Shown here: positions 1 through 57,960 of the stretch, piece by piece | How positions within the stretch are numbered: position 1 is the first letter of the stretch | Layout: the number at the start of each line of letters is the position of its first letter | From: a virus | Lineage: Duplodnaviria > Caudoviricetes | Length of the DNA stretch: 57,960 nucleotides | Virus record (IMG/VR): IMGVR_UViG_3300037156_000027 | Location: 1 to 57,960 of that record | Reading direction: 5' to 3' (one strand) | Notes under the pieces: model-generated | The model's database searches: none | What the model was told of the DNA's origin: nothing | What the model saw: only the letters and a program-made list of their open reading frames with translations | Translations under genes and position numbers: made by a program

Positions 1-127
1 AGCTAGGCGGTAATACTGGGGGCGGCGCGAGCTATACGGTGCAATATAGTCCCGATGATCCTTATGCATCCTACGCCACAGATTATAACACGAATGCGAA
101 CTGGTATAACCATCCAACGCTAGTGAC
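1..127. repeat. Terminal direct repeat copy 1 (circular assembly overlap)
   Basis: nt 1-127 are identical to 57834-57960. Confidence 0.97.
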
Positions 128-254
128 ATTGGCTGCTGATGGCGTTGACCAACTTGCCGTTCCTGCCCGTGCTGTGCGCTTGGTAACTAATACTGCGGGT
201 ACTGGCGGTACCGCTGCTCCTAGACTCGTTGTGATTCAAGCAGGTGTAAGATGA
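1..254 (+). CDS. 3' part of the junction-spanning protein starting at 57734
   Basis: Frame continuity across the 127-nt overlap. Confidence 0.85.
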   Translation, partial: LGGNTGGGASYTVQYSPDDPYASYATDYNTNANWYNHPTLVTLAADGVDQLAVPARAVRLVTNTAGTGGTAAPRLVVIQAGVR

Positions 255-904
255 TAAAGAAACTCGCACTTTTTGCATTACTGCTTTCTTCCGCCTATGC
301 ACAAGCGCAAAGTATTTCCCCTAATGATGTGAATGGCCCTGTACGTCAATATGGTTCCATAACTGTAGGACACTGCGCCTCGTGGACTTCAAATAATACG
401 ATTCAAGATGCGGGGGCTTGCGGCGGTGGCGGTGGCGGCTCCGGTACAGTCACCTCTGTCACCTTCACTGGTGATGGCACAGTCCTGTCGTCAACCCCAT
501 CGAGCGCCGTAACGACATCCGGCACGCTAACAGCCACACTTGCAAATCAAACAGCCAATACGGTTCTCGGTGCGCTGACGGCGACAACTCCTTCTGATTT
601 GGCATTGCCGTCATGCAGTGCAGCGACAAGCGCACTGACATGGACATCAGGAATAGGCTTCGGATGTCATACCATCGCCGGTGGAGTTACATCTGTTTCT
701 GGCGATGGGAATCTGGTGAGCAATTCATCATCGACCGGCGCCGTGGCGTTGACCCTCGCAAATGCGGCGGCTAATACTGTATGGGGTAACAACACATCAA
801 GTTCGGCAGCACCGGGCTATCAGACTATGGTTATGGCGCAGGAACCAGCTTTTACACAAGCAATGACGGCATCGGTCGCAATTCTGAACTACGGAGGTTT
901 GTAA
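251..904 (+). CDS. Gly/Thr/Ser-rich fibre-like protein with N-terminal signal peptide
   Basis: MIKKLALFALLLSSAYAQA; GGGGGSGTVTSV and GGVTSV fibre-type motifs; internal repeat TLANxxANTV. Confidence 0.7.
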   Translation: MIKKLALFALLLSSAYAQAQSISPNDVNGPVRQYGSITVGHCASWTSNNTIQDAGACGGGGGGSGTVTSVTFTGDGTVLSSTPSSAVTTSGTLTATLANQTANTVLGALTATTPSDLALPSCSAATSALTWTSGIGFGCHTIAGGVTSVSGDGNLVSNSSSTGAVALTLANAAANTVWGNNTSSSAAPGYQTMVMAQEPAFTQAMTASVAILNYGGL

Positions 905-1065
905 TGCCAACGCCAGCCTATTATACAACGCCGGATGGTTTTGTTCTGAGAACCTCGGACGGAGCAATGATTCCCGTCGATGAAACCAATCAAGATTATA
1001 TCGTTTTTGCTCACTGGGTTGCCGCTGGCAACACAGCCCCTCTCTATCCCGCACAAGGTGAATAA
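904..1065 (+). CDS. Small tail-fibre-associated protein (53 aa, not in ORF track)
   Basis: MPTPAYY...IPVDETNQDY...WVAAGN, an IPxDxxNxDY..W..GN pattern typical of fibre assembly proteins; coupled to both neighbours. Confidence 0.65.
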   Translation: MPTPAYYTTPDGFVLRTSDGAMIPVDETNQDYIVFAHWVAAGNTAPLYPAQGE

Positions 1066-1066
1066 C

Positions 1067-1552
1067 ATGAAAAAACTTCTTCTCGCTCTCGCGCTGATAT
1101 TTATGGCCACGCCAGTGTTAGCGGCAGTCACAGCCAACAATATCGTGACCGCGCAAATACCTTTGTCGGCGCATGTGCAGTTCCTTCAAGGCACAGATGC
1201 CGCTGGTACATACAAAACAATTGTTACTGGCGGGGCAAATACAAGCAAGATTTCCGGCTTGTGGGTTAATGTGAATGATGGCACGGCAACGCACCTTGTA
1301 ACGTGCGAGGTTGTGGCGTCGGCAGTATTCTACGGCGGCGCGGCTGCGACGACTGCCCTTAGCTCTGGTTATGCCAATGCGGTTGGTGCTGTTAACATGC
1401 TGTCGGCAACAGTATGGCCAGGACTTCCTATAGACGGAAACGGCAATCCATATATTTATCTAAATAGCGGGGACACCCTTCAATGCACCTTCGCTACGGC
1501 TCTAACCGCTGCAAAATGGATTAACGTAAATGCAATGTATGCGAACTTTTAA
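1067..1552 (+). CDS. Beta-rich hypothetical protein with signal peptide
   Basis: MKKLLLALALIFMATPVLA; start at 1067 follows the 904..1065 stop. Confidence 0.75.
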   Translation: MKKLLLALALIFMATPVLAAVTANNIVTAQIPLSAHVQFLQGTDAAGTYKTIVTGGANTSKISGLWVNVNDGTATHLVTCEVVASAVFYGGAAATTALSSGYANAVGAVNMLSATVWPGLPIDGNGNPYIYLNSGDTLQCTFATALTAAKWINVNAMYANF

Positions 1553-1553
1553 A

Positions 1554-2576
1554 ATGAAAAAACTTCTCACCATAGCATTCATGCTGCTCTGCCTTCCGGC
1601 TATGGCGCAGGATGTTGAGCCTGATCAGACAGGGCATCCTATTGTTAGGGGAGTGCAGTTTACTAAGAGTGGGGCGACTTCGACTATTCAGGCAATTGGG
1701 GCCAATCAAACAATAAATCTTACCCCCACAGGGACTGGCTCATTAACCCTTCCTGCAACCGCCACTATAAATTTCAACGGCAATAACTCCATTACTTCTC
1801 CATCAAATGGCACTATGCACTTTGGTGCTGCCAGTAGTGGCATTGGCATAGCATTTAATACTATTACACTAGGCGGTCCGCCGGGAACTAGCATTATCAG
1901 CGAAGTCCTTGGCATTCAGAATGCGGCATTCGGGGCCAATATAGCTGGTGCTAATTTTACTATCCAAGGAAGTCAAAGCACCGGCACAGGTTTAGGTGGC
2001 CCCATTATATTTCAGACGACACCAGCCGCTGGTGGCTCAAGTTCTACGGGCAACACCTTTGTTGCAGCGATGAAAATAATGGGGAGTGGTCTTATTGGGA
2101 TGGGAACGACTACGCCGCAATCCGAACTCGACGTGTACGGCAACGTCGCAATAGGCACAAGCTATGCTGGCGTTACGGCGGCTCCGACGAATGGGTTGAG
2201 TGTGCAGGGGGGTGTTGGGATTGGAACAACGGCAAACGCAGCCAACACCAGCTTAGATGTGCGTGGCGCAATAGCAACAAACGGCCTAATCGGAAACGGC
2301 ACAAAATTTACCATAACTGGTTGTAGTGCTGATACGACAGTGGGCGCAGCAACAGTTGGGAAATTCACGTCACGAACAACAGGAACCTGCACCGTTGTCA
2401 TCACTATGAACGGCGCGACGGGATTAACCGCACCAACTGGGTGGGATTGTCACGCCAATGATCTCACCACGCCAGCAAACCTTATCGACATGAGCGCAAG
2501 CACAACGACGACAGCCACCATCACCGGAACAACGGTTACGGGTGATGTGGTGAGCTTTAGTTGTACGGGGTACTGA
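1554..2576 (+). CDS. Fibre/spike-like protein with signal peptide
   Basis: MKKLLTIAFMLLCLPAMA; repeated GxxGIGTTxP..LDV beta-fibre motifs. Confidence 0.75.
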   Translation: MKKLLTIAFMLLCLPAMAQDVEPDQTGHPIVRGVQFTKSGATSTIQAIGANQTINLTPTGTGSLTLPATATINFNGNNSITSPSNGTMHFGAASSGIGIAFNTITLGGPPGTSIISEVLGIQNAAFGANIAGANFTIQGSQSTGTGLGGPIIFQTTPAAGGSSSTGNTFVAAMKIMGSGLIGMGTTTPQSELDVYGNVAIGTSYAGVTAAPTNGLSVQGGVGIGTTANAANTSLDVRGAIATNGLIGNGTKFTITGCSADTTVGAATVGKFTSRTTGTCTVVITMNGATGLTAPTGWDCHANDLTTPANLIDMSASTTTTATITGTTVTGDVVSFSCTGY

Positions 2577-2647
2577 GAGAGAGATTTACTTGATAGGCAC
2601 AAGATGGTATGCTTCCCACACTACAACCCCTTGCAAGGACAAAACAA

Positions 2648-3055
2648 ATGACAACATCTTTCAAGCAATTTGAGAACTGGGTTTCAGAAGAGATCACGGA
2701 AATCGAAGCAAAGTTCACTTCTGAAGAAGCGGCGGTTATGAAATTTCTGGCTCCTCTGGGCGCACAGATATTGGCTGCCGCTAAGGCACTAGGTAAGGAA
2801 TCCATAAAGGAAGGCATCGAAGTCCTCAAGTCCTCTGCAACACTCGCTGTAGCGGCGGGCGCTGCTGCTGAGGCAAGCGGGGGTGATGCCATCAAGGCCG
2901 CTGAAGAGGCGTTCCTTGGCTCGGCTGGGGCTGGTGGCGCAACGGTTATTCATAATGCCGAAGCGGGCGCTATCAAGGCGGCGGTTGCCATTGCTCAAGC
3001 GGCTATTGTTGAGGCTGCTCAAGCGGAACCCGCTGTAGATACCGTGGTGTCGTAA
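2648..3055 (+). CDS. Ala-rich hypothetical protein in lysis region
   Basis: AAGGA RBS then ATG 2648; position before holin-like genes. Confidence 0.65.
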   Translation: MTTSFKQFENWVSEEITEIEAKFTSEEAAVMKFLAPLGAQILAAAKALGKESIKEGIEVLKSSATLAVAAGAAAEASGGDAIKAAEEAFLGSAGAGGATVIHNAEAGAIKAAVAIAQAAIVEAAQAEPAVDTVVS

Positions 3056-3131
3056 ATGAACCTGCCGCCATTTCGCTTTATGATCCGTGTGAATCTATTA
3101 GCGTTATGGCGGCGTTTCTTTGGAGGTAGTG

Positions 3132-3449
3132 ATGGCTAATGCAATGTTACCAGCAAACCTAAAGGGGACGTTAGCCGGTGTCGCCGCTACGTTCGCGGTA
3201 GGGTTTTTATCCAACGCGGGGTATCTTTCCATAGCAGCAACGGCATTAGGCATCCCAGAGGCTACAATAGGCGTTGTTGCTATGGCGGTTATTGGCGGGG
3301 CGGTTAATTTTGGCGTCACGCATATCGCCCTTATCAAATCCATCAATGATTTATATGGCGCACTTCCTACTATGTATGCCGAATATCCCGGAGACCCCCT
3401 TCCCATCGTTAATACGAATCTTACTAGCGGCAACCCCTCCCCAGAATAA
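3132..3449 (+). CDS. Holin-like membrane protein
   Basis: GGAGG RBS; two hydrophobic segments; near endolysin. Confidence 0.55.
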   Translation: MANAMLPANLKGTLAGVAATFAVGFLSNAGYLSIAATALGIPEATIGVVAMAVIGGAVNFGVTHIALIKSINDLYGALPTMYAEYPGDPLPIVNTNLTSGNPSPE

Positions 3450-3458
3450 GAGGCCGAT

Positions 3459-3710
3459 ATGTCCGAACTGAACGATGTTTCCGTAGCAATCGGCGGTCTC
3501 CAATCGGACGTTAAAAACGTCAATAACAACGTCGAACATCTCATAGTCTATATCAAAGAAAACATCGCTGCCACGCAGAAAAAGCTGGAAGAGCATGACG
3601 CGCAGATTTCAGAATTACAAACCTTCCGCAATAAGGTTTATGGCATCGCAGCGGCTATAGGTGTCGTGACGAGCGCGGTCGGACAGTATTTGTGGAGAAA
3701 GACGACATGA
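3459..3710 (+). CDS. Coiled-coil protein with C-terminal TM helix (lysis-associated)
   Basis: Heptad pattern then GIAAAIGVVTSAVGQYLW and basic tail. Confidence 0.6.
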   Translation: MSELNDVSVAIGGLQSDVKNVNNNVEHLIVYIKENIAATQKKLEEHDAQISELQTFRNKVYGIAAAIGVVTSAVGQYLWRKTT

Positions 3711-3871
3711 TCCTCGCCGCGATACTCTTCCTCCTCTGGCTTGTCATCGGCGCGATGGTCCGCACTATAATCGGCATTCTCATACCGAACTGGGTTTCAT
3801 ACAACGGCACGATGCTTGTGTTCGAGATAGTTGCTTGGCCTTGGACGGTGTGTGTGGCGGTAAGATTATGA
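3707..3871 (+). CDS. Small membrane protein (54 aa, not in ORF track)
   Basis: MILAAILFLLWLVIGAM...; ATGA overlaps at both ends. Confidence 0.55.
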   Translation: MILAAILFLLWLVIGAMVRTIIGILIPNWVSYNGTMLVFEIVAWPWTVCVAVRL

Positions 3872-4284
3872 CCGCCGACCTGACTCTCCTGCATCCAGCC
3901 ATTGCCCCTCTCTGCGCCAGATTAATGACCGATCTGGAAGCCTGCGGATACCGACAGACAGGCAGCAGGGGATTTGCAAAGGTCACGACAACCTACAGAA
4001 CCCCGGCAACAGAAAACGCGCTACCCTCATCCGTGACGGCTGTAACAGGCAGCACCAGCAAACACTGTTTCACGATAGACAATAAACCAGCATCCAAGGC
4101 GTTCGACATAACCTTCTTTAATGCCGATGGCTCTATGGTCAATGATGGCTCAGATCATCGTTACGCGGACGCTGGGGCGTTCTGGTCGAGGTATGCGGCA
4201 GAATCAGAAAATAGATCACTCGGACTCACGTGGGGTGGACTATGGCACAAGCCGTACGACCCCGGTCATTTTCAGATAATGTAA
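3868..4284 (+). CDS. Endolysin, peptidase M15-like (L-Ala-D-Glu type)
   Basis: SKH...KAFDI and WGGLW..YDPGHFQ zinc-peptidase motifs. Confidence 0.85.
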   Translation: MTADLTLLHPAIAPLCARLMTDLEACGYRQTGSRGFAKVTTTYRTPATENALPSSVTAVTGSTSKHCFTIDNKPASKAFDITFFNADGSMVNDGSDHRYADAGAFWSRYAAESENRSLGLTWGGLWHKPYDPGHFQIM

Positions 4285-4369
4285 GGCACGCCTTTGGGCC
4301 GTATCATTAACGGTTTCACTTCGACTTCTCCTTCTGTGCATTTTCTGGGGTTAGTGGTCAAAGCCGAGA

Positions 4370-4393
4370 GGCGGCGAGATTTCTCCCGCCGCC
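4370..4393. terminator. Possible terminator hairpin between convergent late and early units
   Basis: GGCGGCG-10nt-CGCCGCC inverted repeat; poor U-tract. Confidence 0.35.
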
Positions 4394-4412
4394 CTTCCCG
4401 ACCAAAGGAAGC

Positions 4413-4832
4413 TCAGTCAGCTACGCGAACCCAACCTTGAACAGTTTGTTCTTCGCGCAGACCTCGAATGTATTCGCCAGCAGGAAGAATGAAGCCACCA
4501 TGAGTGTCAAACTCCCGCAGATGAATGATCTGGCATGGTTCACTTAGCTTAAGTTCGACAAAGCTATCGTTAGCCGCATCGATCAAAGCGGTGGCGGCTT
4601 TTGAGATATGCACATTCGGACGGACAGCCTCAAGAACATGGTGATGCCCAGACTCGCTGTGACCGAGAATAAGCTGTCCTTTTTCCAGTTTCATATCCTG
4701 CATGTTCTTAAGCTTGGCGACCCCTTCAAGAACGGCCTTGGGCGCGAATTTCTTCATCCAGATAAGCACCTCTCCTTGTGCGACGGGTTTGCCGCTTGAG
4801 AACATCGCTTCAGTTAATTGTATGGTCGTCAT
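4413..4832 (-). CDS. Partner protein of the DUF6745-like protein (His-motif beta protein)
   Basis: QGEVLI...ILGHSESGHHHVL...HLREFDTH..ILPAGEY..REEQ pattern of proteins encoded next to DUF6745 genes. Confidence 0.7.
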   Translation of the reverse strand: MTTIQLTEAMFSSGKPVAQGEVLIWMKKFAPKAVLEGVAKLKNMQDMKLEKGQLILGHSESGHHHVLEAVRPNVHISKAATALIDAANDSFVELKLSEPCQIIHLREFDTHGGFILPAGEYIRGLREEQTVQGWVRVAD

Positions 4833-4854
4833 AGTTTCTCTCCTTGGTCAGTTG

Positions 4855-6186
4855 TTACGATCTTGCAAAAGGTATGTAATCTTCTGGGTTCCCTTTGCCT
4901 CTGAACCCATTTCCTCCGGCATTCGCCTTCAACGCCGTATTAAAGCTTTTATCATTAACACTTTCGGCAAAAAAACGCCCAGTTCCGCATTGATATTTAA
5001 GAAACCATTGTTCTGGCGCATCAGGCAAATCAACCTGAATAAGGGTGCCAATATGAGGTTGGTCTTTATCGATAATCTTAGGGTGTAGGCTTGGATGTTC
5101 AAGAACATTCGCCCAGCCCAAGAGTTCGCAAGCGGCGCGACGTTGCTCAACATTTTCCCATTTTAAAGCAATTTCTGGCGTTAACGCCTTCCGGTTTTCA
5201 ATCCACCATGCTGGTATTCTAACTCCGTGGAACGAATATAGCGCCGATCCATCGCGCCATTTGCAGAATGGGCCTGTTTCGCAATGGGGACGGTTCTGAT
5301 CGTCTTTTAGCAAAAGCATAGGTCGGTCACTAATCATGCAGAATTTCTCGTGCATGATTCGTGGGCCGCTGTGTTCAGATAGTTTCTCGAAAGCATCAAA
5401 CTTTGAATAGTCCAAAGGAAGTTTTGCAACATACCGGAAGAATGTGAGAAACGCAGACCATCCAGACCACTGATTTCCGCCTTGATACATTTTCCAGTAG
5501 CATTTAACGGCACATTCTAGCCCGAACTTTCCTACACCCAAAGTTTTGGAAAGGTTGACCATGCTAGAAATATCAAGGTTAAACCAATTTTTATTTGCCG
5601 TGGCAGCATCCGTGGCAGCATACATGGCAGCACGCGTGGCATCACGCGTGGCAGCATCCGTGGCAGCACGCGTGGCAGCATGCGTGGCATCATCCGTGGC
5701 AGCATACATGGCATCACGCGTGGCAGCATACGTGGCAGCACGCGTGGCAGCACGCGTGGCAGCACGCGTGGCATCATCCGTGGCAGCACGCGTGGCAGCA
5801 TCCGTGGCAGCATCCGTGGCAGCACGCGTGGCATCATCCGTGGCAGCATCCGTGGCATCATCCGTGGCATCATCCGTGGCAGCACGCGTGGCAGCATCCG
5901 TGGCAGCACGCGTGGCATCACTTTTGCCATTTTTCCTAAAATACCATATGGCACTCGCGAAACCAGATGCAAACCGCAGAACAAACGGCGATGGCACAAA
6001 CATAATCCGGTGGTCCGGGGGTGGCTCCAAATTTGCAGAGCGATACATGGATTTTACGGCATCACGACAAATAGCTTTTTCTTCATCATCCATTGGCTTG
6101 GTGGACATGGCATTGTCAATCCATTTATCGCGCCACGATGGGAATTGCGCTTTGTGTTCTTCGGTGAGGGTGTATTTCTTAGCCAT
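4855..6186 (-). CDS. DUF6745-like protein with central tetrapeptide repeat array
   Basis: C-terminal RPHCETGP..WRDG..LY.FHGVRIP and NVEQRR motifs; central ATxA/ATxD repeats. Confidence 0.8.
   Translation of the reverse strand: MAKKYTLTEEHKAQFPSWRDKWIDNAMSTKPMDDEEKAICRDAVKSMYRSANLEPPPDHRIMFVPSPFVLRFASGFASAIWYFRKNGKSDATRAATDAATRAATDDATDDATDAATDDATRAATDAATDAATRAATDDATRAATRAATRAATYAATRDAMYAATDDATHAATRAATDAATRDATRAAMYAATDAATANKNWFNLDISSMVNLSKTLGVGKFGLECAVKCYWKMYQGGNQWSGWSAFLTFFRYVAKLPLDYSKFDAFEKLSEHSGPRIMHEKFCMISDRPMLLLKDDQNRPHCETGPFCKWRDGSALYSFHGVRIPAWWIENRKALTPEIALKWENVEQRRAACELLGWANVLEHPSLHPKIIDKDQPHIGTLIQVDLPDAPEQWFLKYQCGTGRFFAESVNDKSFNTALKANAGGNGFRGKGNPEDYIPFARS
5599..5919 (-). repeat. 12-bp coding tandem repeat, 26 full units
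   Basis: Unit GCC-A[CT]G-(CGT/GAT/TAT/CAT)-G[CA]T. Confidence 0.97.
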
Positions 6187-6210
6187 GGGTGTGTTCCTTT
6201 TTGGTCGGGG

Positions 6211-6489
6211 TTAGAGTGAATCAATAAATTGGGTCAGTTCTTCCTTCATCTTCTCAAGGTGTACGACACATCCAAGCTTTGCCTCATCTAGGCTTAGGTA
6301 ATGTTTCCATCTATCGAAATCATGCCCCTGATTGCCGTGCCAAAAGCATGTGCGGAATGTACCGTCCTCTAGGCGTATCGAATATCTTGATGGGGCATAG
6401 TTTGATCTGAGCCACGATAGTTTTAAAGACCATTCCCCATTTCTGGTCAGCGGATCGTTTTTATCAGTCGTCTCTTTCCACATGGTCAT
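6211..6489 (-). CDS. Hypothetical protein
   Basis: 92-aa ORF co-oriented in cluster. Confidence 0.65.
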   Translation of the reverse strand: MTMWKETTDKNDPLTRNGEWSLKLSWLRSNYAPSRYSIRLEDGTFRTCFWHGNQGHDFDRWKHYLSLDEAKLGCVVHLEKMKEELTQFIDSL

Positions 6490-6511
6490 ATTTTGGGGTT
6501 AGGGGTTACAT

Positions 6512-6528
6512 CCCCCGCTTCGCGGGGG
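6512..6528 (-). other. GC hairpin with GAA triloop
   Basis: CCCCCGC-GAA-GCGGGGG on minus strand; no U-tract following in either direction. Confidence 0.7.
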
Positions 6529-6550
6529 CAGGAAGAAAATGATTGAATGA

Positions 6551-7027
6551 TTAAATGACTAACTCCACCCGGCTTCTGAAACTGGCGAAAAGTTCTTCGG
6601 CCTTGATGGTGTATGCCTTCGCTGCATCGTCTTCCGATGGAAAGAAGCCAAGACTATATTTCTTTCCATCTTTATAGATTTGTGCCTTCCATTTATTGCT
6701 CTGCTTGTCCCAGAATACGCCTTTATATTTGCTGGTTGAATTAATTTGAGACTTTTTATTCATTTGATTCTGGGCTGTCGTGACAGATCTTAAATTCAAC
6801 CGTCTATTATTAAGCGTATCTCTGTCTATATGGTCTGTTTCTATGCCATCCGGTGTCTTATTGATAAGGCGGTGCATGTAGGTGGGCGCATCTCTTTTTT
6901 TAGCGCCATTTCTTTTTCCGCTACTGAGCGCATAGCCTTTATGAAAATACCATTTGCGTTTTTGTATTAACTCAAAATCTGCGTCATCGATGACGGCGAA
7001 TTTGCTCTGTGTTAATTCTATACGCAT
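6551..7027 (-). CDS. HNH-AP2 homing endonuclease
   Basis: MHRLI...TDHIDRDTLNNRRLNLR (HNH) and SKYKGV.W..KWKAQI...LG.F..EDDAAKAY (AP2). Confidence 0.92.
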   Translation of the reverse strand: MRIELTQSKFAVIDDADFELIQKRKWYFHKGYALSSGKRNGAKKRDAPTYMHRLINKTPDGIETDHIDRDTLNNRRLNLRSVTTAQNQMNKKSQINSTSKYKGVFWDKQSNKWKAQIYKDGKKYSLGFFPSEDDAAKAYTIKAEELFASFRSRVELVI

Positions 7028-7464
7028 AGTTCTACCCTAACAACGCGGCTAGACAGGCGACAGTTGCCCTTAAGGTTCCACTCGTCGTCACCGTCCGCGA
7101 AGTCAACGTTGTACACGACGTCCGAGTTGTCGCGACGCTCCGTGCAAGACCAGTACCAGTGGGCGAGGACGGAGCCGCTAGCGGTTCTGTATGAGGCGTC
7201 CTTATTATCGTACATCTTCAGCAACAGATCCTTCGGCGGAATAAACCAGCCTCCGTTGTATGTGCCATTCTCGAACGCTGCCATAAGTTCTGCTTCGTTC
7301 TTGAAATCGCATCCGTCAAAGCCATGCCAGTTTTTCAATGACGCGACTTTCTTGACGGCGTCATTATAGGTCAACAGTTCGCCCAAATCTTCCGGTGCAG
7401 GAATAGCCTCAAGAAGTTTGACTTCTGGTTGACGAGATTCTTTGAGTTTGAATGCGTAGGTCAT
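7018..7464 (-). CDS. DUF1566/Lcl-like (C-type lectin fold) protein
   Basis: GGWFIPPKDLL, YWSCTE, YNVDFADG, C-terminal SRVVR. Confidence 0.7.
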   Translation of the reverse strand: MTYAFKLKESRQPEVKLLEAIPAPEDLGELLTYNDAVKKVASLKNWHGFDGCDFKNEAELMAAFENGTYNGGWFIPPKDLLLKMYDNKDASYRTASGSVLAHWYWSCTERRDNSDVVYNVDFADGDDEWNLKGNCRLSSRVVRVELCV

Positions 7465-7511
7465 TGGTACTCACATTTTGGGGTTAGGGATTTTTCGGCA
7501 AAACAAAACAC

Positions 7512-7561
7512 TTGATCTGCCATTACCGATACTGTATATCTATTAGCGAATTAGCTGTCAA
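7512..7561. promoter_or_regulatory. Overlapping divergent sigma70-type promoters
   Basis: Plus TTGATC-17-TATATC (7512-7540); minus TTGACA-17-TATACA (7561-7533); between divergent genes. Confidence 0.65.
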
Positions 7562-7570
7562 GGAAAGAAA

Positions 7571-8071
7571 ATGAACGCAGACAAAATAATTTCTATCTTG
7601 AAAAAAGAATGTGAAAAATCAGGCAGCCAAAAGGCGTGGGCAAAGGACAATGGTTTGTCGCAAGCCTATGTATGTGATGTTCTGCAAGGCAAACGCGGAA
7701 TAGGGGAATCAATCGCTAAAGCTCTTGGATACGAGCAGATCGTAAGTTATCGCCGATTTGGTGGTAGAAAAACTTATGGCGAAGGGAATACGGATATGAC
7801 GCCACATCGCGTCCAGCGTAAGCGTGTGAAGGGCTGGAAGATGCCTCCCAATACGGTCTATGTCGGGCGTCCTACGGCATATGGCAACCCTTTTTCTGTC
7901 GGGCGTGTGGGTGGTGCGGCAAAGGCTGTGGCTGACTACCGCGAATGGATAAAAACGAATTACGATCAGTCACAGATCGAGCAACTGCGCGGTAGAAATC
8001 TTGCTTGCTGGTGTGCGCTCGATCAACCCTGTCATGCCGATGTTTTATTGGAGGTAGCCAATGCCGAATGA
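7571..8071 (+). CDS. Cro/XRE-type HTH fused to DUF4326-like domain
   Basis: SQKAWAKDNGLSQAYVCDVLQGKR (HTH); YVGRPT.YGNPF...LRGRNLACWC...CHADVL (DUF4326); internal ATG at 7797. Confidence 0.8.
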   Translation: MNADKIISILKKECEKSGSQKAWAKDNGLSQAYVCDVLQGKRGIGESIAKALGYEQIVSYRRFGGRKTYGEGNTDMTPHRVQRKRVKGWKMPPNTVYVGRPTAYGNPFSVGRVGGAAKAVADYREWIKTNYDQSQIEQLRGRNLACWCALDQPCHADVLLEVANAE

Positions 8072-8276
8072 ATCACCAACGACTCTATTCGACATCATCA
8101 AGCGCGGCATTCTCGATCAAGATGTGCAGACTGTTGCGGATGCACTTACGGCAGTAAAGTATCTTCAGGATGCTTTCCAGAGAATAGATGCCATCTGCTC
8201 TCTTAATTCTGAGGACTACCGAGAAGGTTTCTCAGACATTGGAAATCTTGCAGGAGGCATTCTCAATGGAATATAA
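8061..8276 (+). CDS. Motif-led hypothetical protein (MPNESPTT)
   Basis: GGAGG RBS; motif CACCAACGAC. Confidence 0.75.
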   Translation: MPNESPTTLFDIIKRGILDQDVQTVADALTAVKYLQDAFQRIDAICSLNSEDYREGFSDIGNLAGGILNGI

Positions 8277-8493
8277 AATAACAATTATTCTGGCCGCGCT
8301 ATTGCTCTTATCAGGCTGCAAAGTCTGTGACCACGAGACCAATCAAGACAAGCGACATGCTTATTTTGAGGAGTGCATTAAAATTTCCGGCGCACAACCG
8401 GAACACAATCATGAAGATAATAACGGCGATCTCGTGAAGGCTTGCGATGATGCCGCCTATTATCAAGCACAGGAGAAAGTCTGCCATGAGTGA
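8266..8493 (+). CDS. Putative lipoprotein (no motif)
   Basis: GGAGG RBS; MEYKITIILAALLLLSGC lipobox. Confidence 0.7.
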   Translation: MEYKITIILAALLLLSGCKVCDHETNQDKRHAYFEECIKISGAQPEHNHEDNNGDLVKACDDAAYYQAQEKVCHE

Positions 8494-8791
8494 ATCTAAA
8501 ACGACGCCATGGCAGTTGATTGAGACTGCTCCACATAACAAGAAAATAATCGTCTACTATAAAAACGGGTGTGACAAGGGAAGAACCGTTTTCGCTGTGT
8601 ATATTGATAAGTTCACCGAGGAAGATACCGGCGAGTGCGACATGGATACGGACTACAGCGAAGAAAAAGATTGTTACTATTGGCCGGAAGGTTGGTACGA
8701 GCAGATAGACAATTGGGATGACTACTCAGCCGTTCGATTTCACTATAAACCAACTCATTGGATGGAGTGCCCGGAATGTCCCAAACGGTAA
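8486..8791 (+). CDS. Motif-led DUF551-like protein (MSESKTT)
   Basis: WQLIETAP...PTHWMECP; AGGAG RBS. Confidence 0.75.
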   Translation: MSESKTTPWQLIETAPHNKKIIVYYKNGCDKGRTVFAVYIDKFTEEDTGECDMDTDYSEEKDCYYWPEGWYEQIDNWDDYSAVRFHYKPTHWMECPECPKR

Positions 8792-8967
8792 CGACACCCA
8801 CATGGGAAATTCTAGCCAGAGCAGACGCCCCAATAAGGCTATCCGAGGCAGCATCTACCGCGCAGAAGGTTTTCAATCTGAACCGGACATCTGACCGCGC
8901 CGCAGAGATAGCATTCAAGACGCTAGAGCAAGCGCAGAAACTTTTAGTGGAGGCGGAGAATGGATAA
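8776..8967 (+). CDS. Motif-led hypothetical protein (MSQTVTT)
   Basis: GGAG RBS; motif CGGTAACGAC. Confidence 0.7.
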   Translation: MSQTVTTPTWEILARADAPIRLSEAASTAQKVFNLNRTSDRAAEIAFKTLEQAQKLLVEAENG

Positions 8968-9142
8968 ATCACCAACGACGCCGGAAGACTGCGGTGCGCA
9001 TTTGTTTCACCCTATAACGCAGTTTTGTAGGAACTGCGGAATGGCAAGAACAGGGGCTTTAGAAAATTATCTGGCTTTCATGCAAAGATATACAGACAGA
9101 CTTCAACGCCTTGAAGCTAAAGTATTCGGAGAAGCACCATGA
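8960..9142 (+). CDS. Motif-led protein with Cys/His cluster (MDKSPTT)
   Basis: CxxH...CxxC; motif present. Confidence 0.7.
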   Translation: MDKSPTTPEDCGAHLFHPITQFCRNCGMARTGALENYLAFMQRYTDRLQRLEAKVFGEAP

Positions 9143-9161
9143 CTGAAACGACGAGCAAGCC

Positions 9162-9398
9162 ATGAGAGCAACGGTTTTTACGGAGGATGAAGCCAAAGAA
9201 CGCGCCTGTTGCGGTTCTGGCAATCGTCCTGCCAATAACGGCCCCTGCATAGGCTCGAAGTGCATGGCTTGGGAATGGGTGATCGAGGCAGCTATGCCTG
9301 AAGGCGAGAAGAATGTTTACGACATAACGCCGCGAAACATGATTAAACCTATCAAGGTCGAACGTGGTTATTGCGGATTAAGCAAAGGAGATAATTAA
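9162..9398 (+). CDS. Cys-containing hypothetical protein, preceded by 8-codon motif mini-ORF 9139..9165
   Basis: CIGSKCMAW...GYCGL; ATGA coupling. Confidence 0.7.
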   Translation: MRATVFTEDEAKERACCGSGNRPANNGPCIGSKCMAWEWVIEAAMPEGEKNVYDITPRNMIKPIKVERGYCGLSKGDN

Positions 9399-9742
9399 TG
9401 GATAAAGATTCAGTAACCACTCTTGAGGAAGAGAATTTGGACTTGCTAAAGATGGTTGATGCATTCGGGAATTTTGTTCGTGCTTATGCCGATGGAGCAG
9501 ATCGGCTGCTAAGTGAGCACACAAAAATCATGCAAAAAATAGCGGAGATGGGGGAAGCGAGAAACTTGCTGATCGATAATCCACAAACGACGCCCGACCT
9601 GATTAAAGCGATCCGCACAGAACTTTATGACATCGGCTATGGCTCTCCTATGCGTGGGGATTATCAAATTGGCTTCAATGATGCTCTGCAAAGAATGGAT
9701 TGGGTTTTAGAACGTATGGAGAAACAAAATGAAACAGCCTGA
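9398..9742 (+). CDS. Motif-led protein with a second internal in-frame motif (MDKDSVTT...IDNPQTT)
   Basis: Motifs at 9411 and 9582. Confidence 0.75.
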   Translation: MDKDSVTTLEEENLDLLKMVDAFGNFVRAYADGADRLLSEHTKIMQKIAEMGEARNLLIDNPQTTPDLIKAIRTELYDIGYGSPMRGDYQIGFNDALQRMDWVLERMEKQNETA

Positions 9743-9923
9743 ATCCCAAACGACGAAACGCATTTCCTATTCACTTTTTGCGGCACTTCTTATTCCGCTT
9801 CTGGCATGGTGTGCTGGATATGACTTTGACAAGCGCGGAGCGGTTGCGTGTTTCATCTGCGTCTATTCAATCCTCCTATTCCTTTTTGTCTGGTTTGCAC
9901 CTTGGTGGAAATATGACCGATAA
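9729..9923 (+). CDS. Motif-led two-TM membrane protein (MKQPESQTT)
   Basis: Two hydrophobic helices. Confidence 0.7.
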   Translation: MKQPESQTTKRISYSLFAALLIPLLAWCAGYDFDKRGAVACFICVYSILLFLFVWFAPWWKYDR

Positions 9924-10053
9924 TCCTCAAACCACAATCATCCAACGCCTCCTGACGTTTCTATTCCCGTACAAGCGTCCGTCTATCATCGGACATATCC
10001 TTGTCCGCAATGGTTCGGTTACGGGATGTCCGGGGAGTGCGCTTAGATCATGA
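9913..10053 (+). CDS. Motif-led small protein (MTDNPQTT)
   Basis: GGTGG RBS; overlaps upstream stop. Confidence 0.6.
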   Translation: MTDNPQTTIIQRLLTFLFPYKRPSIIGHILVRNGSVTGCPGSALRS

Positions 10054-10247
10054 CATTCCGCGCATCACGCCATTGTTCGCCAAGCAAATTCATGTCGCCA
10101 AAAGGAATGCCGCAACGCAAGTCCGAGCTACTCGCATTGCATGCTGAGGGGAAGACGACATCGGAAGCAGCAGAGTTGCTGGGGATGTCTCTTAGCGCGG
10201 TTCGGCAAGCATGCGTTACTTATGGGGTTAAGTTGCGGAGGGGGTAG
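10050..10247 (+). CDS. HTH DNA-binding protein
   Basis: GKTTSEAAELLGMSLSAVRQ. Confidence 0.7.
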   Translation: MTFRASRHCSPSKFMSPKGMPQRKSELLALHAEGKTTSEAAELLGMSLSAVRQACVTYGVKLRRG

Positions 10248-10253
10248 GTGGTT

Positions 10254-10499
10254 TTAGATTCTTGCGGCATTGGCTGCATCCTTTCCCTCGACTGCTAGAA
10301 CATAAGTTCTATATGCCTCAACAACGCGAATGGCTTTATATTTGTCATCCATCAAGCAGCGGCATCCTGCATTCGTGTGCATTCCTATCGGGGTCTGAAT
10401 GCGACAGCCGCCATTTGAACAACCACCAATCTCTTTCAGGCGATTTTGGAGTGCTTGGAGTGGTTCAGATAAAGTCGTTACTGATTCATTCTTCGGCAT
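10254..10499 (-). CDS. Motif-led Cys-rich protein (MPKNESVTT)
   Basis: GGCSNGGC...GMHTNAGCRC. Confidence 0.75.
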   Translation of the reverse strand: MPKNESVTTLSEPLQALQNRLKEIGGCSNGGCRIQTPIGMHTNAGCRCLMDDKYKAIRVVEAYRTYVLAVEGKDAANAARI

Positions 10500-10734
10500 G
10501 GGGAACCTCCGGTAATGGATGCCAATGAGAGATCGGATAAATGTCTTTGTAATCAGTTCCCCAATCTCCCTGATTTTCGATCACACGCGAACCGTCGCAC
10601 ACAGGAACAAAACTACCCCCACGATATTCGGCTGTGCTGATCTCTGTATAGCGCGACCAAACCAAAATGGTTGTGCCGTCCTTTGGCGCAGTCTCAATGT
10701 CCCGCCAGAGAGTCGTTACTGATTGTTCGGCCAT
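10486..10734 (-). CDS. Motif-led DUF551-like protein (MAEQSVTT)
   Basis: WRDIETAPKDGTTILVW...SHWHPLPEVP. Confidence 0.8.
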   Translation of the reverse strand: MAEQSVTTLWRDIETAPKDGTTILVWSRYTEISTAEYRGGSFVPVCDGSRVIENQGDWGTDYKDIYPISHWHPLPEVPHAEE

Positions 10735-10883
10735 AATGCCTCCGATGCTATTTGGTGAGCTGTTTTACCGCTGCGAAAACACTTGCGGCCTTCCCGATCT
10801 CCAATTTCGACTATCTGCCCCAAGGCTTCGTATAGCCTTTGGTGGTCTAAACGGAGACGTTCACATTCTTCATTTCTTTCCAT
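10716..10883 (-). CDS. Hypothetical protein (no motif at start)
   Basis: AAGGAG RBS before ATG 10883 (MERNEEC...). Confidence 0.55.
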   Translation of the reverse strand: MERNEECERLRLDHQRLYEALGQIVEIGDREGRKCFRSGKTAHQIASEALWPNNQ

Positions 10884-11013
10884 AACGGCTCCTTGAATAA
10901 TATATCGGACGACATTCAATGCAGAGAGGCGGCCCTGAGTCTTTGCCGCATTCAACACACCGATGGGCTGAATTGTTGTTTGCGGGCTTCGTGGTTGTCG
11001 GTTGGTCAACCAT
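10870..11013 (-). CDS. Motif-led zinc-finger miniprotein (47 aa, not in ORF track; MVDQPTTT)
   Basis: CVECG...LCIEC. Confidence 0.65.
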   Translation of the reverse strand: MVDQPTTTKPANNNSAHRCVECGKDSGPPLCIECRPIYYSRSRYGKK

Positions 11014-11173
11014 TCGTTGCACCTTTCAGAGCCAATTCTGCGGCGCTATAAGCTGCGCTCCAACGCTTGCCGATCTGCCCGGAACAAGAATGCGATTTCC
11101 CTGATAAGCGGTATTCTGGAACTATCGCGTCCGCGATCTCGCAAGGTGTTTTCGTCGTTTTAGATTCAGTCAT
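11006..11173 (-). CDS. Motif-led hypothetical protein (55 aa, not in ORF track; MTESKTT)
   Basis: Overlap-coupled at both ends. Confidence 0.7.
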   Translation of the reverse strand: MTESKTTKTPCEIADAIVPEYRLSGKSHSCSGQIGKRWSAAYSAAELALKGATNG

Positions 11174-11348
11174 AGGGCTGCACCCCCTTAAAAATTGCGT
11201 TGTATGATCTGCCGCCAGCGTCGATGTAGTCTTTGGGTTTTTTCCATTGCTTCTTTTTGCGGCTAATGACTTTCTTGTCGTTTTGATCTGTATAGCTGTC
11301 CGTCTTTGCGGCGCATAAGCGACCCTTTAAATTCGTGGTTTTAGTCAT
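11166..11348 (-). CDS. Motif-led basic protein (MTKTT)
   Basis: AGGAGG RBS. Confidence 0.7.
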   Translation of the reverse strand: MTKTTNLKGRLCAAKTDSYTDQNDKKVISRKKKQWKKPKDYIDAGGRSYNAIFKGVQPYD

Positions 11349-11514
11349 GCAGCTTTCCTCCTAAATAGCACCAAGCGTTGAGCAGAACATTCTGCGGAAT
11401 TTTGGTGTCGAAATACATGCCCATGATAAGAGCCTCGCGCACTTCGTCTTGCGTCATTAACTTGCGCTGCAAGACGCGCTCTTTTATCGTTAATTCCGTC
11501 GTTTGTGTTGTCAT
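11341..11514 (-). CDS. Motif-led hypothetical protein (MTTQTT)
   Basis: GGAG RBS; ATGA coupling. Confidence 0.7.
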   Translation of the reverse strand: MTTQTTELTIKERVLQRKLMTQDEVREALIMGMYFDTKIPQNVLLNAWCYLGGKLHD

Positions 11515-11738
11515 GTGTGTCTCCAATGCACGGGATGTTCAGGATTTTTCAAATGCTCTTTAAGGCCGCTCGCCAAATTACCAGCGACCGCACGAATGCC
11601 GCCCAAACAACCAGCCGATAATTCTGGGTGATCTTTCAAAAGCACGTCGGCATCCTCGATGATGTCTTCGGCTAGACCAATGTAGCCTTGCAACCATTCA
11701 AGGTTGATCGTTTTCGTCGTTACTGTTTTGTCGGTCAT
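11511..11738 (-). CDS. Motif-led hypothetical protein (MTDKTVTT)
   Basis: ATGA coupling. Confidence 0.7.
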   Translation of the reverse strand: MTDKTVTTKTINLEWLQGYIGLAEDIIEDADVLLKDHPELSAGCLGGIRAVAGNLASGLKEHLKNPEHPVHWRHT

Positions 11739-11965
11739 CCTGTTTTCTCCGGTAAATCGGTTGGCATCCAATGGGTGATTGCGTGATCGAAGAAGGCCGA
11801 CCAATGCTGCCACACATCGCCATCCCAATAAGCGAGAGATGCTTCTTGTTTGCGCCCCTTTATTGTTGAGGTGACAACATAGGTTCCGTTCTTTGGTGGC
11901 GGTACAAGCTGCCATGCAACCGGGGTATTTACCTCCTGTAGAGTGGTTGCTGATTTATCAATCAT
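11735..11965 (-). CDS. Motif-led DUF551-like protein (MIDKSATT)
   Basis: WQLVPPPKNG...ITHWMPTDLP. Confidence 0.75.
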   Translation of the reverse strand: MIDKSATTLQEVNTPVAWQLVPPPKNGTYVVTSTIKGRKQEASLAYWDGDVWQHWSAFFDHAITHWMPTDLPEKTG

Positions 11966-12143
11966 GGGCGTTCTCCTCACAGTAACGAGCCATATCCTCT
12001 GCTAATCCTAAACGGCATTCATACGGCATGTCGTGAACGATCTTTGAGAACGAGGCCGGGGTATCTGGCGAAAGGTTAGCAAACAAAATTGCCTTACATC
12101 TCAATTCGCTGAATTTGAGAGTCGTTTGTGGATTATCGGTCAT
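11958..12143 (-). CDS. Motif-led hypothetical protein (MTDNPQTT)
   Basis: Overlap-coupled. Confidence 0.7.
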   Translation of the reverse strand: MTDNPQTTLKFSELRCKAILFANLSPDTPASFSKIVHDMPYECRLGLAEDMARYCEENAHD

Positions 12144-12483
12144 CGTCTGTCGTCCCTTCTTCAATGTGTCGCAACACTTCAGGAATTGAGCCTTCGGATA
12201 CGTTCATCTCCTGCAAATGAGCAATAATGCAGTTTTGCAGTCGTTCGATTTTCAGGCTCATATCGTTCATTTTATGGGCTGCCTTAAGTGCTGAAAGGAT
12301 TATGGGTATTTGCTTGTATCCTGTCCCACATACCAATAACTCAGCGTAAGTAGATTTAGCGAGTACGCTCAGAGCTTTTTCTGTCGTTTGTGTCGGAGAT
12401 GCTGCGCCGCACTTTGTGCAGATAACGCCATTGTTGGCATATCCGCATTGGCCGCACAGCCATTCTTTGGTGGTTTGTGTCAT
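12133..12483 (-). CDS. Motif-led protein with N-terminal RanBP2-like zinc ribbon bracketed by two motifs
   Basis: MTQTTKEWLCGQCGYANNGVICTKCGAASPTQTT. Confidence 0.75.
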   Translation of the reverse strand: MTQTTKEWLCGQCGYANNGVICTKCGAASPTQTTEKALSVLAKSTYAELLVCGTGYKQIPIILSALKAAHKMNDMSLKIERLQNCIIAHLQEMNVSEGSIPEVLRHIEEGTTDDDR

Positions 12484-12755
12484 TTTGTTATCACTCCCTT
12501 CGCCCATTCATCCAATTTGCTTTCGAGAGCCTGAATTGTAGCCCACTTTCCCGACGGAAAAAGATCGTCGTTGTCGGGCATCTGCCGCATGAGGAAAAAC
12601 ATTTTTGCCCAATCTTCGAGCGGCATATTATCGGCATCAGCAAGATCATACGTTCTAACAATCTCTTCGATGCCGCGCCGAGTTAACGGAATGAATTCGC
12701 GTAGGCTAATAAAGTCGCGGCGATAGGTGGTCGTTGGTGATTCAGGCTTGGACAT
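12480..12755 (-). CDS. Motif-led hypothetical protein (MSKPESPTT)
   Basis: GGAGG RBS. Confidence 0.75.
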   Translation of the reverse strand: MSKPESPTTTYRRDFISLREFIPLTRRGIEEIVRTYDLADADNMPLEDWAKMFFLMRQMPDNDDLFPSGKWATIQALESKLDEWAKGVITK

Positions 12756-12924
12756 TTTTCAGCCTCCAAAAGTCTATGAACTTGTCTGTCATCTCCCGCG
12801 CCTTTTCCTCGCCGAACAACCCAACGTAGTAGAAATAGGCGTTCACGCGCAGGATGCTTTCCTCGAATGGTCTATCCATTCTGGGCTTCGGAAAGCAGAT
12901 GACATTTGTCGTTTCAGTTGTCAT
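12742..12924 (-). CDS. Motif-led hypothetical protein (MTTETT)
   Basis: GGAGG RBS; ATGA coupling. Confidence 0.7.
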   Translation of the reverse strand: MTTETTNVICFPKPRMDRPFEESILRVNAYFYYVGLFGEEKAREMTDKFIDFWRLKNVQA

Positions 12925-13172
12925 AAATTGCCCTCCATATATTCCTTGTCGTGAACGATAGCGTTCGATGCAATGGCCTCGACGCCGTACCAATTGGTCA
13001 TGTCCCAAAGAGCGTCACAAACATTTTTAAGGGATTGTTTCTTTGCAGGATCGGTTTCCTTATCACATAGATGATTGAGTTCGTAGTGAGCATGGCGAAT
13101 ATCGCCTTGATCCAGCACCTTGACCATTACAGTCAACCTTTCAGTTTCGTAGGTGGTTTTTGAATCAGTCAT
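12921..13172 (-). CDS. Motif-led hypothetical protein (MTDSKTT)
   Basis: Overlap-coupled. Confidence 0.75.
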   Translation of the reverse strand: MTDSKTTYETERLTVMVKVLDQGDIRHAHYELNHLCDKETDPAKKQSLKNVCDALWDMTNWYGVEAIASNAIVHDKEYMEGNL

Positions 13173-13356
13173 TTGGAATAAATCCTTTCAAGTTATTGTC
13201 GATCCTGTACTTGGCGTGTTTTACGGATAGCCTCATTATCTTTTCTTCTCTGTCTGTGAAATTGCTGGTGTCCAAGTCTCCACAAACATCGTCGTGAACC
13301 CAAATTTGCAGTTCTGCCAAAATTTCATCTGGCGTGGTTATTGGTTTATCCTGCAT
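13165..13356 (-). CDS. Motif-led hypothetical protein (MQDKPITT)
   Basis: Overlap-coupled. Confidence 0.7.
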   Translation of the reverse strand: MQDKPITTPDEILAELQIWVHDDVCGDLDTSNFTDREEKIMRLSVKHAKYRIDNNLKGFIPND

Positions 13357-13552
13357 TTAGTTTCCTTTCTTCCTCATCCGCAAACTTCTTTGCCTGTTCG
13401 ATAATGCCGAGCCACATAATCCTGCGATAGTCTGCATCCTTGAAAACATACTCAATCTCTCCCTTCACGGGAGCGAGAAGGTTTATCGCCCTATCGCGGA
13501 TTAGCATCGCTATCTGACCGGGCGATTTCGTGGTTTGTGAATCTTTAGTCAT
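13346..13552 (-). CDS. Motif-led hypothetical protein (MTKDSQTT)
   Basis: Overlap-coupled. Confidence 0.7.
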   Translation of the reverse strand: MTKDSQTTKSPGQIAMLIRDRAINLLAPVKGEIEYVFKDADYRRIMWLGIIEQAKKFADEEERKLNAG

Positions 13553-13754
13553 CGAAAGCCATCCTTCCTACGCATAAGGATGCCCATGCCATTTGTTGTC
13601 TTGTGCATTCAAAGTGTGCCGTCTCACAAGCACCGTCATCGTGAAATGTCATTATGATGACGTTCTTAACGGTTGGATCAGCCATTGCCTGAGAGAGCAA
13701 AGACGAAACGGATTTGTGTTTACCTCCAAGGGCGACAACTTTGCTTTCATTCAT
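13545..13754 (-). CDS. Hypothetical protein (MNESKVV; motif absent)
   Basis: ATGA coupling. Confidence 0.7.
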   Translation of the reverse strand: MNESKVVALGGKHKSVSSLLSQAMADPTVKNVIIMTFHDDGACETAHFECTRQQMAWASLCVGRMAFDD

Positions 13755-13951
13755 AAGATGCCCCTTTCTATCGCCAGTTTCTCAGACATCATAATTTGGT
13801 CAGGCTCTCCAAACCCAATCTTCACAATCTTAAATTCAGAGCGGTCAAACCATGCGCGTCCAATATCAGCTTCGATCAGAGCCTTATTAGGAGCATCGTC
13901 TATTATTTTACAATTAAGCAACAAGTCCGTGGTTTGTGGATTAGTATTCAA
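13751..13951 (-). CDS. Motif-led hypothetical protein, TTG start (MNTNPQTT)
   Basis: GAGGTG RBS before TTG at 13951. Confidence 0.65.
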   Translation of the reverse strand: MNTNPQTTDLLLNCKIIDDAPNKALIEADIGRAWFDRSEFKIVKIGFGEPDQIMMSEKLAIERGIL

Positions 13952-14186
13952 GACACACCTCAAATTGTTTGCTGCATTTAGGGCACAACACTTCAACATT
14001 TTTTGTCCTATCGGTGTTATGCTCGGCAAGATCAAATCTATGGTCTTCCCAGAAGTCATCGGCATCCAAAAGGTCCACATATGCTTCACAGTGCGGACAT
14101 TCACACCAAAGCTCTATCGTCCAAGATGCAAATACTCTTTCAGCCTCCTTAGGCGTCTCTTCGGTCGTGGTTACTGATTCAGCCAT
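13941..14186 (-). CDS. Motif-led zinc-binding protein (MAESVTT)
   Basis: CPHC...CPKC. Confidence 0.75.
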   Translation of the reverse strand: MAESVTTTEETPKEAERVFASWTIELWCECPHCEAYVDLLDADDFWEDHRFDLAEHNTDRTKNVEVLCPKCSKQFEVCLEY

Positions 14187-14446
14187 ATCACCACCCCCAA
14201 CAACCCAAATATAAACTCCGCGCACAGGATGAATCCGATGCCAGATAGGAAGCCGGATTCTCGGCCCTCGGTGTATCCTTTCTCATGTCCGTGCTTGTGT
14301 CCCAATATATACCCATCATCATGAGCATATTGACGGACTTTAACGTGGTGCTTGTGTAACTCAGCTAAAGCCTTCGCCTGATCCTCGTCGCTCACGTACC
14401 CATCGGGGACTTTGCAGAACGCGCCCTTATGTCTGGCCTTGCTCAT
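14171..14446 (-). CDS. Hypothetical protein with GxxxG repeats and C-terminal TM
   Basis: GYILGHKHGHEKGYTEG; hydrophobic tail. Confidence 0.65.
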   Translation of the reverse strand: MSKARHKGAFCKVPDGYVSDEDQAKALAELHKHHVKVRQYAHDDGYILGHKHGHEKGYTEGRESGFLSGIGFILCAEFIFGLLGVVIWLNQ

Positions 14447-14634
14447 GGCTGTATCTCCGTTTTAAGATTATCCATCATGTTGTGCAGTAGGTCAGACATG
14501 GAGTGGCACAGGCTGGCTTTGTCTTTATATGACAGAGGCGAGGCAATGAATGTGATTAGCTTGTCAAGAGCCGTCACATTTGATGAATGCACCAACCCAA
14601 CGAGTTCCGGCTGGATGAGCTTGTGGACGTTCAT
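14443..14634 (-). CDS. Hypothetical protein
   Basis: Coupled ORF. Confidence 0.55.
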   Translation of the reverse strand: MNVHKLIQPELVGLVHSSNVTALDKLITFIASPLSYKDKASLCHSMSDLLHNMMDNLKTEIQP

Positions 14635-14719
14635 CTAAACACCATAAGCAGCATAGAGGCCCAGAACGCGAGACATGCGGCAAGCATAAGTAGCCAGTCG
14701 AATAGGTTTAATGGCATGG

Positions 14720-14962
14720 TTAATCACTCCCGTATTGTTTATATTCCTGTACCGCAGCCAGCATGTAAGCCGCGTTCCGTTCTTCCTGCGATTCATAACC
14801 GCCAGATACCTCATGATTTTCCAGCATCTCATAGGCGGCTTTGAGTTGCTCGATCTCGGCATCGGTTCCGGACTCCTTTGCCAAGCAGATAGCAATTTTT
14901 AGTGCTTGTTGAATTTGGGGAACTTCATCGTAGCGGGTTAGGTTGATGGTGTAGGGGATCAT
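14720..14962 (-). CDS. Hypothetical protein
   Basis: ATGA-coupled to HTH gene. Confidence 0.6.
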   Translation of the reverse strand: MIPYTINLTRYDEVPQIQQALKIAICLAKESGTDAEIEQLKAAYEMLENHEVSGGYESQEERNAAYMLAAVQEYKQYGSD

Positions 14963-15141
14963 CTGAACCTCGGATATTTAAGGGTTGATAGAGCAAGCAG
15001 AATAGGTTCCTTGACTGGCGTTTTTCCTGACACCCAATTCCTGACCGTCCTATCTGTGACGTTCAAAAACTGCGCCATTGGCGTTTGCCAGTTCTTGCCC
15101 CAGATTCGAAGGCCTTCTTTTTTTAGCTGTGCGATGGGCAT
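14959..15141 (-). CDS. HTH (XRE/Cro-like) protein
   Basis: WQTPMAQFLNVTDRTVRNWVSG. Confidence 0.8.
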   Translation of the reverse strand: MPIAQLKKEGLRIWGKNWQTPMAQFLNVTDRTVRNWVSGKTPVKEPILLALSTLKYPRFR

Positions 15142-15217
15142 TTAATCTCCGTTGTTGGTAAAAGTATCCTAGGAAAGTTTTTCTATGATGTCTATAGAAT
15201 ATTGAATAATTTTATTG

Positions 15218-15400
15218 CTATCTTGCCTCTGCCAATTTCATGCGAGACCGCCGATTAGCCGCCCTCCATTGCTTGCTCGTGTTGTCGTCTTTCCGCGCAT
15301 CGTAACAAGGCCAGCATATCCAGTATTGCTTAACCTCAGTTTTCACTTTGACCTCATATGGAGTCTTGGGTTTTTTACAGTCTGGACATACGTATTTCAT
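15218..15400 (-). CDS. Zinc-finger protein
   Basis: CPDC...CWPC. Confidence 0.6.
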   Translation of the reverse strand: MKYVCPDCKKPKTPYEVKVKTEVKQYWICWPCYDARKDDNTSKQWRAANRRSRMKLAEAR

Positions 15401-15843
15401 CTCGTCACCGGAAACCGAACCTTCTCAAAACAAGCCGTGTGATGCCCATCGCAGTATTGGCTCCCAGACTTCACTGAGGCTCCGCAGCAACGCATCTGGC
15501 GAACCTCACCGATAATATACCCGCAAAGCCCAAACGCCGGAGGCCACGGAATGGGCTTTCCCGACGGCACTCCCTGAGCTTCAGCCACGCGCTCCCTGCT
15601 CTTGGCGACAACAGCCTTAATCTTAACCTTGCGGTTATTCGCAGCTTCCACAGATGCCTTCTTGCGGTTCACACGGCTATGCGGGTGTGGCTGGGACGCG
15701 AAACCTTGCATGGGTATCTTGAGCCTATGCAGCTTGCCGATAACCGCGTTCTTTGTCTTGCCGACGATCTCAGCTATCTGCGCGGTGGTGTGCGTTGATG
15801 CGAGAGTTTGGATTTGGAGGATTTTGGCGGGTGTCCATGTCAT
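15397..15843 (-). CDS. gcrA: GcrA cell-cycle regulator homologue
   Basis: MTWT...TAQIAEIVGKTKNAVIGKLHRL N-terminus; C.YIIGE...CCGA...YCDGH C-terminus. Confidence 0.88.
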   Translation of the reverse strand: MTWTPAKILQIQTLASTHTTAQIAEIVGKTKNAVIGKLHRLKIPMQGFASQPHPHSRVNRKKASVEAANNRKVKIKAVVAKSRERVAEAQGVPSGKPIPWPPAFGLCGYIIGEVRQMRCCGASVKSGSQYCDGHHTACFEKVRFPVTR

Positions 15844-16061
15844 GGCCTATCCTCCCACGCATATTGCTTCAAGGTCGCGGCGATGCGGGCATTCTCCTTC
15901 GCAATAATCTCCGCTTGCGAAAGATCGGACTTTATTGATGGCGCGGGCTTCTTCTTTGTCATGTGTCGGTGGCAGGGATTCCGATGGTTGGTGTGGGTTG
16001 GCATATTGGCGTGTTCCTTGTCGGACAAAAAAAGGGCGGCACGTTGCATGCCGCCTGTAGG

Positions 16062-16319
16062 TTATTTGCATTCGCCTTGATAAGGGATACACGATAGCCC
16101 CCCATCTTTGGAATCCGCGTCTAGAAAACAAACAGTTGGATACCCATCTGGGTGACATACAGAATAAATCCCAGACATAGTTACATGCCGTCTGAATGCG
16201 CCCGGTCCGATACCTATGATGATGCGCCCAATCCAGAGGCAGAACACCATGACTATGGCGATGCAGGCTGTCACAAAGATTATATGAACCAGCTTAATTC
16301 CCTCATCAAACACCTTCAT
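16062..16319 (-). CDS. Membrane-anchored Cys-containing protein
   Basis: N-terminal TM; VCF...GGLSCIP. Confidence 0.6.
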   Translation of the reverse strand: MKVFDEGIKLVHIIFVTACIAIVMVFCLWIGRIIIGIGPGAFRRHVTMSGIYSVCHPDGYPTVCFLDADSKDGGLSCIPYQGECK

Positions 16320-16513
16320 TTAGGCCACCACAATTCAACTTCCTTCCGCGCACCAGCAAAGAAAGCATACATCTTGGTGTCGTTGGTAATCATAATCATC
16401 AATCCAATGACGGCAATCCATGTGCTCGGCAAGAATATCGCGCCCAATGCGATGATAAGCCCGAACCATGTCGAGGCTTGGGTAAGCTGGCTGATAACAA
16501 AATCACGAAACAT
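16316..16513 (-). CDS. Small two-TM membrane protein
   Basis: AAGGAG RBS; LTQASTWFGLIIALG. Confidence 0.6.
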   Translation of the reverse strand: MFRDFVISQLTQASTWFGLIIALGAIFLPSTWIAVIGLMIMITNDTKMYAFFAGARKEVELWWPK

Positions 16514-16566
16514 CTCATTCTCCTTGGTGAAAGAAATGGGGATAGCCGAAGCCATCCCCACTTTGG

Positions 16567-17220
16567 TTAAGCAGCAGCTTGTACGTGACCGCCTTCGATA
16601 GCATTCGAGCAAGCTGTCATGAAATCAACATCTTCCAGTTTGCTGACATCGATGATGTCGTACTTCGCGCCCGTGAGATGTTCATCGAGATCATTCAGCC
16701 ATTGGTCAAGTTCGGCAGAACGATCACCGACCGTCAGAATAGAGATTCGGAACTCCATTTCGCTCTTCACATCATTGGTAATGTCGATAACGGTCTTCTT
16801 AACCGCGTCTGGGTCGGAAGGTTCGCCATCAGTGAAGAGAATGAACAGGGTCTGTGCAGAACCCTTGCTCTTATGCTCGGTGTACGCCGCCTTGATAACC
16901 TTATCAGTAGCCGTGCTACCGCCAAGATGAATCTTCTTCAGCAGGGCGTCTACCTCTTCAATGGTGCTGACATCGGGATGCTGATCGACATTATTGGCGA
17001 AGGAATAGAATGAGACGCCATCAGGATCGAGCTTCGCGGCTTCACGTACGAAAACCTTGAAGGTTTCCATCGTGTACTTAAAGCGGTTTTCACCAGATGG
17101 TGTATCAGTGTTTTGCATCGAACCCGAAGTATCAACTGCGAGAATGAATTGATCTCCCTTGTGAACCTCAAAGTTGTTTGCATTATTCTTATTGTCCATA
17201 GCTGCTTGTGTAGGCTCCAT
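16567..17220 (-). CDS. von Willebrand factor A domain protein
   Basis: MIDAS DTSGS, GGSTAT, ILFTDGEP. Confidence 0.88.
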   Translation of the reverse strand: MEPTQAAMDNKNNANNFEVHKGDQFILAVDTSGSMQNTDTPSGENRFKYTMETFKVFVREAAKLDPDGVSFYSFANNVDQHPDVSTIEEVDALLKKIHLGGSTATDKVIKAAYTEHKSKGSAQTLFILFTDGEPSDPDAVKKTVIDITNDVKSEMEFRISILTVGDRSAELDQWLNDLDEHLTGAKYDIIDVSKLEDVDFMTACSNAIEGGHVQAAA

Positions 17221-17291
17221 AGTGATCTCCTTTGGTTGTTAAACATTCTTATCAACGCCGTGAATGTCAGTACGGCAATCCCTCGCGGGAA

Positions 17292-17603
17292 TTATTCCAT
17301 CCCTAAAGATGACATGTATAAACTCAGCAACTCCTCATTCTCGCGCCGTTTCTCAAGTTCCGTTTTTCTGAGCTTGATAACTTGGCGAATGATCTTGTTG
17401 TCGAATCCGACGCCTTTGCTCTCCTCATACACAGATTTTATATCTTGGGCGACTGCGGCTTTATCGGATTCGAGCCGTTCAATTCTTTGCACGAAAGACC
17501 GTAACCGTTCGCCGGAGATGCCGCCTGAATTATCGCCAACCCCGCGCAAATGTTCCGCGCCCTTTTTGATGATCTCGCCTTCTTCTCTTGAGAATGCTGG
17601 CAT
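17292..17603 (-). CDS. gapR: GapR/DUF2312 (UPF0335) DNA-binding protein
   Basis: LRSFVQRIERLE..K.AVAQDIKSVY.ESKGVGFDNKIIRQVIKLRK...LY...LGM. Confidence 0.9.
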   Translation of the reverse strand: MPAFSREEGEIIKKGAEHLRGVGDNSGGISGERLRSFVQRIERLESDKAAVAQDIKSVYEESKGVGFDNKIIRQVIKLRKTELEKRRENEELLSLYMSSLGME

Positions 17604-17875
17604 TATAACCGTCCAATCATTGACTGAGCCTGCTTCTTCAACCCGCTCAACGTTACCTGAATCTCATCCCGCTTGGCAGACAGCTTCTTGATCTGCTCCA
17701 TAAGCATGTCGATGGTGATTTCTTGTGGTGGGTCTTGGGTGATTTCTGGCGTGTCTTTCGGTACAGAGTGTTCGGCGTGCGTCACGTTATTCTCCTTGTT
17801 GCGTTGCAGGAATGTTGGCATCGGAGGCATTACTACCTCGGTTAGGTCTTGTGTGAGAGCGGCGGCGTTTGACAT
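17603..17875 (-). CDS. Hypothetical coiled-coil protein
   Basis: AGGAG RBS; coupled to gapR. Confidence 0.65.
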   Translation of the reverse strand: MSNAAALTQDLTEVVMPPMPTFLQRNKENNVTHAEHSVPKDTPEITQDPPQEITIDMLMEQIKKLSAKRDEIQVTLSGLKKQAQSMIGRL

Positions 17876-17946
17876 TCATCATCTCCTTGTACCAGTAAGT
17901 TAAAGCTTTTGTTTGCCCTGCTCCGAGTAGGTGCCAGAGCAGCAAG

Positions 17947-18573
17947 TCATACTGCTGGCGCGTCATCTTCTGCATCAGAACATCCTTCTGTTGGAGATTC
18001 GGCAGATTTATGACCGTCAGCTATTCCCGCAATCTCTTTTAGTTCAGCGAGATTAAGCTGCTTCTGTTGCGCAGGAGTTAGCTTGCCCCAATAGGTTTTT
18101 AGCGGCTCGGTGCCTTTTGCGGCTTCCAGTTTGGCGGCTTCGATCAAGGCTGTGCTGGGGGTGTGAACGACAACCAAAGTCAGCGGCTTCACAGTAAATA
18201 TCTTGCGAACGGTTTTTGATTCCGTGAGAGATAATTTCTTCTCGCCGTCTATATGCGACATATGAGAGATTCGGATGCCCCCTACCTTCTTGCCCCCGAA
18301 TATCACATCCTCATCGCCGTACAGCGTCAGGCTCTTGCCAACATAGTTTACGGAGGCCAGACCCCACAATCTCGCCAGAACCCTAGACATAGTTTTGCAT
18401 GGCTTCCAAGGCTTACCGTTATCGCCCTCAAAAAAGATAGATACCTTCTGCTGAGGATCATTATTCTTGATGACAACCTTGGTAATCGTAATGGTTTTCG
18501 ATATTCCACAGGCGATGTCATCATAATTCAACTGGTCTGACTTCGGCTCTATTGCTACGGACATATCGTTCAT
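17947..18573 (-). CDS. Probable ssDNA-binding/annealing protein paired with exonuclease
   Basis: PKSDQLNYDD...KPWKPCKTM...V.FGGKKVGGIRISHMSHID; acidic C-terminal tail; adjacent to YqaJ gene. Confidence 0.6.
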   Translation of the reverse strand: MNDMSVAIEPKSDQLNYDDIACGISKTITITKVVIKNNDPQQKVSIFFEGDNGKPWKPCKTMSRVLARLWGLASVNYVGKSLTLYGDEDVIFGGKKVGGIRISHMSHIDGEKKLSLTESKTVRKIFTVKPLTLVVVHTPSTALIEAAKLEAAKGTEPLKTYWGKLTPAQQKQLNLAELKEIAGIADGHKSAESPTEGCSDAEDDAPAV

Positions 18574-19247
18574 ATTATGTCTCCTTCAATCCTGCGTTCG
18601 GTTGGATGTAGTCGCAAGGTTTTGTCTGCGATTCGTTGCCGATAAATCTCAAAGTTCTCGGCAAGTTTTTTCTCAAATATCGTTGCCGCCGCGACTATCG
18701 CATCTTGCACAACGGGGTCAGGCAACACGCGCAACGTCAACATAGGCAAACCACCGGAATATGAGATAAAGTCCCACCATTTCCGCTCAGACACTAATAG
18801 GCATGTCTGAACCTGAATAACAAAGTCATCCGGCATCTTCTGTTCGACGATAGTTTGCACCTGAAATTTTTGTGCGCGTGATTTCACCTCAAGACCACCA
18901 GCCTCTGCGATTAGGGAGTCTGGCGAACATCCGAGTGTGAACCCGAATTTATCGTTCGTTATGAACCCAACATCCTGAAGCGGTGCGTATTTCTCATTGT
19001 AGATGATTTTGGCTTCCAATTCGTCATCATGACCGCGCAACATCGCATCGCTGACATATTGCGGCTCTACATATTTAGAAATACGCTGCGATAGCAACTC
19101 CCACATATGGCTGCGCGATTTGTCATTATCGGCGACTTTCAGGGTTGGGGTGATGATTAGCTTCATTTGGGAAGCTGTCAACAATCCGGCTCTGGCAGTA
19201 ATCCACGCATCACTGCCCTGATCAAAATTCTCATGATAGGTTATCAT
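18570..19247 (-). CDS. YqaJ/lambda-type exonuclease
   Basis: QGSDAW..ARAGLLTAS, GCSPDSL, LEVKS, QVQ..L.VSERKWWDFISY. Confidence 0.92.
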   Translation of the reverse strand: MITYHENFDQGSDAWITARAGLLTASQMKLIITPTLKVADNDKSRSHMWELLSQRISKYVEPQYVSDAMLRGHDDELEAKIIYNEKYAPLQDVGFITNDKFGFTLGCSPDSLIAEAGGLEVKSRAQKFQVQTIVEQKMPDDFVIQVQTCLLVSERKWWDFISYSGGLPMLTLRVLPDPVVQDAIVAAATIFEKKLAENFEIYRQRIADKTLRLHPTERRIEGDII

Positions 19248-19308
19248 CAGTCTCTCCTTGCAAAGTCACCATATGGTTTCTTTTAGTCTTGATCCATCTG
19301 ATTCTCCG

Positions 19309-19348
19309 TTGACTTAAGAACGATATTCCTATATAAAAGGGAAATCAA
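19309..19348. promoter_or_regulatory. Overlapping divergent sigma70-type promoters
   Basis: Plus TTGACT-17-TATAAA (19309-19337); minus TTGATT-17-TATCGT (19348-19320). Confidence 0.65.
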
Positions 19349-19374
19349 GAGAAAAAATGGGGTTTATAAAAATA

Positions 19375-19533
19375 ATGTCTCGTCCAAAAGACACACAGGG
19401 TTTAACTACCGATATGCCAATGGATATGTATGAATCTTTCATGGCGTATTGCAAGGAAAGAGATATAAAGGCGGCTCAGATTATCCGCGCTCACATCCGC
19501 AATCTTTTGGCGAAGGCATCCAAAAAGAAATGA
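19375..19533 (+). CDS. Ribbon-helix-helix-like regulator (52 aa, not in ORF track)
   Basis: GLTTDMPMDMYESFMAYCKERDIKAAQIIRAHIR. Confidence 0.6.
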   Translation: MSRPKDTQGLTTDMPMDMYESFMAYCKERDIKAAQIIRAHIRNLLAKASKKK

Positions 19534-19787
19534 CCTCCTACCGCCTCCGCATCGATCTCAAGAAGCCATATTTCAAGGCTCTAACCGCCCTAGAAACCCC
19601 CACCGAAAGCGTATCCTATCACGCCAGATTAGCCGTCCACGAATACATAGCAAGAAAGCGCGAGAAGGACATCTCCCACAGGGTTAAGTCTCTGGCGGAG
19701 TCCCAGCAGGGCAGGGCGTTGCTGGTGATGATAGAGGATTTGTTGCGACATCATGATCTCGGCACGGGATGTTCTCGCGGCGAATGA
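19530..19787 (+). CDS. Second RHH-like protein
   Basis: YRLRIDLKKPYFKAL...VSYHARLAVHEYI; ATGA coupling. Confidence 0.55.
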   Translation: MTSYRLRIDLKKPYFKALTALETPTESVSYHARLAVHEYIARKREKDISHRVKSLAESQQGRALLVMIEDLLRHHDLGTGCSRGE

Positions 19788-20301
19788 TTTCTTTCAGTTC
19801 GTCGATCCCACCAGCCAAAGTATAAACAGCAAAGCCTTGCGCTCTCAGTCTCGCGCCAACCTCTATTTGCGCGTCACTAGTTACGCCTCCTTTTGCGCGT
19901 TTCTTCTCAATGAAAATGCAGCGCGATGGAAACCATGTCAGGCGCAAGTCTGGATCGCCGGTCAGTAATCCACGGTTCTTCAGTTTGTTCATCCATCCGT
20001 AAAACCTTCCTTTGTCAATCTGCTGCGAAAGAGGCCATAGTTCGCCGTTCGCGCTCGATGACACAAGAACAGACGGACAGCATTGGCGCAAGTATCGGAC
20101 AATCTCGGCCTGACTATCGTGCTCCTCATGTTTGTTTTTTACTCCTGGCGCACGAACTGCGCGGGGCGTTTCTTCGAGGAACGGAATCGGAAACTTAGAC
20201 TCCGCATTGACGAAGCCGCTTGGAGCTTGAGACATCACCGATAACTGCGCATCCCTCAACGATAACTTTGACTTGCCGAAAGACTTAGGTTTCCGTGGCA
20301 T
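19684..20301 (-). CDS. VRR-NUC-like PD-(D/E)xK nuclease
   Basis: EHDSQ..IV, GDPDL, FIEKK, TSDAQ. Confidence 0.8.
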   Translation of the reverse strand: MPRKPKSFGKSKLSLRDAQLSVMSQAPSGFVNAESKFPIPFLEETPRAVRAPGVKNKHEEHDSQAEIVRYLRQCCPSVLVSSSANGELWPLSQQIDKGRFYGWMNKLKNRGLLTGDPDLRLTWFPSRCIFIEKKRAKGGVTSDAQIEVGARLRAQGFAVYTLAGGIDELKEIIRRENIPCRDHDVATNPLSSPATPCPAGTPPET

Positions 20302-20587
20302 TTTTCAACCTCTTGATTTTCATTTTGATATTTTGCTCAATTATCTCAGCGTCAATACACGCCGCCTTCACCTGATTGCAGTCCGAATGACATAGACGGA
20401 GATTCCAATCATCGTCAGAACCGCCAAGCGAAACCGGATAAACATGATCTATGGTAATCCTGTCGTCCTTGTAAGCATTCTCATCAAGATACTCGCCGCA
20501 CAGGTAGCATTTATCGCCGTCACGGACGCGCAACCATTCCTTTAGATAAACCTGCTCATCGAAAGGCATTAGTCTACGGTTTGCCAT
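20285..20587 (-). CDS. HNH endonuclease
   Basis: RDGDKCYLCG...TIDHVYPVSLGG....NLRLCHSDCNQVK. Confidence 0.92.
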   Translation of the reverse strand: MANRRLMPFDEQVYLKEWLRVRDGDKCYLCGEYLDENAYKDDRITIDHVYPVSLGGSDDDWNLRLCHSDCNQVKAACIDAEIIEQNIKMKIKRLKNATET

Positions 20588-20882
20588 GTAGCTTCTCCCA
20601 TTTCCTTTGCTCGGCGATTAGCTCTTTGCCCTTGCTGTTAATCCGTTTCCAAAAGTCTTTTTCGGCGGACTCGTATTCAAGTGTGAGCAAAAGCATGAAT
20701 ACATAAAATAATTTCTTGTCGAGCCACCAGCTTTCGACCTGCATATGTTCGAGCGGGTAGTAAATATCGGCTAGATTCCGCTGAACCGACAGCATAGCAA
20801 CGATTCGAAGCTCATCGGACAATCGTTCATCGATCAACATCATGCGGCGGACTTCTTCGGAAGCGCGAAAATCAACGGTCAT
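20574..20882 (-). CDS. Hypothetical protein
   Basis: Coupled ORF. Confidence 0.65.
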   Translation of the reverse strand: MTVDFRASEEVRRMMLIDERLSDELRIVAMLSVQRNLADIYYPLEHMQVESWWLDKKLFYVFMLLLTLEYESAEKDFWKRINSKGKELIAEQRKWEKLHGKP

Positions 20883-21178
20883 TGATTCGCCTTTTTATCG
20901 TGTTTTTCTATGTATTGTATAAAATCACTTTCACAATCAAAATCTGCCTCATTGGGGATATGAATTTTGTTAGTCCCCATTATCCTTATGCCCACTCTTT
21001 CGATCTCTGTTCCTTCTGCTGTTATAGGCAGGACGCTGGCATGGACATCATCCCCCGATGAATACTCAGTTATCTGCCACGCAATAATAGGGAGCCAAAA
21101 AACAAATTTCTTTGCATTCTCATTAATCATCAAGTGACCGCACTCCATGCCTGACGCAGGCACATAAGAAGTTTTCAT
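20879..21178 (-). CDS. Hypothetical protein
   Basis: Coupled ORF. Confidence 0.65.
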   Translation of the reverse strand: MKTSYVPASGMECGHLMINENAKKFVFWLPIIAWQITEYSSGDDVHASVLPITAEGTEIERVGIRIMGTNKIHIPNEADFDCESDFIQYIEKHDKKANQ

Positions 21179-22855
21179 TTAATCCCCCAGTTGATGTTGA
21201 TATTCAGTTTCCAGCGGTATTCCCACACATCTATCCGATGTCACAAACCTGCGTGTTGTCGGCGAAACGATAGAGCCGATGATGCACTTCAAAGTGTGCG
21301 ACCACCTGCCCGTCCACTCGCTATGCCTCAATCTCTCTTTAATCCATGAGTTTGTATTTGATACCCAAACATAGCCTTCTTCTACACAGAAGCCTTTTCG
21401 CTTTAATTCCGTATCTGCCATTGTCTTAGAAATACCATCTGTCCACAATCCATCGGCGGAGATGTTTATTAGATCAAGAATAGTGCGGTTTTTCATCCCG
21501 TGTTCAGTATCAACCTTGATTTCGCTCTCCTGCAAGAATCTCCATAACTTGCCGTGGCTGCTATCGTCCGTTGTTTCTTTCTGTTGCGGCCATTCCCGCT
21601 CTTCCAGAAACTTCTTGGCTGCCTCTGGCTCAATTAAATCAGGACTGTGAAGCGAGTACAGCCCTGCCAGGATACCGCCCAGTTGATCGCCTTGGCGACG
21701 ACTGCCGAAATGAATTGCCGCAACTTGGGCGAATGTTTCTGCGTTTGCCTTGATTGTCGGAATGAGGCTAACCGTTCGCGCCAGCAACCCACCTCTCCAT
21801 TTGGCGTTTATTGTTTCCGCCGCCAGTCGTTGCAGTTTGCCAAAATTCTCGGCCTCATATTTAGCATCTTTGGATGGCTGTTTAAGTTTCAAAATACTTG
21901 TGCGCGTTTCATCTGCGTGACGCTGCATGCTCATATTGATTGACGCAAAGGCAAAAACAGAGCGCAACAGAAATGCCTTGCCGGATTGGTCGGCGGTTCC
22001 TTTGTGTATCGGGCCTGCCTCTCCATTAAATGCGGATCGCGCTAGATCAAATATCTCTTGTAGGCGCACCCTGTCTTGTATTTCTTCTGCCTCGGCCTCA
22101 TCAAATATCACAGGCAACGCATCAGACTTCAACGCTTGGCGAATACCTGCGGCGGTTGATTTTGATGTTGTGACGAAAGCTGTCTTGCTAAGGATTGCCC
22201 TAATAATTTCCTCCATCACCCATGACTTGCCGGATGTTGCGGGGCCAAGAACGTATATATGCGGCCTGTATGTCAGTGCTCCGCATATTGGTGCTATAAC
22301 AATCCAGCCAGCCAGCAACTCTCCGCTTATCTTTTCCTCCCAGCGCACCAATCGGCATATTTCCAGAAGTTTATAGGCTTCTTTCGATGTCAATTTCTCC
22401 GCATAATCAACATTCATGGAAAGGCGTTTCTCATACAGGTATTTGCTTTTGTGGTTGTGCAATTCCGTTACCTTGCCGCCAACCATAAGTTTGTCGCCAA
22501 CATGCAGAACTGCGGTTCCGTTATCATCCCACGCGCCGCGCCCACGACAAAATCCGTGGTCAAATAAGCCAATTCTGTAAGATTGCTCAATCAGCATATT
22601 GGCGACTGGGGTCGTTTTGATGTTCCCGGCCTCGCTTGTCATTCCGTTGGATTTCCACCATGTCAGTGGGGCAAGCTGCAATAGTGATCCGGCGTTGGTT
22701 ATGGCGGATCGTGAAATATCAATTACAGCCTCAGCAGAGTAGGAATAGAAATAGAATAAGTTTCCGCTATATCCGAGATACCGGAAAGGCATCGGCAAAT
22801 CCGGCTCATACGCAGGTGGGTAATCAGGCTCAAAATTTGGGGAAGGTATGTTCAT
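21179..22855 (-). CDS. Replicative helicase-like P-loop ATPase (no primase domain evident)
   Basis: Walker A GPATSGKS, Walker B PVIFDEAE, FASIN sensor. Confidence 0.75.
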   Translation of the reverse strand: MNIPSPNFEPDYPPAYEPDLPMPFRYLGYSGNLFYFYSYSAEAVIDISRSAITNAGSLLQLAPLTWWKSNGMTSEAGNIKTTPVANMLIEQSYRIGLFDHGFCRGRGAWDDNGTAVLHVGDKLMVGGKVTELHNHKSKYLYEKRLSMNVDYAEKLTSKEAYKLLEICRLVRWEEKISGELLAGWIVIAPICGALTYRPHIYVLGPATSGKSWVMEEIIRAILSKTAFVTTSKSTAAGIRQALKSDALPVIFDEAEAEEIQDRVRLQEIFDLARSAFNGEAGPIHKGTADQSGKAFLLRSVFAFASINMSMQRHADETRTSILKLKQPSKDAKYEAENFGKLQRLAAETINAKWRGGLLARTVSLIPTIKANAETFAQVAAIHFGSRRQGDQLGGILAGLYSLHSPDLIEPEAAKKFLEEREWPQQKETTDDSSHGKLWRFLQESEIKVDTEHGMKNRTILDLINISADGLWTDGISKTMADTELKRKGFCVEEGYVWVSNTNSWIKERLRHSEWTGRWSHTLKCIIGSIVSPTTRRFVTSDRCVGIPLETEYQHQLGD

Positions 22856-23017
22856 GGCGTTTCCCGGTTAGAAAAGGTGGCGGCTCGACATAACCGGGAG
22901 GAAATATCGACGAGACGCTCGCGAAGCGTACCGCCGCCGAGCATATTATCCATGTATGGGGATTGAGCAATATCAAATCGGCATATGTGAATATGTCGGA
23001 AGCGGAAAGAAATATAA

Positions 23018-23410
23018 TTATTCGCCAAGAACAGGCAACTTGTTTTCCAATTGCTCCATCAAGATTACAGTCTGCGCTGACGGTTCCCGGTCAAAGTGTT
23101 CATATCTGTTAATGGTCATCTTGCGGTGCTTCCCCGTAAATCCGAGAGCCGCCCCAAATGCCGCCTGTGACATGCCCAACCGATGCCTGAGCGCCCTAAT
23201 CCGCGCCGCAGTCCATATGGGGTGTTCGCGCTTCTCTGGGCGTTCCCTAAGCAACGGCTCGGACGTCAGCATGCTGGCGTGCGCCTCGGTTAGTCCGATG
23301 TCCGGCGTGGCGTAGGTATACGGGTTGATGCGCGGCGTGTTGGGAACGAATTGATAGTATTTTGCGCGGTCGGTTATTTCGCCTTTGGTGTGGCGGCGGT
23401 CTTCGGTCAT
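23018..23410 (-). CDS. XRE-family HTH protein
   Basis: IRALRHRLGMSQAAFGAALG...INRYE. Confidence 0.8.
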   Translation of the reverse strand: MTEDRRHTKGEITDRAKYYQFVPNTPRINPYTYATPDIGLTEAHASMLTSEPLLRERPEKREHPIWTAARIRALRHRLGMSQAAFGAALGFTGKHRKMTINRYEHFDREPSAQTVILMEQLENKLPVLGE

Positions 23411-23583
23411 TTTTCTTCCATCAATCTTTCTTGATGCTCCATATATCGCCTCTCGGCACAATTCTCGCACAGATATTCAGGCGGAACGCTGAACGGTGCC
23501 ATTGTGGTTATGTCGTACACGTCTGGCGTGGTTGCGCCGCAGTTTTCGCATTCGCGGGGTTTATCGTTTGCCATATCTGTCAT
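23407..23583 (-). CDS. Zinc-finger miniprotein (58 aa, not in ORF track)
   Basis: CENCG...LCENC; ATGA overlaps at both ends. Confidence 0.65.
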   Translation of the reverse strand: MTDMANDKPRECENCGATTPDVYDITTMAPFSVPPEYLCENCAERRYMEHQERLMEEK

Positions 23584-23753
23584 GGCAATTCCTTCAATTT
23601 ATCGAAGTGATAAAGCGGCGTGAATTTCTGATCGTTGTATTCTGCGTCATGTCCTGTTTCATATATTATCAGACCAGCGGTATCCTTTCCGACAATCCAT
23701 ACTTTCTTGCCGTTCACCAATGCCCAACGTGGCGTGGTTTCAGTTTGTGCCAT
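23580..23753 (-). CDS. Motif-led protein (57 aa, not in ORF track; MAQTETT)
   Basis: AAGGAG RBS; motif CTGAAACCAC. Confidence 0.7.
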   Translation of the reverse strand: MAQTETTPRWALVNGKKVWIVGKDTAGLIIYETGHDAEYNDQKFTPLYHFDKLKELP

Positions 23754-23913
23754 GCTTTAGCTCCTTAGATATTTCCTGATTACGGTTCTGCAATTCTTCG
23801 CAGGACATTACACTTGTAAATGGCGTCTTCCATCGGCCACAATTCACACAGCTAAGTTGCGTCCCATTGGCTCTAGTTATGCGCCATACGTGAGTGGTTG
23901 GTGATTCAGTCAT
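23740..23913 (-). CDS. Motif-led protein (MTESPTT)
   Basis: GGAGGT RBS; motif CACCAACCAC; CVNCG. Confidence 0.7.
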   Translation of the reverse strand: MTESPTTHVWRITRANGTQLSCVNCGRWKTPFTSVMSCEELQNRNQEISKELKHGTN

Positions 23914-24184
23914 TTTACCTCCCGCAGTCGCAAGCAGCGTGTCCGGCTTTATAGGCGTCATCCTATTTCCTCCTCAATGCGGTTTCAGGGATAGCTGCCG
24001 CTAACTGCGCCTCAATCTTTTTAATTTTCGCGGTATGGGGTAGCGGTATAAACGCAGGCTGATAAACCGTCACAGGCTTTACCGTCACCCTTTCGGGTTG
24101 CAGATTTAACGCTATGCCGGATTCCATGCCAAGCAGAAATATGATGCCGAGGGATAGGATTTTTGCGGTTGTGGGGGTGCGTGG

Positions 24185-24418
24185 TCATTTTGACACCATT
24201 TTAAGGGCTGAGGCGGGAATAGTCGCCGCAATGCGGTTGATCTGTTCCCCGTAGTATTTCTTGGCAGTCTTAACGGGAACATACACAGGAACATGCTCGG
24301 TTATGAAAACGTCATGCGTCACGATCTTGGGCGGTTGGCGCACCTGCAAGCCAGCATAGAAGCTGCCAGCGCAACAGGCTAAGAGGGTGACGAGGCGTAG
24401 TTTGGTTCTAAACTTCAT
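24185..24418 (-). CDS. Membrane-anchored hypothetical protein
   Basis: N-terminal hydrophobic segment; ATGA coupling. Confidence 0.55.
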   Translation of the reverse strand: MKFRTKLRLVTLLACCAGSFYAGLQVRQPPKIVTHDVFITEHVPVYVPVKTAKKYYGEQINRIAATIPASALKMVSK

Positions 24419-24618
24419 GATATTTTTCCAATCGCCACGGTGGTTTCGCAAACCTCTTCTTTCACGATCTGCCCCAGGAATTCATGCGTCGCCACATAGC
24501 GGATTTTAACAAGGTCGCCTGCGTTGTTGTAGGTCTTTAGAATATCCGTCACGGTGCAGAGTCGGGATACTTTGCCACGGGTTTTGAATTGGTGTCCTAT
24601 GGGGAAGTTGGGGGTCAT
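24415..24618 (-). CDS. Hypothetical protein
   Basis: AAGGAG RBS; coupled. Confidence 0.65.
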   Translation of the reverse strand: MTPNFPIGHQFKTRGKVSRLCTVTDILKTYNNAGDLVKIRYVATHEFLGQIVKEEVCETTVAIGKIS

Positions 24619-25556
24619 TGGGTTAGCTCCTTATATTTCTCAAACATCGGATTGGTCAAAACCCTATGAGTTAAGACGACCTCGGCATTCGCGGTTAACT
24701 GGCGCTGCCAAGCTTTAAATCGTGGCGACCATTTGAAACCGTTAGACTTCAAGAATGACCGTTCGGCTTCCTCTGGCTTGCCGTCGAAAAGCAATTGTAA
24801 GCGATCCTCTTGCAGATTGCGGACAATCTCCAGTCCATTAAGTTTTTGCTCGGTCGTTGCGGCTTTCTCGAATGTTGAAAGCCTTTCTTCCAGTGCTTTG
24901 ATCTTGTTGTTAACGGATGTTAGGTGGAAGCCCTCATAACCAAAACCTCCCCAGCAATTAGGAATGATGCAACGCTTATTGTATTCCGTAATTGCTTGAA
25001 CCTCTTCAGGATAAAAGGCGGCGTAAAGAGCCTTTAACGCCTCTTGATCCTGTTTTCTTAAGAGTGCATTAACCTGCTTTGCAAAAACTTGGTATTCTTT
25101 CATTTTCTTAAGCTGGGTTTCAGCAACACCTAAAACGCTTTCTTTCGGCATAACGTAGCTTAAAGACTTCTCGGCATAGCGGAACATTGCCTTTTCAAGC
25201 CCGATAAGTTCGCCCATGCGGTTATGCTCTGAGTTGTTGGCCTTTTCTGCACGACGAACAGGAAAGTTTGCAGGCCCAGTTATCATTGACGATATGCAGC
25301 GCGATTTAGCACTCAGCCAATTCAGCGTCTTGGCTTTGTATTTCTCGCGCAGGCGGTCAAAAACTTCCTGGGCGATTGCCTTCTGCCTTTCGTCCTTCGC
25401 GTTTTCGGTAATGTGATCGGCAAGTGCCGTTAGAACCTTGACATAATCGGCAATGATTCCCTCGGCGCGTTTCTCTGGACTAAATGAAACATTGTTATAA
25501 GCCCAAATTGCCTGTTGACGGGGAATGTCGGTTTCGATGTTTTGAAGGTTAATCAT
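24615..25556 (-). CDS. Early protein of the type seen in mobile-element polyvalent proteins
   Basis: SSMITGPANFP and C-terminal RLQLLFDGKP...LKSNGFKWSP..KAWQR motifs. Confidence 0.6.
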   Translation of the reverse strand: MINLQNIETDIPRQQAIWAYNNVSFSPEKRAEGIIADYVKVLTALADHITENAKDERQKAIAQEVFDRLREKYKAKTLNWLSAKSRCISSMITGPANFPVRRAEKANNSEHNRMGELIGLEKAMFRYAEKSLSYVMPKESVLGVAETQLKKMKEYQVFAKQVNALLRKQDQEALKALYAAFYPEEVQAITEYNKRCIIPNCWGGFGYEGFHLTSVNNKIKALEERLSTFEKAATTEQKLNGLEIVRNLQEDRLQLLFDGKPEEAERSFLKSNGFKWSPRFKAWQRQLTANAEVVLTHRVLTNPMFEKYKELTQ

Positions 25557-25594
25557 GGTGCGTTCCTTCTCGAATGGTTGATTGCAGGGTTTCA

Positions 25595-25789
25595 TTATTG
25601 CACCTCCACCGGCTCGAACCCGCGTCCGCGAGAAACAATCCCGCCGTCGATAACCATAAGGCCGAGGTTTGCCATATCCGCCAGATAGCCCTGTACGTTT
25701 GCAGGGAAGGCATCAAGAGCAACCGGTATTGTTAGCGCGTCATAAAGCGATTTATAGACGTTTGGGTAGATGGTGAGTTGTTGTGTCAT
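25595..25789 (-). CDS. Hypothetical protein
   Basis: GGAGG RBS. Confidence 0.6.
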   Translation of the reverse strand: MTQQLTIYPNVYKSLYDALTIPVALDAFPANVQGYLADMANLGLMVIDGGIVSRGRGFEPVEVQ

Positions 25790-25908
25790 CTTATTCCTCC
25801 CCTACTGGCAATTCAGCGACAAAGATTGCAAGAGCGGCGGCGATGATTATTAGGATTGTCATGTTGTAACCTCCATGTGAGTCAGCCGAAGTCGGCTTGT
25901 TGATTGAG

Positions 25909-25937
25909 ATAGTAGTCCAATGGCCTATGCAAGTCAA
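25909..25937 (-). promoter_or_regulatory. Leftward early promoter
   Basis: TTGACT-17-TACTAT. Confidence 0.65.
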
Positions 25938-25974
25938 TTGCTATATTTGGTGTGTTTTTGATATATTATTGCTC

Positions 25975-26250
25975 TTGTGACGTTTTGGCTCGTTAACTTG
26001 TCACAATTAACCATCTAAGTTATTGATTTTCCACGTGTGACAATGTGACGGTGACAATGCCCATAGAGGCATATATAAAGATATAAATAATAGTAGTTAT
26101 ATTAGTACTTAAATATACAAAATCATATGGGTATATATATATAATTTTGTCACTTTTTTATATATATAAGAGAAACCCCAATATTCATTGAATTAAAAGC
26201 GTGACAATTTTTGTGACAATCGCGTGACAGGAGCGTCACAACGTCACTAA
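25975..26250. repeat. AT-rich non-coding region with about 11 GTGAC/GTCAC repeats (putative origin or packaging site)
   Basis: Two repeat clusters flanking a very AT-rich core; between divergent early and late units. Confidence 0.65.
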
Positions 26251-26372
26251 CCGCAGCAATATCGATCATCGGGGTTGATCGTGGCGTTAGGGTGTTATGT
26301 TATAACAGGCTTGAAAGTAATCGAATGTAATGTTATATTGTTTCAGTAGCAAATAGTTAAGGATTAGTCCTT

Positions 26373-26777
26373 ATGGTCTTCCAACCAGGGCAAGCAGCAA
26401 ACCCTTCCGGTCACAATGGGCGCAAGGTGTTTATAGATGCCTTGCAAACGGTCATTTCCCGCCCGTGGGACGCTTCCAGAGAGATCGACCTATCCGACCT
26501 ACCAGCCAAGCCGACAATCGCCCACGCAATGGCCTATAAGCTCGTGAGGGGTGCGTTGCGCGATGACTGGAAGCCGGGCGAGTCGCTGGCGTATTTGCAG
26601 GAGATTTGCGATAGGGCGTATGGCAAGGCTGCGCAGACCGTGGCAGTGACCCAAACCAACATCAACCTGAACTATTTCAAGCTATCGGCGGAGACTGATT
26701 CGGCGATGGATAGCATCGACAACATACTAGAGCATGATCCGGTCAAAGGCGTTGCTGCCATTGAGCGGATTGAATGA
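26373..26777 (+). CDS. terS: Terminase small subunit (probable)
   Basis: FQPGQAANPSG N-terminus, DRAYGKAAQ; directly upstream of terL. Confidence 0.7.
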   Translation: MVFQPGQAANPSGHNGRKVFIDALQTVISRPWDASREIDLSDLPAKPTIAHAMAYKLVRGALRDDWKPGESLAYLQEICDRAYGKAAQTVAVTQTNINLNYFKLSAETDSAMDSIDNILEHDPVKGVAAIERIE

Positions 26778-26933
26778 AACCCTGTATAAAATGGGGTAGT
26801 AATCTGGGGTATGTCCAAATGCGTAAGCGAGCTTCGTTAACAATATCAACCACTTATCCAATGAGTTCGATACCTTCCATAGGGATCGAACTCATTCCAC
26901 GCCCCGTTCGCCGCGCTCTCTCGTCGTGTAGCA

Positions 26934-28484
26934 ATGGCGGTTAAGCTCTACGCGAACAGGCTGACGTATCACAATTCGGCGGCTGCAACTGACTTGCTGC
27001 GAGAGCTGGACAAACTCCCGCCGGAGCAACAGAGGGACGCCTTCCGCAAGCGTTGCCGTGGCGATCTGTTCTTCCTGCTGGTGTACGGGCTTGGTCGGCG
27101 TTTCGCTGACACGGATTGGTTCTTTGCGCGATGCCGGGAGGTGCAGGCGTCACCTGAAAACCACATTGACCTTTGGGCGCGTGAACACGGCAAATCCTTA
27201 GTAATCACCGTTGCCAAGACAATTCAAGACATTCTAATCGATCCTGAAATCACGGTCGGCATATTTTCCCACACTCGCGCTATGGCAAAGTCTTTCCTGC
27301 GCGTCATCAAGCGCGAGTTTGAAACCAACGTGCTGCTCAAGGGCGCGTTTGATGACATTCTGTGGGATAACCCGCAGCGCGATGCCGCAAAGTGGTCAGA
27401 GGATGACGGCTTGATCGTCAAGCGCAAGGGCAACCCGCCCGAATCAACCGTCGAGGCTTGCGGCTTGGTCGAGGGTATGCCAACGGGTCGACACTATGGC
27501 TTGCGCGTCTATGACGATATTCTAACGGCTGAATCTGCTTCGTCGCCAGATCAAATGCAGAAGGTTCTTGACGCGCTGGACATGTCGCAAAACCTCGGCA
27601 AGATTGGCGGCGTTGCTCGCATGATAGGCACGAGGTACAAGCAGGGCGACCCGTACGAGGTTTACATCAAGCGTGGGCAGTTCAAGGCGCGGATTAAGCC
27701 TGCCACGGATACGGGGCGCGTTGACGGTAAGCCCGTTTACTTCACGCAAGAGGTTTGGGATTCCAAGGTTGCGGGAATGTCTGCCGCGATCATCGCGTCC
27801 CAGATGCTTCAAAATCCTATGGCTGCGGACTCGGTTATCTTCCAGCCGGATTGGTTTAACTTCTGGCCTAGCGATAAGCCGCTGCCTTCCTTTGAAGCTA
27901 TCTATCAGTGTTTCGACGGCGCAACATCGGCAAAGCAAACGGCGGACTATTCCTGTTTGCTGACGTTCGGCATTTTCAAGGTTGAGACTAAATTCTCTTG
28001 CATGATCGTTGATTGCTTCATGGAGCAGTGGGCTTATCCCGATGTGCGCGATGAGATACTGCGCCAGATGGGGAACAAGTTCGGCGCGACAGATCGATCC
28101 GTTGACGGCATTATCATCGAGGACAAGTCCAGCGGGTCTGTGATGATACCGGAACTGCGCCGTGCGGGGATTAATGTCATTCCGTTTAATCCCGGCAAGC
28201 TGGACAAGATCGCTCGTGCTAATCTGGTGTCGCCTCTGGTGCGTGATGGGCGCGTATGGTTGCCGGAGTCTCGTGCGCCTAACCGTAAGGGGATGCCTAT
28301 GAGTTGGTTGTCTATGCTGTGGGAGCAAATACAGTATTTTCCTCAAACCAAACATGACGATGGGATTGATTGCTTAACAAGTTTCCTTGCGGTAATGAAC
28401 AAAACCGGATTCTTGGTAAATAAAGGACTTCCCGTGAAAGAATCCTACTGGCGGCGTCAAATGAAGGGTAGCCCTTACGGATAA
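26934..28484 (+). CDS. terL: Terminase large subunit
   Basis: WAREHGKS Walker A, LRVYDD Walker B, IGTRY motif III, ADYS, IEDKSSG, HDDGID nuclease motifs. Confidence 0.95.
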   Translation: MAVKLYANRLTYHNSAAATDLLRELDKLPPEQQRDAFRKRCRGDLFFLLVYGLGRRFADTDWFFARCREVQASPENHIDLWAREHGKSLVITVAKTIQDILIDPEITVGIFSHTRAMAKSFLRVIKREFETNVLLKGAFDDILWDNPQRDAAKWSEDDGLIVKRKGNPPESTVEACGLVEGMPTGRHYGLRVYDDILTAESASSPDQMQKVLDALDMSQNLGKIGGVARMIGTRYKQGDPYEVYIKRGQFKARIKPATDTGRVDGKPVYFTQEVWDSKVAGMSAAIIASQMLQNPMAADSVIFQPDWFNFWPSDKPLPSFEAIYQCFDGATSAKQTADYSCLLTFGIFKVETKFSCMIVDCFMEQWAYPDVRDEILRQMGNKFGATDRSVDGIIIEDKSSGSVMIPELRRAGINVIPFNPGKLDKIARANLVSPLVRDGRVWLPESRAPNRKGMPMSWLSMLWEQIQYFPQTKHDDGIDCLTSFLAVMNKTGFLVNKGLPVKESYWRRQMKGSPYG

Positions 28485-28668
28485 AGCGTGATATTGAATC
28501 CGCTCAACCATTGCCGAAAGGGCATAGCATGTCTTATCTTGACCCATACGAATATCCACGGAATGAATACGAACCCAAGACAAAGCTCGGTCGGTTCTTT
28601 TGGTGGCTGTGTAAGGTTGCGTTGTTTCTTCTTGCCGGTGCTGCGGCGATTGGCGCGGTGAATCGGTT

Positions 28669-29091
28669 ATGAATGAGGATGAATTCAGATTTAAAGACAG
28701 TCGTATTTCTAAATATGGCAATCAATTCTATATCACACGCCAGTATAATCCCATGATTGAGCATAAGCCGCTAAAGCCATCATTGTTTGATCGTATCAGT
28801 GGATTATTTAATCCCAGATACAGAAGGCTTTCGCAAATGTCATATGCGCAGATAAATGCTGCGATAAAAGAAACGCAAGATGTTATGGCGGCGAATGTTT
28901 TGAATACGACGTCGCTGTTAAGCGGCCCCGATCTTCATAACGGGATCAATCCAGTATTCGATACTGCTGGTGAGAAACAATACACAGACATTCTACGTGA
29001 ATCTTGGAATGCCCCCGGTGGTGGTCGGGAACATGTGGAAAAGTGCGCTGCTGATAACTTCCAAAAATTTATCCTTGACAACAATCCCTAG
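28669..29091 (+). CDS. Hypothetical protein
   Basis: 140-aa ORF between terL and portal. Confidence 0.6.
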   Translation: MNEDEFRFKDSRISKYGNQFYITRQYNPMIEHKPLKPSLFDRISGLFNPRYRRLSQMSYAQINAAIKETQDVMAANVLNTTSLLSGPDLHNGINPVFDTAGEKQYTDILRESWNAPGGGREHVEKCAADNFQKFILDNNP

Positions 29092-29102
29092 CGGTATATC
29101 CT
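29075..29102 (+). promoter_or_regulatory. Possible promoter for portal operon
   Basis: TTGACA-16-TATCCT. Confidence 0.45.
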
Positions 29103-29192
29103 GCCAATCAATGCCAGTCCTTGGCATGTTGCCCGTCTGTGGCGACTGATGGGAACGGCGAGTACGTTTGCGATTAACGGCTTGCGGTTAAA

Positions 29193-31712
29193 ATGTCTGA
29201 CGATACCCAAACAATCGAAGTAGATCATGACGCATTATCTGGCACACCGCCGGATGTTGTGGATAATGGAGATGGTTCTTCGACCGTGACTTTAGATGCT
29301 GACGCCGCACCTGCACAAGGTAGCGGCGATTTTTATGACAATCTGGCTGAAAGTCTTCCCGACAATGAGTTGCAGGACTTAGCGCTGCGATACTTGCGGC
29401 TTATCGAACAAGACGTGGAATCCCGCAAGGATCGGGACAAGCAATACGCCGAGGGTCTGAAGAAGACGGGCATTGCCGAACCTGCGCCGGGCGGGGCGAA
29501 TTTCGAGGGCGCGTCGCGGGTAACGCATCCGGCCTTAACCGAGGCGTACATAGACTTTTCCGCATCGTCGATTAAGGAACTGTTCCCGCCGAATGGCCCC
29601 GTAAAAACCAAGATTGACGGCAAGGCCAATCCCGACAAGGTGAGTCGCGCCACTCGCAAGGCTGCCTTCATGAACTGGCAATTGACGAGCCAGATGCCGG
29701 AGTATCGCTGCGAGTTGGAGCGGCTTTTGACACAGCTTCCGGCTGGTGGAACTCAGTTTATGAAGTTCTACTGGTCGGAAGATGCCGATAGGATTGAAAC
29801 CGAGTTTGTGCCGATTGATAATTTCATCCTGCCATACAATGCGCGTAACTTTTACAATTGCCAACGCAAGTTTCATCGGATGGAAGTCAGCCCGATGTTG
29901 GTTAATCGGAAGATAGATTCCGCTGTCTGGCGTGATTGGGATATGCCGGATGCGTCGGGAGCTAGTTTCACGGAAACCGAGACGGCAAAGCATAACGCGA
30001 AGATCGAGGGTAAAAGCGAGGCTGGATTTCTAGAAGATCAAGATAGGACGATTTACGAGGGGTGCATATTCGAGAAACTTGAGGGCGATGATAAACCTGT
30101 CCCGTATCTGATAACGATTGATGAGGAAACGCAGAACGTATTGTCTCTTTATCGGAATTGGGATGAGGGAGACGACAAATGCAAGGAATTGGAATGGATA
30201 GTTGACTATACGTTCATTCCGTGGCGTGGGGCTTATGGCTTAGGGTTAGCGCAGATCATTGGTGGGTTGTCCGATGCTGCTACCGGCTCGTTAAGGGCGT
30301 TGCTGGATTCCGCGCTTATCTCAAATTCAGCGACAGCCTTGAAGCTCAAGGGTGGGCCGAGTGGCAGCAACAACTCGATTGAGATAACGCAGGCGACCGA
30401 GATCGATGCGATGGGCGCGGATGACATTCGCAAGATAGCGATGCCGTTGCCGTTTCCAGGGCCATCTCCTGTTTTGTATCAGTTGCTTGAGTTTCTGACG
30501 GCGGCGGCCAAAGGCGTTGTCGGGACTGCGGAAGAGAAGATTGCCGATGCATCGAACAACATGCCTGTTGGCACTGCGCTGGCGTTGATCGAGCAGGGGT
30601 CTAAGACATTCAGCGCGATACATGCGCGGCAGCACGATAGTCAGCGGCGTGGGCTGGAGATTATCCACCGGCTGAATAAGAAGCACCTTCCCGCCAAGGT
30701 GCAGTTTGGCTCTGATCCTGACGATTATGTTACGCCGCAGGATTTTGAAGGGCCGATGGACGTTCATCCGGTCAGTGATCCGAATATATTCAGCGAGACG
30801 CAGCGGTTCGCGCAGACGCAGGCGATTATCCAGCTTGTGACGCAGCTTGGAACATTGGGGCCGAATCTGGCGCCGATACTACAGGCGACGGGAATTCAGC
30901 TTCACCCTTTGATTAAGCACAGTCTTGAGCAGATGAAATATCCGTACATCGCGGATGTTCTGCCAGATCAACCGGCGGCGAATCCCATTGATCCATGCAG
31001 CGAGAATGTCGCGCTGGCGATGGGCAAGCCAGTGAAGGCCTATGAGGGGCAGGATCATCAGGCGCACATTCAGGTTCATGCTGACTTCTCGCAATCGCAG
31101 TTCTTCGGACTATCTCCTGCGATGTCGCCGCAGTTTATGACGAACATGCTGAACCATGTTCAGGATCATCTGTTCAACTATTATCAGGAATTGATGAAGC
31201 AGGATTCTGGCGTGGCGATGATGGACAATTCCCCAGATACGGCTGAGAAGTTGGCGAAGTCATCCGCGACGGTTGAGAAAGCGATGGGGATAGCGTTCGA
31301 CAAGATTCCTCCGCTTATGCAACAGGCGTTGCAGCACATCCAAGCCAATCAACCGAAGCCCCCGCAAGACCCAATGGCAGCGGTTGCCATGCAGAACGTC
31401 CAGGGACAGCAGAAGATTGCGCAGGGCAAGCTAACTCTGGCGACGCAGCAGCACATAGACGACATGAAGATGAGGGCGCAGGAGTTGGCGGCAGAGGCGA
31501 AGAAGGCCGAGCAGGATTATCAGCTTGAGCTGCAGAAGGCCGGTCTTGACGCTCATACGGAAATTCAGAAAACCGACATGACGCAACGCGCGGGGCTTGA
31601 GAAGTCGGCGGCTGATATCCGTGCGGAGAAGGAAATCACGGCTATGAAAATCTCCGGTGAGCATGCGGCGCATGTCATTGGGGCACTTGTGGATCGAAAG
31701 GAAGGCGACTGA
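29193..31712 (+). CDS. Portal protein
   Basis: 839 aa after terL; FEGASRVTHP, ELFPPNGPVKT, LRALLD, PVGTALALIEQG, PVSDPNIFS; Gln-rich coiled-coil tail. Confidence 0.88.
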   Translation: MSDDTQTIEVDHDALSGTPPDVVDNGDGSSTVTLDADAAPAQGSGDFYDNLAESLPDNELQDLALRYLRLIEQDVESRKDRDKQYAEGLKKTGIAEPAPGGANFEGASRVTHPALTEAYIDFSASSIKELFPPNGPVKTKIDGKANPDKVSRATRKAAFMNWQLTSQMPEYRCELERLLTQLPAGGTQFMKFYWSEDADRIETEFVPIDNFILPYNARNFYNCQRKFHRMEVSPMLVNRKIDSAVWRDWDMPDASGASFTETETAKHNAKIEGKSEAGFLEDQDRTIYEGCIFEKLEGDDKPVPYLITIDEETQNVLSLYRNWDEGDDKCKELEWIVDYTFIPWRGAYGLGLAQIIGGLSDAATGSLRALLDSALISNSATALKLKGGPSGSNNSIEITQATEIDAMGADDIRKIAMPLPFPGPSPVLYQLLEFLTAAAKGVVGTAEEKIADASNNMPVGTALALIEQGSKTFSAIHARQHDSQRRGLEIIHRLNKKHLPAKVQFGSDPDDYVTPQDFEGPMDVHPVSDPNIFSETQRFAQTQAIIQLVTQLGTLGPNLAPILQATGIQLHPLIKHSLEQMKYPYIADVLPDQPAANPIDPCSENVALAMGKPVKAYEGQDHQAHIQVHADFSQSQFFGLSPAMSPQFMTNMLNHVQDHLFNYYQELMKQDSGVAMMDNSPDTAEKLAKSSATVEKAMGIAFDKIPPLMQQALQHIQANQPKPPQDPMAAVAMQNVQGQQKIAQGKLTLATQQHIDDMKMRAQELAAEAKKAEQDYQLELQKAGLDAHTEIQKTDMTQRAGLEKSAADIRAEKEITAMKISGEHAAHVIGALVDRKEGD

Positions 31713-31960
31713 TGGCAGGGCAGCCCGATGTTGCGGTGATGAAAGACGCGTTGCCAGAGAAGTTATCTGAAGCAGAAATCATCCAACTTAACACCAAGGC
31801 AGAACAGGAGATTAAGATGTCAAAGAAGAAAAGTGAAGGTGAACAAGGCGGCAAGGAAACCAACATGCACAAGCGTATTGCCATGGGTGAGAAAGTCACC
31901 GGCATGAAGGAGGGCGGCAAGGCTTGCGCTATGAAAAAGGGCGGCAAGGTTAAGAAATGA
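31712..31960 (+). CDS. Small basic protein with MKxGG repeats (true start may be 31817)
   Basis: GMKEGGK, AMKKGGKVKK. Confidence 0.6.
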   Translation: MAGQPDVAVMKDALPEKLSEAEIIQLNTKAEQEIKMSKKKSEGEQGGKETNMHKRIAMGEKVTGMKEGGKACAMKKGGKVKK

Positions 31961-32139
31961 GAATTGAGACTGTGGTCAAGTTGCTGAAAGAGCGACAGGC
32001 TGCGATGAGGGAGTCCGTTTTTAACAAGGATGGATTCGATGAGGTAGCGTTCGCCAAGACTCAGGGTCGATATTTGGGTCTTGGCGACGCTCTAACGATT
32101 ATCAGCGATGAAATGAGGAAAGAAGGCAATGAAGATTAA
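31957..32139 (+). CDS. Hypothetical protein
   Basis: Coupled ORF. Confidence 0.7.
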   Translation: MRIETVVKLLKERQAAMRESVFNKDGFDEVAFAKTQGRYLGLGDALTIISDEMRKEGNED

Positions 32140-32590
32140 ATCCAATGTGCCTGCGGCGACGCAGGCCGAACTTGATAAGGCGTTTCCAAATGTCGAGCCC
32201 GGATTTTTCCCTCTTGGGAGTCGGGTTATCGTTCAGCTTCGCAGCCCGAAACTTAGTACGGCTGGCGGCATTAAACTCCCTGATGAAGTTATTGAAACCG
32301 AAATGTGGAATACGCAAATCGGGAAAATTCGTGCTCTTGGCGCGTTGGCGTTCAAGAACAGGGAGCACATGACGGATTGGCCTGAGGGCGCGTGGGCGCA
32401 GGTGGGCGATTATGTCAGGATACCCAAATTCAATCAGGATAAATGGTTTATCGACGTTCCATGCAAGATCAAGGGACTAAACGGGAAAGAATATGACTCG
32501 GAAGAGCGCATTCTTTTCATGTTGATTAACGACCTTGATTTGCTGGCGTTGAAAGTCGGGAATCCACTTGAAGTCAAAGCTTACATTTAG
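32129..32590 (+). CDS. GroES-like co-chaperonin
   Basis: PLGSRVIVQ...TAGGIKLP...GKIRALG...VGDYV...LINDLDLLA. Confidence 0.85.
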   Translation: MKIKSNVPAATQAELDKAFPNVEPGFFPLGSRVIVQLRSPKLSTAGGIKLPDEVIETEMWNTQIGKIRALGALAFKNREHMTDWPEGAWAQVGDYVRIPKFNQDKWFIDVPCKIKGLNGKEYDSEERILFMLINDLDLLALKVGNPLEVKAYI

Positions 32591-32595
32591 GGGAG

Positions 32596-33588
32596 ATGCT
32601 TATGCAAGACGGCGAAGATGACCAGCAGGTTGATGCGATTGGAACTAAGGCAGATGTGGCCGTAAAGAAGGATGAAACAGAAGAGGTTATTCCTGATTAT
32701 GAGGTTGTTGAGGAATCAGATGATAAGGTAACGGCAAAATCAGATGATGACAAAAAGCTATCATCGACAGACGGCGGGGATTCATCTGAAGAGACCCGTT
32801 TAAAAAACCGCGAGAAGCGCCAACTCAAGAAGAAAAAACTTGCTGAGAAGTTCGATGCGAAGGATTCGGTTATCCGTCAGCAGCAAGAACGTCTTGATGC
32901 GCTTCAGTCGCGTCTTAATGAAGTTGATGGTCGTTTATCGACGTTCGATCAGGCGAATTTCACAAATACATGGAATTCTTCTGTCGAGGCGTTTAACGCG
33001 GCAGAAGCTAAGCACGCGGAGGCATTTACTGCGGGAGATGGAGCGGCGGCAACCGCAGCCATGCGAGAGATGTACCAGGCGCAGAAGATGATTGATCGTT
33101 TGGAAGAAATTAAGGCTCGTGCTCCCGCACAACCACAGCGCACTCAGCCTGATGGTAGGGCGATGAACAAGGCCATTGCGTGGGCAGCGAAGAATGAATG
33201 GTTCAAGCCGGGCGGCGGAAGCGAAGATAGCATCATAGCCGATGCTATTGCGACCGCACTTGTCAAAGAGGGTTATGATCCAAAGACGGACGATTATTTT
33301 GACGAACTTGATGAACGGTTGGAAAAGAAAAATATAGGTATGCGTCATATGGAACAAGAAGACGATGACGATGAGGAACCAATGCCAGCCCCAGTTCAAA
33401 AGCGCAAGAGCCCTCCTGTGGGGGGCGGCGCTGGACGCGGGGATCTCGGCAATGGGAAGGTGAAGGTAACATTGCCGACGGAGTTTATTAATGCGCTGAA
33501 GCAGAATGGCTACTGGGATGACCCTGTAATGAAAAATAAGATGGTTGCCGGGTATCTTAGGGGAGTCAAGGAACGGGGGAACGCATGA
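32596..33588 (+). CDS. Scaffold-like protein
   Basis: Acidic N-terminus, coiled coil, WAAKNEWF, GYDP..DDYFDELD.RL. Confidence 0.65.
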   Translation: MLMQDGEDDQQVDAIGTKADVAVKKDETEEVIPDYEVVEESDDKVTAKSDDDKKLSSTDGGDSSEETRLKNREKRQLKKKKLAEKFDAKDSVIRQQQERLDALQSRLNEVDGRLSTFDQANFTNTWNSSVEAFNAAEAKHAEAFTAGDGAAATAAMREMYQAQKMIDRLEEIKARAPAQPQRTQPDGRAMNKAIAWAAKNEWFKPGGGSEDSIIADAIATALVKEGYDPKTDDYFDELDERLEKKNIGMRHMEQEDDDDEEPMPAPVQKRKSPPVGGGAGRGDLGNGKVKVTLPTEFINALKQNGYWDDPVMKNKMVAGYLRGVKERGNA

Positions 33589-33812
33589 GCCACGCCCTAT
33601 CTAACCCCTACGAATTGACGGCTGGTGGGATTACTTGCAAGACATCTCCGTTTGATAATGGGTTCTTCATAGCCAATTCGGATATAGAGAATCTTGCGAA
33701 TTCCAAGCGGTTTCTCGATGCGCTGTTCCTGCTTTATGACGCACAGCAAAGCCGAGAACTTGGTGGGATTAAGGTTTATGGACTGAAACAGAAGGAGAAA
33801 GACAATGGCTAA
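33585..33812 (+). CDS. Hypothetical protein
   Basis: Coupled ORF. Confidence 0.55.
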   Translation: MSHALSNPYELTAGGITCKTSPFDNGFFIANSDIENLANSKRFLDALFLLYDAQQSRELGGIKVYGLKQKEKDNG

Positions 33813-34014
33813 ATTAACTGCAAAAACACGCAATGCTCTTCCAAAGTCTGAATTTGCGCTACCAAAAGAAAGGAAATTTCCCATTCCCGACGCCAGCCAT
33901 GCCGCCAATGCAAAGGCCCGCGCAACACAGGCGGTAAAAGCCGGGCGTATGTCGGTCAGCACAGAAAAGAAAATTGACGCCAAGGCCAACGCCAAGCTTG
34001 GCAAGAAGAAATAG
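33805..34014 (+). CDS. Small basic protein (DUF6582-like)
   Basis: RNALPKSEFALPKERKFPIPDASHAANA. Confidence 0.7.
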   Translation: MAKLTAKTRNALPKSEFALPKERKFPIPDASHAANAKARATQAVKAGRMSVSTEKKIDAKANAKLGKKK

Positions 34015-34017
34015 CAC

Positions 34018-34761
34018 ATGACTGACATGCCGTATCTGATGATAGCGACGCCGTGCAAGGATGGGACGGTCGATCTAAATTATGCTCTATCGTTGACGGC
34101 GACATGTCAGGTTCTGACGCACGCTGGCATTAAATATCAGATGGCGCACGTCTGCACATCGAGCATAGATAATGCGCGGAATATTCTTGCGACGCTGTTT
34201 GTGAAGAGTGAGTGTACGCACCTTCTGTTTGTTGATGATGACATGGCGTGGGCATCTGATTTGCCTTTGAGAATGCTGAATGAGAATGTGGACATTGTCG
34301 GCGTTCCATACAGGAAGAAGAAAGCCGAGCCCGAATTTACTATATCCCACTCGCGAGAAGTCGCTTCGATAGAGGGTCGCCCATGGATGATGCTGGCTGA
34401 CGGCCTTGGCATGGGCATGACGCTAATCGCGCGACGGGTTTTCGATGCTCTGGTCGATGAGGTTCCGTCCTACCATTGCTACAGTTCAGAGCTGAACAGA
34501 CCACAGTCCATGTTCTTCCGGCACCAGCTAGTGTCCGATAAAGATGGGATGATGAAATACGAGTCGGAGGATTTCCACTTTTGCCGATTAGCGAAAGCAA
34601 AGGGCTTCGAGATATTCGGGTATATTGATGAGAATGTGCCGCACATAGGGCGCAAGGCATTCTCTGGGGCATATAGTGATTATATCGGGGCAGGGACTGC
34701 CCACGGATTTTCATCTGAACGTGAGCGTCTATTTGCGAATGTGGCGGGAGTTGAGAGTTGA
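34018..34761 (+). CDS. GT-A fold glycosyltransferase-like protein
   Basis: IATP, ARNIL...THLLFVDDDM, GMGMTLIARRVF, ESEDFHFC, HIG. Confidence 0.8.
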   Translation: MTDMPYLMIATPCKDGTVDLNYALSLTATCQVLTHAGIKYQMAHVCTSSIDNARNILATLFVKSECTHLLFVDDDMAWASDLPLRMLNENVDIVGVPYRKKKAEPEFTISHSREVASIEGRPWMMLADGLGMGMTLIARRVFDALVDEVPSYHCYSSELNRPQSMFFRHQLVSDKDGMMKYESEDFHFCRLAKAKGFEIFGYIDENVPHIGRKAFSGAYSDYIGAGTAHGFSSERERLFANVAGVES

Positions 34762-35597
34762 AGATTGCTGTCGCTATACCGTCATATTGGAATCCTGCGG
34801 GGCTAATCGCTGGCGTGAAGAATCTGCATGATCTGGCAGCGCATCCTGAGAATCTCACATTCCGCATTGGCCTAGACTTTGATGATGGGGCCGGGCATGA
34901 GGCGGTTAAACATCTTGGGTTTGCCAAAGTAGAGGTTGTCGATTTCCCTCATGGTATGCCTCATTCTGAATTCTGGAACAAACTTTGTGTCCCTGATGCG
35001 GCAGATTATTATGTTCTTTATAGCGATGATGCCGTTTGCCTGACCCCACATTGGGATGTGGTTCTTGCAGAGACTGCCAACCCAATGCCGTTCTGGAATG
35101 TTGTGAATCAGCCGGGTGGTGCGCTTGCTTGCTTTGTGTCGAATGCTTGGCTAAAGACTTGCGGGTATGCGCTTCCGCCTTATTTCCCGTTCTGGTTTGG
35201 CGACACATGGATCGATGAACTGCGTGCATTTGTAACAGGCCGTCCGTCTGGGATTGTGCCGGAATTGAAGTTATATCTCCCCCAAGGGAAGACAACGGGC
35301 ATGAAGGATTTGGATTACTGGTGGGGGTTCTTCAATGCCACGCGCCCGCTACGAATTCAAAAAGCATGGAAGATATTCAATGGGCTGCCTCTGGCAGAAG
35401 AAAGCTTTATGAGGCGGTGTGCTAAATTGTCAGAACCCATGCGAATGCGTGATGCTTATTATCGTGCAAGAATAACCGATCTTGAGGCTGGCAATACCGA
35501 GCCGGGCGAAGCCAAACTTGAGCGGCATCGCAAATGTCGTGCGCTTGCTGATGCGCTGATGCAAGAGAATGGCTTGGAATTGTGGGGCGATATATGA
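34758..35597 (+). CDS. Second glycosyltransferase-like protein
   Basis: IAVAIPS, GLDFDD, YSDDA....HWD, WFGDTW. Confidence 0.65.
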   Translation: MKIAVAIPSYWNPAGLIAGVKNLHDLAAHPENLTFRIGLDFDDGAGHEAVKHLGFAKVEVVDFPHGMPHSEFWNKLCVPDAADYYVLYSDDAVCLTPHWDVVLAETANPMPFWNVVNQPGGALACFVSNAWLKTCGYALPPYFPFWFGDTWIDELRAFVTGRPSGIVPELKLYLPQGKTTGMKDLDYWWGFFNATRPLRIQKAWKIFNGLPLAEESFMRRCAKLSEPMRMRDAYYRARITDLEAGNTEPGEAKLERHRKCRALADALMQENGLELWGDI

Positions 35598-35912
35598 ATG
35601 ATAATGGAGATAAAGTGATTAATTTTCCAGCCAGATGGCCTGCACCGAATGATGGACTTCAGATCAACATCGTACATGATGTTGAACAGAAGAAAGTAGG
35701 CATTGTTGTATCTGGATTTTCCAGCGTTGAGGCTGCGATTAAATTCCTAGAGGATGATTAATTAGAGGTTGACTTCCTTTTATTTTTGTGTTCTTATGCG
35801 AAACATGCCCCGATAGTGGGGCTATGGATAGAGTGCCCAAAGGCATTCGTTTTAACTCCAAAATGCTTGCGATACAGCAGGAATTTCGTCCAACTCAATT
35901 GGAGAATTCCCT

Positions 35913-36482
35913 TTGTCGCACAATCACCATGATGAAAAAATTGCCAAGCGTTCTGATGATGGACGCGGCTCTCGCCTGTCAGAAGAACGGGCTGTCACCG
36001 AAAATCGTGAAGCGTCCGATGCCGATAGGTTGGCTGAAAAGCTGTCCATCCTGCGCGATGTGAACACGAAGTTACCAACTCCGCCCTCTATCCCCGGCTA
36101 TCATATGTGCTGGTTGACGACAAACAACCAGTCTGATCCTTTGGAGCATCGTTTCCGTTTAGGATATGAGCTTGTTAAGCCGGAAGAATTGCCTGGCTTT
36201 CAAATGCAGACCCAGCAATCGGGGACAGTTGCCACCGATAGGATCGCCATTAATGAAATGGTTCTCGCAAAGATCGACACCCCCACATACCTCGCCTACA
36301 TGAAGCACCTTCACCATGATGTACCTCTTGAGCAAATGGACTCCTTGAGGAACTCCGTTGAAATTACTCAGGATGGTCGTGGTCGGAATGTCGCCTACAC
36401 TGGCGGGGAATTCGTCAACGGCAAATCTGATGGCTACCAGCGCGGGACATCTCGCGCTCCTTCTTTCGTGGGTATTTCGTAA
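35913..36482 (+). CDS. Head-region hypothetical protein
   Basis: P..IPGYHMCW...GYELVKPEE; upstream of capsid genes. Confidence 0.7.
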   Translation: MSHNHHDEKIAKRSDDGRGSRLSEERAVTENREASDADRLAEKLSILRDVNTKLPTPPSIPGYHMCWLTTNNQSDPLEHRFRLGYELVKPEELPGFQMQTQQSGTVATDRIAINEMVLAKIDTPTYLAYMKHLHHDVPLEQMDSLRNSVEITQDGRGRNVAYTGGEFVNGKSDGYQRGTSRAPSFVGIS

Positions 36483-36500
36483 CTTTTTTGGAGATAAACG

Positions 36501-37079
36501 ATGTCAGCAACTTCGCAGCCCTTTGGATTAATTCCCTCTTATGCGCCGGGTCATTTCGCGCAGGCTCGTCGTTATGACAACGGCATTGCCTCCGGTTATG
36601 CGAGTGGCATCTTGCAGTATCAGCCGGTAGCCCTGAATTCCAGTGGCAAGATTGTTGCCGCGACCACGGCTTCTGATTTCCTTGGGTCTTTTGCTGGTGT
36701 GACCTATTTCGATGCGTCCGGCATCCCCCACACTCAAAATCAGTGGATCTCTGGAACTGTTATTCAGGCTGGACAGCCTCTTTGGGTCTGGGTTTATGAT
36801 GGTCCAACTATGGAATATATGATTCAGTGTGATGGATCTCTGGCTCAAAGTAATGGCGGTCAACTTGATCTTACAGCGGCAAATATCGCTGCTGGTTCGA
36901 CCGTTACTGGGCTATCGACCGCGACCGCACAGGCTTCGTCTCTGACAACGAGCGGTCAGGCACAACTTCGTATCACGGAACTTGATCTGTCTATCGGCAA
37001 CGCATGGGGTGATGCCTACACAATCGTTAAGGTTCAGATTGCTCGTCATCAACTGGTTGCGAATAAAGTCGCTGTATAA
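36501..37079 (+). CDS. Head decoration/cement-like protein
   Basis: PFGLIP..., beta-rich; directly upstream of MCP. Confidence 0.65.
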   Translation: MSATSQPFGLIPSYAPGHFAQARRYDNGIASGYASGILQYQPVALNSSGKIVAATTASDFLGSFAGVTYFDASGIPHTQNQWISGTVIQAGQPLWVWVYDGPTMEYMIQCDGSLAQSNGGQLDLTAANIAAGSTVTGLSTATAQASSLTTSGQAQLRITELDLSIGNAWGDAYTIVKVQIARHQLVANKVAV

Positions 37080-37105
37080 ATAATTATAACTGAGGGAGAA
37101 ACTCC

Positions 37106-38026
37106 ATGGCCGTCAATATTATGCGCAACACCAACTTCCGCGCTGTCGTTGAGCCGATTCTCAACGAAGTGTTCGATGGTGTCTATGACCAGCGGAAGGA
37201 TGAATTCCTCCAATGCTTCAAGGTCAGGACTGGTATTCCCCGCGACCGTCACGAAGAGCCCATGCTGTCTGGTTTCGGCCCCGCGCCGGAGTTGCCAGAA
37301 GGCATGCCTGTCACATATCAAGCTGGCGGCACTCTGTGGCTGAAAGAATATTTCTACAAGCGTTACGGTCTGGCCTTTGCCCTGACCTCGACCTTGGTTG
37401 ACGACGGCGATCATATCCGCATCGGTGCTACATATTCCGAGCATTTGGCTCAATCTCTGATCGAAACCAAGGAATTGCTCTGCGCCAACGTCCTGAATAA
37501 TGCGTTCAACAGCGCGTATCCTGGGGGTGACGGTGTTTCGCTCATCAACTCCGCGCATCCGTTGGCGGTCGGTACGGCATCCAATACGATCGCAGCTTCT
37601 GCGCTTTCGCAAACGTCTGCCGAGCAGATGCTTATCCAAATCCGTAGCAATGGCGTGGATAACAATCAGAAGAAAATCCATCTTGACCCTGCCGCACTGA
37701 TTGTTCCGCCTGCTCTTGAGTTTCAGGGGGAAGTGATCTGTAAGTCCATTCTTCGCAGTGGCACGGCCAACAATGATCTGAACGCGATTAAATCGCGCGG
37801 CTACCTGAATAAGGGCGTTGCGGTTATCACGCGCCTGACAAGCTCAACGAATTGGTTTGTCCATATCGACAACATTCCGAAGGGTCTGTCGTTGATTATG
37901 CGTAAGCCTCTCGAAAAGAGCATGGAAGGCGACTTTGAAACAGACTCATGGCGCTACAAGGCTATCGAGCGTTATGACGTTGGATTTACGGATTTCCGTG
38001 GGGCTTTTGGGAATTCTGGACAATGA
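37106..38026 (+). CDS. Major capsid protein
   Basis: EEPMLSGFGPAP..PEG, LAFALT, ANVLNNAF...GGDGVSL.NSAHP, LIVPPALEF, DFETDSWRYKAIERY. Confidence 0.9.
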   Translation: MAVNIMRNTNFRAVVEPILNEVFDGVYDQRKDEFLQCFKVRTGIPRDRHEEPMLSGFGPAPELPEGMPVTYQAGGTLWLKEYFYKRYGLAFALTSTLVDDGDHIRIGATYSEHLAQSLIETKELLCANVLNNAFNSAYPGGDGVSLINSAHPLAVGTASNTIAASALSQTSAEQMLIQIRSNGVDNNQKKIHLDPAALIVPPALEFQGEVICKSILRSGTANNDLNAIKSRGYLNKGVAVITRLTSSTNWFVHIDNIPKGLSLIMRKPLEKSMEGDFETDSWRYKAIERYDVGFTDFRGAFGNSGQ

Positions 38027-38072
38027 AATGCTTCGCGTGAGTCAGTAAAACGCATCAAATGGAGTACCTAAA

Positions 38073-38807
38073 ATGCCTTTAGAAGATGACATCTACCTCG
38101 GAACCGGCTCCACTGGCACAGGCGCGGCAGGTTATCCTGTCGGTGCAGCCAATGTCGGCGTTGGCCCCACGGGTCGCATCTATGTGTATGACATCGTTCC
38201 TCTGGTGTTATCCGCAACCAATCTGGCTACCTCGCAATCTCCAGGAACTTCAACGGCACCATTGACGCTGACGAAGGGTACGGGGATTACGGCGGCGACA
38301 ACCAATAGTCAAAGCGTTCTTCGCTTGGATGTTCCGCGCAATCTGCGCTTTACGTCCGGTGGTAATGATACAGGCATCACGTTTAATGTTGCTGGCTACG
38401 ACCAATATGGTCAGGCGATGTCTGAAAATGTGACGGGTGCAAGCGGCGGAGTCGCAGCTGCTGTCAAGGCTTGGTACGACATTTTCTCGATTACGCCGAG
38501 CGGCACGACTTCCACGACGATCACTGTTGGCACTGGTGATGTGTTCGGTATGCCGATTGCGGTTCCCAATAAGGCCTATGTATCCTCTGTTGGCTGGGCG
38601 AATGAGCTTATCAAGGATACTGGCACGTTCACGACGGCTGTCGTTACAACGGCAACCGCGACGACCGGCGATGTCCGTGGCACGTTTGCTCCGCAAGCGA
38701 ATGCTTCGGATGGTGCGCGGAGGCTTGTCGTAAGCATTCTTCTCTCTTCGGCACAAGCGGGATCGGCTGCAACCCGCGCCGCAACTCTTGGCGTGACACA
38801 GGCGTAA
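38073..38807 (+). CDS. Structural protein, paralogue A
   Basis: Thr/Gly-rich; colinear similarity to 38817..39545. Confidence 0.75.
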   Translation: MPLEDDIYLGTGSTGTGAAGYPVGAANVGVGPTGRIYVYDIVPLVLSATNLATSQSPGTSTAPLTLTKGTGITAATTNSQSVLRLDVPRNLRFTSGGNDTGITFNVAGYDQYGQAMSENVTGASGGVAAAVKAWYDIFSITPSGTTSTTITVGTGDVFGMPIAVPNKAYVSSVGWANELIKDTGTFTTAVVTTATATTGDVRGTFAPQANASDGARRLVVSILLSSAQAGSAATRAATLGVTQA

Positions 38808-38816
38808 GGTGAAATA

Positions 38817-39545
38817 ATGACTCATCATTCTGATAATCTGCATATTGGCCCGGCTCAAACTAACATTGGCTCAGCAAGTGTTGCTGGTGGGTTTGGGTTT
38901 GGCCCCATCGCCAGAACGTATGTTTACGATATTGTTCCTCTGACCCTTAACGCATCTGGATTTGCTGCTTCTCAAAGCCCCGGCACTGCGGCTCTGACGC
39001 TTACTGCTGGAACCGGTGTTACTGCGGTTGTTGATGCCTTGGGCGTAACGCGTTATACGGCTGATGTGCCTCGCGCAGTTACTGTTACGAGTGGCGGCAA
39101 TGACACTGGGATTACCTTTCTGATTAGCGGGTATGATTTCTATAATGTCAAAATGACGCAAAAGCTGACTGGCGCAAGCGGCGCAGCGGCTACGACCACC
39201 AAGGCATTCAAGAGCGTTACGGGCATCGTTCCAAGCGGCTCAATCTCCACCACGGTGACGGCTGGCACGGCTGATGTATTTGGCCTTCCTGTGGCGGTTC
39301 TGGACGCCGGATATGTGACTCATGCGGCATGGAATAACGCACTGACGGCTGATGCTGGCACGTTTGTCGCTGGCGTAACGACAAGCCCTGCCACTAATCT
39401 GACGGGCGACACTCGCGGGACTTATCTTCCCTCGACTGGCGCATCGGATGGCACAAAGAGGCTTGTTCTGACGATTGCCTTGTCGGACGTAAATATCGGG
39501 GCAACTCAAACTCTCAAGGGCGTCGTCGGCGTTCCACAAGTTTAA
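38817..39545 (+). CDS. Structural protein, paralogue B
   Basis: Shares YVYDIVPL, SQSPGT, DVPR, TSGGNDTGITF, DVFG, TGDxRGT, ASDG with paralogue A. Confidence 0.75.
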   Translation: MTHHSDNLHIGPAQTNIGSASVAGGFGFGPIARTYVYDIVPLTLNASGFAASQSPGTAALTLTAGTGVTAVVDALGVTRYTADVPRAVTVTSGGNDTGITFLISGYDFYNVKMTQKLTGASGAAATTTKAFKSVTGIVPSGSISTTVTAGTADVFGLPVAVLDAGYVTHAAWNNALTADAGTFVAGVTTSPATNLTGDTRGTYLPSTGASDGTKRLVLTIALSDVNIGATQTLKGVVGVPQV

Positions 39546-39561
39546 ATAAAGGGGTAAGACA

Positions 39562-39900
39562 ATGGCAATTATCAAAGGACACGGTTTTCATCCCAAAAAT
39601 GGATTCACCGGCTCGGCAAATCCTGGTGCCAGCATGGCTCCTGCTATTCCTGGCTTCAAGCGTGGCGGCATGGAGCATGAAAGCGCGGCCGAAGAGCGCA
39701 GAGAAGAAACCGGTCATCACACCCGCACCAAGCTCGGCAAGACCGATGCACGGGATCATTTTGGTGAACACAAGCACGTTGACCATGACGGTGAAATGCA
39801 CCAGAGCCATGCTGCCTATGACGAGCATGGGTTTCAGCATCTCGCCCACGGCGGGAAGTCTGCCAAGCATCATGCGAAGAAGCATGAGGGCAAGGAGTAA
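39562..39900 (+). CDS. His-rich protein with xKxGG/xAxGG motifs
   Basis: FKRGG, LAHGG; many His residues. Confidence 0.7.
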   Translation: MAIIKGHGFHPKNGFTGSANPGASMAPAIPGFKRGGMEHESAAEERREETGHHTRTKLGKTDARDHFGEHKHVDHDGEMHQSHAAYDEHGFQHLAHGGKSAKHHAKKHEGKE

Positions 39901-39931
39901 TGTGCCGAAGCTCGTCAGAAACAGGTGATTT

Positions 39932-41035
39932 ATGGCGGCTTCAACATCAGGAACGGTCGGCGTACAAACCCTAGACGTAATATCTCTCATCACAATTGCC
40001 GTGCGCCGTTGCGGTCGTCTGCCCGGCTCATTGAATGCAGAAGACCTCGACACCGCGAAAAACGCCATATTCGTAGGGCTGGCTGCTCTCGTTAATCAGG
40101 GAATCCCGCTTTGGACGATTGAGAAGATTGTCCTCGGACTGAACCTCAACCAGTATCTGCTCCCATTTCCCTCTGGCACGATTGATGTCAGGAACGTCCT
40201 CTATCGTCAGAACGTGCTTCCATCTGGCGGCACTCCAGCATCAAGCGCAGGCGGCGCAGCGGCAAACGCCTTCGATGGGATCGGGACAAATCCCTGCATC
40301 CAAACTGCTCCGAATGGCAATATATCATACAATTTCGGGCAGAAATTGGTGATCCCGTTCGTGGGATTCCTCAATAACTCGACGGAAACGCTGTCACCTG
40401 TCTGGGAATGGTCGAACGACAACGCGACATGGACGCAACTGGCTGTCGGCTCAAACGCTGGCGGTCAAACTGGCTCATTCGGCTCTCAGCCCTATGTCGC
40501 CGGTCAATGGTACTGGCAGGATGTAACGCAGCCCGTTACAGCGCAGTATTATCGCCTCCGTGAGACAGGCGGCGGTACGCTGAATGTGCTTCAGGTGGTG
40601 TTCGGACAACCCGCGCCGGAGATCAGCATTGCGCGGTCGAATGCCGATGATTACCAGAATTTGCCGTACAAGAACCAGCAGGGCGGTTCAGGCCGCCCAC
40701 TGCAATACTGGTTTGATCGGCAGATCGTGCCGCAGGCGTGGTTATGGCCTTCGAGCGGTTTCCTGTTTAATACACTCGTCTGCTACTGTAGGCGCATGAT
40801 TCAGGATGTGGGCGGATACACGAATATAATTGAGTGCCCACAACGTGCATATGATATGGTAATAGCCGATCTTGCTTGTCGTCTGTCATATGAGTTGCAG
40901 GGAGTTCAGCCAGCACGGATTCAAGTATTGGAAATGAAAGCGGCGCAAACAATGAAGCAGTTCTGGGCAGAAGAGAGAGATGCATCGCCTTTCCTAATAT
41001 CGCCATCGATTGGCTGCTATACTCGTGGACGCTGA
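39932..41035 (+). CDS. Head-tail adaptor/tubular protein with inserted discoidin-like domain
   Basis: NQGIPLWTI, YQNLPYK..GRPLQYWFDR flanking ANAFDG...WEWSNDNATWT...AQYYRL. Confidence 0.65.
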   Translation: MAASTSGTVGVQTLDVISLITIAVRRCGRLPGSLNAEDLDTAKNAIFVGLAALVNQGIPLWTIEKIVLGLNLNQYLLPFPSGTIDVRNVLYRQNVLPSGGTPASSAGGAAANAFDGIGTNPCIQTAPNGNISYNFGQKLVIPFVGFLNNSTETLSPVWEWSNDNATWTQLAVGSNAGGQTGSFGSQPYVAGQWYWQDVTQPVTAQYYRLRETGGGTLNVLQVVFGQPAPEISIARSNADDYQNLPYKNQQGGSGRPLQYWFDRQIVPQAWLWPSSGFLFNTLVCYCRRMIQDVGGYTNIIECPQRAYDMVIADLACRLSYELQGVQPARIQVLEMKAAQTMKQFWAEERDASPFLISPSIGCYTRGR

Positions 41036-41071
41036 CATGAGAAAGAATGGAAAAATCATTTCGGTGAAATC

Positions 41072-41743
41072 ATGCCGTTCCAATTAAGTTACACAAGTCT
41101 TGTTCAGACTCTTCAGAACTATTTGCAGCGCAATGATGCGCTTGTGATAAACCAAATCCCCCAATTCATAGAATTGGCGCAACAGAGGATCGTCCGCGAA
41201 CTTAAAATTTTGGGAACAAGAACCGAAGTGACTGGCACATTCGACGGCACCACCCAATCCACCGGCATCATGGCTAAGCCTTCCGATTGGCGCAAGACCA
41301 TCTCTTTCTATGTGGGTACAGGCGCAGGAAATAACACGCACACGCCAATCTATGAGCGCACATATGAATTTATTCGCACGGTTTATCCTGATCCTACTGT
41401 GCAGGGAACGCCTCGTTATTACGGTGATGCGGATTGGAATCATTGGCTGGTTCAGCCTTCTCCTGCTTCGGGATTGCCTTTCAAGATACCGTATTACGGG
41501 ACGCTAGTATTCCTTGACGCTACTACCTCAACGAACTGGCTGACCGTAAATGCGCCAGACTTGTTGTTGTATGCCTGTTTGATGGAAGCGATTCCGTTCC
41601 TGAAGACGGATGAGCGAATTCCTGTGTGGCAAGGGATGTACCAAAATGCTAAACTGGCCTTGCAAGCGCAGGAGCTTGAGGGATTGTATGATTCACAACA
41701 GATTGCAGCACTTCCAGAGCCACAGCCTGCGCCGGGGAGATAA
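41072..41743 (+). CDS. Adaptor/tail tubular A-like protein
   Basis: IPQFIELAQQRI, GTPRYY, TNWL..NAPDLLLYACLMEA.PFLK. Confidence 0.75.
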   Translation: MPFQLSYTSLVQTLQNYLQRNDALVINQIPQFIELAQQRIVRELKILGTRTEVTGTFDGTTQSTGIMAKPSDWRKTISFYVGTGAGNNTHTPIYERTYEFIRTVYPDPTVQGTPRYYGDADWNHWLVQPSPASGLPFKIPYYGTLVFLDATTSTNWLTVNAPDLLLYACLMEAIPFLKTDERIPVWQGMYQNAKLALQAQELEGLYDSQQIAALPEPQPAPGR

Positions 41744-41746
41744 GAG

Positions 41747-43852
41747 ATGACAAGTTCCTTTACGGATACCTTTGGCGGGAGTGCCGTCAATCCTTCAGAT
41801 GTTGCGTATGCCGCCTATTCTTTTGGCGCGGCGACCTCTCTTGTGTGGCCTTCCTTCTCAGCCGGGAATACGAATGTTGCTGCACGGTTTATGAGCATAA
41901 CTGCTACCGTTTCAAACATAAATATCTCGATGCCGGATGCGACGCTCAATAGCGTTGGTTATGATGCAATTATATTCAATGCCGGTTCGGACAGTTTCAA
42001 TGTCGTTGATTTTAATGGCGGCGCGATTGCTACGATCACGACAGGACAAACATATTATCTGATGCTGACCAGTAATGCCACGCAAGCCGGAACATGGCAG
42101 ACGATTCAGTTCGGTGTCGGGACTGGCTCGGCAAACGCTTCGGCTCTCGCGGGCTATGGATTGCTTGCCGTCGCAGGAGTGCTGGACGTTAATTTTGTCG
42201 TTAATCCCTTTACCGGAAACTTCAATCTGCCTTCGACGGGTCGGGCGCAGCTTTATAACAACACCGGCGGATCAAACACGATCACGCTTCCTGCTGCGGC
42301 GACTGTCGGCAATGGCTTCTTCTTTATGCTGGCGAACAACGGTTCTGGGGATGTTACTGTTGCTCCAATCGGGGGAAGCACGATTGACCTGAATTCGACA
42401 TCGACGTTCCACCCGACGCAATCAGGTTTTATTATTTCTGACGGCTCGAATTGGGAAACTGTCGGCAAGGGTATCGAGAATACGTTTGCCGTGACGCTTA
42501 TAAACTTGAATGTTGCTGGTGGCGTTGATGTTACCGAAACATCCGCGCAGGCTCAAAACCTCATTCAGCAATATACGGGTGTTCTGACTGGGAATATCAA
42601 CGTCATTATGCCGACCACGGTTCAGCTTTATTTCTGCAATAATCTCACGACAGGCGCACACACCCTGACTGTAAAGACGGCGGCGGGGACGGGTATTCTT
42701 GTGCCGCAAACGTCGTCTCTTATTCTGTATTGCGATGGGACAAATATCGTCAATGGATTCACTGCTACGATCACAAGCAACCTGTCTTTGCTCGCTGGAT
42801 CAGCGACAACGCCGAGTTTGAGTTTCTCGGCATCTACCAGCACGGGGATATTTGCGCCAGTTACGGGGGACTTGTCTGTTGCATGTATTGGCACGGAAGT
42901 AATTAGATTCTCCGCTCAGGCTGTTGCGGTAAATTATTTTGGTGCTGTGGCATCGGCATCGGCGGCGGCTCTGGCCTTGGGGGCGGTTGGCACGGATACA
43001 AACATCAGCATAAATATCGTTCCTAAGGGGACAGGCACAGTGACCTGTGGCTATCTAGATGGGACGATCATAGGATCGAATACGGCGGCTGCTGGCACGT
43101 TCACGACATTGGCAAGCGCAGCGCATACAATTACATCTTCATCGGCAACGGCTTTCACGGTTGGCGCGAATGGGGCAACCAATCCCGTTCTGGCAGTGAA
43201 TGCTAATACGGGGACTGTCAAGACTGGTCTGAGTATAACGGGAGCGGCGACGGGCGGCACAACCGCCTTGGCTGTCACTGATAGCGGATCAAATGCCAAC
43301 CTGACGATTGATGCCAAAGGGTCGGGCACTATCGGCATCGGCAGCGTCAGCACTGGGGAGGTTACGATCACGCCTGCGACGATACTAAGCTCAACATTGG
43401 CTGTAACTGGACACACGACATTTGAGGGTGTGACATCCACGGGTGCTACGGGGACGGGAAAGCTTGTTTATGATACCTCTCCGACCATTGCTGGTTATGC
43501 TCAATTGGCGGTAGCTCAATCTTTCACGGCATCACAGGGTGCGACGCCTGTTGTTTTGACGAGTTCCAGCAACTCGACTGCTATAAATTTTTCCTTGAGC
43601 AATAATTTCTCTGCCACCCTGAGTGAGAATACAACATTCGCCAATCCATCTAATATCGTGGCGGGAAAAGTCTATAACATCGCTATTGTGAATGGCGCGG
43701 GGCCATACACCGTGGCCTATGGTTCGTATTTCAAATTTCCTGGCGGCACGGTTCCATCGGTCACAGCGACGAACGGCGCGAGTGATATTCTGGTTTGTTA
43801 TGCGCGGACGACTACTTTCCTCGAAACCGTTATGATTAAAGGATTCGCGTAA
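41747..43852 (+). CDS. Tail fibre protein
   Basis: 701 aa Thr/Gly/Ala-rich; fibre motifs such as ITLPAAATVGNGF, GSATTPSLSF, IGSNTAAAGTFT. Confidence 0.8.
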   Translation: MTSSFTDTFGGSAVNPSDVAYAAYSFGAATSLVWPSFSAGNTNVAARFMSITATVSNINISMPDATLNSVGYDAIIFNAGSDSFNVVDFNGGAIATITTGQTYYLMLTSNATQAGTWQTIQFGVGTGSANASALAGYGLLAVAGVLDVNFVVNPFTGNFNLPSTGRAQLYNNTGGSNTITLPAAATVGNGFFFMLANNGSGDVTVAPIGGSTIDLNSTSTFHPTQSGFIISDGSNWETVGKGIENTFAVTLINLNVAGGVDVTETSAQAQNLIQQYTGVLTGNINVIMPTTVQLYFCNNLTTGAHTLTVKTAAGTGILVPQTSSLILYCDGTNIVNGFTATITSNLSLLAGSATTPSLSFSASTSTGIFAPVTGDLSVACIGTEVIRFSAQAVAVNYFGAVASASAAALALGAVGTDTNISINIVPKGTGTVTCGYLDGTIIGSNTAAAGTFTTLASAAHTITSSSATAFTVGANGATNPVLAVNANTGTVKTGLSITGAATGGTTALAVTDSGSNANLTIDAKGSGTIGIGSVSTGEVTITPATILSSTLAVTGHTTFEGVTSTGATGTGKLVYDTSPTIAGYAQLAVAQSFTASQGATPVVLTSSSNSTAINFSLSNNFSATLSENTTFANPSNIVAGKVYNIAIVNGAGPYTVAYGSYFKFPGGTVPSVTATNGASDILVCYARTTTFLETVMIKGFA

Positions 43853-44598
43853 TGGTGTTTTCTAATGCAATGATGATGGGGGGAAGTTTCTTGGCCAATG
43901 GCATTAGTTATTATAATGGCGGAAGCGGGAATAATTATCTATCGACGGCGGGTTTAAGTGGAGCATCGAATAGCTATACGGGATCGATGAGTCTGTGGGT
44001 TAAGTGGGGAAGCGACGGCGTTGATTATGGTATTGCTGGATTCAGAGGAAGGGGAATCCAGATAATAAGAACTGTCTCCAATGATCTTCAAGTCTATCTA
44101 TGGAACAACGCAGGGGGACAAGTCTTAGAACTTGCTTCGAGCTCTGGACAGGCTACAGGAGCTAATGTATGGCATAATATATTAGCTTCATGGAGTACAA
44201 ATTTCTCGGCGGGCAATAAAATCGGCAGACTATATCTTGATGGGGTGAACATTAATGATTCTCAGGCAGATGGGGGAGCAGCATCTCAAATTGCTTGGAG
44301 CGGAGTTACCGAATACCTCCCATCCTTTTCTTCTCCTTACAATACTAATCAGAATCTTGCTCTTTCGGAAATATGGTTGAGCACGGCGTCATACATTGAT
44401 TTTAGCAACTCAGCAAATCGTGCGCTGTTCTATAATTCAGGACATCCCGTTGATCTCGGAAGCAATGGCAGCACCCCGACCGGCAGCTCTCCCGATGTTT
44501 TTCTTAACCAGCCCTCCGCTCTTGCTGGGAATAATCAGGGAACTGGTGGGAACTTTACTATCCACGGAACATTGACCGATGTTACACCACCATCATAG
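43852..44598 (+). CDS. LamG/concanavalin-like receptor-binding protein
   Basis: SLWVK, WHNILASW, LYLDGV, GTGGNFTI.G. Confidence 0.7.
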   Translation: MVFSNAMMMGGSFLANGISYYNGGSGNNYLSTAGLSGASNSYTGSMSLWVKWGSDGVDYGIAGFRGRGIQIIRTVSNDLQVYLWNNAGGQVLELASSSGQATGANVWHNILASWSTNFSAGNKIGRLYLDGVNINDSQADGGAASQIAWSGVTEYLPSFSSPYNTNQNLALSEIWLSTASYIDFSNSANRALFYNSGHPVDLGSNGSTPTGSSPDVFLNQPSALAGNNQGTGGNFTIHGTLTDVTPPS

Positions 44599-44607
44599 GG
44601 AGACATC

Positions 44608-45186
44608 ATGTACACTGACCACACTCTCCTACCGATATACGACAACTCTCCTTACATCGCGGAAGGCGGAACGCAGTATCCGGGCAATTATCCAAAAGAT
44701 CAGATCGAGGGGCTGTTCAAAGTCACGGAAACGGCGCAACCGACAGACCCGACGTTGGTGGTGATGGGGTTCACGATTGACAGCACCCATACGCAGGTCT
44801 GGACGACGCGTGCACAGACGGAATCAGAGGTGGCGGCGACGGCGGCTCAGAACGTCATCAAGCAAGCATCGGCGGCTCTAGCGGCAGGCATGGCACTAAC
44901 CTCGACTGGCACCCCCGCACTCAACGGAACGTACAGCCTAACGCCTCAATCTGTGTCCAATGTGAACGCCACGGTGACGTATATCCTACTCAATGGGGCA
45001 TTCTTTGGCGGAAGTTCAGTAATGCCGTGGGCGGATATGTCGGGGGCGATGCACACCTTTCCAAGCATTGCCGAGTTCAAGTCATTCGCTACTGCGTTCG
45101 CCAGCCTGATCGCGCAGATTCAGCTATATGCCGATAGCGGCGGTGCTGTGGGCAGCATTCCCTCGAATCAGGTGACAATAGCGTGA
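44608..45186 (+). CDS. Tail fibre assembly-like protein
   Basis: GTQYP.NY, PWADMSG..HTF; follows fibre genes. Confidence 0.55.
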   Translation: MYTDHTLLPIYDNSPYIAEGGTQYPGNYPKDQIEGLFKVTETAQPTDPTLVVMGFTIDSTHTQVWTTRAQTESEVAATAAQNVIKQASAALAAGMALTSTGTPALNGTYSLTPQSVSNVNATVTYILLNGAFFGGSSVMPWADMSGAMHTFPSIAEFKSFATAFASLIAQIQLYADSGGAVGSIPSNQVTIA

Positions 45187-45461
45187 GCCTTCTCAAAACA
45201 TTCCTTGGAATACTGATCGCGGAGGATGAGGCGGCAAATGTTGCGCTTGGTTCAGTTGATGGCGTTTCTGCAGCAGCAAATCCGCATTATACCCTTTCTC
45301 AGCGATGGGCTTTCGAGCGCCAAAAAGGTAACAAGCAAGCCTGCGTTATATGTAAACTGCTAACTATTATCTTTAAACCATTTAATCCAAGTATTAAAAA
45401 TTATGACCATTGCTCACAAGCTATTTCTGGATTTTCAGATAACTTGCCGACGGATGGTTAA
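45183..45461 (+). CDS. Hypothetical phage protein
   Basis: AEDEAANV...TLSQR...CVICKLL...HC. Confidence 0.65.
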   Translation: MSLLKTFLGILIAEDEAANVALGSVDGVSAAANPHYTLSQRWAFERQKGNKQACVICKLLTIIFKPFNPSIKNYDHCSQAISGFSDNLPTDG

Positions 45462-47042
45462 ATGCCAGAAGCCCTAAAACTTTTCCCCCTGCGCGGAAAT
45501 CCGGGAATAAAAAAAGACGGGACTGATACGGAGGGCGGCTATTGGTCGGACGGGAACTGGGTTCGTTTCTATCGCGGACTTCCTCGCTCTATGCTCGGCT
45601 ATCGTTCACTATCTGAGTCCTTTCCAGGCCCATCGCGTGGTCTGCTGGTCAATCCTATCGGCAACGGATATATCAATATATTTTCTGGTTCGGCGTCGAC
45701 ACTAACCGTCGGGCAATCCAATATAGGCGGTGTCGGCGCATTCCCAACGGATATTACGCCCTCAGGATTTGCGCCGAGTGCCAACAATGTCTGGCAGCTT
45801 GACAGCCTATTTAACGGAAGTGGCGGCGGATATGTCTCGATCTGCGCCCATGCGGCTCCAAATCTTGCGGACATAAGCAGTTCGGTTGCTGAGCCTATTT
45901 ATACCGGAAACATAAATGCCGCTGTTGCGCTTACCGCCTCCGTGAATGATGCGATGTCTCCTGCTGTGGTCAAGGTTTCCGGCGGCGTTATGGCGATGTC
46001 GCCATTTCTCGTTGCGTATGGAAGCGACGGACTTTTCATGTGGTCAAACTTGAATGATCCAACTGTGTTCCCTATAGCAAATGCTGCGAATGTTTGCGCG
46101 ACCAAGATTGTAAAAGGTCTTGTGATACGCGGGGGCAGCACCAATCCATCGGCGTTGCTGTGGTCGCTGGACAGCCTTATTCAGGTGTCGTTCGTTGGCA
46201 GCACGGCAATATGGAATTTTAATACGCTGTCCGATCAAAGCTCGATTCTTTCGTCGTCGGGCGTCGTGGAAATGGATGGTATTTATTATTGGGTTGGTAT
46301 TGATAGGTTTCTGACGTTCAATGGCGTTTTGAAGGAATTGCCGAATACGATGAATCTTGACTTCTTTTTTACCAATCTGAATTTCGCACAACGGCAGAAG
46401 GTTTTTGGATTCAAGGTTCCGCGATGGGGAGAAATATGGTTCTGTTTCCCGACGGGGACAAATACCGAATGCAATCATGCCGTGATTTATAATGTTCGTG
46501 AAGGATGCTGGTACGATACGCCGCTGCCCCTCGACGGTCGGTCCGCCGCAGCTTTCGCCCAGACATTCCCGTTCCCGATTATGGGATCGGCTTATGGAGT
46601 AACGCCGATAGGAAAGAGTTCGGGGACGGTTTATCCGCTGTATCAGCATGAATATGGATACGATAAAGTCAGGGGGCTTGATGATGACGCGATTGACTGC
46701 TGGATTTTGAGTTCGAGCTTGGCATTGGTGGGCGGCGGTTTAAGCTTGTGGAATAGTCCCGCTGCTGCGCCTGATGATTTATGGACTGAGCTTGCGTATT
46801 TGGAGCCGGATTTCAAGTTCAACAACAATCTCACCTTTACCGTTTATGGTCGTGAATACCCACAGGATGATGATGCCGTTTTAACAACGACGACCATCAC
46901 TAAGCAACCGATGAACAATAAATTTGATCTTCAGGTTCAGGCTCGTTATCTGAGATGGAAGATTTCTTCAAATGAAATGAATGGATATTTTATAATGGGT
47001 CAGCCGTTAATCAGCTATCGCCCCGGAGATAAATCACGATGA
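45462..47042 (+). CDS. Tail tubular B / DNA stabilisation (P22 gp10-like) protein
   Basis: PGIKKDGT...WSDGNWVRF, beta-propeller-like composition, EIWFCFP, LEPDF. Confidence 0.75.
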   Translation: MPEALKLFPLRGNPGIKKDGTDTEGGYWSDGNWVRFYRGLPRSMLGYRSLSESFPGPSRGLLVNPIGNGYINIFSGSASTLTVGQSNIGGVGAFPTDITPSGFAPSANNVWQLDSLFNGSGGGYVSICAHAAPNLADISSSVAEPIYTGNINAAVALTASVNDAMSPAVVKVSGGVMAMSPFLVAYGSDGLFMWSNLNDPTVFPIANAANVCATKIVKGLVIRGGSTNPSALLWSLDSLIQVSFVGSTAIWNFNTLSDQSSILSSSGVVEMDGIYYWVGIDRFLTFNGVLKELPNTMNLDFFFTNLNFAQRQKVFGFKVPRWGEIWFCFPTGTNTECNHAVIYNVREGCWYDTPLPLDGRSAAAFAQTFPFPIMGSAYGVTPIGKSSGTVYPLYQHEYGYDKVRGLDDDAIDCWILSSSLALVGGGLSLWNSPAAAPDDLWTELAYLEPDFKFNNNLTFTVYGREYPQDDDAVLTTTTITKQPMNNKFDLQVQARYLRWKISSNEMNGYFIMGQPLISYRPGDKSR

Positions 47043-47278
47043 TCGTCACCCCCACGCGCGACACGACATTCGAAGAATGGGCGGCGTCTCTGCGATTGTT
47101 GCGACCAGATATTGAAATCCAGCCCATGAATCCGTCTGAGAACGGATGGAAGGAATGGGGAAACCAAGTCGCACAGAGTCAATCCTGTCAAAAGTATTCC
47201 GTCCCGCGCACGGACGGGTTCGAGACATGGCAAAAATGGGTATTTGCGTTTATTCAGGCGTTTGGCACGAATGCTTGA
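47039..47278 (+). CDS. Trp-rich hypothetical protein
   Basis: Coupled ORF. Confidence 0.7.
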   Translation: MIVTPTRDTTFEEWAASLRLLRPDIEIQPMNPSENGWKEWGNQVAQSQSCQKYSVPRTDGFETWQKWVFAFIQAFGTNA

Positions 47279-47303
47279 CTTTCCGCGATAATTTATCTAC
47301 ACT
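47275..47303 (+). promoter_or_regulatory. Promoter upstream of acyltransferase/ejection-protein genes
   Basis: TTGACT-17-TACACT. Confidence 0.6.
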
Positions 47304-47374
47304 TCTCCAATCCCAAGCTTTGCAGGACTTTGCGTGCGAATAACGGGCGTTTTAACGGAACGCACGGTTTATTC

Positions 47375-47806
47375 ATGTCCTCGTACAGTTGGCGCATCGC
47401 CACCCAAGAAGATTTCCATAAAGTATATTCGTTAATCGTCAATTCCCCCGACGCGCCGCATTGGAACCTTGAACAGGTTCGTCGCCGCGTCAACATTCCG
47501 CTATTCCTTGAACAACTCATAATCTTTGAAAAGTCCAATAAAGCATGTGGTTTTTTAACCTACGCGCTAATGGACGGTCAATCCGCATGTCATCAATCGA
47601 CTGTCGGAACGCTTCCGGCTGACTGGCGTTCGGGGGATCAGTTGTGGGTGGTGGATTTTCTCGCGCATGGTGGTGACGGCGCGAAGATGTTCTCGAAACT
47701 CAAAGAAGATTTGCGCGATGCGCTGCAAGGGCCGGTGCGGTTCTTTCGGTTGAAGCACAAGCGTGTCAGACGGGCGTCAGTCATTAATGTGGAGCAAAAA
47801 TCATGA
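47375..47806 (+). CDS. HlyC/RtxC-like toxin-activating lysine acyltransferase
   Basis: GFLTYALM...ADWRSGDQLWVVDFLAHGG matches the HlyC pattern DW.SG.R.W..D..AP.G; start 47375 or 47330. Confidence 0.8.
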   Translation: MSSYSWRIATQEDFHKVYSLIVNSPDAPHWNLEQVRRRVNIPLFLEQLIIFEKSNKACGFLTYALMDGQSACHQSTVGTLPADWRSGDQLWVVDFLAHGGDGAKMFSKLKEDLRDALQGPVRFFRLKHKRVRRASVINVEQKS

Positions 47807-49149
47807 GCGGTGGTGGTCTTGGCGGTGTGCTGGGCGCGACTCTTGGAACGGTTGCTGGGGCAGCTCTCGCACCTGAAACGGGCGGTTTATCTCTTGCGAT
47901 TCCTATGGCTATGGGGGCAGCAGGAGGCGCATTTGGCGGCGGCGTTGGCTCTGCCGTAACGGGGCAAGGAAATCCTTGGTCGTCGGCTCTCAGCGGCGGC
48001 ATAGGCGGAGCGGCAAGCGGTTTGATGAGCGGCGCACTCTCTGGATTGATGGGCGGCGCAGACAGCGCGACATCAGCCGTTGGCGCAGATATGTCTGCGG
48101 GTGCAGGAGTTGATGCTTCTGGGGCTGGCGTACAGGCGGCGACGGGCGTAGATGCAGCGTCGGGCGCATTCCCATCGGGCGGCATGTCATATGCGCCGGG
48201 TTCGTTTCCATCGGGCGGTATGTCCACGCCCGCTGACTTTAGCGGGGCCTCAGGCTTCGGCGGGGCAGTTGCGCCTTCTGCCGATGCTGCCGCGCCATCA
48301 AGCGGCGGCGGTAGTTTAGGTGGCAATCCTTCCGCAACACCAACCCCTTATATGAATGCCAACGGTGCGCCGCTACCTCCTGCCGCAGCCAAGGATTCTG
48401 GTGGACTGAGTTCATATCTCCTACCCGCTGGCCTCGCGCTTGGTGCGGCTGGCGCGTTCATGCCGTCTGGCAGCAATCCGGTCAACACGTCGGCGGCAAC
48501 GGCGGCGCAGAACAACTTTAATCAGCCATTGCCTCAGTACAAATACACCAGCACCCAAGCGCCTCCCAGTGGCAGTTGGTACACTTATGGGCAGCGCCCA
48601 CAAGCCCCGATGATTACCAATACCGTTACACCCTTGAAGCACGGCGGCCTCGCAGGTTATGCGCGTGGCGGCATGGTTCCTGCCCTGCAAATCCCGATGT
48701 CGAAAATGCCTGTTCGCAAATTGGCGGATGGTGGATTGCCAATGAACGCCCCCATGCAGGCTCCCGCGCAGCCAGCGATGCTGCCTCGTCCGGCAGGGAT
48801 GCCTCAACCGCAAATGAAACCGAATCCAGCGCAACAGGCGGCGCAGTTCGCCATCGGTCAGAAGATCGGCGCAGCTGTACGTAAGCACATTCAAGGGAAA
48901 ACGCCCGATGGCATGGTTGCTGGCGGCGGCAAAGGGCAGGATGACGCGATTCCGGCGAAGTTGTCGCAAAACGAATACGTGGTTCCAGCGGATGTCACGT
49001 CGATGCTCGGCGACGGATCATCCAACGCTGGAGGCAAGGCTCTCGATCAAATGGTTCATGCCGTTCGCGCTCATAAAACGAGCAAAGGAGCGGGGTTTCC
49101 GCCAAAGGCTAAGGCTCCGACGGCATACATCAAAGGCAAAAAACCATGA
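47803..49149 (+). CDS. Internal virion/ejection protein 1
   Basis: Gly-zipper N-terminus; YARGG, LADGG; GKGQDDAIPAKLSQNEYVVPADV. Confidence 0.7.
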   Translation: MSGGGLGGVLGATLGTVAGAALAPETGGLSLAIPMAMGAAGGAFGGGVGSAVTGQGNPWSSALSGGIGGAASGLMSGALSGLMGGADSATSAVGADMSAGAGVDASGAGVQAATGVDAASGAFPSGGMSYAPGSFPSGGMSTPADFSGASGFGGAVAPSADAAAPSSGGGSLGGNPSATPTPYMNANGAPLPPAAAKDSGGLSSYLLPAGLALGAAGAFMPSGSNPVNTSAATAAQNNFNQPLPQYKYTSTQAPPSGSWYTYGQRPQAPMITNTVTPLKHGGLAGYARGGMVPALQIPMSKMPVRKLADGGLPMNAPMQAPAQPAMLPRPAGMPQPQMKPNPAQQAAQFAIGQKIGAAVRKHIQGKTPDGMVAGGGKGQDDAIPAKLSQNEYVVPADVTSMLGDGSSNAGGKALDQMVHAVRAHKTSKGAGFPPKAKAPTAYIKGKKP

Positions 49150-51560
49150 GCGGCGGCGGCGGAAATAGCGGCGGCGGCGGTTCGTCAGCTCCATCGAACA
49201 CGACTGCCAACAACACCGAAACCGTAATCAATCAGGTTCCACAGTACGAAGAGTCGTACATGAGCAACCTGCTCGGTCAAGCCGCGACCGAGGCTGCACA
49301 GCCATATCAGCAATTCCCCGGCCCGCAAGTGGCTGGATTTGATCCTCAGCAAACTCAGGCATTCCAGAATATTAGCAATCTGATTGGTAGCGGCGCGGCG
49401 GGTGCTGCCGGAACTGCTGCGACCGGACTTGCTACGGATGCTGGAAACACAGCAAGCGGTATTTCTGGTGCTGGCTCACCGTGGCTGACTGCAGCTGGGG
49501 CATACAACCCTGCTGCGGCGGCAGCACCTTATTCGATGGCATCAGCGGCAACAAATACGCCCCAAGGCATATCTGCGTTTATGTCGCCCTATTTGCAGAA
49601 TAATATTGCTGGACTTGAATCGGCGGCACATCAGAACTGGGATCAGTTTACTGCGCCCGGCGTGAATAATTCGTTCATAAGCGCAGGTCAGTCTGGATCA
49701 GGTCGAAATGAACAAGTTTTGGGGCAACAGGCAAATCTAGCGAATCAGTCGTTGACCGGACAGATTGCCGCTGCCGAGAACCAAGCATACACAACGGCTG
49801 GGAATCAGGCTGCATCTGCGGCATCGAACCTTAGTGGTCTTGGAAGTCTCGCCGGAACGGCGGCTGCATCCGAGGCGTCTAATCTGCAAAACATCGGGAC
49901 TGGACTTGGAAACCTCGCATTGACACAGGCGGGAGCGCAAGGCACGGCAGGGGCGAACCTAGCGAACGTTGCCAACACGGTTCAGAACACGGGCATCACT
50001 GGCGACGCGGCATTGCAGGCGTCTGGGCAAACACAGCAGAACCTCGCGCAGACGAACCTCAACGCGGCGATGACGAATTTCCAGAACCAGAACTTGTGGC
50101 CTGAGCAGCAGGCTGGGTTCATGAGCAATATTATTCATGGGTTGCCGTCTGCGGGGACATCCGCGACGACTTCGGCGCAAAGTCCTGCCACGACCAATCA
50201 GATCGGCAGCTTATCGCCATTGAGTTCATTGGCTGGTAGTTTTATCGGTGCCGGGGCGGCGCTCGGGCATAAACAGGGTGGGTTGATTAAAGGTTATGCG
50301 GATGGAGGGCAGGTTAATCCCGACGTTGATCCCGATAGCTTTGCCGCCAAGCACCCACAATACACCCCGACATATACGGGTCCGTCACCTATTACTGCGG
50401 CTGTGAATTATATGATGTCGCCCCATAATAGCAATCCCGCGCCCGGTGCAGCAGAAACACGGGCCTTTTTGTCATCTCTGTTCGGAGGAAATTCCGATCC
50501 ACAAGCACCCCCGATGCCATCCGGTGCTTCTGGCACATGGGATGCCCAACCCATTGACACCAGCAACGGCATTCCAATCAGCAGTAATGCGCCAATAAGC
50601 GATGCCATTAATCCGCCAAGCACAGCACAAATCGAAGCGGCAGCACAATCGGCAATGCCTCGGGGGTCTGGTGTCCCCGCCTCTGCCCTTAATCCTCCAT
50701 CGCCTTTGCCGCAAGCACCCGCCCCACCACAATCCAGCATAACTGGCTTGATGGGGCATAGCGATGCAATGCCGGCGCAGCAAACGCAAAGCTCCGGCGC
50801 ACCCTCTGACGGCAGCACAGACTATGAGCGCAACCTGAGCGCATCCATAATGACTCCCGCTCAATCGCGCAATTATCAGCTTCTGATGATGGCGAAGGGA
50901 TTCCTGACGCCAGCGCATTCCGGCGCGGAGGCTCTTGGTAACGCCATTGGGAATTATGGGCAGTCGGGAATGGAAGCGCATAAACTCCAAGTTCAGCAAC
51001 AAGAAGCCCTTGCTCGATTGGCGGACACAAAGGCGTATCGACAGGGTATGCTGCAAAACAAAGCGACACAGGTAGCTAATCAAGGGCAACATTGGAACGC
51101 CCAAACGCAAAGATGGGAAGATCAGAGCGGCACGGACACGGCTAAGGTTGGGATTTTACAGCAGAATGCAAATACCAACGCAGGTCGGCTTGCTGTGGCG
51201 CAACAGAACGCGAACACGGGCGCGGCGCGGGAACAGGCATACGCGAATATGACGGCTAGTTTTGGTGGCACGAAAATGTCGTTGGCGAGTATTGCCCAGA
51301 TACGCGATGAATCCACCGATCCGGCGCAAAAAGCGGCGGCGGATGCGGCTATCAATTCGGCATTGCAGCAATCTGTACATCCGGCGGCTACCGTTAATCA
51401 GGCGGGGCAAACGAGAGCGGCACCGTCTGTTGCCCCGGTTGCCCCGAAAATCCCATCATCTCTTGCTGGTATGAAGGGCGTTCAATATAGTCCGACACGG
51501 CAACAATACCGTGATGCTGATGGAAACAATTACGATGCAAGCGGAAACCCCGTTAAGTAG
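49146..51560 (+). CDS. Internal virion/ejection protein 2
   Basis: PYQQFPGPQVAGF, FMSPYLQN, Gln/Ala/Gly-rich DNA-transfer-protein composition. Confidence 0.7.
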   Translation: MSGGGGNSGGGGSSAPSNTTANNTETVINQVPQYEESYMSNLLGQAATEAAQPYQQFPGPQVAGFDPQQTQAFQNISNLIGSGAAGAAGTAATGLATDAGNTASGISGAGSPWLTAAGAYNPAAAAAPYSMASAATNTPQGISAFMSPYLQNNIAGLESAAHQNWDQFTAPGVNNSFISAGQSGSGRNEQVLGQQANLANQSLTGQIAAAENQAYTTAGNQAASAASNLSGLGSLAGTAAASEASNLQNIGTGLGNLALTQAGAQGTAGANLANVANTVQNTGITGDAALQASGQTQQNLAQTNLNAAMTNFQNQNLWPEQQAGFMSNIIHGLPSAGTSATTSAQSPATTNQIGSLSPLSSLAGSFIGAGAALGHKQGGLIKGYADGGQVNPDVDPDSFAAKHPQYTPTYTGPSPITAAVNYMMSPHNSNPAPGAAETRAFLSSLFGGNSDPQAPPMPSGASGTWDAQPIDTSNGIPISSNAPISDAINPPSTAQIEAAAQSAMPRGSGVPASALNPPSPLPQAPAPPQSSITGLMGHSDAMPAQQTQSSGAPSDGSTDYERNLSASIMTPAQSRNYQLLMMAKGFLTPAHSGAEALGNAIGNYGQSGMEAHKLQVQQQEALARLADTKAYRQGMLQNKATQVANQGQHWNAQTQRWEDQSGTDTAKVGILQQNANTNAGRLAVAQQNANTGAAREQAYANMTASFGGTKMSLASIAQIRDESTDPAQKAAADAAINSALQQSVHPAATVNQAGQTRAAPSVAPVAPKIPSSLAGMKGVQYSPTRQQYRDADGNNYDASGNPVK

Positions 51561-51565
51561 GCGAT

Positions 51566-54500
51566 ATGGCGCAAGCAGAACAAGATGATTGGCAGCCAGT
51601 GTCATCATCGGCTCCGGTCGATGATTGGACGCCTGTTAGTGCTGCGCCTAAGGGCGAGGTCGATGATTGGACACCTGTTGGCGGTAATGCAGAAAAGACT
51701 TCTGTTGCCACACCCAAAGAAAAAGAACCCTCTGTCGCAGCCGATGTCGGAAAAGGCCTAATAACTGGCGGCATTAAGGGTGGCGCGAATCTTGCTGCAT
51801 CTGCCGCTGCGAATACAAACCCGATTACTGGCATCCCATTTGATGTTGCGATGGGAACAAAATATTTAGTTCCTGCCGTGGAAACGGGCGCGAAGTATCT
51901 GGCAAAAGACGTAATGGGAGACAAGGAATATAACGATTATGCTGCCAAATTTGTCCAAGAACATCCTGAGTTAGCGAAATATGATCCCGCGACATTGGCT
52001 GAGAAAATACCCTCTCCCGCAGATTTGGTGTCGAAGTTGGCAACCGCAGCCGGACACCCACTTCCAGAGCCGGAGACGGCGGCTGGTCGTATTGCCGAGG
52101 GAGTCCCTGAATTCGCGGGACTTGGTGGGTTGGGTGCATTAAAGGCAGCTATTCCCGCCGTGGGTTTTGTCACTGCTCCTGAAGTTGTTAAAGCCCTTGG
52201 TGGGAACGAGCAGGCGCAATTCTGGGGCGGTATCGCTGGCGCTGGTGCTGGCATGAAGGCTATGCCGCATGAAGCACCCAAGGTTGCCGAGGTTAAGCCC
52301 CCGACTGATGTGCCTCCCCCGCCATCTCCAACAGAACCAGAGCCCCCTTCTGCGGCCCCCACGGGCGCATCCGAGCGTTTTTCCCCAACCGATATGTCGG
52401 TCGTGCCTGACGCGCAAGGCTTCAACATCCACGACAGCCAAGGACTGCCTGTTGCCAGCGGGTTTGACAGTGCGGACGAGGCGCGACAACACATCGAAGA
52501 TATGGCCGCTGAGAAGAACCTGATTGAGCCGAATATCCCGCCGCTAGTTCCTCCGGTATTGCCAGAGGAAACGCCAGCCCCCATTGAATCGCCGCCTCCT
52601 GTTGAGCCGCCAGCAGCAGAGCCTGAGCCGCCTCCCGTTACCCCACCTGAACCTCCGCCTGTTGCGCCGGAGGACATTCAGAAACACGCGGCGCACATGC
52701 AAAGCACGATTGCTGACATCCTGAAAAGTAATGGCTTGCCGGATGTGTCAAAGGAAGCTGCGGCGGAACAGTCGAGAAACATCCAAACGGCGATGCAGAA
52801 TGCGCCTGAGCGGACGCCGAATGTGCCGTTTCCAGCGAGTTACGATGAGCCGGAACTGACGGCAAAGCAGATCAAAAACCTGCCAACGCAGGCAGGGATT
52901 AACAAAAGTCAGGCCGCCAAGACCAAAAACATACCGCCGCCGAACAATATCTTTGAGAGCATCGCCCAAGCTGGCGGACTGAAGGATGAGGGGAATTGGC
53001 TTAAAAACGCCGATATGCGGAATATCAGAACCCCCAATTATGGGCGGCTCTATAATCCAAAGGGCATGTCTTACGATGACGCATTGCAACATGCGATGGA
53101 TAAGGGCTGGATTAACCCAGAAACAGACAATAATAACCCATCGCAATCAGTCCACCAGAACCTGTTTGATGCCCTTGAACGGGAGAACGACAAGCCTACT
53201 CGAAAGCGCGGCATTACCGATGAAGATGCTTATGCACAGCGTTATGGCACAGAACCGGATGAGACGCCATTAGCGCATGAGACGGAAACTGCGGCAAAAG
53301 ATTTCTCGCCAGACAATGAGCTTGAACGGGAATTGATGCAGGCGCATTATCCAGATGAGGATGACCTACCGCCTTATGACAGGGAGCATGAAAATGACCA
53401 AGGAGCGCCTAGCGAGGTTGCGCCGAAGGCTGGTGAAGCTGTTCAAGATCAAGGACGACCTGCGCTTGCCGGAGAGCCTGCGCGTGAGGGGACAAAAGTA
53501 TTACCTAGCAGTGAAAGCGGAACTGGACGCGCACAAGCAGAGGAATTCACCAACGAAGGCAACCAAGCCGTAATCCCGGGCGCGGAACGTATCACTGACC
53601 GCCAACTGCAAGAACGCCAGATGGAGGGCGGCTCGAAAGCTAAGGTTGCTCAGAAGCCAGCCGATGAGGGATTGTTCGATGTGGCTGGGCGTGGACAGGG
53701 GGATTTGCTTGCTCAGGAAGAGCTGGGAGAACACGGCGAACCGGGTAAATTCCAATCTGATCGTGCGATGTTCGACCGATTCACGCAAGGCAAGGCTGGC
53801 GAGGATATGCATAACGCTATCCGCGATTATCTGATTGGGCGCGGAAAAGAAACCGGCAATGAGCATTTGGTAATTTACGATTCTCGCACAAAGAGTGTGA
53901 TGGAATCCGGCACAAGTGGGCAAAACAATAAGGTTTCATTTTCACCAGAAGTTAAAAAACTAATTAACGATCCCAATAACGATTTGGCGATTCACCACAA
54001 TCACCCGGCTGACAGGGCGTTAAGCAATAAGGATTTGCAGTCCCTTGCTGGAAGAGGGGTCGGTTCTATTGTGGCGCACACACATGATGGGAATTTTTCT
54101 TCTGCAACACTTTCTGGTAAGGCGAGAGAATTTTTCCATAGCATCCCTCAAGTGTGGGCGCTTTCCCACCTTAGAACAATAGGGGATAGCACGTTTTCTG
54201 CTGTCCATGAATTCCTAGAAAGAGGGATTAATCGCGGTATTTTATCAAAGGAAGATGCTGTTGGTGCCGAAAGAGACATTGCAAATCGCAGCCTAGATCG
54301 CGCAGGAATTATTCAATACTCCACGTCACACAATATGGAAGGCAATAAGGACTTTCATGAATTTGTTGAGAATGCTATAAAACAAGGGGCTAAATCTGCA
54401 CAGAATGCCGCTGATGCTGCTGGTCTGAAATTAGGGAGAATGAAAAATGGCGAATCTGGACAAAGAGGTGTGGGGACTGATCGACTTGCCCGATCCCCCG

Positions 54501-57364
54501 TTATGTCCCACGAAGAAGGAATGTCAGAACTATTTAGACATTCTCCTGAAGAATCGGGCGGAGTTCAAGGCGAAGGGGGACGTAATGCCGAGTCTGGACA
54601 AACTAATAACGGCGGCAAGGAAGAATCTGATGGCCTTGAAGGATTAAGAAACGATGACGAAGATGAACGCAATGTGGTGGCCGGGGGAAATGAAACGAAG
54701 GGTTTCAGTGAAAGAACCCCAGAAGACGCCAAGCGCGAATGGCTCCTCCGCAAGCCGATAACCGCCATTGAGGGTTTCCTTGGGCAGAAGCTCAAAGGAA
54801 CGGTTATGGACAAGGCGGCGCAAAGCTATGTCAAACTGATTCAGCCGGAACTTGTCAGCCCCATATCGAAGCGGTTTGAGGCGAGGACGGCGACATATAA
54901 AGTCAGGCTTGCTGAAGCAAAAGACAATATCGCCAAAATGGGCGAGGACGCGCAGCGCACACAGCAAAAGTGGGGCAAAGAGCGGAATTACCAAAATATC
55001 GATGATCTACAACGCGGCATAATCAATGGCGACAAATCCCCCGCTGGTGATGAGTTTGCAAGAGCGCGACTCGATGCGACGAGCGAAGAGGAAGCAAAAG
55101 TCGTTGGAGTTGAGCCGTCGCGCTATTACAGGGAAAACTATTTCCCCGGCATGTGGAAAGACCCAGAAAAGGCACAGGCATTTTTCCGTAGCCCTGAGTT
55201 TCTCAAGAAGTTCGGCAACGATTGGTTTAACAAAGAAAAGAAAATTCCCTTTATCAGCGAAGGCATAAAGGCAGGATTAGAGCCTGAATTCCATACGAAA
55301 GAGGAGTTTGTCCAAGCTCGATTAGTCGCCGGGGCTGATCTGATGGAGCGCATGAGGCTTCTCAAGAATATGCAAGATGACGGCATGGCGACGCGTGCGG
55401 GAGCGTACAGCATAGACAAGCGCACAGCAGCGACACAGGACATGCTGACAAAGACCAAAGCCAAACTTAAGGCGTGGAACGATAAGGTCAACGACCCGAA
55501 GCAGCCGGAGTTTGATTTTGCCAATCCGATTGTCAGAAAACATGCCGTTGATCTGCAAGGCAGAATCGACTCACTCACCAAACGCGCCGATGAGTTGGCA
55601 AAAGAAAAGACAACCCACACTGCACCGCCGGAAGTTTTGAAATCCTTACTCGGCAATAGCTTTCGTGTTCTCGGCCCCGATAACAAGGTGTGGATGATTC
55701 ATAATGACAACGGCGCGTTGTGGAAAAACGCGATGGATATAGCCGGTGACTTTGGTCGTGGTCTACGCGGCAATCAGGGCGTTACCGGCAGCGCATACCG
55801 CCTATGGATGGCTGGCAAGAACACATGGGTTCCGCTCAAGCTGGCGGCATCCTTATTCCACCCCCTGCATGTGGCGACCATCCACCTCGCTACGGGGTTT
55901 GCCACGGCAGCGGAGAATTCCATGAAGGGCGGAAGCCACATGGACTCCGTTAAAGCCATCGGAGAATCGCTCAAGGATGCGTTTGGAATACAGTCCATGA
56001 TAAGGGGCGCAACAAGAGGTGAAAACCCATACCTTAAGCCTTCGCCAGAAAATCGTCAGACAATGGAAGAGGGCGGGTATCGTCCACAAATGTCTGAAAC
56101 TGAGTTGTCGCAGGGTAGGCTGGCGTTCTATCGTGCGCTCGATCAGAAGGAGTTTCATAAACTTCCAATCCCTGCGGCGCAAATGGCATTACGAGCTATG
56201 GCGTCCCCGATATTCGAGCATTGGATTCCAAACGTCAAAACGCAAGCATATTTGCAACGGTGTGAACTGGCGGTCAAACGCGATCCATCCCTAGCGTCCG
56301 ATGAAAATACAGGCAAACGCTCCGAGGTCTTCACCCAGATTCGCAAAGACACCGAGCGCACCTATGGCGAAATGAACTACGACAATCTGTTCTGGAACAA
56401 GAGCGTGAAGGATGCCTTTCAAGCATCGTTTCTCTCGGCTGGATGGAAGCTCGCGCAGTTGAATTATTACAGGGGATTGGCTGAACCGGCAAAACTTGGC
56501 TATGAAGCCCTAAAGACAGGCGAATTTAACCCCAAGCAAGCCTCATATAATATGCTGTTCTCTTACGTTTATGGCGGCATGGCGTTGACGATGGGTGCGA
56601 TTATCGCACGACAATTGACAGGTCAGCCAAGCGATTCGGATGACATGGTTTTCCCGCGCACTGGCGAGAAAGCCCCAGATGGCACGGATATTCGCATGAA
56701 GCTTCCGTTCTTCAATAACGAAGCGATGGCTCTGGCGCATGATTACACGACAAAGGGATTGCTTGGCGGAATTACCTCGTTTGTTGCCGATCAGACCCTT
56801 TGGAAAAACGCATGGAATACGATCAACAATCGGGATTATTACGGCAAACCATTGGTGCGCGATTTTACTAATTTGCATGAAGTCGCTCATGCCGCATGGG
56901 ATTCCGTGTCTCCGATTACATTCAGCAATATGGCTAGGGCGGAATCCAAGGGCAGTAATATCGGCAAAGACCTTGCCTATACAGGACTTTCCCTCGCTCC
57001 ATCCTATGCTGGACAGAGCGCGTTTGTCCAAAAGGTCACAGCAAAATATGATGAGGAGAATCCGAGCAAGGGAACCGGCTATCAGGATTATCTTAAAAAG
57101 GAATACAAACAAGCCAAGACCACTGGCGATACGGCAAAAATGGATGACTTGCGGAAACAGATGTCCGACGAGGGGATAACACCAAAACAAGTCGGGAACA
57201 TTGGGCATAATTACTCGGAGCCATTCGTTAATAATGCTTGGAGGAAGCTAACGCCACAAGACCAAGCCGATCTTATAAAATCGGCAACCCCAGAGGAAAA
57301 GCAGAAGTTTATGGCAACTGCAAAACCACAAACCCGCATAATGATAAGGGATAATTCACCTTGA
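51566..57364 (+). CDS. Large internal virion protein (1932 aa) with JAB/MPN-like domain
   Basis: Three DDW[QT]PV repeats, Pro-rich linker, NEHLVIYD...HNHPADRALSNKDL. Confidence 0.75.
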   Translation: MAQAEQDDWQPVSSSAPVDDWTPVSAAPKGEVDDWTPVGGNAEKTSVATPKEKEPSVAADVGKGLITGGIKGGANLAASAAANTNPITGIPFDVAMGTKYLVPAVETGAKYLAKDVMGDKEYNDYAAKFVQEHPELAKYDPATLAEKIPSPADLVSKLATAAGHPLPEPETAAGRIAEGVPEFAGLGGLGALKAAIPAVGFVTAPEVVKALGGNEQAQFWGGIAGAGAGMKAMPHEAPKVAEVKPPTDVPPPPSPTEPEPPSAAPTGASERFSPTDMSVVPDAQGFNIHDSQGLPVASGFDSADEARQHIEDMAAEKNLIEPNIPPLVPPVLPEETPAPIESPPPVEPPAAEPEPPPVTPPEPPPVAPEDIQKHAAHMQSTIADILKSNGLPDVSKEAAAEQSRNIQTAMQNAPERTPNVPFPASYDEPELTAKQIKNLPTQAGINKSQAAKTKNIPPPNNIFESIAQAGGLKDEGNWLKNADMRNIRTPNYGRLYNPKGMSYDDALQHAMDKGWINPETDNNNPSQSVHQNLFDALERENDKPTRKRGITDEDAYAQRYGTEPDETPLAHETETAAKDFSPDNELERELMQAHYPDEDDLPPYDREHENDQGAPSEVAPKAGEAVQDQGRPALAGEPAREGTKVLPSSESGTGRAQAEEFTNEGNQAVIPGAERITDRQLQERQMEGGSKAKVAQKPADEGLFDVAGRGQGDLLAQEELGEHGEPGKFQSDRAMFDRFTQGKAGEDMHNAIRDYLIGRGKETGNEHLVIYDSRTKSVMESGTSGQNNKVSFSPEVKKLINDPNNDLAIHHNHPADRALSNKDLQSLAGRGVGSIVAHTHDGNFSSATLSGKAREFFHSIPQVWALSHLRTIGDSTFSAVHEFLERGINRGILSKEDAVGAERDIANRSLDRAGIIQYSTSHNMEGNKDFHEFVENAIKQGAKSAQNAADAAGLKLGRMKNGESGQRGVGTDRLARSPVMSHEEGMSELFRHSPEESGGVQGEGGRNAESGQTNNGGKEESDGLEGLRNDDEDERNVVAGGNETKGFSERTPEDAKREWLLRKPITAIEGFLGQKLKGTVMDKAAQSYVKLIQPELVSPISKRFEARTATYKVRLAEAKDNIAKMGEDAQRTQQKWGKERNYQNIDDLQRGIINGDKSPAGDEFARARLDATSEEEAKVVGVEPSRYYRENYFPGMWKDPEKAQAFFRSPEFLKKFGNDWFNKEKKIPFISEGIKAGLEPEFHTKEEFVQARLVAGADLMERMRLLKNMQDDGMATRAGAYSIDKRTAATQDMLTKTKAKLKAWNDKVNDPKQPEFDFANPIVRKHAVDLQGRIDSLTKRADELAKEKTTHTAPPEVLKSLLGNSFRVLGPDNKVWMIHNDNGALWKNAMDIAGDFGRGLRGNQGVTGSAYRLWMAGKNTWVPLKLAASLFHPLHVATIHLATGFATAAENSMKGGSHMDSVKAIGESLKDAFGIQSMIRGATRGENPYLKPSPENRQTMEEGGYRPQMSETELSQGRLAFYRALDQKEFHKLPIPAAQMALRAMASPIFEHWIPNVKTQAYLQRCELAVKRDPSLASDENTGKRSEVFTQIRKDTERTYGEMNYDNLFWNKSVKDAFQASFLSAGWKLAQLNYYRGLAEPAKLGYEALKTGEFNPKQASYNMLFSYVYGGMALTMGAIIARQLTGQPSDSDDMVFPRTGEKAPDGTDIRMKLPFFNNEAMALAHDYTTKGLLGGITSFVADQTLWKNAWNTINNRDYYGKPLVRDFTNLHEVAHAAWDSVSPITFSNMARAESKGSNIGKDLAYTGLSLAPSYAGQSAFVQKVTAKYDEENPSKGTGYQDYLKKEYKQAKTTGDTAKMDDLRKQMSDEGITPKQVGNIGHNYSEPFVNNAWRKLTPQDQADLIKSATPEEKQKFMATAKPQTRIMIRDNSP

Positions 57365-57389
57365 TTTTTCCGATTGTCAAGCATAGAAT
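57361..57389 (+). promoter_or_regulatory. Promoter
   Basis: TTGATT-17-TAGAAT. Confidence 0.55.
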
Positions 57390-57442
57390 ACCCCTCGTGT
57401 GGCCGCCCACGAGCAGCCCTTCAATAGTAGGAGGGCGTTCGC

Positions 57443-57724
57443 GTGGGATATTCAGATAGATGCGCCATAGCGATTTGCGACAGGTGTAATTTCAAGAAGA
57501 AATACACCGAGCTTCGCGCTGATGGAAATTCCCCAGGCTTGCGCGTTTGTGACAGTTGCTGGGATCCAAAGAATCCTTGGCGACTTCCCGCCATTCAGCC
57601 CGACAACATCCTCTTGAAATATCCGCGCCCGGATACCTTGCTTGTGGCTGGCGATATTTCCTATCCAGACCTCACTAATCCAGCGAATCCCGTTCCTCCC
57701 AACGAGGGCGATTACCCAACATAA
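57443..57724 (+). CDS. Zinc-binding hypothetical phage protein
   Basis: AICDRC...LRVCDSCWDPKNP; AGGAGG RBS before GTG. Confidence 0.75.
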   Translation: MGYSDRCAIAICDRCNFKKKYTELRADGNSPGLRVCDSCWDPKNPWRLPAIQPDNILLKYPRPDTLLVAGDISYPDLTNPANPVPPNEGDYPT

Positions 57725-57733
57725 GGAGCCGCC

Positions 57734-57960
57734 ATGCGTCCCGTATATATCGCAGCGAAAGCCACATCTGGAAACAGCGCCGCTTGTATTTTAGATCAAT
57801 ATCTGACCCCTACTGATGCTCTTTTGGCAGTTGAGCTAGGCGGTAATACTGGGGGCGGCGCGAGCTATACGGTGCAATATAGTCCCGATGATCCTTATGC
57901 ATCCTACGCCACAGATTATAACACGAATGCGAACTGGTATAACCATCCAACGCTAGTGAC
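57734..57960 (+). CDS. Hypothetical virion-region protein, 5' part; continues across the junction to nt 254 (117 aa total)
   Basis: AAGGAG then ATG at 57734 (MRPVYIAAK...); in frame with ORF 39..254. Confidence 0.85.
   Translation, partial: MRPVYIAAKATSGNSAACILDQYLTPTDALLAVELGGNTGGGASYTVQYSPDDPYASYATDYNTNANWYNHPTLV
57834..57960. repeat. Terminal direct repeat copy 2; unit genome about 57,833 bp
   Basis: Identical to nt 1-127; an ORF reads through the junction. Confidence 0.97.

What the first reader, a model, noticed from the sequence alone, without database searches (positions are those of the whole stretch)
8061..14186. About 26 unrelated small ORFs share an in-frame 5' nucleotide motif C-N3-AAC[GC]AC: candidate gene-cassette system
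Seen: almost every ORF here begins M-(0-4 aa)-[S/P/T]-x-T-T. Plus-strand starts are 8061, 8486, 8776, 8960, 9139, 9398, 9729, 9913. Minus-strand starts are 10270, 10499, 10734, 11013, 11173, 11348, 11514, 11738, 11965, 12143, 12483, 12755, 12924, 13172, 13356, 13552, 13951, 14186. Two more copies are internal, giving 28. The constraint is nucleotide-level: residue x varies (P,K,V,E,Q,T,A,I) but its codon ends in A in every copy, the first Thr codon is always ACG or ACC, and the second Thr wobble is free. At equal base frequencies the motif occurs about once per 8 kb per strand, so 1-2 copies are expected here, against 28 observed, all sense and all in one phase. Downstream of the motif the proteins are unrelated (DUF551-like, zinc fingers, membrane proteins). 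Inference: the motif is a recombination junction through which promoterless, start-less gene bodies join in frame to the RBS+ATG at the end of the previous module. Alternatively it is an mRNA signal (translational operator or processing site). I know of no described system with this layout.
Basis: partly seen in the sequence, partly recalled or inferred. Interest (0 to 1): 0.95.

Follow-up and report, generated by a model that had tools for sequence, protein, structure and literature searches.

The report
In-frame swap joint in phage genes
About thirty unrelated small genes of this phage, and of several unrelated phages, carry the same ten-base motif a few codons after their start, and a second sample holds the same gene bodies joined to other starts at that motif, so it looks like a joint where start-less gene bodies are swapped, a layout I could not find described.

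Summary
CNNNAACSAC occurs 40 times in the window (a complete 57,960-bp phage record), against 11.5 ± 3.6 in shuffles. Thirty copies lie in 8061-14186, and 28 of these are sense and in one frame (xCN NNA ACS ACN). Twenty-six sit 2-7 codons after a start and two are internal. The constraint is on nucleotides, not on the peptide. The same in-frame motif marks about 60 more gene starts in seven other records, including two complete phages that share almost no genes with this one. A structural relative (G001) has none, and neither do 5 cultured alphaproteobacterial phages. In a second metagenome run from another study, contigs 99-100% identical to pieces of this array are joined differently. All five discontinuities fall within -6 to +12 nt of a motif. 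One contig fuses the leader of plus-strand gene 9913, in frame, to the body of minus-strand gene 11514. Arrays end in leader-plus-motif stubs without a gene body, as expected if each module carries the next gene's RBS, ATG and leader. The enzyme is unknown: there is no integrase, and a serine recombinase occurs in only two of three complete phages. An additional RNA-level role for the motif is not excluded.

The parts
8061..9935 (+). Rightward array: 8 motif-bearing starts (8061, 8486, 8776, 8960, 9139, 9398, 9729, 9913) plus one internal copy (9582)
10220..14186 (-). Leftward array: 18 motif-bearing starts (14186 down to 10270) plus one internal copy (12392). It converges on the rightward array.
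8074..8083 (+). motif, gene 8061 (leader MPNESP)
8496..8505 (+). motif, gene 8486; its homologues carry Pfam PF04448 (DUF551)
8786..8795 (+). motif, gene 8776
8970..8979 (+). motif, gene 8960
9139..9165 (+). 8-codon mini-ORF with the motif (9143-9152). Its stop overlaps the ATG (ATGA) of the motif-less ORF 9162-9398.
9411..9420 (+). motif, gene 9398
9582..9591 (+). Internal in-frame motif inside ORF 9398-9742. X2 record 2 begins to match exactly here, after 2 unlike letters.
9745..9754 (+). Motif, gene 9729. X2 record 3 runs on unlike the window after 9757.
9926..9935 (+). Motif, gene 9913 (last of the rightward array). In X2 this is the left side of the joint 9926|11506.
10220..10270 (-). Terminal stub of the leftward array: RBS, ATG, leader and motif (10248-10257), then a 16-codon frame with no gene body
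10474..10483 (-). motif, gene 10499
10712..10721 (-). motif, gene 10734 (DUF551, above the Pfam cut-off)
10991..11000 (-). motif, gene 11013
11154..11163 (-). Motif, gene 11173. X2 record 6 runs on unlike the window upstream of 11169, so it carries another leader.
11335..11344 (-). motif, gene 11348
11498..11507 (-). Motif, gene 11514. In X2 this is the right side of the joint 9926|11506.
11716..11725 (-). motif, gene 11738
11943..11952 (-). motif, gene 11965
12121..12130 (-). motif, gene 12143; same leader family as 9913 and 9570-9591
12383..12392 (-). internal in-frame motif inside ORF 12483-12133, after a 30-residue Cys-rich N-terminal part
12470..12479 (-). motif, gene 12483
12730..12739 (-). 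motif, gene 12755
12908..12917 (-). Motif, gene 12924. X2 record 7 (12862-13012) runs through it unchanged.
13153..13162 (-). motif, gene 13172
13334..13343 (-). motif, gene 13356
13530..13539 (-). motif, gene 13552; 39-41% identical homologue in the G003 array
13929..13938 (-). motif, gene with TTG start at 13951
14167..14176 (-). motif, gene 14186 (first of the leftward array)
23734..23743 (-). motif, small gene 23753, outside the reported range
23894..23903 (-). motif, small gene 23913, outside the reported range
6551..7027 (-). HNH-AP2 endonuclease. It is the only protein family found in all three complete array-bearing phages. Treat it as a candidate reader of the motif, as a lead only.
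18570..19247 (-). YqaJ/RecE-like recombination exonuclease, a possible general recombination function

Best explanation
The motif is the conserved core of a short leader segment (about -4 to +9 around its first C). This segment acts as an in-frame joint between interchangeable modules in arrays of small accessory genes.

A module runs from one motif to the next. It holds a gene body without a start of its own, the body's stop codon, and then the RBS, ATG and 1-6 leader codons of the following gene. Because every joint has the same phase, recombination between any two joints produces intact genes. The codon at the left edge is split (T/A/C, then C, then any base), and these are four-fold degenerate boxes.

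Shown:
- the motif, its phase and its nucleotide-level constraint;
- its presence in unrelated phages;
- leader families whose similarity stops at the motif;
- re-joined forms of identical bodies in another sample, with every discontinuity at a motif.

Inferred:
- that exchange is ongoing and moves modules within and between arrays and phages;
- that something sequence-specific reads the invariant bases. I think a DNA enzyme is slightly more likely than an RNA or translation factor.

The catalyst is unknown. Candidates are the HNH-AP2 endonuclease shared by the three complete array phages (break-induced exchange), or the phage's exonuclease-based recombination acting on 15-34-nt leader homologies.
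For: Enrichment and phase. Test without wobble assumptions.

Other records: 85 ATG+SD+motif starts in 8 records. G003 (69.9 kb, about 31 starts) shares only 5 weak protein hits with the window. The others are G008 and G009 and L113, L135, L139 and L145.

Controls: the structural relative G001 has no enrichment and no other start-proximal motif. Five cultured alphaproteobacterial phages show no clusters.

Run X2:
- joint 9926|11506 on opposite strands, side 98 nt, 1 shared letter;
- loose ends at 9757 and 11169;
- record 2 fits from 9582 onward, after 2 unlike letters.
The five positions lie 0, +12, 0, +1 and -6 nt from the nearest motif C. Windows of that width around 28 sites cover about 7.6% of the stretch. 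One search shows the joint is in frame. Records 2, 4 and 6 keep each body together with the downstream leader, as the model predicts.

Body-less stubs at array ends: window 10270 (16 codons), L135 4458, L139 973 and G003 53807.

Leader families whose similarity ends at or just after the motif: I2, I9, I11, I22.

The leader is an add-on: 148 of 150 DUF551 homologues lack it. The 87%-identical homologue P0001 has a different, one-codon-shorter leader. P0003 and window ORFs 9398 and 12483 carry internal in-frame copies.
Against: The rearrangement evidence rests on one run. It consists of contigs only, at depth 2-3.5, and the contigs are 151-244 nt long. The tool warns that single low-depth contigs can err.

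The parental sequences of the X2 forms are unknown. The crossover point inside the leader/motif segment therefore cannot be fixed, and homologous exchange between similar leaders would look the same.

No recombinase is common to the array phages. No tyrosine recombinase was found in 5 of 5 records. A serine recombinase is present in G003 and G008 but absent from the window.

G003 and its second copy L117 are 99.99% identical, with no rearrangement.

Only 4 homologous body pairs were found between arrays, so actual sharing of modules between phages is barely seen.

The motif is not depleted outside the arrays. A nuclease cutting every copy would predict depletion.

P0001 also differs from the window protein at its C-terminal 8 residues. 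The strict motif-to-motif module does not predict this.

A recombination role alone does not explain why exactly these bases are invariant.
Confidence: 0.65

Rival explanations
1. The motif is primarily an mRNA signal shared by one temporal class of genes. It could be a translational operator or enhancer, or a processing site, read by a host or phage factor close to the start codon. Recombination at the motif would then be a by-product of its conservation, as with the PeSL elements of T4-type phages. This rival overlaps with the best explanation: both may hold.
For: The motif always lies 4-25 nt after an ATG, behind a Shine-Dalgarno sequence (for distances).

The segment is G-poor and slightly less paired than its flanks in RNA folds.

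Internal mini-ORFs carry the motif and end in an ATGA or TAATG overlap with a motif-less ORF. This fits a need to start translation at a motif-bearing start. There are five such mini-ORFs: window 9139; G003 44786, 46298 and 46757; G008 43846.

The invariant bases are kept across phages of 43-53% G+C, which points to a common reader.
Against: An RNA signal has no need to be in one reading frame, yet 28 of 28 copies here and all copies in the other arrays are in phase.

The distance to the ATG varies from 4 to 25 nt, which is loose for a ribosome-contact element.

G or C at one core position rules out pairing with a single RNA partner.

Body-less stubs at array ends serve no purpose for an expression signal.

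There was no Rfam match and no conserved hairpin.

No RNA data were available to test this.
Confidence: 0.25
2. The motif is a peptide signal: an N-terminal [S/T/P]-x-T-T tag for degradation, targeting or modification. The codon pattern would then be incidental.
For: All copies encode [S/T/P]-x-T-T near the N-terminus. G never occurs at the first position of the S/T/P codon, so Ala is excluded.
Against: The third base of the variable codon is always A, whatever the amino acid. The first Thr is never ACA or ACT, although these make up 41% of Thr codons in long genes.

The proteins translated after the five internal mini-ORFs do not carry the tag.

148 of 150 family homologues lack the tag.
Confidence: 0.03
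3. The motif is a DNA signal unrelated to module exchange, such as a primase start site, a Chi-like site or a modification target. It would sit at gene starts only by coincidence.
For: The orientation flips between the two convergent arrays. About a third of window copies overlap GANTC (read). The phage carries a GcrA-like gene.
Against: Such signals have no reason to lie in one reading frame 2-7 codons after start codons. They also have no reason to be absent from the other 52 kb of the genome.
Confidence: 0.05
4. It is an artefact: chance, base composition, or recent duplication of one gene.
For: None beyond leader similarity.
Against: 0 of 100 shuffles reached 40 matches. The gene bodies are unrelated. 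The same pattern occurs in independent records.
Confidence: 0.01

Closest known systems
PeSL (promoter-early stem-loop) cassettes of T4-type phages. Arbiol et al. 2010, PMC2839356: I read the abstract and sections 14 and 16.
   Same: Short conserved elements repeated between many small non-essential ORFs in hyperplastic regions. Differences between close relatives map to these elements. Recombination between them shuffles, deletes or inserts ORFs. The element also brings expression signals to whatever it flanks.
   Different: PeSLs are intergenic and about 100 bp long. They consist of a sigma-70 promoter plus a terminator stem-loop and work through homology. Here the element has 10-14 conserved bases inside the coding sequence, in a fixed reading frame. 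There is no promoter excess (6 found against 11.5 expected) and no hairpin. The start codon and the gene body belong to different modules.
Integron gene cassettes (attI/attC with an IntI tyrosine recombinase; features recalled from general knowledge)
   Same: Arrays of mostly promoterless single-gene modules in one orientation, with a recombination site at each boundary. From recall: some cassettes rely on a short ORF in attI for translational coupling, which resembles the mini-ORFs here.
   Different: No tyrosine recombinase in any of 5 records. No attC-like imperfect inverted repeats. The joint lies inside the ORF and supplies the start codon. The carriers are phages that appear lytic.
Shufflons and DNA-invertase systems (Rci/sfx of R64; Gin, Cin, Hin, Min). 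Recalled, not read.
   Same: The crossover sites lie inside coding sequence in a fixed frame, so one N-terminal part can be joined to alternative downstream parts. The X2 joint links sites on opposite strands. G003 and G008 have a small serine recombinase just upstream of the array.
   Different: Those systems switch alternative C-terminal parts of one protein at a single expression site. Here every module already has a start, so nothing is switched on or off. Most sites are direct repeats. The window phage has no serine recombinase. No dyad-symmetric site is present (no conservation beyond +9).
T4 RegA-type translational operators and 'downstream box' elements (recalled)
   Same: A short sequence near the start codon shared by many early mRNAs.
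   Different: Those elements overlap the start codon or lie at a fairly fixed distance from it, and they need no reading frame. No homologue of such a repressor was found or sought by name.

Membership tests
Integron | IntI-type tyrosine recombinase next to the array | tested here: not met
   PF00589: 0 of 5 records (G000, G001, G003, G008, G009). The control rang in 14 of 14 known genomes.
Integron | attC sites: imperfect inverted repeats at the 3' end of each cassette | tested here: not met
   No conserved hairpin around 78 sites. The repeat families found are leader/motif copies only.
Integron | Array of single-gene, promoterless cassettes bounded by recombination sites | tested here: met
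   26 consecutive small genes, each with a motif. Promoter-like sites do not exceed chance (6 against 11.5). X2 discontinuities fall at the motifs.
PeSL-type regulatory cassette | Sigma-70-like promoter plus terminator stem-loop between ORFs | tested here: not met
   promoters 6 against 11.5 ± 3.4, terminators 7 against 8.4 ± 3.2. The motif is intragenic.
PeSL-type regulatory cassette | Differences between close relatives map to the repeated element | tested here: met
   5 of 5 discontinuities lie within -6 to +12 nt of a motif. Caveat: one run, at low depth.
Shufflon / DNA invertase system | Dedicated recombinase (Rci-type tyrosine, or Hin/Gin-type serine) | tested here: not met
   Window: no PF00239 and no PF00589. 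A serine recombinase is present upstream of the arrays in G003 and G008 only.
Shufflon / DNA invertase system | In-frame crossover sites inside coding sequence | tested here: met
Translational operator of an early-gene regulon (RegA-like) | Sequence-specific RNA-binding repressor and a measurable effect on translation | not testable with these tools
   No RNA holder is listed for this DNA. No shared phage protein apart from HNH-AP2.
Homing-endonuclease-driven exchange | Endonuclease that cuts at or near the motif | not testable with these tools
   An HNH-AP2 gene is present in 3 of 3 complete array phages and absent from the array-free relative G001. Its cleavage specificity is unknown.

The most novel reading that the evidence does not exclude
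A dedicated, sequence-specific cassette system in lytic phages, in which the recombination site is a fixed-phase codon block just after the start codon. Gene bodies circulate without their own translation start. Each module carries the start of the next one, so any captured body is expressed wherever it lands. A so far unidentified DNA enzyme reads H-C|W-V-H-A-A-C-S-A-C (candidate: the HNH-AP2 endonuclease) and drives exchange within arrays, between arrays and between unrelated phages of one host group. In effect this would be a 'translational-fusion integron' for accessory or counter-defence genes.
Probability: 0.35. Interest if true: 0.92.

Novelty: new variant of a known kind. Interest (0 to 1): 0.85.

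Why it matters
Small early or accessory genes are where phages keep much of their host-takeover and counter-defence repertoire. How that repertoire turns over so fast is an open question. Here the turnover has a visible handle: a fixed-phase joint that separates the translation start from the gene body, is shared by unrelated phages, and shows re-joined forms in nature.

If the exchange is enzyme-driven, it would be a new class of cassette system, and possibly a tool for scar-defined in-frame gene swapping. If it is driven by homology at an expression signal, it extends the PeSL principle from intergenic promoters to coding-sequence leaders.

Either way, the motif gives a simple search key for finding accessory-gene arrays in uncultured phages, and a way to follow their exchange in metagenome time series.

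Tried and rejected
**Relatives among cultured phages.** Megablast and blastn of the array found none, apart from one 81-nt chance hit. Megablast of 20 kb each from G003 and G008 also found none. The best terminase tblastn hit was 27% identical.

**Prophage arrays in reference genomes.** One gapped-pattern scan of genome contigs gave 31 stretches, about the number expected by chance.
- None is an array of gene starts.
- L077 is a different repeat.

- Besides G003, G008 and G009, they gave only chance hits and one possible small case, L028.
- The DUF551-based locus search gave 13 loci, none with arrays.
- A homologue of gene 11514 in a 36% G+C contig has no motif.
- An exact 27-mer from a gene body found nothing.

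**Protein search with the 9566-9739 unit.** No candidates.

**A phage-encoded reader.**
- All-against-all BLASTP found no family shared by the three complete array phages except HNH-AP2.
- DUF4326 occurs only in the window.
- GapR occurs in G000 and G008 only.

**RNA structure.** No conserved hairpin and no Rfam match.

**Other checks.**
- No tRNA genes.
- The shared C-terminal peptide of window gene 11348 and G009 gene 13856 is conserved as protein, with synonymous changes. It is not a junction.
- I noticed that the motif resembles invertase half-sites, the DnaA box and the 'downstream box'. These comparisons come from recall only and fit only some copies, so I dropped them.

**RNA evidence.** No RNA holder is listed, so expression and RNA ends could not be examined.

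**Cover of run X2.** X2 holds a small share of the sampled words (0.10), and most bins have no cover. I draw nothing from the uncovered parts. Contig ends without loose letters (9781, 10730, 10955, 10995, 11409, 12862, 13012) are not counted as breakpoints. Two of them (10730, 10995) happen to lie near motifs and five do not.

**Literature.**
- Full-text searches found nothing describing this layout.
- One search found the PeSL paper.
- Supplementary files were not consulted.

Full report
**What the window is.** The window is a complete virus record of 57,960 bp with direct terminal repeats and 50% G+C.
- It has a terminase, portal, primases and tail genes.
- It has no close relative among 50,697 cultured phage records.
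- It encodes a GcrA-like and a GapR-like protein. GapR tblastn hits fall in 70 cultured phage records, almost all of them phages of Alphaproteobacteria. I infer that the host is an alphaproteobacterium.

**The observation.** CNNNAACSAC occurs 40 times, against 11.5 ± 3.6 in shuffles.
- Thirty copies lie in 8061-14186. Twenty-eight of these are on the sense strand in the one frame xCN NNA ACS ACN.
- Twenty-six sit 2-7 codons after a start codon with a Shine-Dalgarno sequence. Two are internal to ORFs (9582, 12392).
- The remaining two (9373, 12576) look like chance copies.
- Two further start-proximal copies lie at 23743 and 23903.
- A search that assumes only 'start, a few codons, Thr-Thr' confirms the wobble constraints for every gene start in the array. 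Long genes of the same phage use ACA or ACT for 41% of Thr codons, and third-base A for 12-53% of the relevant amino acids.
- Across 85 sites in 8 records, conservation runs from -4 to +9 (R-A-W-H-C-W-V-H-A-A-C-S-A-C) and stops abruptly after +9. The core positions in that count are fixed by the search pattern itself.
- Outside the array the motif is at chance level.
- Four genes in the range lack the motif: 8266, 9162, 10050 and 13754.

**Spread beyond this phage.** Pattern scans found the same in-frame arrangement elsewhere.

| Record | Size / G+C | Motif-bearing starts |
|---|---|---|
| G003 | 69,878 bp, 52.7% | about 31, at 42.7-57.7 kb |
| G008 | 52,141 bp, 46% | 7-8 |
| G009 | fragment | 3 |
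| L113, L135, L139, L145 | metagenome contigs | 4, 8, 3, 5 |

- G003 shares only five weak protein hits with the window. G000/G008 and G003/G008 share a few DNA segments.
- G001 shares the window's structural genes (terminase about 60% identical). It has neither the motif nor any other start-proximal motif, and no homologues of the array genes.
- Five cultured alphaproteobacterial phages show no clusters.
- One scan of 185,579 reference genomes gave only chance-level hits.

The motif is therefore neither a lineage trait nor a general host-group trait. It travels with arrays of small genes.

**The gene bodies are unrelated and the leader is an add-on.**
- Among 102 motif-bearing ORFs, only four cross-record pairs are homologous.
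- For the DUF551 member 10734, 148 of 150 representative homologues lack an N-terminal [STP]xTT, and their alignments begin right after the T-T.
- For the DUF551 member 8486, the two closest homologues keep T-T behind different leaders. One homologue has the motif internally after an N-terminal extension, and more distant ones lack it.
- Within the window the leaders form families. Their similarity starts at the RBS or ATG and ends at or just after the motif (I2, I9, I11, I22).

**Evidence for re-joining.** One other public run (X2; another study; labelled by the tool as the same kind of habitat) holds contigs 99-100% identical to pieces of the array. They depart from the window at five places:
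- Record 2 fits from 9582, the first C of the internal motif, after two unlike letters.
- Record 3 shares 9728-9757 and then runs on unlike the window, 3 nt after the motif of gene 9729.
- Record 4 joins 9926 to 11506 on opposite strands with one shared letter. This accounts for two of the five places.
- Record 6 fits 10995-11169 and runs on unlike the window upstream. It therefore has another leader on the body of gene 11173.

One search shows that the record-4 joint places the leader of plus-strand gene 9913 in frame on the body of minus-strand gene 11514. The five positions lie 0, +12, 0, +1 and -6 nt from the nearest motif C. Windows of that width around the 28 sites cover about 7.6% of the stretch.

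In records 2, 4 and 6 each body stays linked to the leader downstream of it. Record 7 passes through the motif at 12917 unchanged.

Caveats:
- The contigs are short (151-244 nt) and at depth 2-3.5.
- There is only one such run.
- The parental forms are unknown, so the crossover cannot be placed within the segment.
- A de Bruijn chimera is unlikely, because the partner sites share far fewer than 30 identical bases.

**Other features that fit modules.**
- The leftward array ends in a leader + motif stub followed by a 16-codon frame with no gene body (10270). Similar last units close the arrays of L135, L139 and the main block of G003. Such stubs are expected if every module carries the next start.
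- Five internal mini-ORFs carry the motif and end in an ATGA or TAATG overlap with a motif-less ORF: window 9139; G003 44786, 46298 and 46757; G008 43846. They look like adaptors that give a gene with its own start a joint. Equally, they could be leader ORFs needed for translation.
- The internal in-frame copies (9582, 12392) look like fusions of two modules.

**What does the joining.**
- No tyrosine recombinase is present in any of five records.
- A 198-residue serine recombinase lies directly upstream of the arrays of G003 and G008, with 73% nucleotide identity between otherwise unrelated phages. It is absent from the window.
- The only family shared by the three complete array phages and missing from G001 is an HNH-AP2 endonuclease. 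This rests on four genomes and is a lead only.
- The window also has a YqaJ/RecE-like exonuclease, which could act on the 15-34-nt leader homologies.
- The strictly invariant bases with free positions between them, kept across 43-53% G+C, call for a sequence-specific reader. Whether it reads DNA or RNA is open.
- No hairpin, Rfam family, promoter excess or terminator excess accompanies the motif.

**Comparison and verdict.**
- The closest described system is the PeSL cassette of T4-type phages (PMC2839356; abstract and sections 14 and 16 read). PeSLs are repeated regulatory elements that flank small ORFs and mediate their shuffling. They differ in being intergenic promoter/terminator units of about 100 bp.
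- Integrons share the array-of-cassettes logic but fail on the integrase and on attC.
- Shufflons share in-frame crossover sites but fail on the recombinase and on the single expression site.
- Full-text searches found no description of a fixed-phase, start-proximal junction motif.

I rate the observation as confirmed and the junction reading as supported (confidence 0.65). I file the system as a new variant of modular cassette exchange, with about a one-in-three chance that it is a dedicated, enzyme-driven system of a new kind.

Noticed in passing
window 15397-15843 (-) and 17292-17603 (-): GcrA-like and GapR-like proteins. GapR homologues among cultured phages are almost all in phages of Alphaproteobacteria (70 records), which points to the host group.
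   Followed up: partly
G003 41519-41923 (+) and G008 45600-46004 (-): A 198-residue serine recombinase lies immediately upstream of the motif arrays in both phages. The two genes are 73% identical in DNA, although the phages are otherwise unrelated. The window has no such gene. G003 also holds a C-terminal fragment copy at 55335-55586.
   Followed up: partly
window 6551-7027 (-): HNH-AP2 endonuclease. Homologues are present in G003 and G008 but not in the array-free relative G001.
   Followed up: partly
window 436-666 (+): This segment is 72-76% identical to a sequence present four times near both ends of G008 (192-422, 810-1039, 51408-51638, 52026-52141). It lies inside ORF 251-904.
   Followed up: no
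window 8266-8493 (+): Lipoprotein-like small gene (signal peptide with a Cys) without the motif. Its start overlaps the end of gene 8061.
   Followed up: no
window 10050-10247 (+): Small sigma-70 region 4-like HTH gene without the motif, sitting between the two convergent arrays. A terminator-like hairpin lies on the minus strand at 10141-10111.
   Followed up: no
window, about a third of the motif copies (e.g. 8070-8074, 8492-8496, 9741-9745): The bases just before and including the motif's first C form GANTC. From recall, this is the target of the CcrM methylase of Alphaproteobacteria and the binding context of GcrA.
   Followed up: no
L077 32-66, 188-222, 2621-2655, 2854-2889: A contig of an Opitutia MAG carries a roughly 35-nt repeat, four times, that contains a motif-like word. 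It is not an array of gene starts and remains unexplained.
   Followed up: no
L028 2657 and 3643 (+): A 45-kb viral contig with two start-proximal motif copies; possibly a further small array.
   Followed up: no
window 51566-57364 (+): Very long ORF of 1,932 residues at the right end of the structural region. Not examined.
   Followed up: no

Follow-up and report, generated by a model that had tools for sequence, protein, structure and literature searches.

A ten-base motif forms the joint of about 30 small genes in a peat phage, a few codons into each gene

In integrons, crossover takes place within an AAC/GTT triplet. Fused cassettes are reported to occur there and the translation of a cassette can come from upstream; in class 1 integrons, short ORFs of attI1 are described as giving translation to cassettes without an initiation region of their own (PMC8876359). 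In T4-type phages, the PeSL, a mobile regulatory cassette, is presented as an intergenic element in which an early promoter and a terminator stem-loop make up ~100 bp; recombination between its copies was put forward as a cause of ORF insertion, deletion and replacement (Arbiol et al., 2010; PMC2839356). Short boundary (linker) sequences were reported where modules meet in the mosaic genomes of lambdoid phages and others; they are described at gene boundaries and were not findable at most joints (PMC3029335). Phage recombinases are credited with relaxed homologous recombination, for which a minimum of roughly 30 bp is given in the case of Red-beta (PMC3945230). The start-associated sequence (SAS) of Cluster K mycobacteriophages, a 13-bp sequence located 3–7 bp 5′ of the start codon and containing the RBS, was suggested to function in translation (Pope et al., 2011; PMC3203893). 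In the literature searched we came across no report of a cassette joint that lies inside phage genes and in frame.

The window analyzed here, i.e., the whole stretch of 57,960 nt (G000), belongs to a phage from peat in which the 10-base motif C-NNN-AAC-[GC]-AC constitutes the joint of ~30 small genes. We counted 40 copies in the window vs. 11.5 ± 3.6 in shuffled sequences, with none of 100 shuffles reaching 40, and 31 of the 40 lie within 8074–14176 or 23734–23903. The plus-strand array (8061–10053) has eight leader/joint starts (ATG at 8061, 8486, 8776, 8960, 9139, 9398, 9729, and 9913), the minus-strand array (10248–14186) has eighteen, from the ATG at 14186 to a dangling leader at 10270, and two satellite cassettes with the same joint are located on the minus strand at 23580–23913 (ATG at 23913 and 23753). 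Array cassettes are co-oriented, apparently without individual promoters: a consensus scan, whose consensus may not be that of the host, gave 10 promoter-like sites in the array vs. 13.6 ± 3.5 in shuffles, and terminator-like sites numbered 8 vs. 10.4. The joint is located in an A-rich stretch that follows a clear GGAG-type RBS. The cassette system was found also in four compared records (G001, G002, G003, and G004, of which G003 is nearly identical to G004, itself 77% complete) and in a 2.7-kb contig (L059). Unless stated otherwise, the analyses below refer to 58 junctions, 28 from the window and 30 from G001, G002, and G004.

The motif lies 3′ of the ATG in 58/58 leaders, at a distance of 5–20 nt from the start codon, and its frame is constant, as xxA-AC[GC]-ACN is read X-Thr-Thr; the module boundary falls 5–20 nt inside the downstream ORF, in frame. 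Among these leaders, which were chosen by the motif itself, the codon before Thr-Thr ends in A in all 58, yet it encodes nine different residues; the first Thr codon is always ACG or ACC, while elsewhere these two account for 54% of Thr codons, and a C is present at −4 in 57. In the second Thr codon the third base varies freely. Only one further array gene was seen to have an N-terminal Thr-Thr, written with other codons (G001, 47198). Seven motif positions show no variation, synonymous ones included, and this codon usage indicates that the constraint on the joint acts at the level of nucleic acid, not protein. Like the SAS, as far as that element is described in PMC3203893, the motif is a short asymmetric repeat in one orientation that accompanies the starts of numerous non-structural genes from different families, and the upstream stop sometimes lies within it. 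However, it is located 5–20 nt 3′ of the ATG and is translated, while the description of the SAS in that source does not present it as a recombination boundary.

It had been predicted that modules meet at about AA|C, and an alignment of homologous modules with different neighbours was proposed as the check. Two module pairs were found at the DNA level among the four genomes; both support the prediction, and it is this comparative evidence that settles the matter. G000 and G001 have almost no DNA in common (four blastn HSPs, 811 bp in total, the largest of 433 bp at 95%). Between them, a plus-strand module at 8078–8505, of 422 nt from AAC to AAC, is 95% identical (397/416 positions when anchored on the motif), while its flanks are unrelated (left 8/20 and 12/40, right 5/20 and 6/40 identical, i.e., 15–40%). 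Within it lie the body of gene 8061–8276, a lipoprotein-like gene (8266–8493), and, for gene 8486, the RBS, ATG, and leader. The second module, on the minus strand at 12908–13158 (245 nt), combines the body of gene 12921–13172 with the RBS-ATG-leader segment of gene 12924; its identity to G004 is 78% (186/239, motif-anchored), again with unrelated flanks (20–35%). AAC-to-AAC lengths are equal within each pair (422/422 and 245/245). In both cases identity starts at the AAC[GC]AC of one gene and stops at the AAC[GC]AC of the next, not at the RBS or ATG; the upstream body is kept together with its stop and with the RBS, ATG, and leader that open the next gene, whose body is unrelated. At the right-hand end of both modules the variable base that follows AAC is different, in line with a crossover at AA|C or AAC|S at a resolution of about ±3 nt.

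The piece inherited together, as these alignments show it, is [GC]AC-body-stop/RBS/ATG-leader-CNNNAAC. As it runs from just after one AAC to the next, such a cassette carries the translation start and the first 3–8 codons of the gene behind it, and the leader of a gene derives from its upstream neighbour. Protein comparisons agree with this arrangement. Where other contigs carry close homologues, six of six families differ in the leader before Thr-Thr, with a body that is ~80–95% identical; the leader is absent from homologues at ~50% identity and from one at 76%. Arrays also end in dangling leaders on their 3′ side, of 19 codons in G000, 6 in G002, and 11 in G001, the last with a degenerate joint (AACAAC). 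That of the window (10248–10270, minus strand) is a 19-codon frame only, which enters the convergent gene. Leader mini-ORFs uncoupled from the body were found in G000 (9139) and G002 (52899); the former, an 8-codon frame with a joint (9139–9165, plus strand), has a stop that overlaps the ATG (9162) of a body with its own start. Internal in-frame joints without stop or ATG occur as well: one at 9582–9591 (plus strand), inside gene 9398–9742, where two bodies are fused, and a second at 12383–12392 (minus strand), inside gene 12133–12483.

Contigs of run X2, from another peat metagenome and at a depth of ~3, show the same genes with other neighbours. In a single contig, gene 9729–9923 and the leader of 9913 are joined to the body of gene 11341–11514; a second single contig tracks gene 9398–9742 and the next leader through AACGACGAA and then diverges. 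One X2 contig covers exactly 9582–9757, and a different one stops at 10995, the AA of a joint. Exchange boundaries are not exclusively at AAC. One X2 contig switches within the leader, 5′ of the N3 spacer, and an RBS-ATG-leader-joint unit of 27 nt (9128–9154, plus strand) is identical at 26/27 positions to a unit of G002, with unrelated bodies on both sides and with the two upstream genes reading it in different frames. In G002, the cassette related to that at 8061 precedes another leader and the lipoprotein-like gene is missing, so that a module does not always keep its 3′ part.

These plastic regions resemble those reported for the PeSL (PMC2839356), in that a conserved element is repeated between small accessory ORFs, modules are bounded by it, neighbours differ (here in X2), and the moved piece brings expression signals. 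The phage element is, however, 10 nt long (20–30 nt with RBS and leader), lies within the ORF and in frame, and brings a translation start instead of a promoter; promoters and terminators are not in excess around it, and it shows no fold. With linker sequences it has in common that a short shared sequence at the edges of exchanged modules would be the site of homologous exchange, in a phage that encodes an exonuclease and a recombinase. Here, in contrast, one motif marks nearly every array gene, and the joint is not at or between gene ends but 3′ of the ATG, where it keeps the frame and adds the same Thr-Thr to each protein.

The original prediction had started from upstream stops, and its coordinates were verified. 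The TAA stops of gene 8486–8791 (8789–8791, plus strand), of the gene ending at 10716 (10716–10718, minus strand; joint at 10717), and of gene 14171–14446 (14171–14173, minus strand; joint at 14172) use the AA of AAC, and minus-strand stops at 10254–10256, 11341–11343, and 23740–23742 fall within the N3 spacer. No upstream stop passes the C of AAC in 58 junctions, as had been noted for the smaller set; counted from their last base, the stops end 1–21 nt 5′ of the C, apart from one junction with a gap, where the distance is 66 nt. The commonest positions relative to the C are −9 (n = 20), −7 (n = 14), −10 (n = 6), −3 (n = 4), and −1 (n = 3), and many stops belong to the leader consensus (ATGA; TGA or TAA before ATC/ATCC). 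An apparent +99 crossing at G001 46537 proved to be a spurious 37-codon frame, the true upstream gene ending at −7. Taken alone, the lack of crossings is weak evidence and only weakly unusual, since long overlaps are rare anyway, a caveat raised from the start and borne out: among 154 non-array same-strand pairs from four genomes, with starts picked automatically, 10 overlap by at least 11 nt and 2 by >23 nt, so that ~1–4 crossings would be expected by chance in 58 pairs. The overlap-length comparison that had been suggested is more telling. With the artefact corrected, array junctions show a gap in 4/58, an overlap of 1 or 4 nt in 24/58, and an overlap of 8–19 nt in 30/58, vs. a gap in 85/154, 1 or 4 nt in 50/154, and 5–23 nt in 17/154 of the non-array pairs. 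The overlap geometry of array junctions is clearly unusual, and the upstream stop lies within the leader at 54/58 of them.

A parallel to integrons had also been drawn; it stands as an analogy, while an integrase and an attC-like structure were not found. The likeness lies in co-oriented arrays of single-gene cassettes that seem mostly promoter-less, in cassette edges that appear to fall within a short AAC-containing site with part of the site at each end, in cassettes common to otherwise unrelated replicons, in fused cassettes, and in a translation start that can come from upstream. The phage site differs in being an in-frame part of the coding sequence, placed at the gene's 5′ end instead of behind it, and the phage that carries it has terminal repeats and looks virulent. 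Tyrosine recombinases (PF00589) gave no match in G000–G004 at E ≤ 0.01, while 14/14 control genomes matched, and serine recombinases (PF00239) none in the five records, again with matching controls. No attC-like hairpin was detected at the 28 window junctions (−60 to +30; mean MFE z 0.08, minimum −1.6), and an inverted partner GT[GC]GTT within 150 nt was seen upstream of 1/28 and downstream of 1/28. Since neither recombinase nor hairpin was found, the array, judged by its sequence, is not an integron and the comparison is an analogy only.

We consider it rather likely that C-NNN-AAC-[GC]-AC is a cassette joint in arrays of small accessory genes, exchanged by short-homology recombination. Recombination would use the 6–10 invariant bases of the conserved joint, with homology of up to ~27 nt within a leader family, and selection would leave in-frame products only. 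Help probably comes from the exonuclease-based recombination system that the phages encode: a YqaJ-type exonuclease (18570–19247, minus strand) was found in 3/3 complete genomes, and with its neighbour 17947–18573, kept beside it in G001, it forms a candidate pair for such recombination. Cassettes would probably be translated by coupling along a polycistronic mRNA. The make-up of the cassette explains that upstream stops never pass AA, that close homologues differ in their leaders, that arrays end in a gene-less leader, and that two bodies fuse where the upstream body is in frame 0. Against this reading stand the low number of module pairs (two), the X2 evidence from single contigs, the breakpoints away from AAC, and the absence of a protein family shared by the four genomes. 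As to short homology as the mechanism, the invariant 6–10 nt are well under the Red-beta minimum, and homology-driven exchange does not account for the invariance of AAC[GC]AC at synonymous positions.

An alternative is a dedicated site-specific system, phage- or host-encoded, that would cut and rejoin at C-NNN-AAC|[GC]AC through a recombinase, nuclease, or template-switching activity. The seven invariant positions, the sharp boundaries where flanks have just 6–10 nt in common, the variable base that goes with the downstream module at 2/2 right-hand ends, the identical joint in phages with otherwise unrelated genomes, and co-oriented, seemingly promoter-less arrays ending in a dangling joint all fit it. 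We nevertheless regard it as unlikely, given that the five records lack PF00589 and PF00239 matches, that the four genomes have no protein family in common (blastp E < 1e-3, with G004 77% complete), that hairpins and inverted partners are missing or rare, that the motif is at chance frequency on both strands outside the arrays (21 sense and 20 antisense copies vs. ~22 expected per DNA strand), and that some breakpoints lie elsewhere in the leader.

The preferred reading, exchange at a short homologous joint, leaves room for another account of why the motif is kept, namely that it serves mainly as an RNA element by which translation begins or resumes along a polycistronic early mRNA, with recombination as a by-product. 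In its favour, the joint lies 5–20 nt after the ATG in an A-rich stretch with a GGAG-type RBS ahead, the stops inside 54/58 leaders have the geometry expected of coupled restart, mini-ORFs precede bodies with their own ATG, arrays show no promoter- or terminator-like excess, and the attI1 short ORFs are a reported precedent (PMC8876359). It is compatible with the module boundaries and concerns only the retention of the motif. Yet an enhancer needs no fixed frame, and the frame is held while the distance to the ATG varies; dangling leaders after the last gene have no translation purpose, some internal joints have no ATG, and no conserved fold was seen at junctions. We find this account improbable. 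Far less probable still is a protein tag, M-x-E/D-S-x-T-T, serving in capsid loading, export, modification, or turnover in the manner of T4-type capsid-targeting leaders. An N-terminal Thr-Thr in fixed frame does recur in unrelated small proteins, but Thr-Thr alone is invariant, following 3–8 residues variable in length and sequence, and conservation is at the DNA level, with the synonymous positions carrying the constraint. Moreover, the leader is a separate mini-ORF in two genes and a 6–19-residue peptide at array ends, is absent from homologues at ~50% and in one case 76% identity, and is exchanged freely between close homologues. That the motif is a compositional accident of ordinary tight gene packing has next to no probability: overlaps >23 nt are rare outside arrays too (2/154), but the shuffle counts (40 vs. 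11.5 ± 3.6) and the module identity that begins and ends on the motif refute it, and the single frame in 58/58 and the presence of the motif in four further records also speak against it.

The comparisons show cassettes that pass between phages with otherwise almost no DNA in common. Should a site-specific system prove to act at the joint, these phages would have an integron-like cassette system without a known integrase.

The window carries two convergent arrays of small genes between 8061 and 14186, as well as two further such genes at 23.6-23.9 kb. Nearly all array genes share the same gene start, in which an ATG and a short variable leader are followed by an in-frame joint, C-NNN-AAC-[GC]-AC, read as xxA-AC[GC]-ACN and encoding X-Thr-Thr ahead of the gene body. 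The 10-nt motif is present in 40 copies in the window vs. 11.5 ± 3.6 in shuffled sequences. Outside the arrays it occurs at chance frequency in both orientations (21 sense and 20 antisense copies, about as expected); motif avoidance, hinted at by the lack of sense copies in the structural genes of the window, was not upheld in the other genomes and was rejected. Alignment of 58 leaders from the window and three relatives, all of them selected by the motif, showed C at position -4 in 57 cases, AAC and the final AC in all 58, and a middle base that was G in 30 and C in 28. The codon preceding Thr-Thr ends with A in every leader, yet encodes nine different residues. Similarly, only ACG and ACC serve as first Thr codon, although these two account for no more than 54% of Thr codons elsewhere, and the second Thr codon is free to vary at its third base; only one more N-terminal Thr-Thr with other codons was seen among array genes. 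The joint is therefore constrained as nucleic acid and not as peptide. Many leaders also contain GANTC (GAATC or GATTC; e.g., 8070-8074, 8492-8496, and 11163-11167), a site class methylated by CcrM-type enzymes.

The original prediction, made from the sequence alone, held that stop codons of upstream genes approach but never cross the C of AAC. Coordinates confirmed that the TAA stops ending at 8791, 10716, and 14171 borrow the AA of AAC, and that those ending at 10254, 11341, and 23740 occupy the N3 spacer. At all 58 junctions the stop ended short of the C, by 1-21 nt or, at one gapped junction, by 66 nt (one automatic value of +99 resulted from a spurious frame, the true value being -7). As the same prediction had cautioned, this regularity says little by itself, for overlaps of at least 11 nt were found in only 10 of 154 ordinary same-strand gene pairs. 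The unusual feature of the array junctions is their geometry rather than the absence of crossing: 54 of the 58 overlap with the next ATG, 30 of these by 8-19 nt, whereas 85 of the 154 ordinary pairs are separated by a gap. Many of the stops are supplied by the leader consensus itself (ATGA; TGA or TAA ahead of ATC/ATCC).

Using array baits, we found relatives in IMG/VR: G001 (51 kb, complete), G002 (59 kb, complete), and G004, to which G003 is nearly identical. All of them carry the same leader arrays, and an array of 5-6 leader-bearing genes is present also on a 2,680-bp contig (L059). The latter is binned in a Gallionellaceae MAG, the sole hint at the host and too weak to be used. Hardly any DNA is shared between the window and G001 (four HSPs, 811 bp in total); one HSP spans 433 bp at 95% identity. 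When anchored on the motifs, the AAC-to-AAC module of this pair is identical at 397 of 416 positions, with 8 matches in the 20 nt preceding the left AAC and 5 in the 20 nt that follow the right motif. On the upstream side, RBS, ATG, and leader are dissimilar and not even equal in length; those of the next gene are conserved, and the next body is unrelated. A module shared with G004 (186/239 identical) showed the same boundary behavior, and module length is equal within each pair. The base following AAC differs at both right-hand ends, so that the boundary falls at AA|C or AAC|S, to a resolution of about 3 nt. Identity running from AAC to AAC in both pairs supports the boundary at about AA|C that had been proposed; homology starting at the ATG or RBS was looked for and was absent from both.

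Further junctions were found in a low-depth run from a second peat metagenome (X2). In one of its contigs, the gene at 9729-9923 with the leader behind it is followed by the body of 11341-11514, another departs from the window 6 nt past the AAC at 9749-9751, and contig ends at 9582, 9757, and 10995 lie on or beside joints. Two pieces, 10730-10955 and 13185-13347, have ends away from joints but, at a depth of about 3 and 83% identity, carry no weight for or against the boundary. Exceptions were also observed. A 27-nt RBS-ATG-leader unit is common to the window and G002, with unrelated bodies on either side, and is read in different frames by its two upstream genes. One X2 contig switches within the leader, ahead of the N3 spacer, and in G002 the 8061 cassette is followed by another leader and the lipoprotein-like gene is missing.

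All six families that have close homologues on other contigs show different residues ahead of Thr-Thr on bodies that are about 80-95% identical (MSESK, MKTE, and MTQ on one body; MSKPESP, MEHKTV, and MDNPQ on another). The leader is missing from homologues at about 50% identity and from one at 76%. At the ends of three arrays the joint is followed by no real gene, with 19 codons in the window, 6 in G002 (MTQTTI-stop), and 11, with a decayed motif, in G001; such ends are what one would predict for leaders that are part of the upstream cassette, and are difficult to account for in another way. Where the upstream body is in frame 0, the bodies are fused without a stop (joints 9582-9591 and 12383-12392), and in front of bodies that start from an ATG of their own, the leader persists as a mini-ORF (9139-9165; G002 52899). 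As judged from these sequence comparisons, we show that what is inherited together extends from one joint to the next and carries the translation start of the following gene, and that such units move between unrelated phages. Among individual array genes, 13545-13754 (-) starts with MNESK-VV in place of x-TT, and its close homologues again differ only ahead of VV (MTK, MSK), as though the boundary were kept at a joint that is variant or decayed. At 10716-11013 (-), a 47-codon zinc-ribbon ORF with a leader shares sequence with another frame, in which a separate PQTT-like stretch (AACAAC) occurs; both frames (10870-11013 and 10716-11009) are open, and the downstream gene probably starts at the ATG at 10883.

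The window is a virus record, complete at 57,960 bp and bearing direct terminal repeats. Its terminase, portal, and structural genes lie on the plus strand, starting at about 26 kb; further genes encode primases and a YqaJ-type exonuclease, and two are of the HNH type. One HNH endonuclease gene, 6551-7027 (-), is missing from the X2 relative, in which a contig skips 6573-7045 and has four different letters in place; it thus looks like a mobile (homing-type) insertion. A 443-residue protein encoded at 4855-6186 (-) contains imperfect Ala/Thr/Asp/Arg-rich repeats at about residues 90-200, and its sole match is a PHROG of unknown function, to the C-terminal part. No close relatives were found in the GenBank phage collection. 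In IMG/VR, exact leader patterns gave four chance matches without arrays, no matches, or G002 alone, while the primase as bait retrieved no relatives, and 26 loci with distant homologues of 12480-12755 lacked an array, each having 0-3 leader-like starts attributable to chance. A metagenome scan for the family of 8486-8791 yielded one 54% relative lacking the leader system, a word-based search with P0022 recovered its own cluster only, and a search with family alignment A6 recovered the same two loci.

Exchange of the cassettes probably proceeds by recombination at short homology within the joint. Identical stretches within leader families reach 18-27 nt in differing contexts, and each of the three complete genomes has a gene for a YqaJ-type exonuclease. 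However, no more than 6-10 nt of homology are shared universally, which is short of the minimum of about 30 bp given for Red-beta (PMC3945230), and homology alone does not account for the invariance of AAC[GC]AC. A dedicated enzyme at the joint, or a further function of the joint in restarting translation, may therefore be involved. We regard a new recombination activity behind the joint as rather unlikely. Its fullest form is similarly doubtful: a cassette-capture system of a new kind, in which a putative phage or host activity would recognize C-NNN-AAC|[GC]AC and move promoter-less cassettes between unrelated phage genomes, perhaps via circular intermediates. The in-frame joint would then let a captured body be translated at once from the start codon supplied by its new upstream neighbor, and the arrays would amount to a translation-level "integron" using no known integrase. 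Promoter-like and terminator-like sites show no excess in the array, which fits a long single mRNA with coupled translation. Directly behind the minus array, at 10111-10141 (-), within the convergent HTH gene 10050-10247, lies a terminator-like hairpin with a 12-pair stem, which may end the minus-array transcript.

The array system is not an integron, which combines a tyrosine recombinase with a hairpin site: no tyrosine or serine recombinase is encoded in the five records, neither a hairpin nor an inverted partner of the motif was found at the junctions, and no protein family recurs in all four genomes. A role of the joint as methylation site was considered, as DNA methyltransferase genes lie at or near the array end in G001 (50163-50690), G002 (53517-54440), G004 (34274-35074), and L059 (99-605, reverse strand), and the G001 cassette 48647-49171 is itself an NPPF-type methyltransferase. 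It was rejected, since the flanking enzymes belong to different classes (DPPY-type, C5-type) and the window, in which a DUF4326 gene (7571-8071) heads the plus array, has none. Regulation of the Thr-Thr codons linked to tRNAs was dismissed because the window contains no tRNA gene.

Comparable elements in the literature include PeSLs, boundary sequences, start-associated sequences, and integrons. PeSLs are intergenic, about 100 bp long, and contain a promoter and a terminator (PMC2839356), whereas the joint lies within coding sequence; the Cluster K start-associated sequence is located upstream, at the RBS (PMC3203893), and the joint downstream of the ATG. Full-text literature searches brought up no in-frame, intragenic cassette joint in phages. 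We regard the joint as a variant form of a familiar type of element, in which conserved sequences at junctions mediate the exchange of modules.

Phage genomes are mosaics, and conserved sequences are rarely found at their joints, so that it is debated how accessory genes are shuffled without being destroyed. Here, one 10-base joint stands on nearly every array gene, and the sequence itself reveals where exchanged pieces begin and end. As the joint lies inside the coding frame, a cassette arrives translation-ready and hands a start codon to its neighbor; such a simple rule would render gene capture almost always productive. The arrays provide a natural, tractable model of how phages trade small host-takeover or counter-defence genes across unrelated lineages, the joint offers a means to delimit such cassettes in metagenomes, and a design principle for modular gene arrays may follow. 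Should a dedicated enzyme recognize the joint, it would represent a new class of recombination system.

Follow-up and report, generated by a model that had tools for sequence, protein, structure and literature searches.

What is a ribosome site, a start codon and a handful of codons doing at the end of a phage operon when no gene follows them? The question is raised by positions 10220-10270 of the window, by which we mean the whole 57,960-bp stretch of DNA that was analysed, a complete phage genome with direct terminal repeats. The window has a GC content of 50.2%, and a scan of it found no tRNA genes. The late genes (terminase, portal and others) lie on the plus strand from ~26 kb. A long early operon on the minus strand extends from ~25.6 kb to 10,254 and codes for two primase-type proteins, an HNH nuclease, a VRR-NUC-like nuclease, a YqaJ-type exonuclease and GapR- and GcrA-like proteins, followed by many small genes. 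A shorter plus-strand operon, 7,571-10,247, converges with it exactly at the gene start in question, which we refer to as the body-less leader. The GcrA and GapR families are typical of alphaproteobacteria and their phages, and the homologues in the window thus suggest that the host is probably an alphaproteobacterium. The left operon also encodes a protein with HNH_3 and AP2 domains, the usual make-up of a free-standing homing endonuclease.

15397-15843, minus strand: GcrA-like protein
17292-17603, minus strand: GapR-like protein
6551-7027, minus strand: HNH_3 and AP2 domain protein of the left operon

A leader without a gene body between two convergent operons

The elements of the junction and its flanks are as follows.

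10220-10270, minus strand: body-less leader, 16 codons plus stop (ATG 10270-10268, stop 10222-10220)
10253-10248, minus strand: terminal core AACCAC, which makes up the entire 6-nt gap between two convergent stops
10254-10499, minus strand: last gene of the minus cassette array, 81 aa, leader MPKNESVTT, stop at 10254-10256
10050-10247, plus strand: convergent small helix-turn-helix (HTH) gene, a 65-aa ORF whose TAG abuts the terminal core; its true start may be a later ATG
10111-10141, minus strand: terminator-like hairpin with a 12-pair stem, ~80 nt beyond the stop of the body-less frame and antisense within the HTH gene

The original prediction described a coupled start, a frame of 16 codons and a motif at 10257-10248, and all three are read directly and exactly from the sequence. 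On the minus strand, from 10270 to 10220, the frame is ATG CCG CAA GAA TCT AAA ACC ACC TAC CCC CTC CGC AAC TTA ACC CCA TAA, preceded by an AAAGGA ribosome site and encoding MPQESKTTYPLRNLTP. Its ATG lies 14 nt before the stop of the 81-aa gene and overlaps the last codons of that gene in another frame, and it is this overlap that makes the start "coupled", as it does for most leaders of the array. The motif was also said to sit flush against the TAG (10245-10247) of the plus-strand HTH gene, and this is confirmed from the sequence: bases 10247-10245, directly after the terminal core, are the complement of the TAG that ends ORF 10050-10247, and codons 9-16 of the body-less frame run antisense to the end of the HTH gene. 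ORF 10050-10247 scores above the Pfam cut-off for Sigma70_r4_2 (27.1 vs 25.7 bits) and for HTH_23. The hairpin at 10111-10141 is a possible end of the minus-strand transcript; overall, the scan was no richer in terminator-like sites than shuffles.

The same junction, with 0 differences, is present in X1, an independent Logan assembly of the probable source run and probably of the same sample. This second assembly speaks against an assembly artefact, as do the repeats themselves, which at 6-20 nt are too short for chimeric assembly.

The leader motif recurs at early-gene starts and is constrained at the nucleotide level

The body-less leader is one of a family. About 28 small early genes of the window open with a ribosome site, an ATG, 3-7 codons and an in-frame xxA-AC[C/G]-ACN, the motif lying 7-22 nt downstream of the ATG. 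Copies of the core, AAC[C/G]AC, number 25 on the plus strand and 49 on the minus strand of the window. Those preceded, within a few codons and in frame, by a start fall into two clusters, 8078-9930 on the plus strand and 14172-10253 on the minus strand, with two more on the minus strand at 23899 and 23739. The motif occurs in 18 of the 20 minus-array starts and 9 of the 12 plus-array starts, and is absent from late-gene starts in a motif scan of the window.

10254-14225, minus strand: minus-strand array, 20 gene starts including the body-less one, 18 with the motif; those at 13754 and 10885 are without it
8061-10053, plus strand: plus-strand array, cores at 8078, 8500, 8790, 8974, 9147, 9415, 9586, 9749 and 9930
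8078-8083, plus strand: first plus-strand core, whose leader gtagccaATGCCGAATGAATCACC resembles the body-less leader gcagccaATGCCGCAAGAATCTAAA
9139-9165, plus strand: second leader without its own body, an 8-codon frame MTETTSKP
23583-23913, minus strand: two motif-led genes, leaders MTESPTT and MAQTETT, upstream of the primase/helicase gene

Cores with an in-frame ATG 2-7 codons upstream occur 30 times in the window, against a mean of 4.7 and a maximum of 12 in 200 Markov resamples, which excludes chance. The corresponding count in G001, a second phage that is described below, is 19, against a mean of 5.2 and a maximum of 11. Alignment of the 30 window leaders on the core, a set that includes one doubtful copy in the primase gene and two TTG starts, gave the consensus [A/G]A[A/T] nC[A/T] nnA AC[C/G] ACn; the base before the core is A in 30/30 leaders and the base five upstream is C in 29/30. 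Among the 27 array starts with Thr-Thr near the N-terminus, every one reads xxA-AC[C/G]-ACN (24 directly, and 3 that have two Thr-Thr pairs via the leader alignment). Across 20 long ORFs of the window, by comparison, ACC and ACG account for only 60% of Thr codons, and codons ending in A for only 19% of codons. This single codon form, set against the genome-wide usage, indicates that the constraint on the leader acts on nucleotides rather than on the peptide.

Several array genes depart from the simple layout. The gene at 13545-13754 on the minus strand starts MNESKVV (ATGAATGAAAGCAAAGTTGTC), which is leader-like with GTTGTC where ACSACN is expected; this start may be a decayed junction. On the plus strand, the 114-aa ORF 9398-9742 looks like two cassettes read through: the core at 9586-9591 has a leader that opens at TTG 9566 (LLIDNPQTT), in frame and without a stop before it, and a contig of the peat run X2, described below, begins there. 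DUF551-like paralogues are found in the arrays at 8486-8791 (plus), 10486-10734 (minus) and 11735-11980 (minus), each with a different leader; the Pfam match to DUF551 was shown for 10486-10734. The 8-codon frame MTETTSKP has an ATG that overlaps the stop of the preceding gene (ATGA) and a TGA that overlaps the ATG of a motif-less 78-aa gene (9162-9398), and the third lineage described below repeats the arrangement, at 5504-5575 of its contig L149.

These placements bear on an alternative, namely that the motif is mainly a translation-start or operator signal and that the body-less copy acts as RNA, either as an antisense tail of the HTH mRNA that pairs with all leaders or as a small frame that holds ribosomes at the end of the operon. 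In favour of this, the place and orientation of the motif at early-gene starts are constant, as they are for the start-associated sequences (SAS) of Cluster K mycobacteriophages (PMC3203893), leader mini-frames are ATGA-coupled to motif-less genes (9139-9165; L149 5504-5575), and no plus-strand terminator lies between the HTH stop and the leader. However, the late genes, presumably highly expressed, are without the motif, and a signal for expression leaves unexplained why homology breaks at the core, as set out below, though the two roles could coexist. As the main account of the locus we regard an expression element as improbable, while an added role of the motif in translation start is possible. 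Pairing of the motif with 16S rRNA (the "downstream box" idea) and a primase recognition site were considered as well and set aside, since both depend on the identity of the host. In the region 7300-15500 there was no excess of promoter-like sites (7 vs 11.1 in shuffles) or terminator-like sites (7 vs 8.4).

A two-gene block shared with an unrelated phage ends at two cores

A search of viral contigs with the leader pattern returned 56 loci, of which only one was real. It belongs to G001, a complete phage of 51,174 bp. Outside one shared block, the window and G001 have only 9 protein families in common, at 27-61% identity. At the DNA level there are four matches, one of them above 80% identity: window 8074-8506 against G001 50159-49727, 95.15% over 433 bp. 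An exact 45-mer from this block was found in G001 only.

8074-8506, plus strand: two-gene block in common with G001, starting 4 nt before core 8078-8083 and ending 1 nt after core 8500-8505

The flanks of the block are unrelated, with identity running from 4 nt before core 8078 to 1 nt after core 8500. The leaders upstream of it differ (ATGCCGAATGAATCACC vs ATGACAACACA) and the gene bodies downstream are unrelated.

G001 has its own array on the minus strand, 14 leaders with the core from 50166 to 46267, and here too the array closes with a body-less leader. The TAA of the last gene (92 aa) falls within the motif, and an overlapping ATG opens the 11-codon frame MPEPVTTYTCP. The array end reads ATGCCTGAACCAGTAACAAC, and the core-like sequence there is AACAAC (46268-46263) rather than AAC[C/G]AC; directly beyond it stands CTA, which on the other strand is the TAG of a convergent gene. 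That gene encodes a 141-aa protein with an OmpR-type winged helix (Trans_reg_C, 34.6 bits); the convergent regulators of the window and G001 are not homologous. On the plus strand, G001 has a core at 44800-44805, in frame in ORF 44642-45172 and inverted relative to the terminal core.

A single-gene cassette is present or absent at a terminal core

The first gene of the block led to a third lineage, C, which consists of the metagenome contigs L147, L148 and L149; a second leader pattern run against viral contigs gave 19 loci, of which only lineage C was real. Comparison over 8,969 bp found no difference between L149 and the IMG/VR record G002 (58,733 bp). Lineage C has one array with 10 leaders and few proteins in common with the window or G001. 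It also has a DUF551-like gene (MTETTNWKPIETYDG), and L149 carries tandem repeats with a period of ~27 nt at 461-941 (BLAST self-offsets of 27 and 54 nt) whose copy number differs between L147 and L149. A protein of ~100-130 aa without a known family is apparently common to all three motif-bearing phages, besides the shared cassette protein (20574-20882, minus, in the window; 35446-35838, minus, in G001; 45206-45529, plus, in G002). Its members are 27-30% identical and are linked via G001, those of the window and lineage C having no mutual match; it adjoins the VRR-NUC-like nuclease in the window and in lineage C.

Two matches of 5,661 and 4,151 bp, each at 100% identity, link L149 to L148, and the 6-nt core is precisely where they overlap. 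The additional DNA in L148 is 278 bp between two cores and consists of a 95-aa gene and the next leader, placed at the terminal, body-less core. In L149 the terminal site reads ATG ACT CAA ACG ACT ATC TAG; in L148, after the extra gene, it reads ATG GAA CAA ACA GTA ACG ACT ATC TAG. The original prediction proposed to look in relatives for gene bodies inserted exactly at the terminal motif, and this is what lineage C contains, L148 being L149 plus a 278-bp cassette with flanks that are 100% identical. Relatives of the L148 cassette protein were found in four other viral contigs, which are high in GC, and 4/4 of them start without a leader. The leader is therefore a property of the array system rather than of the protein family.

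Two further events are seen in L147. Its 99.9% match to L149 stops with the last base of a core, past which the two contigs are unrelated; after 214 bp and a new leader, L147 7300-7415 matches L149 5351-5466 again, starting with the first base of a core. The same gene body is therefore found twice in L147, at 5351 and 7300, behind two leaders (MNDRKTVTT and the GTG-start MSKDSQTT), and the contig ends 116 nt later. The doubled body could be a duplication made at the core. Patchy homology that reaches beyond the core also links some leader modules: window 9102-9154 and L149 6842-6891 are 85% identical over 53 nt, a match that ends 2 nt past the core.

With three lineages in hand, the terminal frames can be compared. 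They are MPQESKTTYPLRNLTP in the window (16 codons), MPEPVTTYTCP in G001 (11) and MTQTTI or MEQTVTTI in lineage C (6 or 8), and they share the leader only. A conserved gene for the 16-residue peptide, which would have spoken against a junction, was thus not what the relatives revealed. The window frame does have a ribosome site and an ATG; nevertheless, with frames that agree in nothing but the leader, we consider a real peptide gene, together with chance and an assembly artefact, very improbable as an explanation of the locus.

The comparison also bears on whether the site is the remnant of a one-off deletion, a single event that took a gene body up to the convergent gene and left a site without a continuing role. 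Gene packing is tight to the base: the convergent stops are 6 nt apart. Moreover, a lineage C gene (L149 core 6226, MTTKTTYPTEK...) has a body that opens with exactly the 7 nt found past the terminal core (CTACCCC, Thr-Thr-Tyr-Pro); the same 7 nt, however, are part of the last codons of the HTH gene, which makes the identity ambiguous. The architecture recurs in G001 and the body-less terminal leader in lineage C; independent identical scars are unlikely, and L148 and L149 show a terminal core in active use. A one-off deletion is therefore an unlikely account.

Further breakpoints at cores in a peat metagenome

X2 is a peat metagenome run from another study, in which short, low-depth contigs match patches of the window, aligned at 85% likeness. 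In one contig, whose shorter side is 98 nt, position 9926 of one strand is linked to 11506 of the other, so that the leader of the plus-strand 9930 gene sits in frame on the body of the minus-strand 11503 gene; this join between inverted cores rests on one contig at a depth of 2.6. A second contig turns unlike the window after 9757, 3 nt past a core. A third, 186 nt long, is like the window only over 10995-11169, a stretch that begins at a leader and stops at the core after it; 11 unlike bases flank it on either side, and upstream it reads another leader start. All five breakpoints (9926, 11506, 9757, 10995 and 11169) are ≤10 nt from a core. Breakpoints outside the arrays, at 5915, 6573/7045, 14713, 19193 and 23190, are not at cores. 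Taken together with the breakpoints between the window and G001 and among L147, L148 and L149, the X2 contigs support the earlier proposal that the motif is a DNA junction.

At 10248-10253 itself, no variant of the window phage was found in X1, from the probable source sample, and the contigs of X2 do not cover 9927-10729, which makes them uninformative here. We attribute this to the two flanking genes, which are both without detectable homologues: searches of viral contigs, metagenome contigs and 5.8 billion proteins returned no relatives of the 81-aa gene beyond itself, and the HTH gene had no homologues in viral contigs or in a protein word search. The insertion of gene bodies at a terminal motif thus holds for lineage C, and none was seen at the window's own site.

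The X2 join between inverted cores draws attention to the geometry of the window, where cores 8078-8083 (plus) and 10253-10248 (minus) form an inverted pair around 8084-10247. The terminal core could be the idle partner in an invertible array. A flip of 8084-10247 would hook the plus array to the minus operon and fuse the body-less leader in frame to a 71-aa gene body, leaving the other leader empty. The leaders of the two cores are alike and their shared codon phase makes the flip in frame; G001 has an inverted pair too, and in both phages a DNA-binding gene ends the bracketed segment. On the other hand, no contig of X1 shows 8084-10247 flipped (contigs drop rare variants), no invertase-type recombinase was found among the 39 window ORFs scanned, and lineage C has no clear inverted partner. 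We give inversion a low probability, much like that of a one-off deletion.

Other sources yielded no additional carriers. The window had no DNA-level match in a phage database, its primase/helicase had no match in viral contigs, and the second leader pattern hit 67 loci in bacterial genomes, none with an array, so that no host or prophage was found. Among 80 loci around relatives of the exonuclease there were no leader arrays, and 7-mer counts gave no further shared leader; the phages with the best exonuclease matches, Acetobacter phage phiAX1 and Synechococcus phage Ssp-JY42, have no arrays.

A probable array of single-gene cassettes exchanged core to core

We conclude that the 16-codon frame is not a gene but, probably, the far end of an array of single-gene cassettes that are exchanged core to core. 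In these phages the stretch exchanged extends from core to core, and it comprises one gene body together with the ribosome site and ATG of the gene that follows and that gene's first 3-7 codons. The final base of the core falls on the second position of a Thr codon in all leaders; with all cores in this single phase, every join of core to core keeps the frame. Since each cassette carries the start of the gene that follows, the last one ends in a leader and core with nothing behind, and in the window this empty leader leads directly into the TAG of the convergent regulator. The comparisons show cassettes gained or lost at a terminal core, swapped between cores and fused across inverted cores, and the last gene can be exchanged by two crossovers only if a core follows it. 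The core may then stay constant because intact cores keep cassettes exchangeable between co-infecting phages. The same cassette logic explains the ATGA-coupled mini-frames and the read-through ORF 9398-9742.

On this cassette reading, 10248-10253 would be the site for adding a further cassette, or the site where one was lost. The locus had been described as an empty acceptor or a rearrangement scar; the junction on which both ideas rest is upheld, while an acceptor and a scar of loss are indistinguishable here, as are gain by L148 and loss by L149, and the two are in effect the two sides of one site. Against the cassette reading it counts that all comparators are metagenome assemblies. It also does not predict that in all three lineages the opposite strand has a TAG at the outer edge of the terminal core, which in the window and G001 is the stop of the DNA-binding gene. 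Furthermore, it could be a role in expression that keeps the core constant, and recombination would then be a by-product only.

How the joins are made can be approached from the breakpoints and from the gene content. The crossover may fall on either side of the variable C/G of the core: the right end of the window/G001 block differs there, and so does L147 7300 from L149 5351. Such scatter, read from the aligned sequences, is better accounted for by short-homology annealing or template switching than by a cut at one set position, although staggered site-specific exchange is also possible. The L148/L149 event involved no more than 6 identical bases, a short stretch for ordinary homologous recombination. 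The joins may thus be made by short-homology recombination or template switching, perhaps aided by the exonuclease module of the phage.

18570-19247, minus strand: YqaJ/lambda-exonuclease-type nuclease, 54% identical in G001
17947-18573, minus strand: neighbour of the exonuclease with an OB-fold-like model, 47% identical in G001

No recombination-type function other than the exonuclease and its neighbour was recognised in the window, and neither of the two is present in lineage C. The model of 17947-18573 has a mean pLDDT of 77.8 and weak OB-fold matches in the PDB (best E 0.03). We did not adopt an annealing protein as its identity, the PDB matches being weak and the sequence search having given nothing. 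In the 39 window ORFs scanned, a set outside which most late genes lie, there were no recombinase, transposase or HUH families. A search for attC-like inverted repeats in 7900-14400 gave 4 inverted pairs, only one of them near a leader.

Relation to known systems of modular exchange

The idea of boundary sequences is reportedly due to Susskind and Botstein. In the modular theory of phage evolution, short conserved boundary ("linker") sequences are placed at the borders of phage modules, and exchange is directed to them (Cresawn et al. 2011, PMC3233612). The core resembles such linkers in two respects. The same short sequence stands at module borders in otherwise unrelated phages (the window, G001 and lineage C), and the breakpoints coincide with it (the block ends, the ends of the L148 cassette, and the L147/L149 break and rejoin). 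Unlike linkers, however, it lies inside the reading frame, 3-7 codons past the ATG, in a single codon phase and with an invariant part of 6 nt; the products are in-frame fusions that take their first residues from the upstream neighbour, and the arrays end in a body-less copy.

The PeSLs (promoter-early stem-loops) of T4-type phages, on which Comeau et al. are said to have written as well in 2014, offer a second comparison. These small repeats flank non-essential ORFs, and when the repeats recombine with one another, insertions, deletions and replacements result (Arbiol et al. 2010, PMC2839356). The arrays likewise have repeated small elements in variable regions with exchange between copies. 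PeSLs are intergenic cassettes, each with a sigma-70-type promoter and a terminator stem-loop, whereas the motif here is coding, sits where coding sequences overlap, and comes with no excess of promoter-like or terminator-like sites. The SAS of Cluster K mycobacteriophages is a 13-bp asymmetric repeat that stands, always in the same orientation, where non-structural genes from many different families start, and has an unknown function (Pope et al. 2011, PMC3203893). Its sequence is GGGATAGGAGCCC, and it lies 3-7 bp upstream of the start codon and overlaps the ribosome site, while the motif is downstream of the ATG and has another sequence; the passages that define SAS claim no role for it as an exchange point (PMC3203893). 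Relaxed homologous recombination by phage recombinases makes mosaics between diverged phages and leaves traces at fragment borders (De Paepe et al. 2014, PMC3945230). Measured against that description, the homology in the arrays is as short as 6 nt, and no Rad52-like annealing protein was identified in the window phage.

The arrays can also be set beside two systems that depend on dedicated enzymes. Integrons are arrays of single-gene cassettes, each with a recombination site (attC repeats), that have a site for adding cassettes and an IntI tyrosine recombinase. The likeness lies in the single-gene cassette array and the site where cassettes are added. In contrast to integrons, no integrase was found in the 39 ORFs scanned, the junctions have no attC-like hairpins and lie inside an ORF, and the empty site of the window is at the far end of the operon, not beside the promoter. 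As in Hin/Gin or shufflon segments, an inverted repeat pair brackets 8084-10247. A bolder extension would make the 6-nt core the target of a dedicated recombination or replication-switch machinery, the arrays a phage counterpart of integrons that moves genes as in-frame fusions, and the terminal leader by the DNA-binding gene a docking or inversion site that feeds the array; we put this forward tentatively and as rather doubtful.

A search of the full-text literature, with most subscription journals and supplements outside its scope, found no prior description of an in-frame intragenic junction with empty terminal copies. The comparisons support the interpretation that the array is a case of modular exchange mediated by boundary sequences, in a form that appears to have no counterpart among linkers, PeSLs, SAS or relaxed recombination, as far as the cited descriptions extend.

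Implications for phage mosaicism

The long-standing debate on phage mosaicism, with its breaks at gene borders, opposes targeted recombination at short shared sequences to random joining followed by selection (PMC3233612). The peat phages are an unusually clean case for the targeted view: one pair has a two-gene block and another a single-gene cassette that differ exactly at the core, and in L148 and L149 the difference lies between otherwise identical genomes. The first few residues of ~50 proteins in the three phages would then be a generic adaptor and not part of the protein proper, which matters for annotation and for expression. If a specific enzyme makes the joins, the arrays would represent a new gene-capture system and a possible tool for the in-frame assembly of cassettes.
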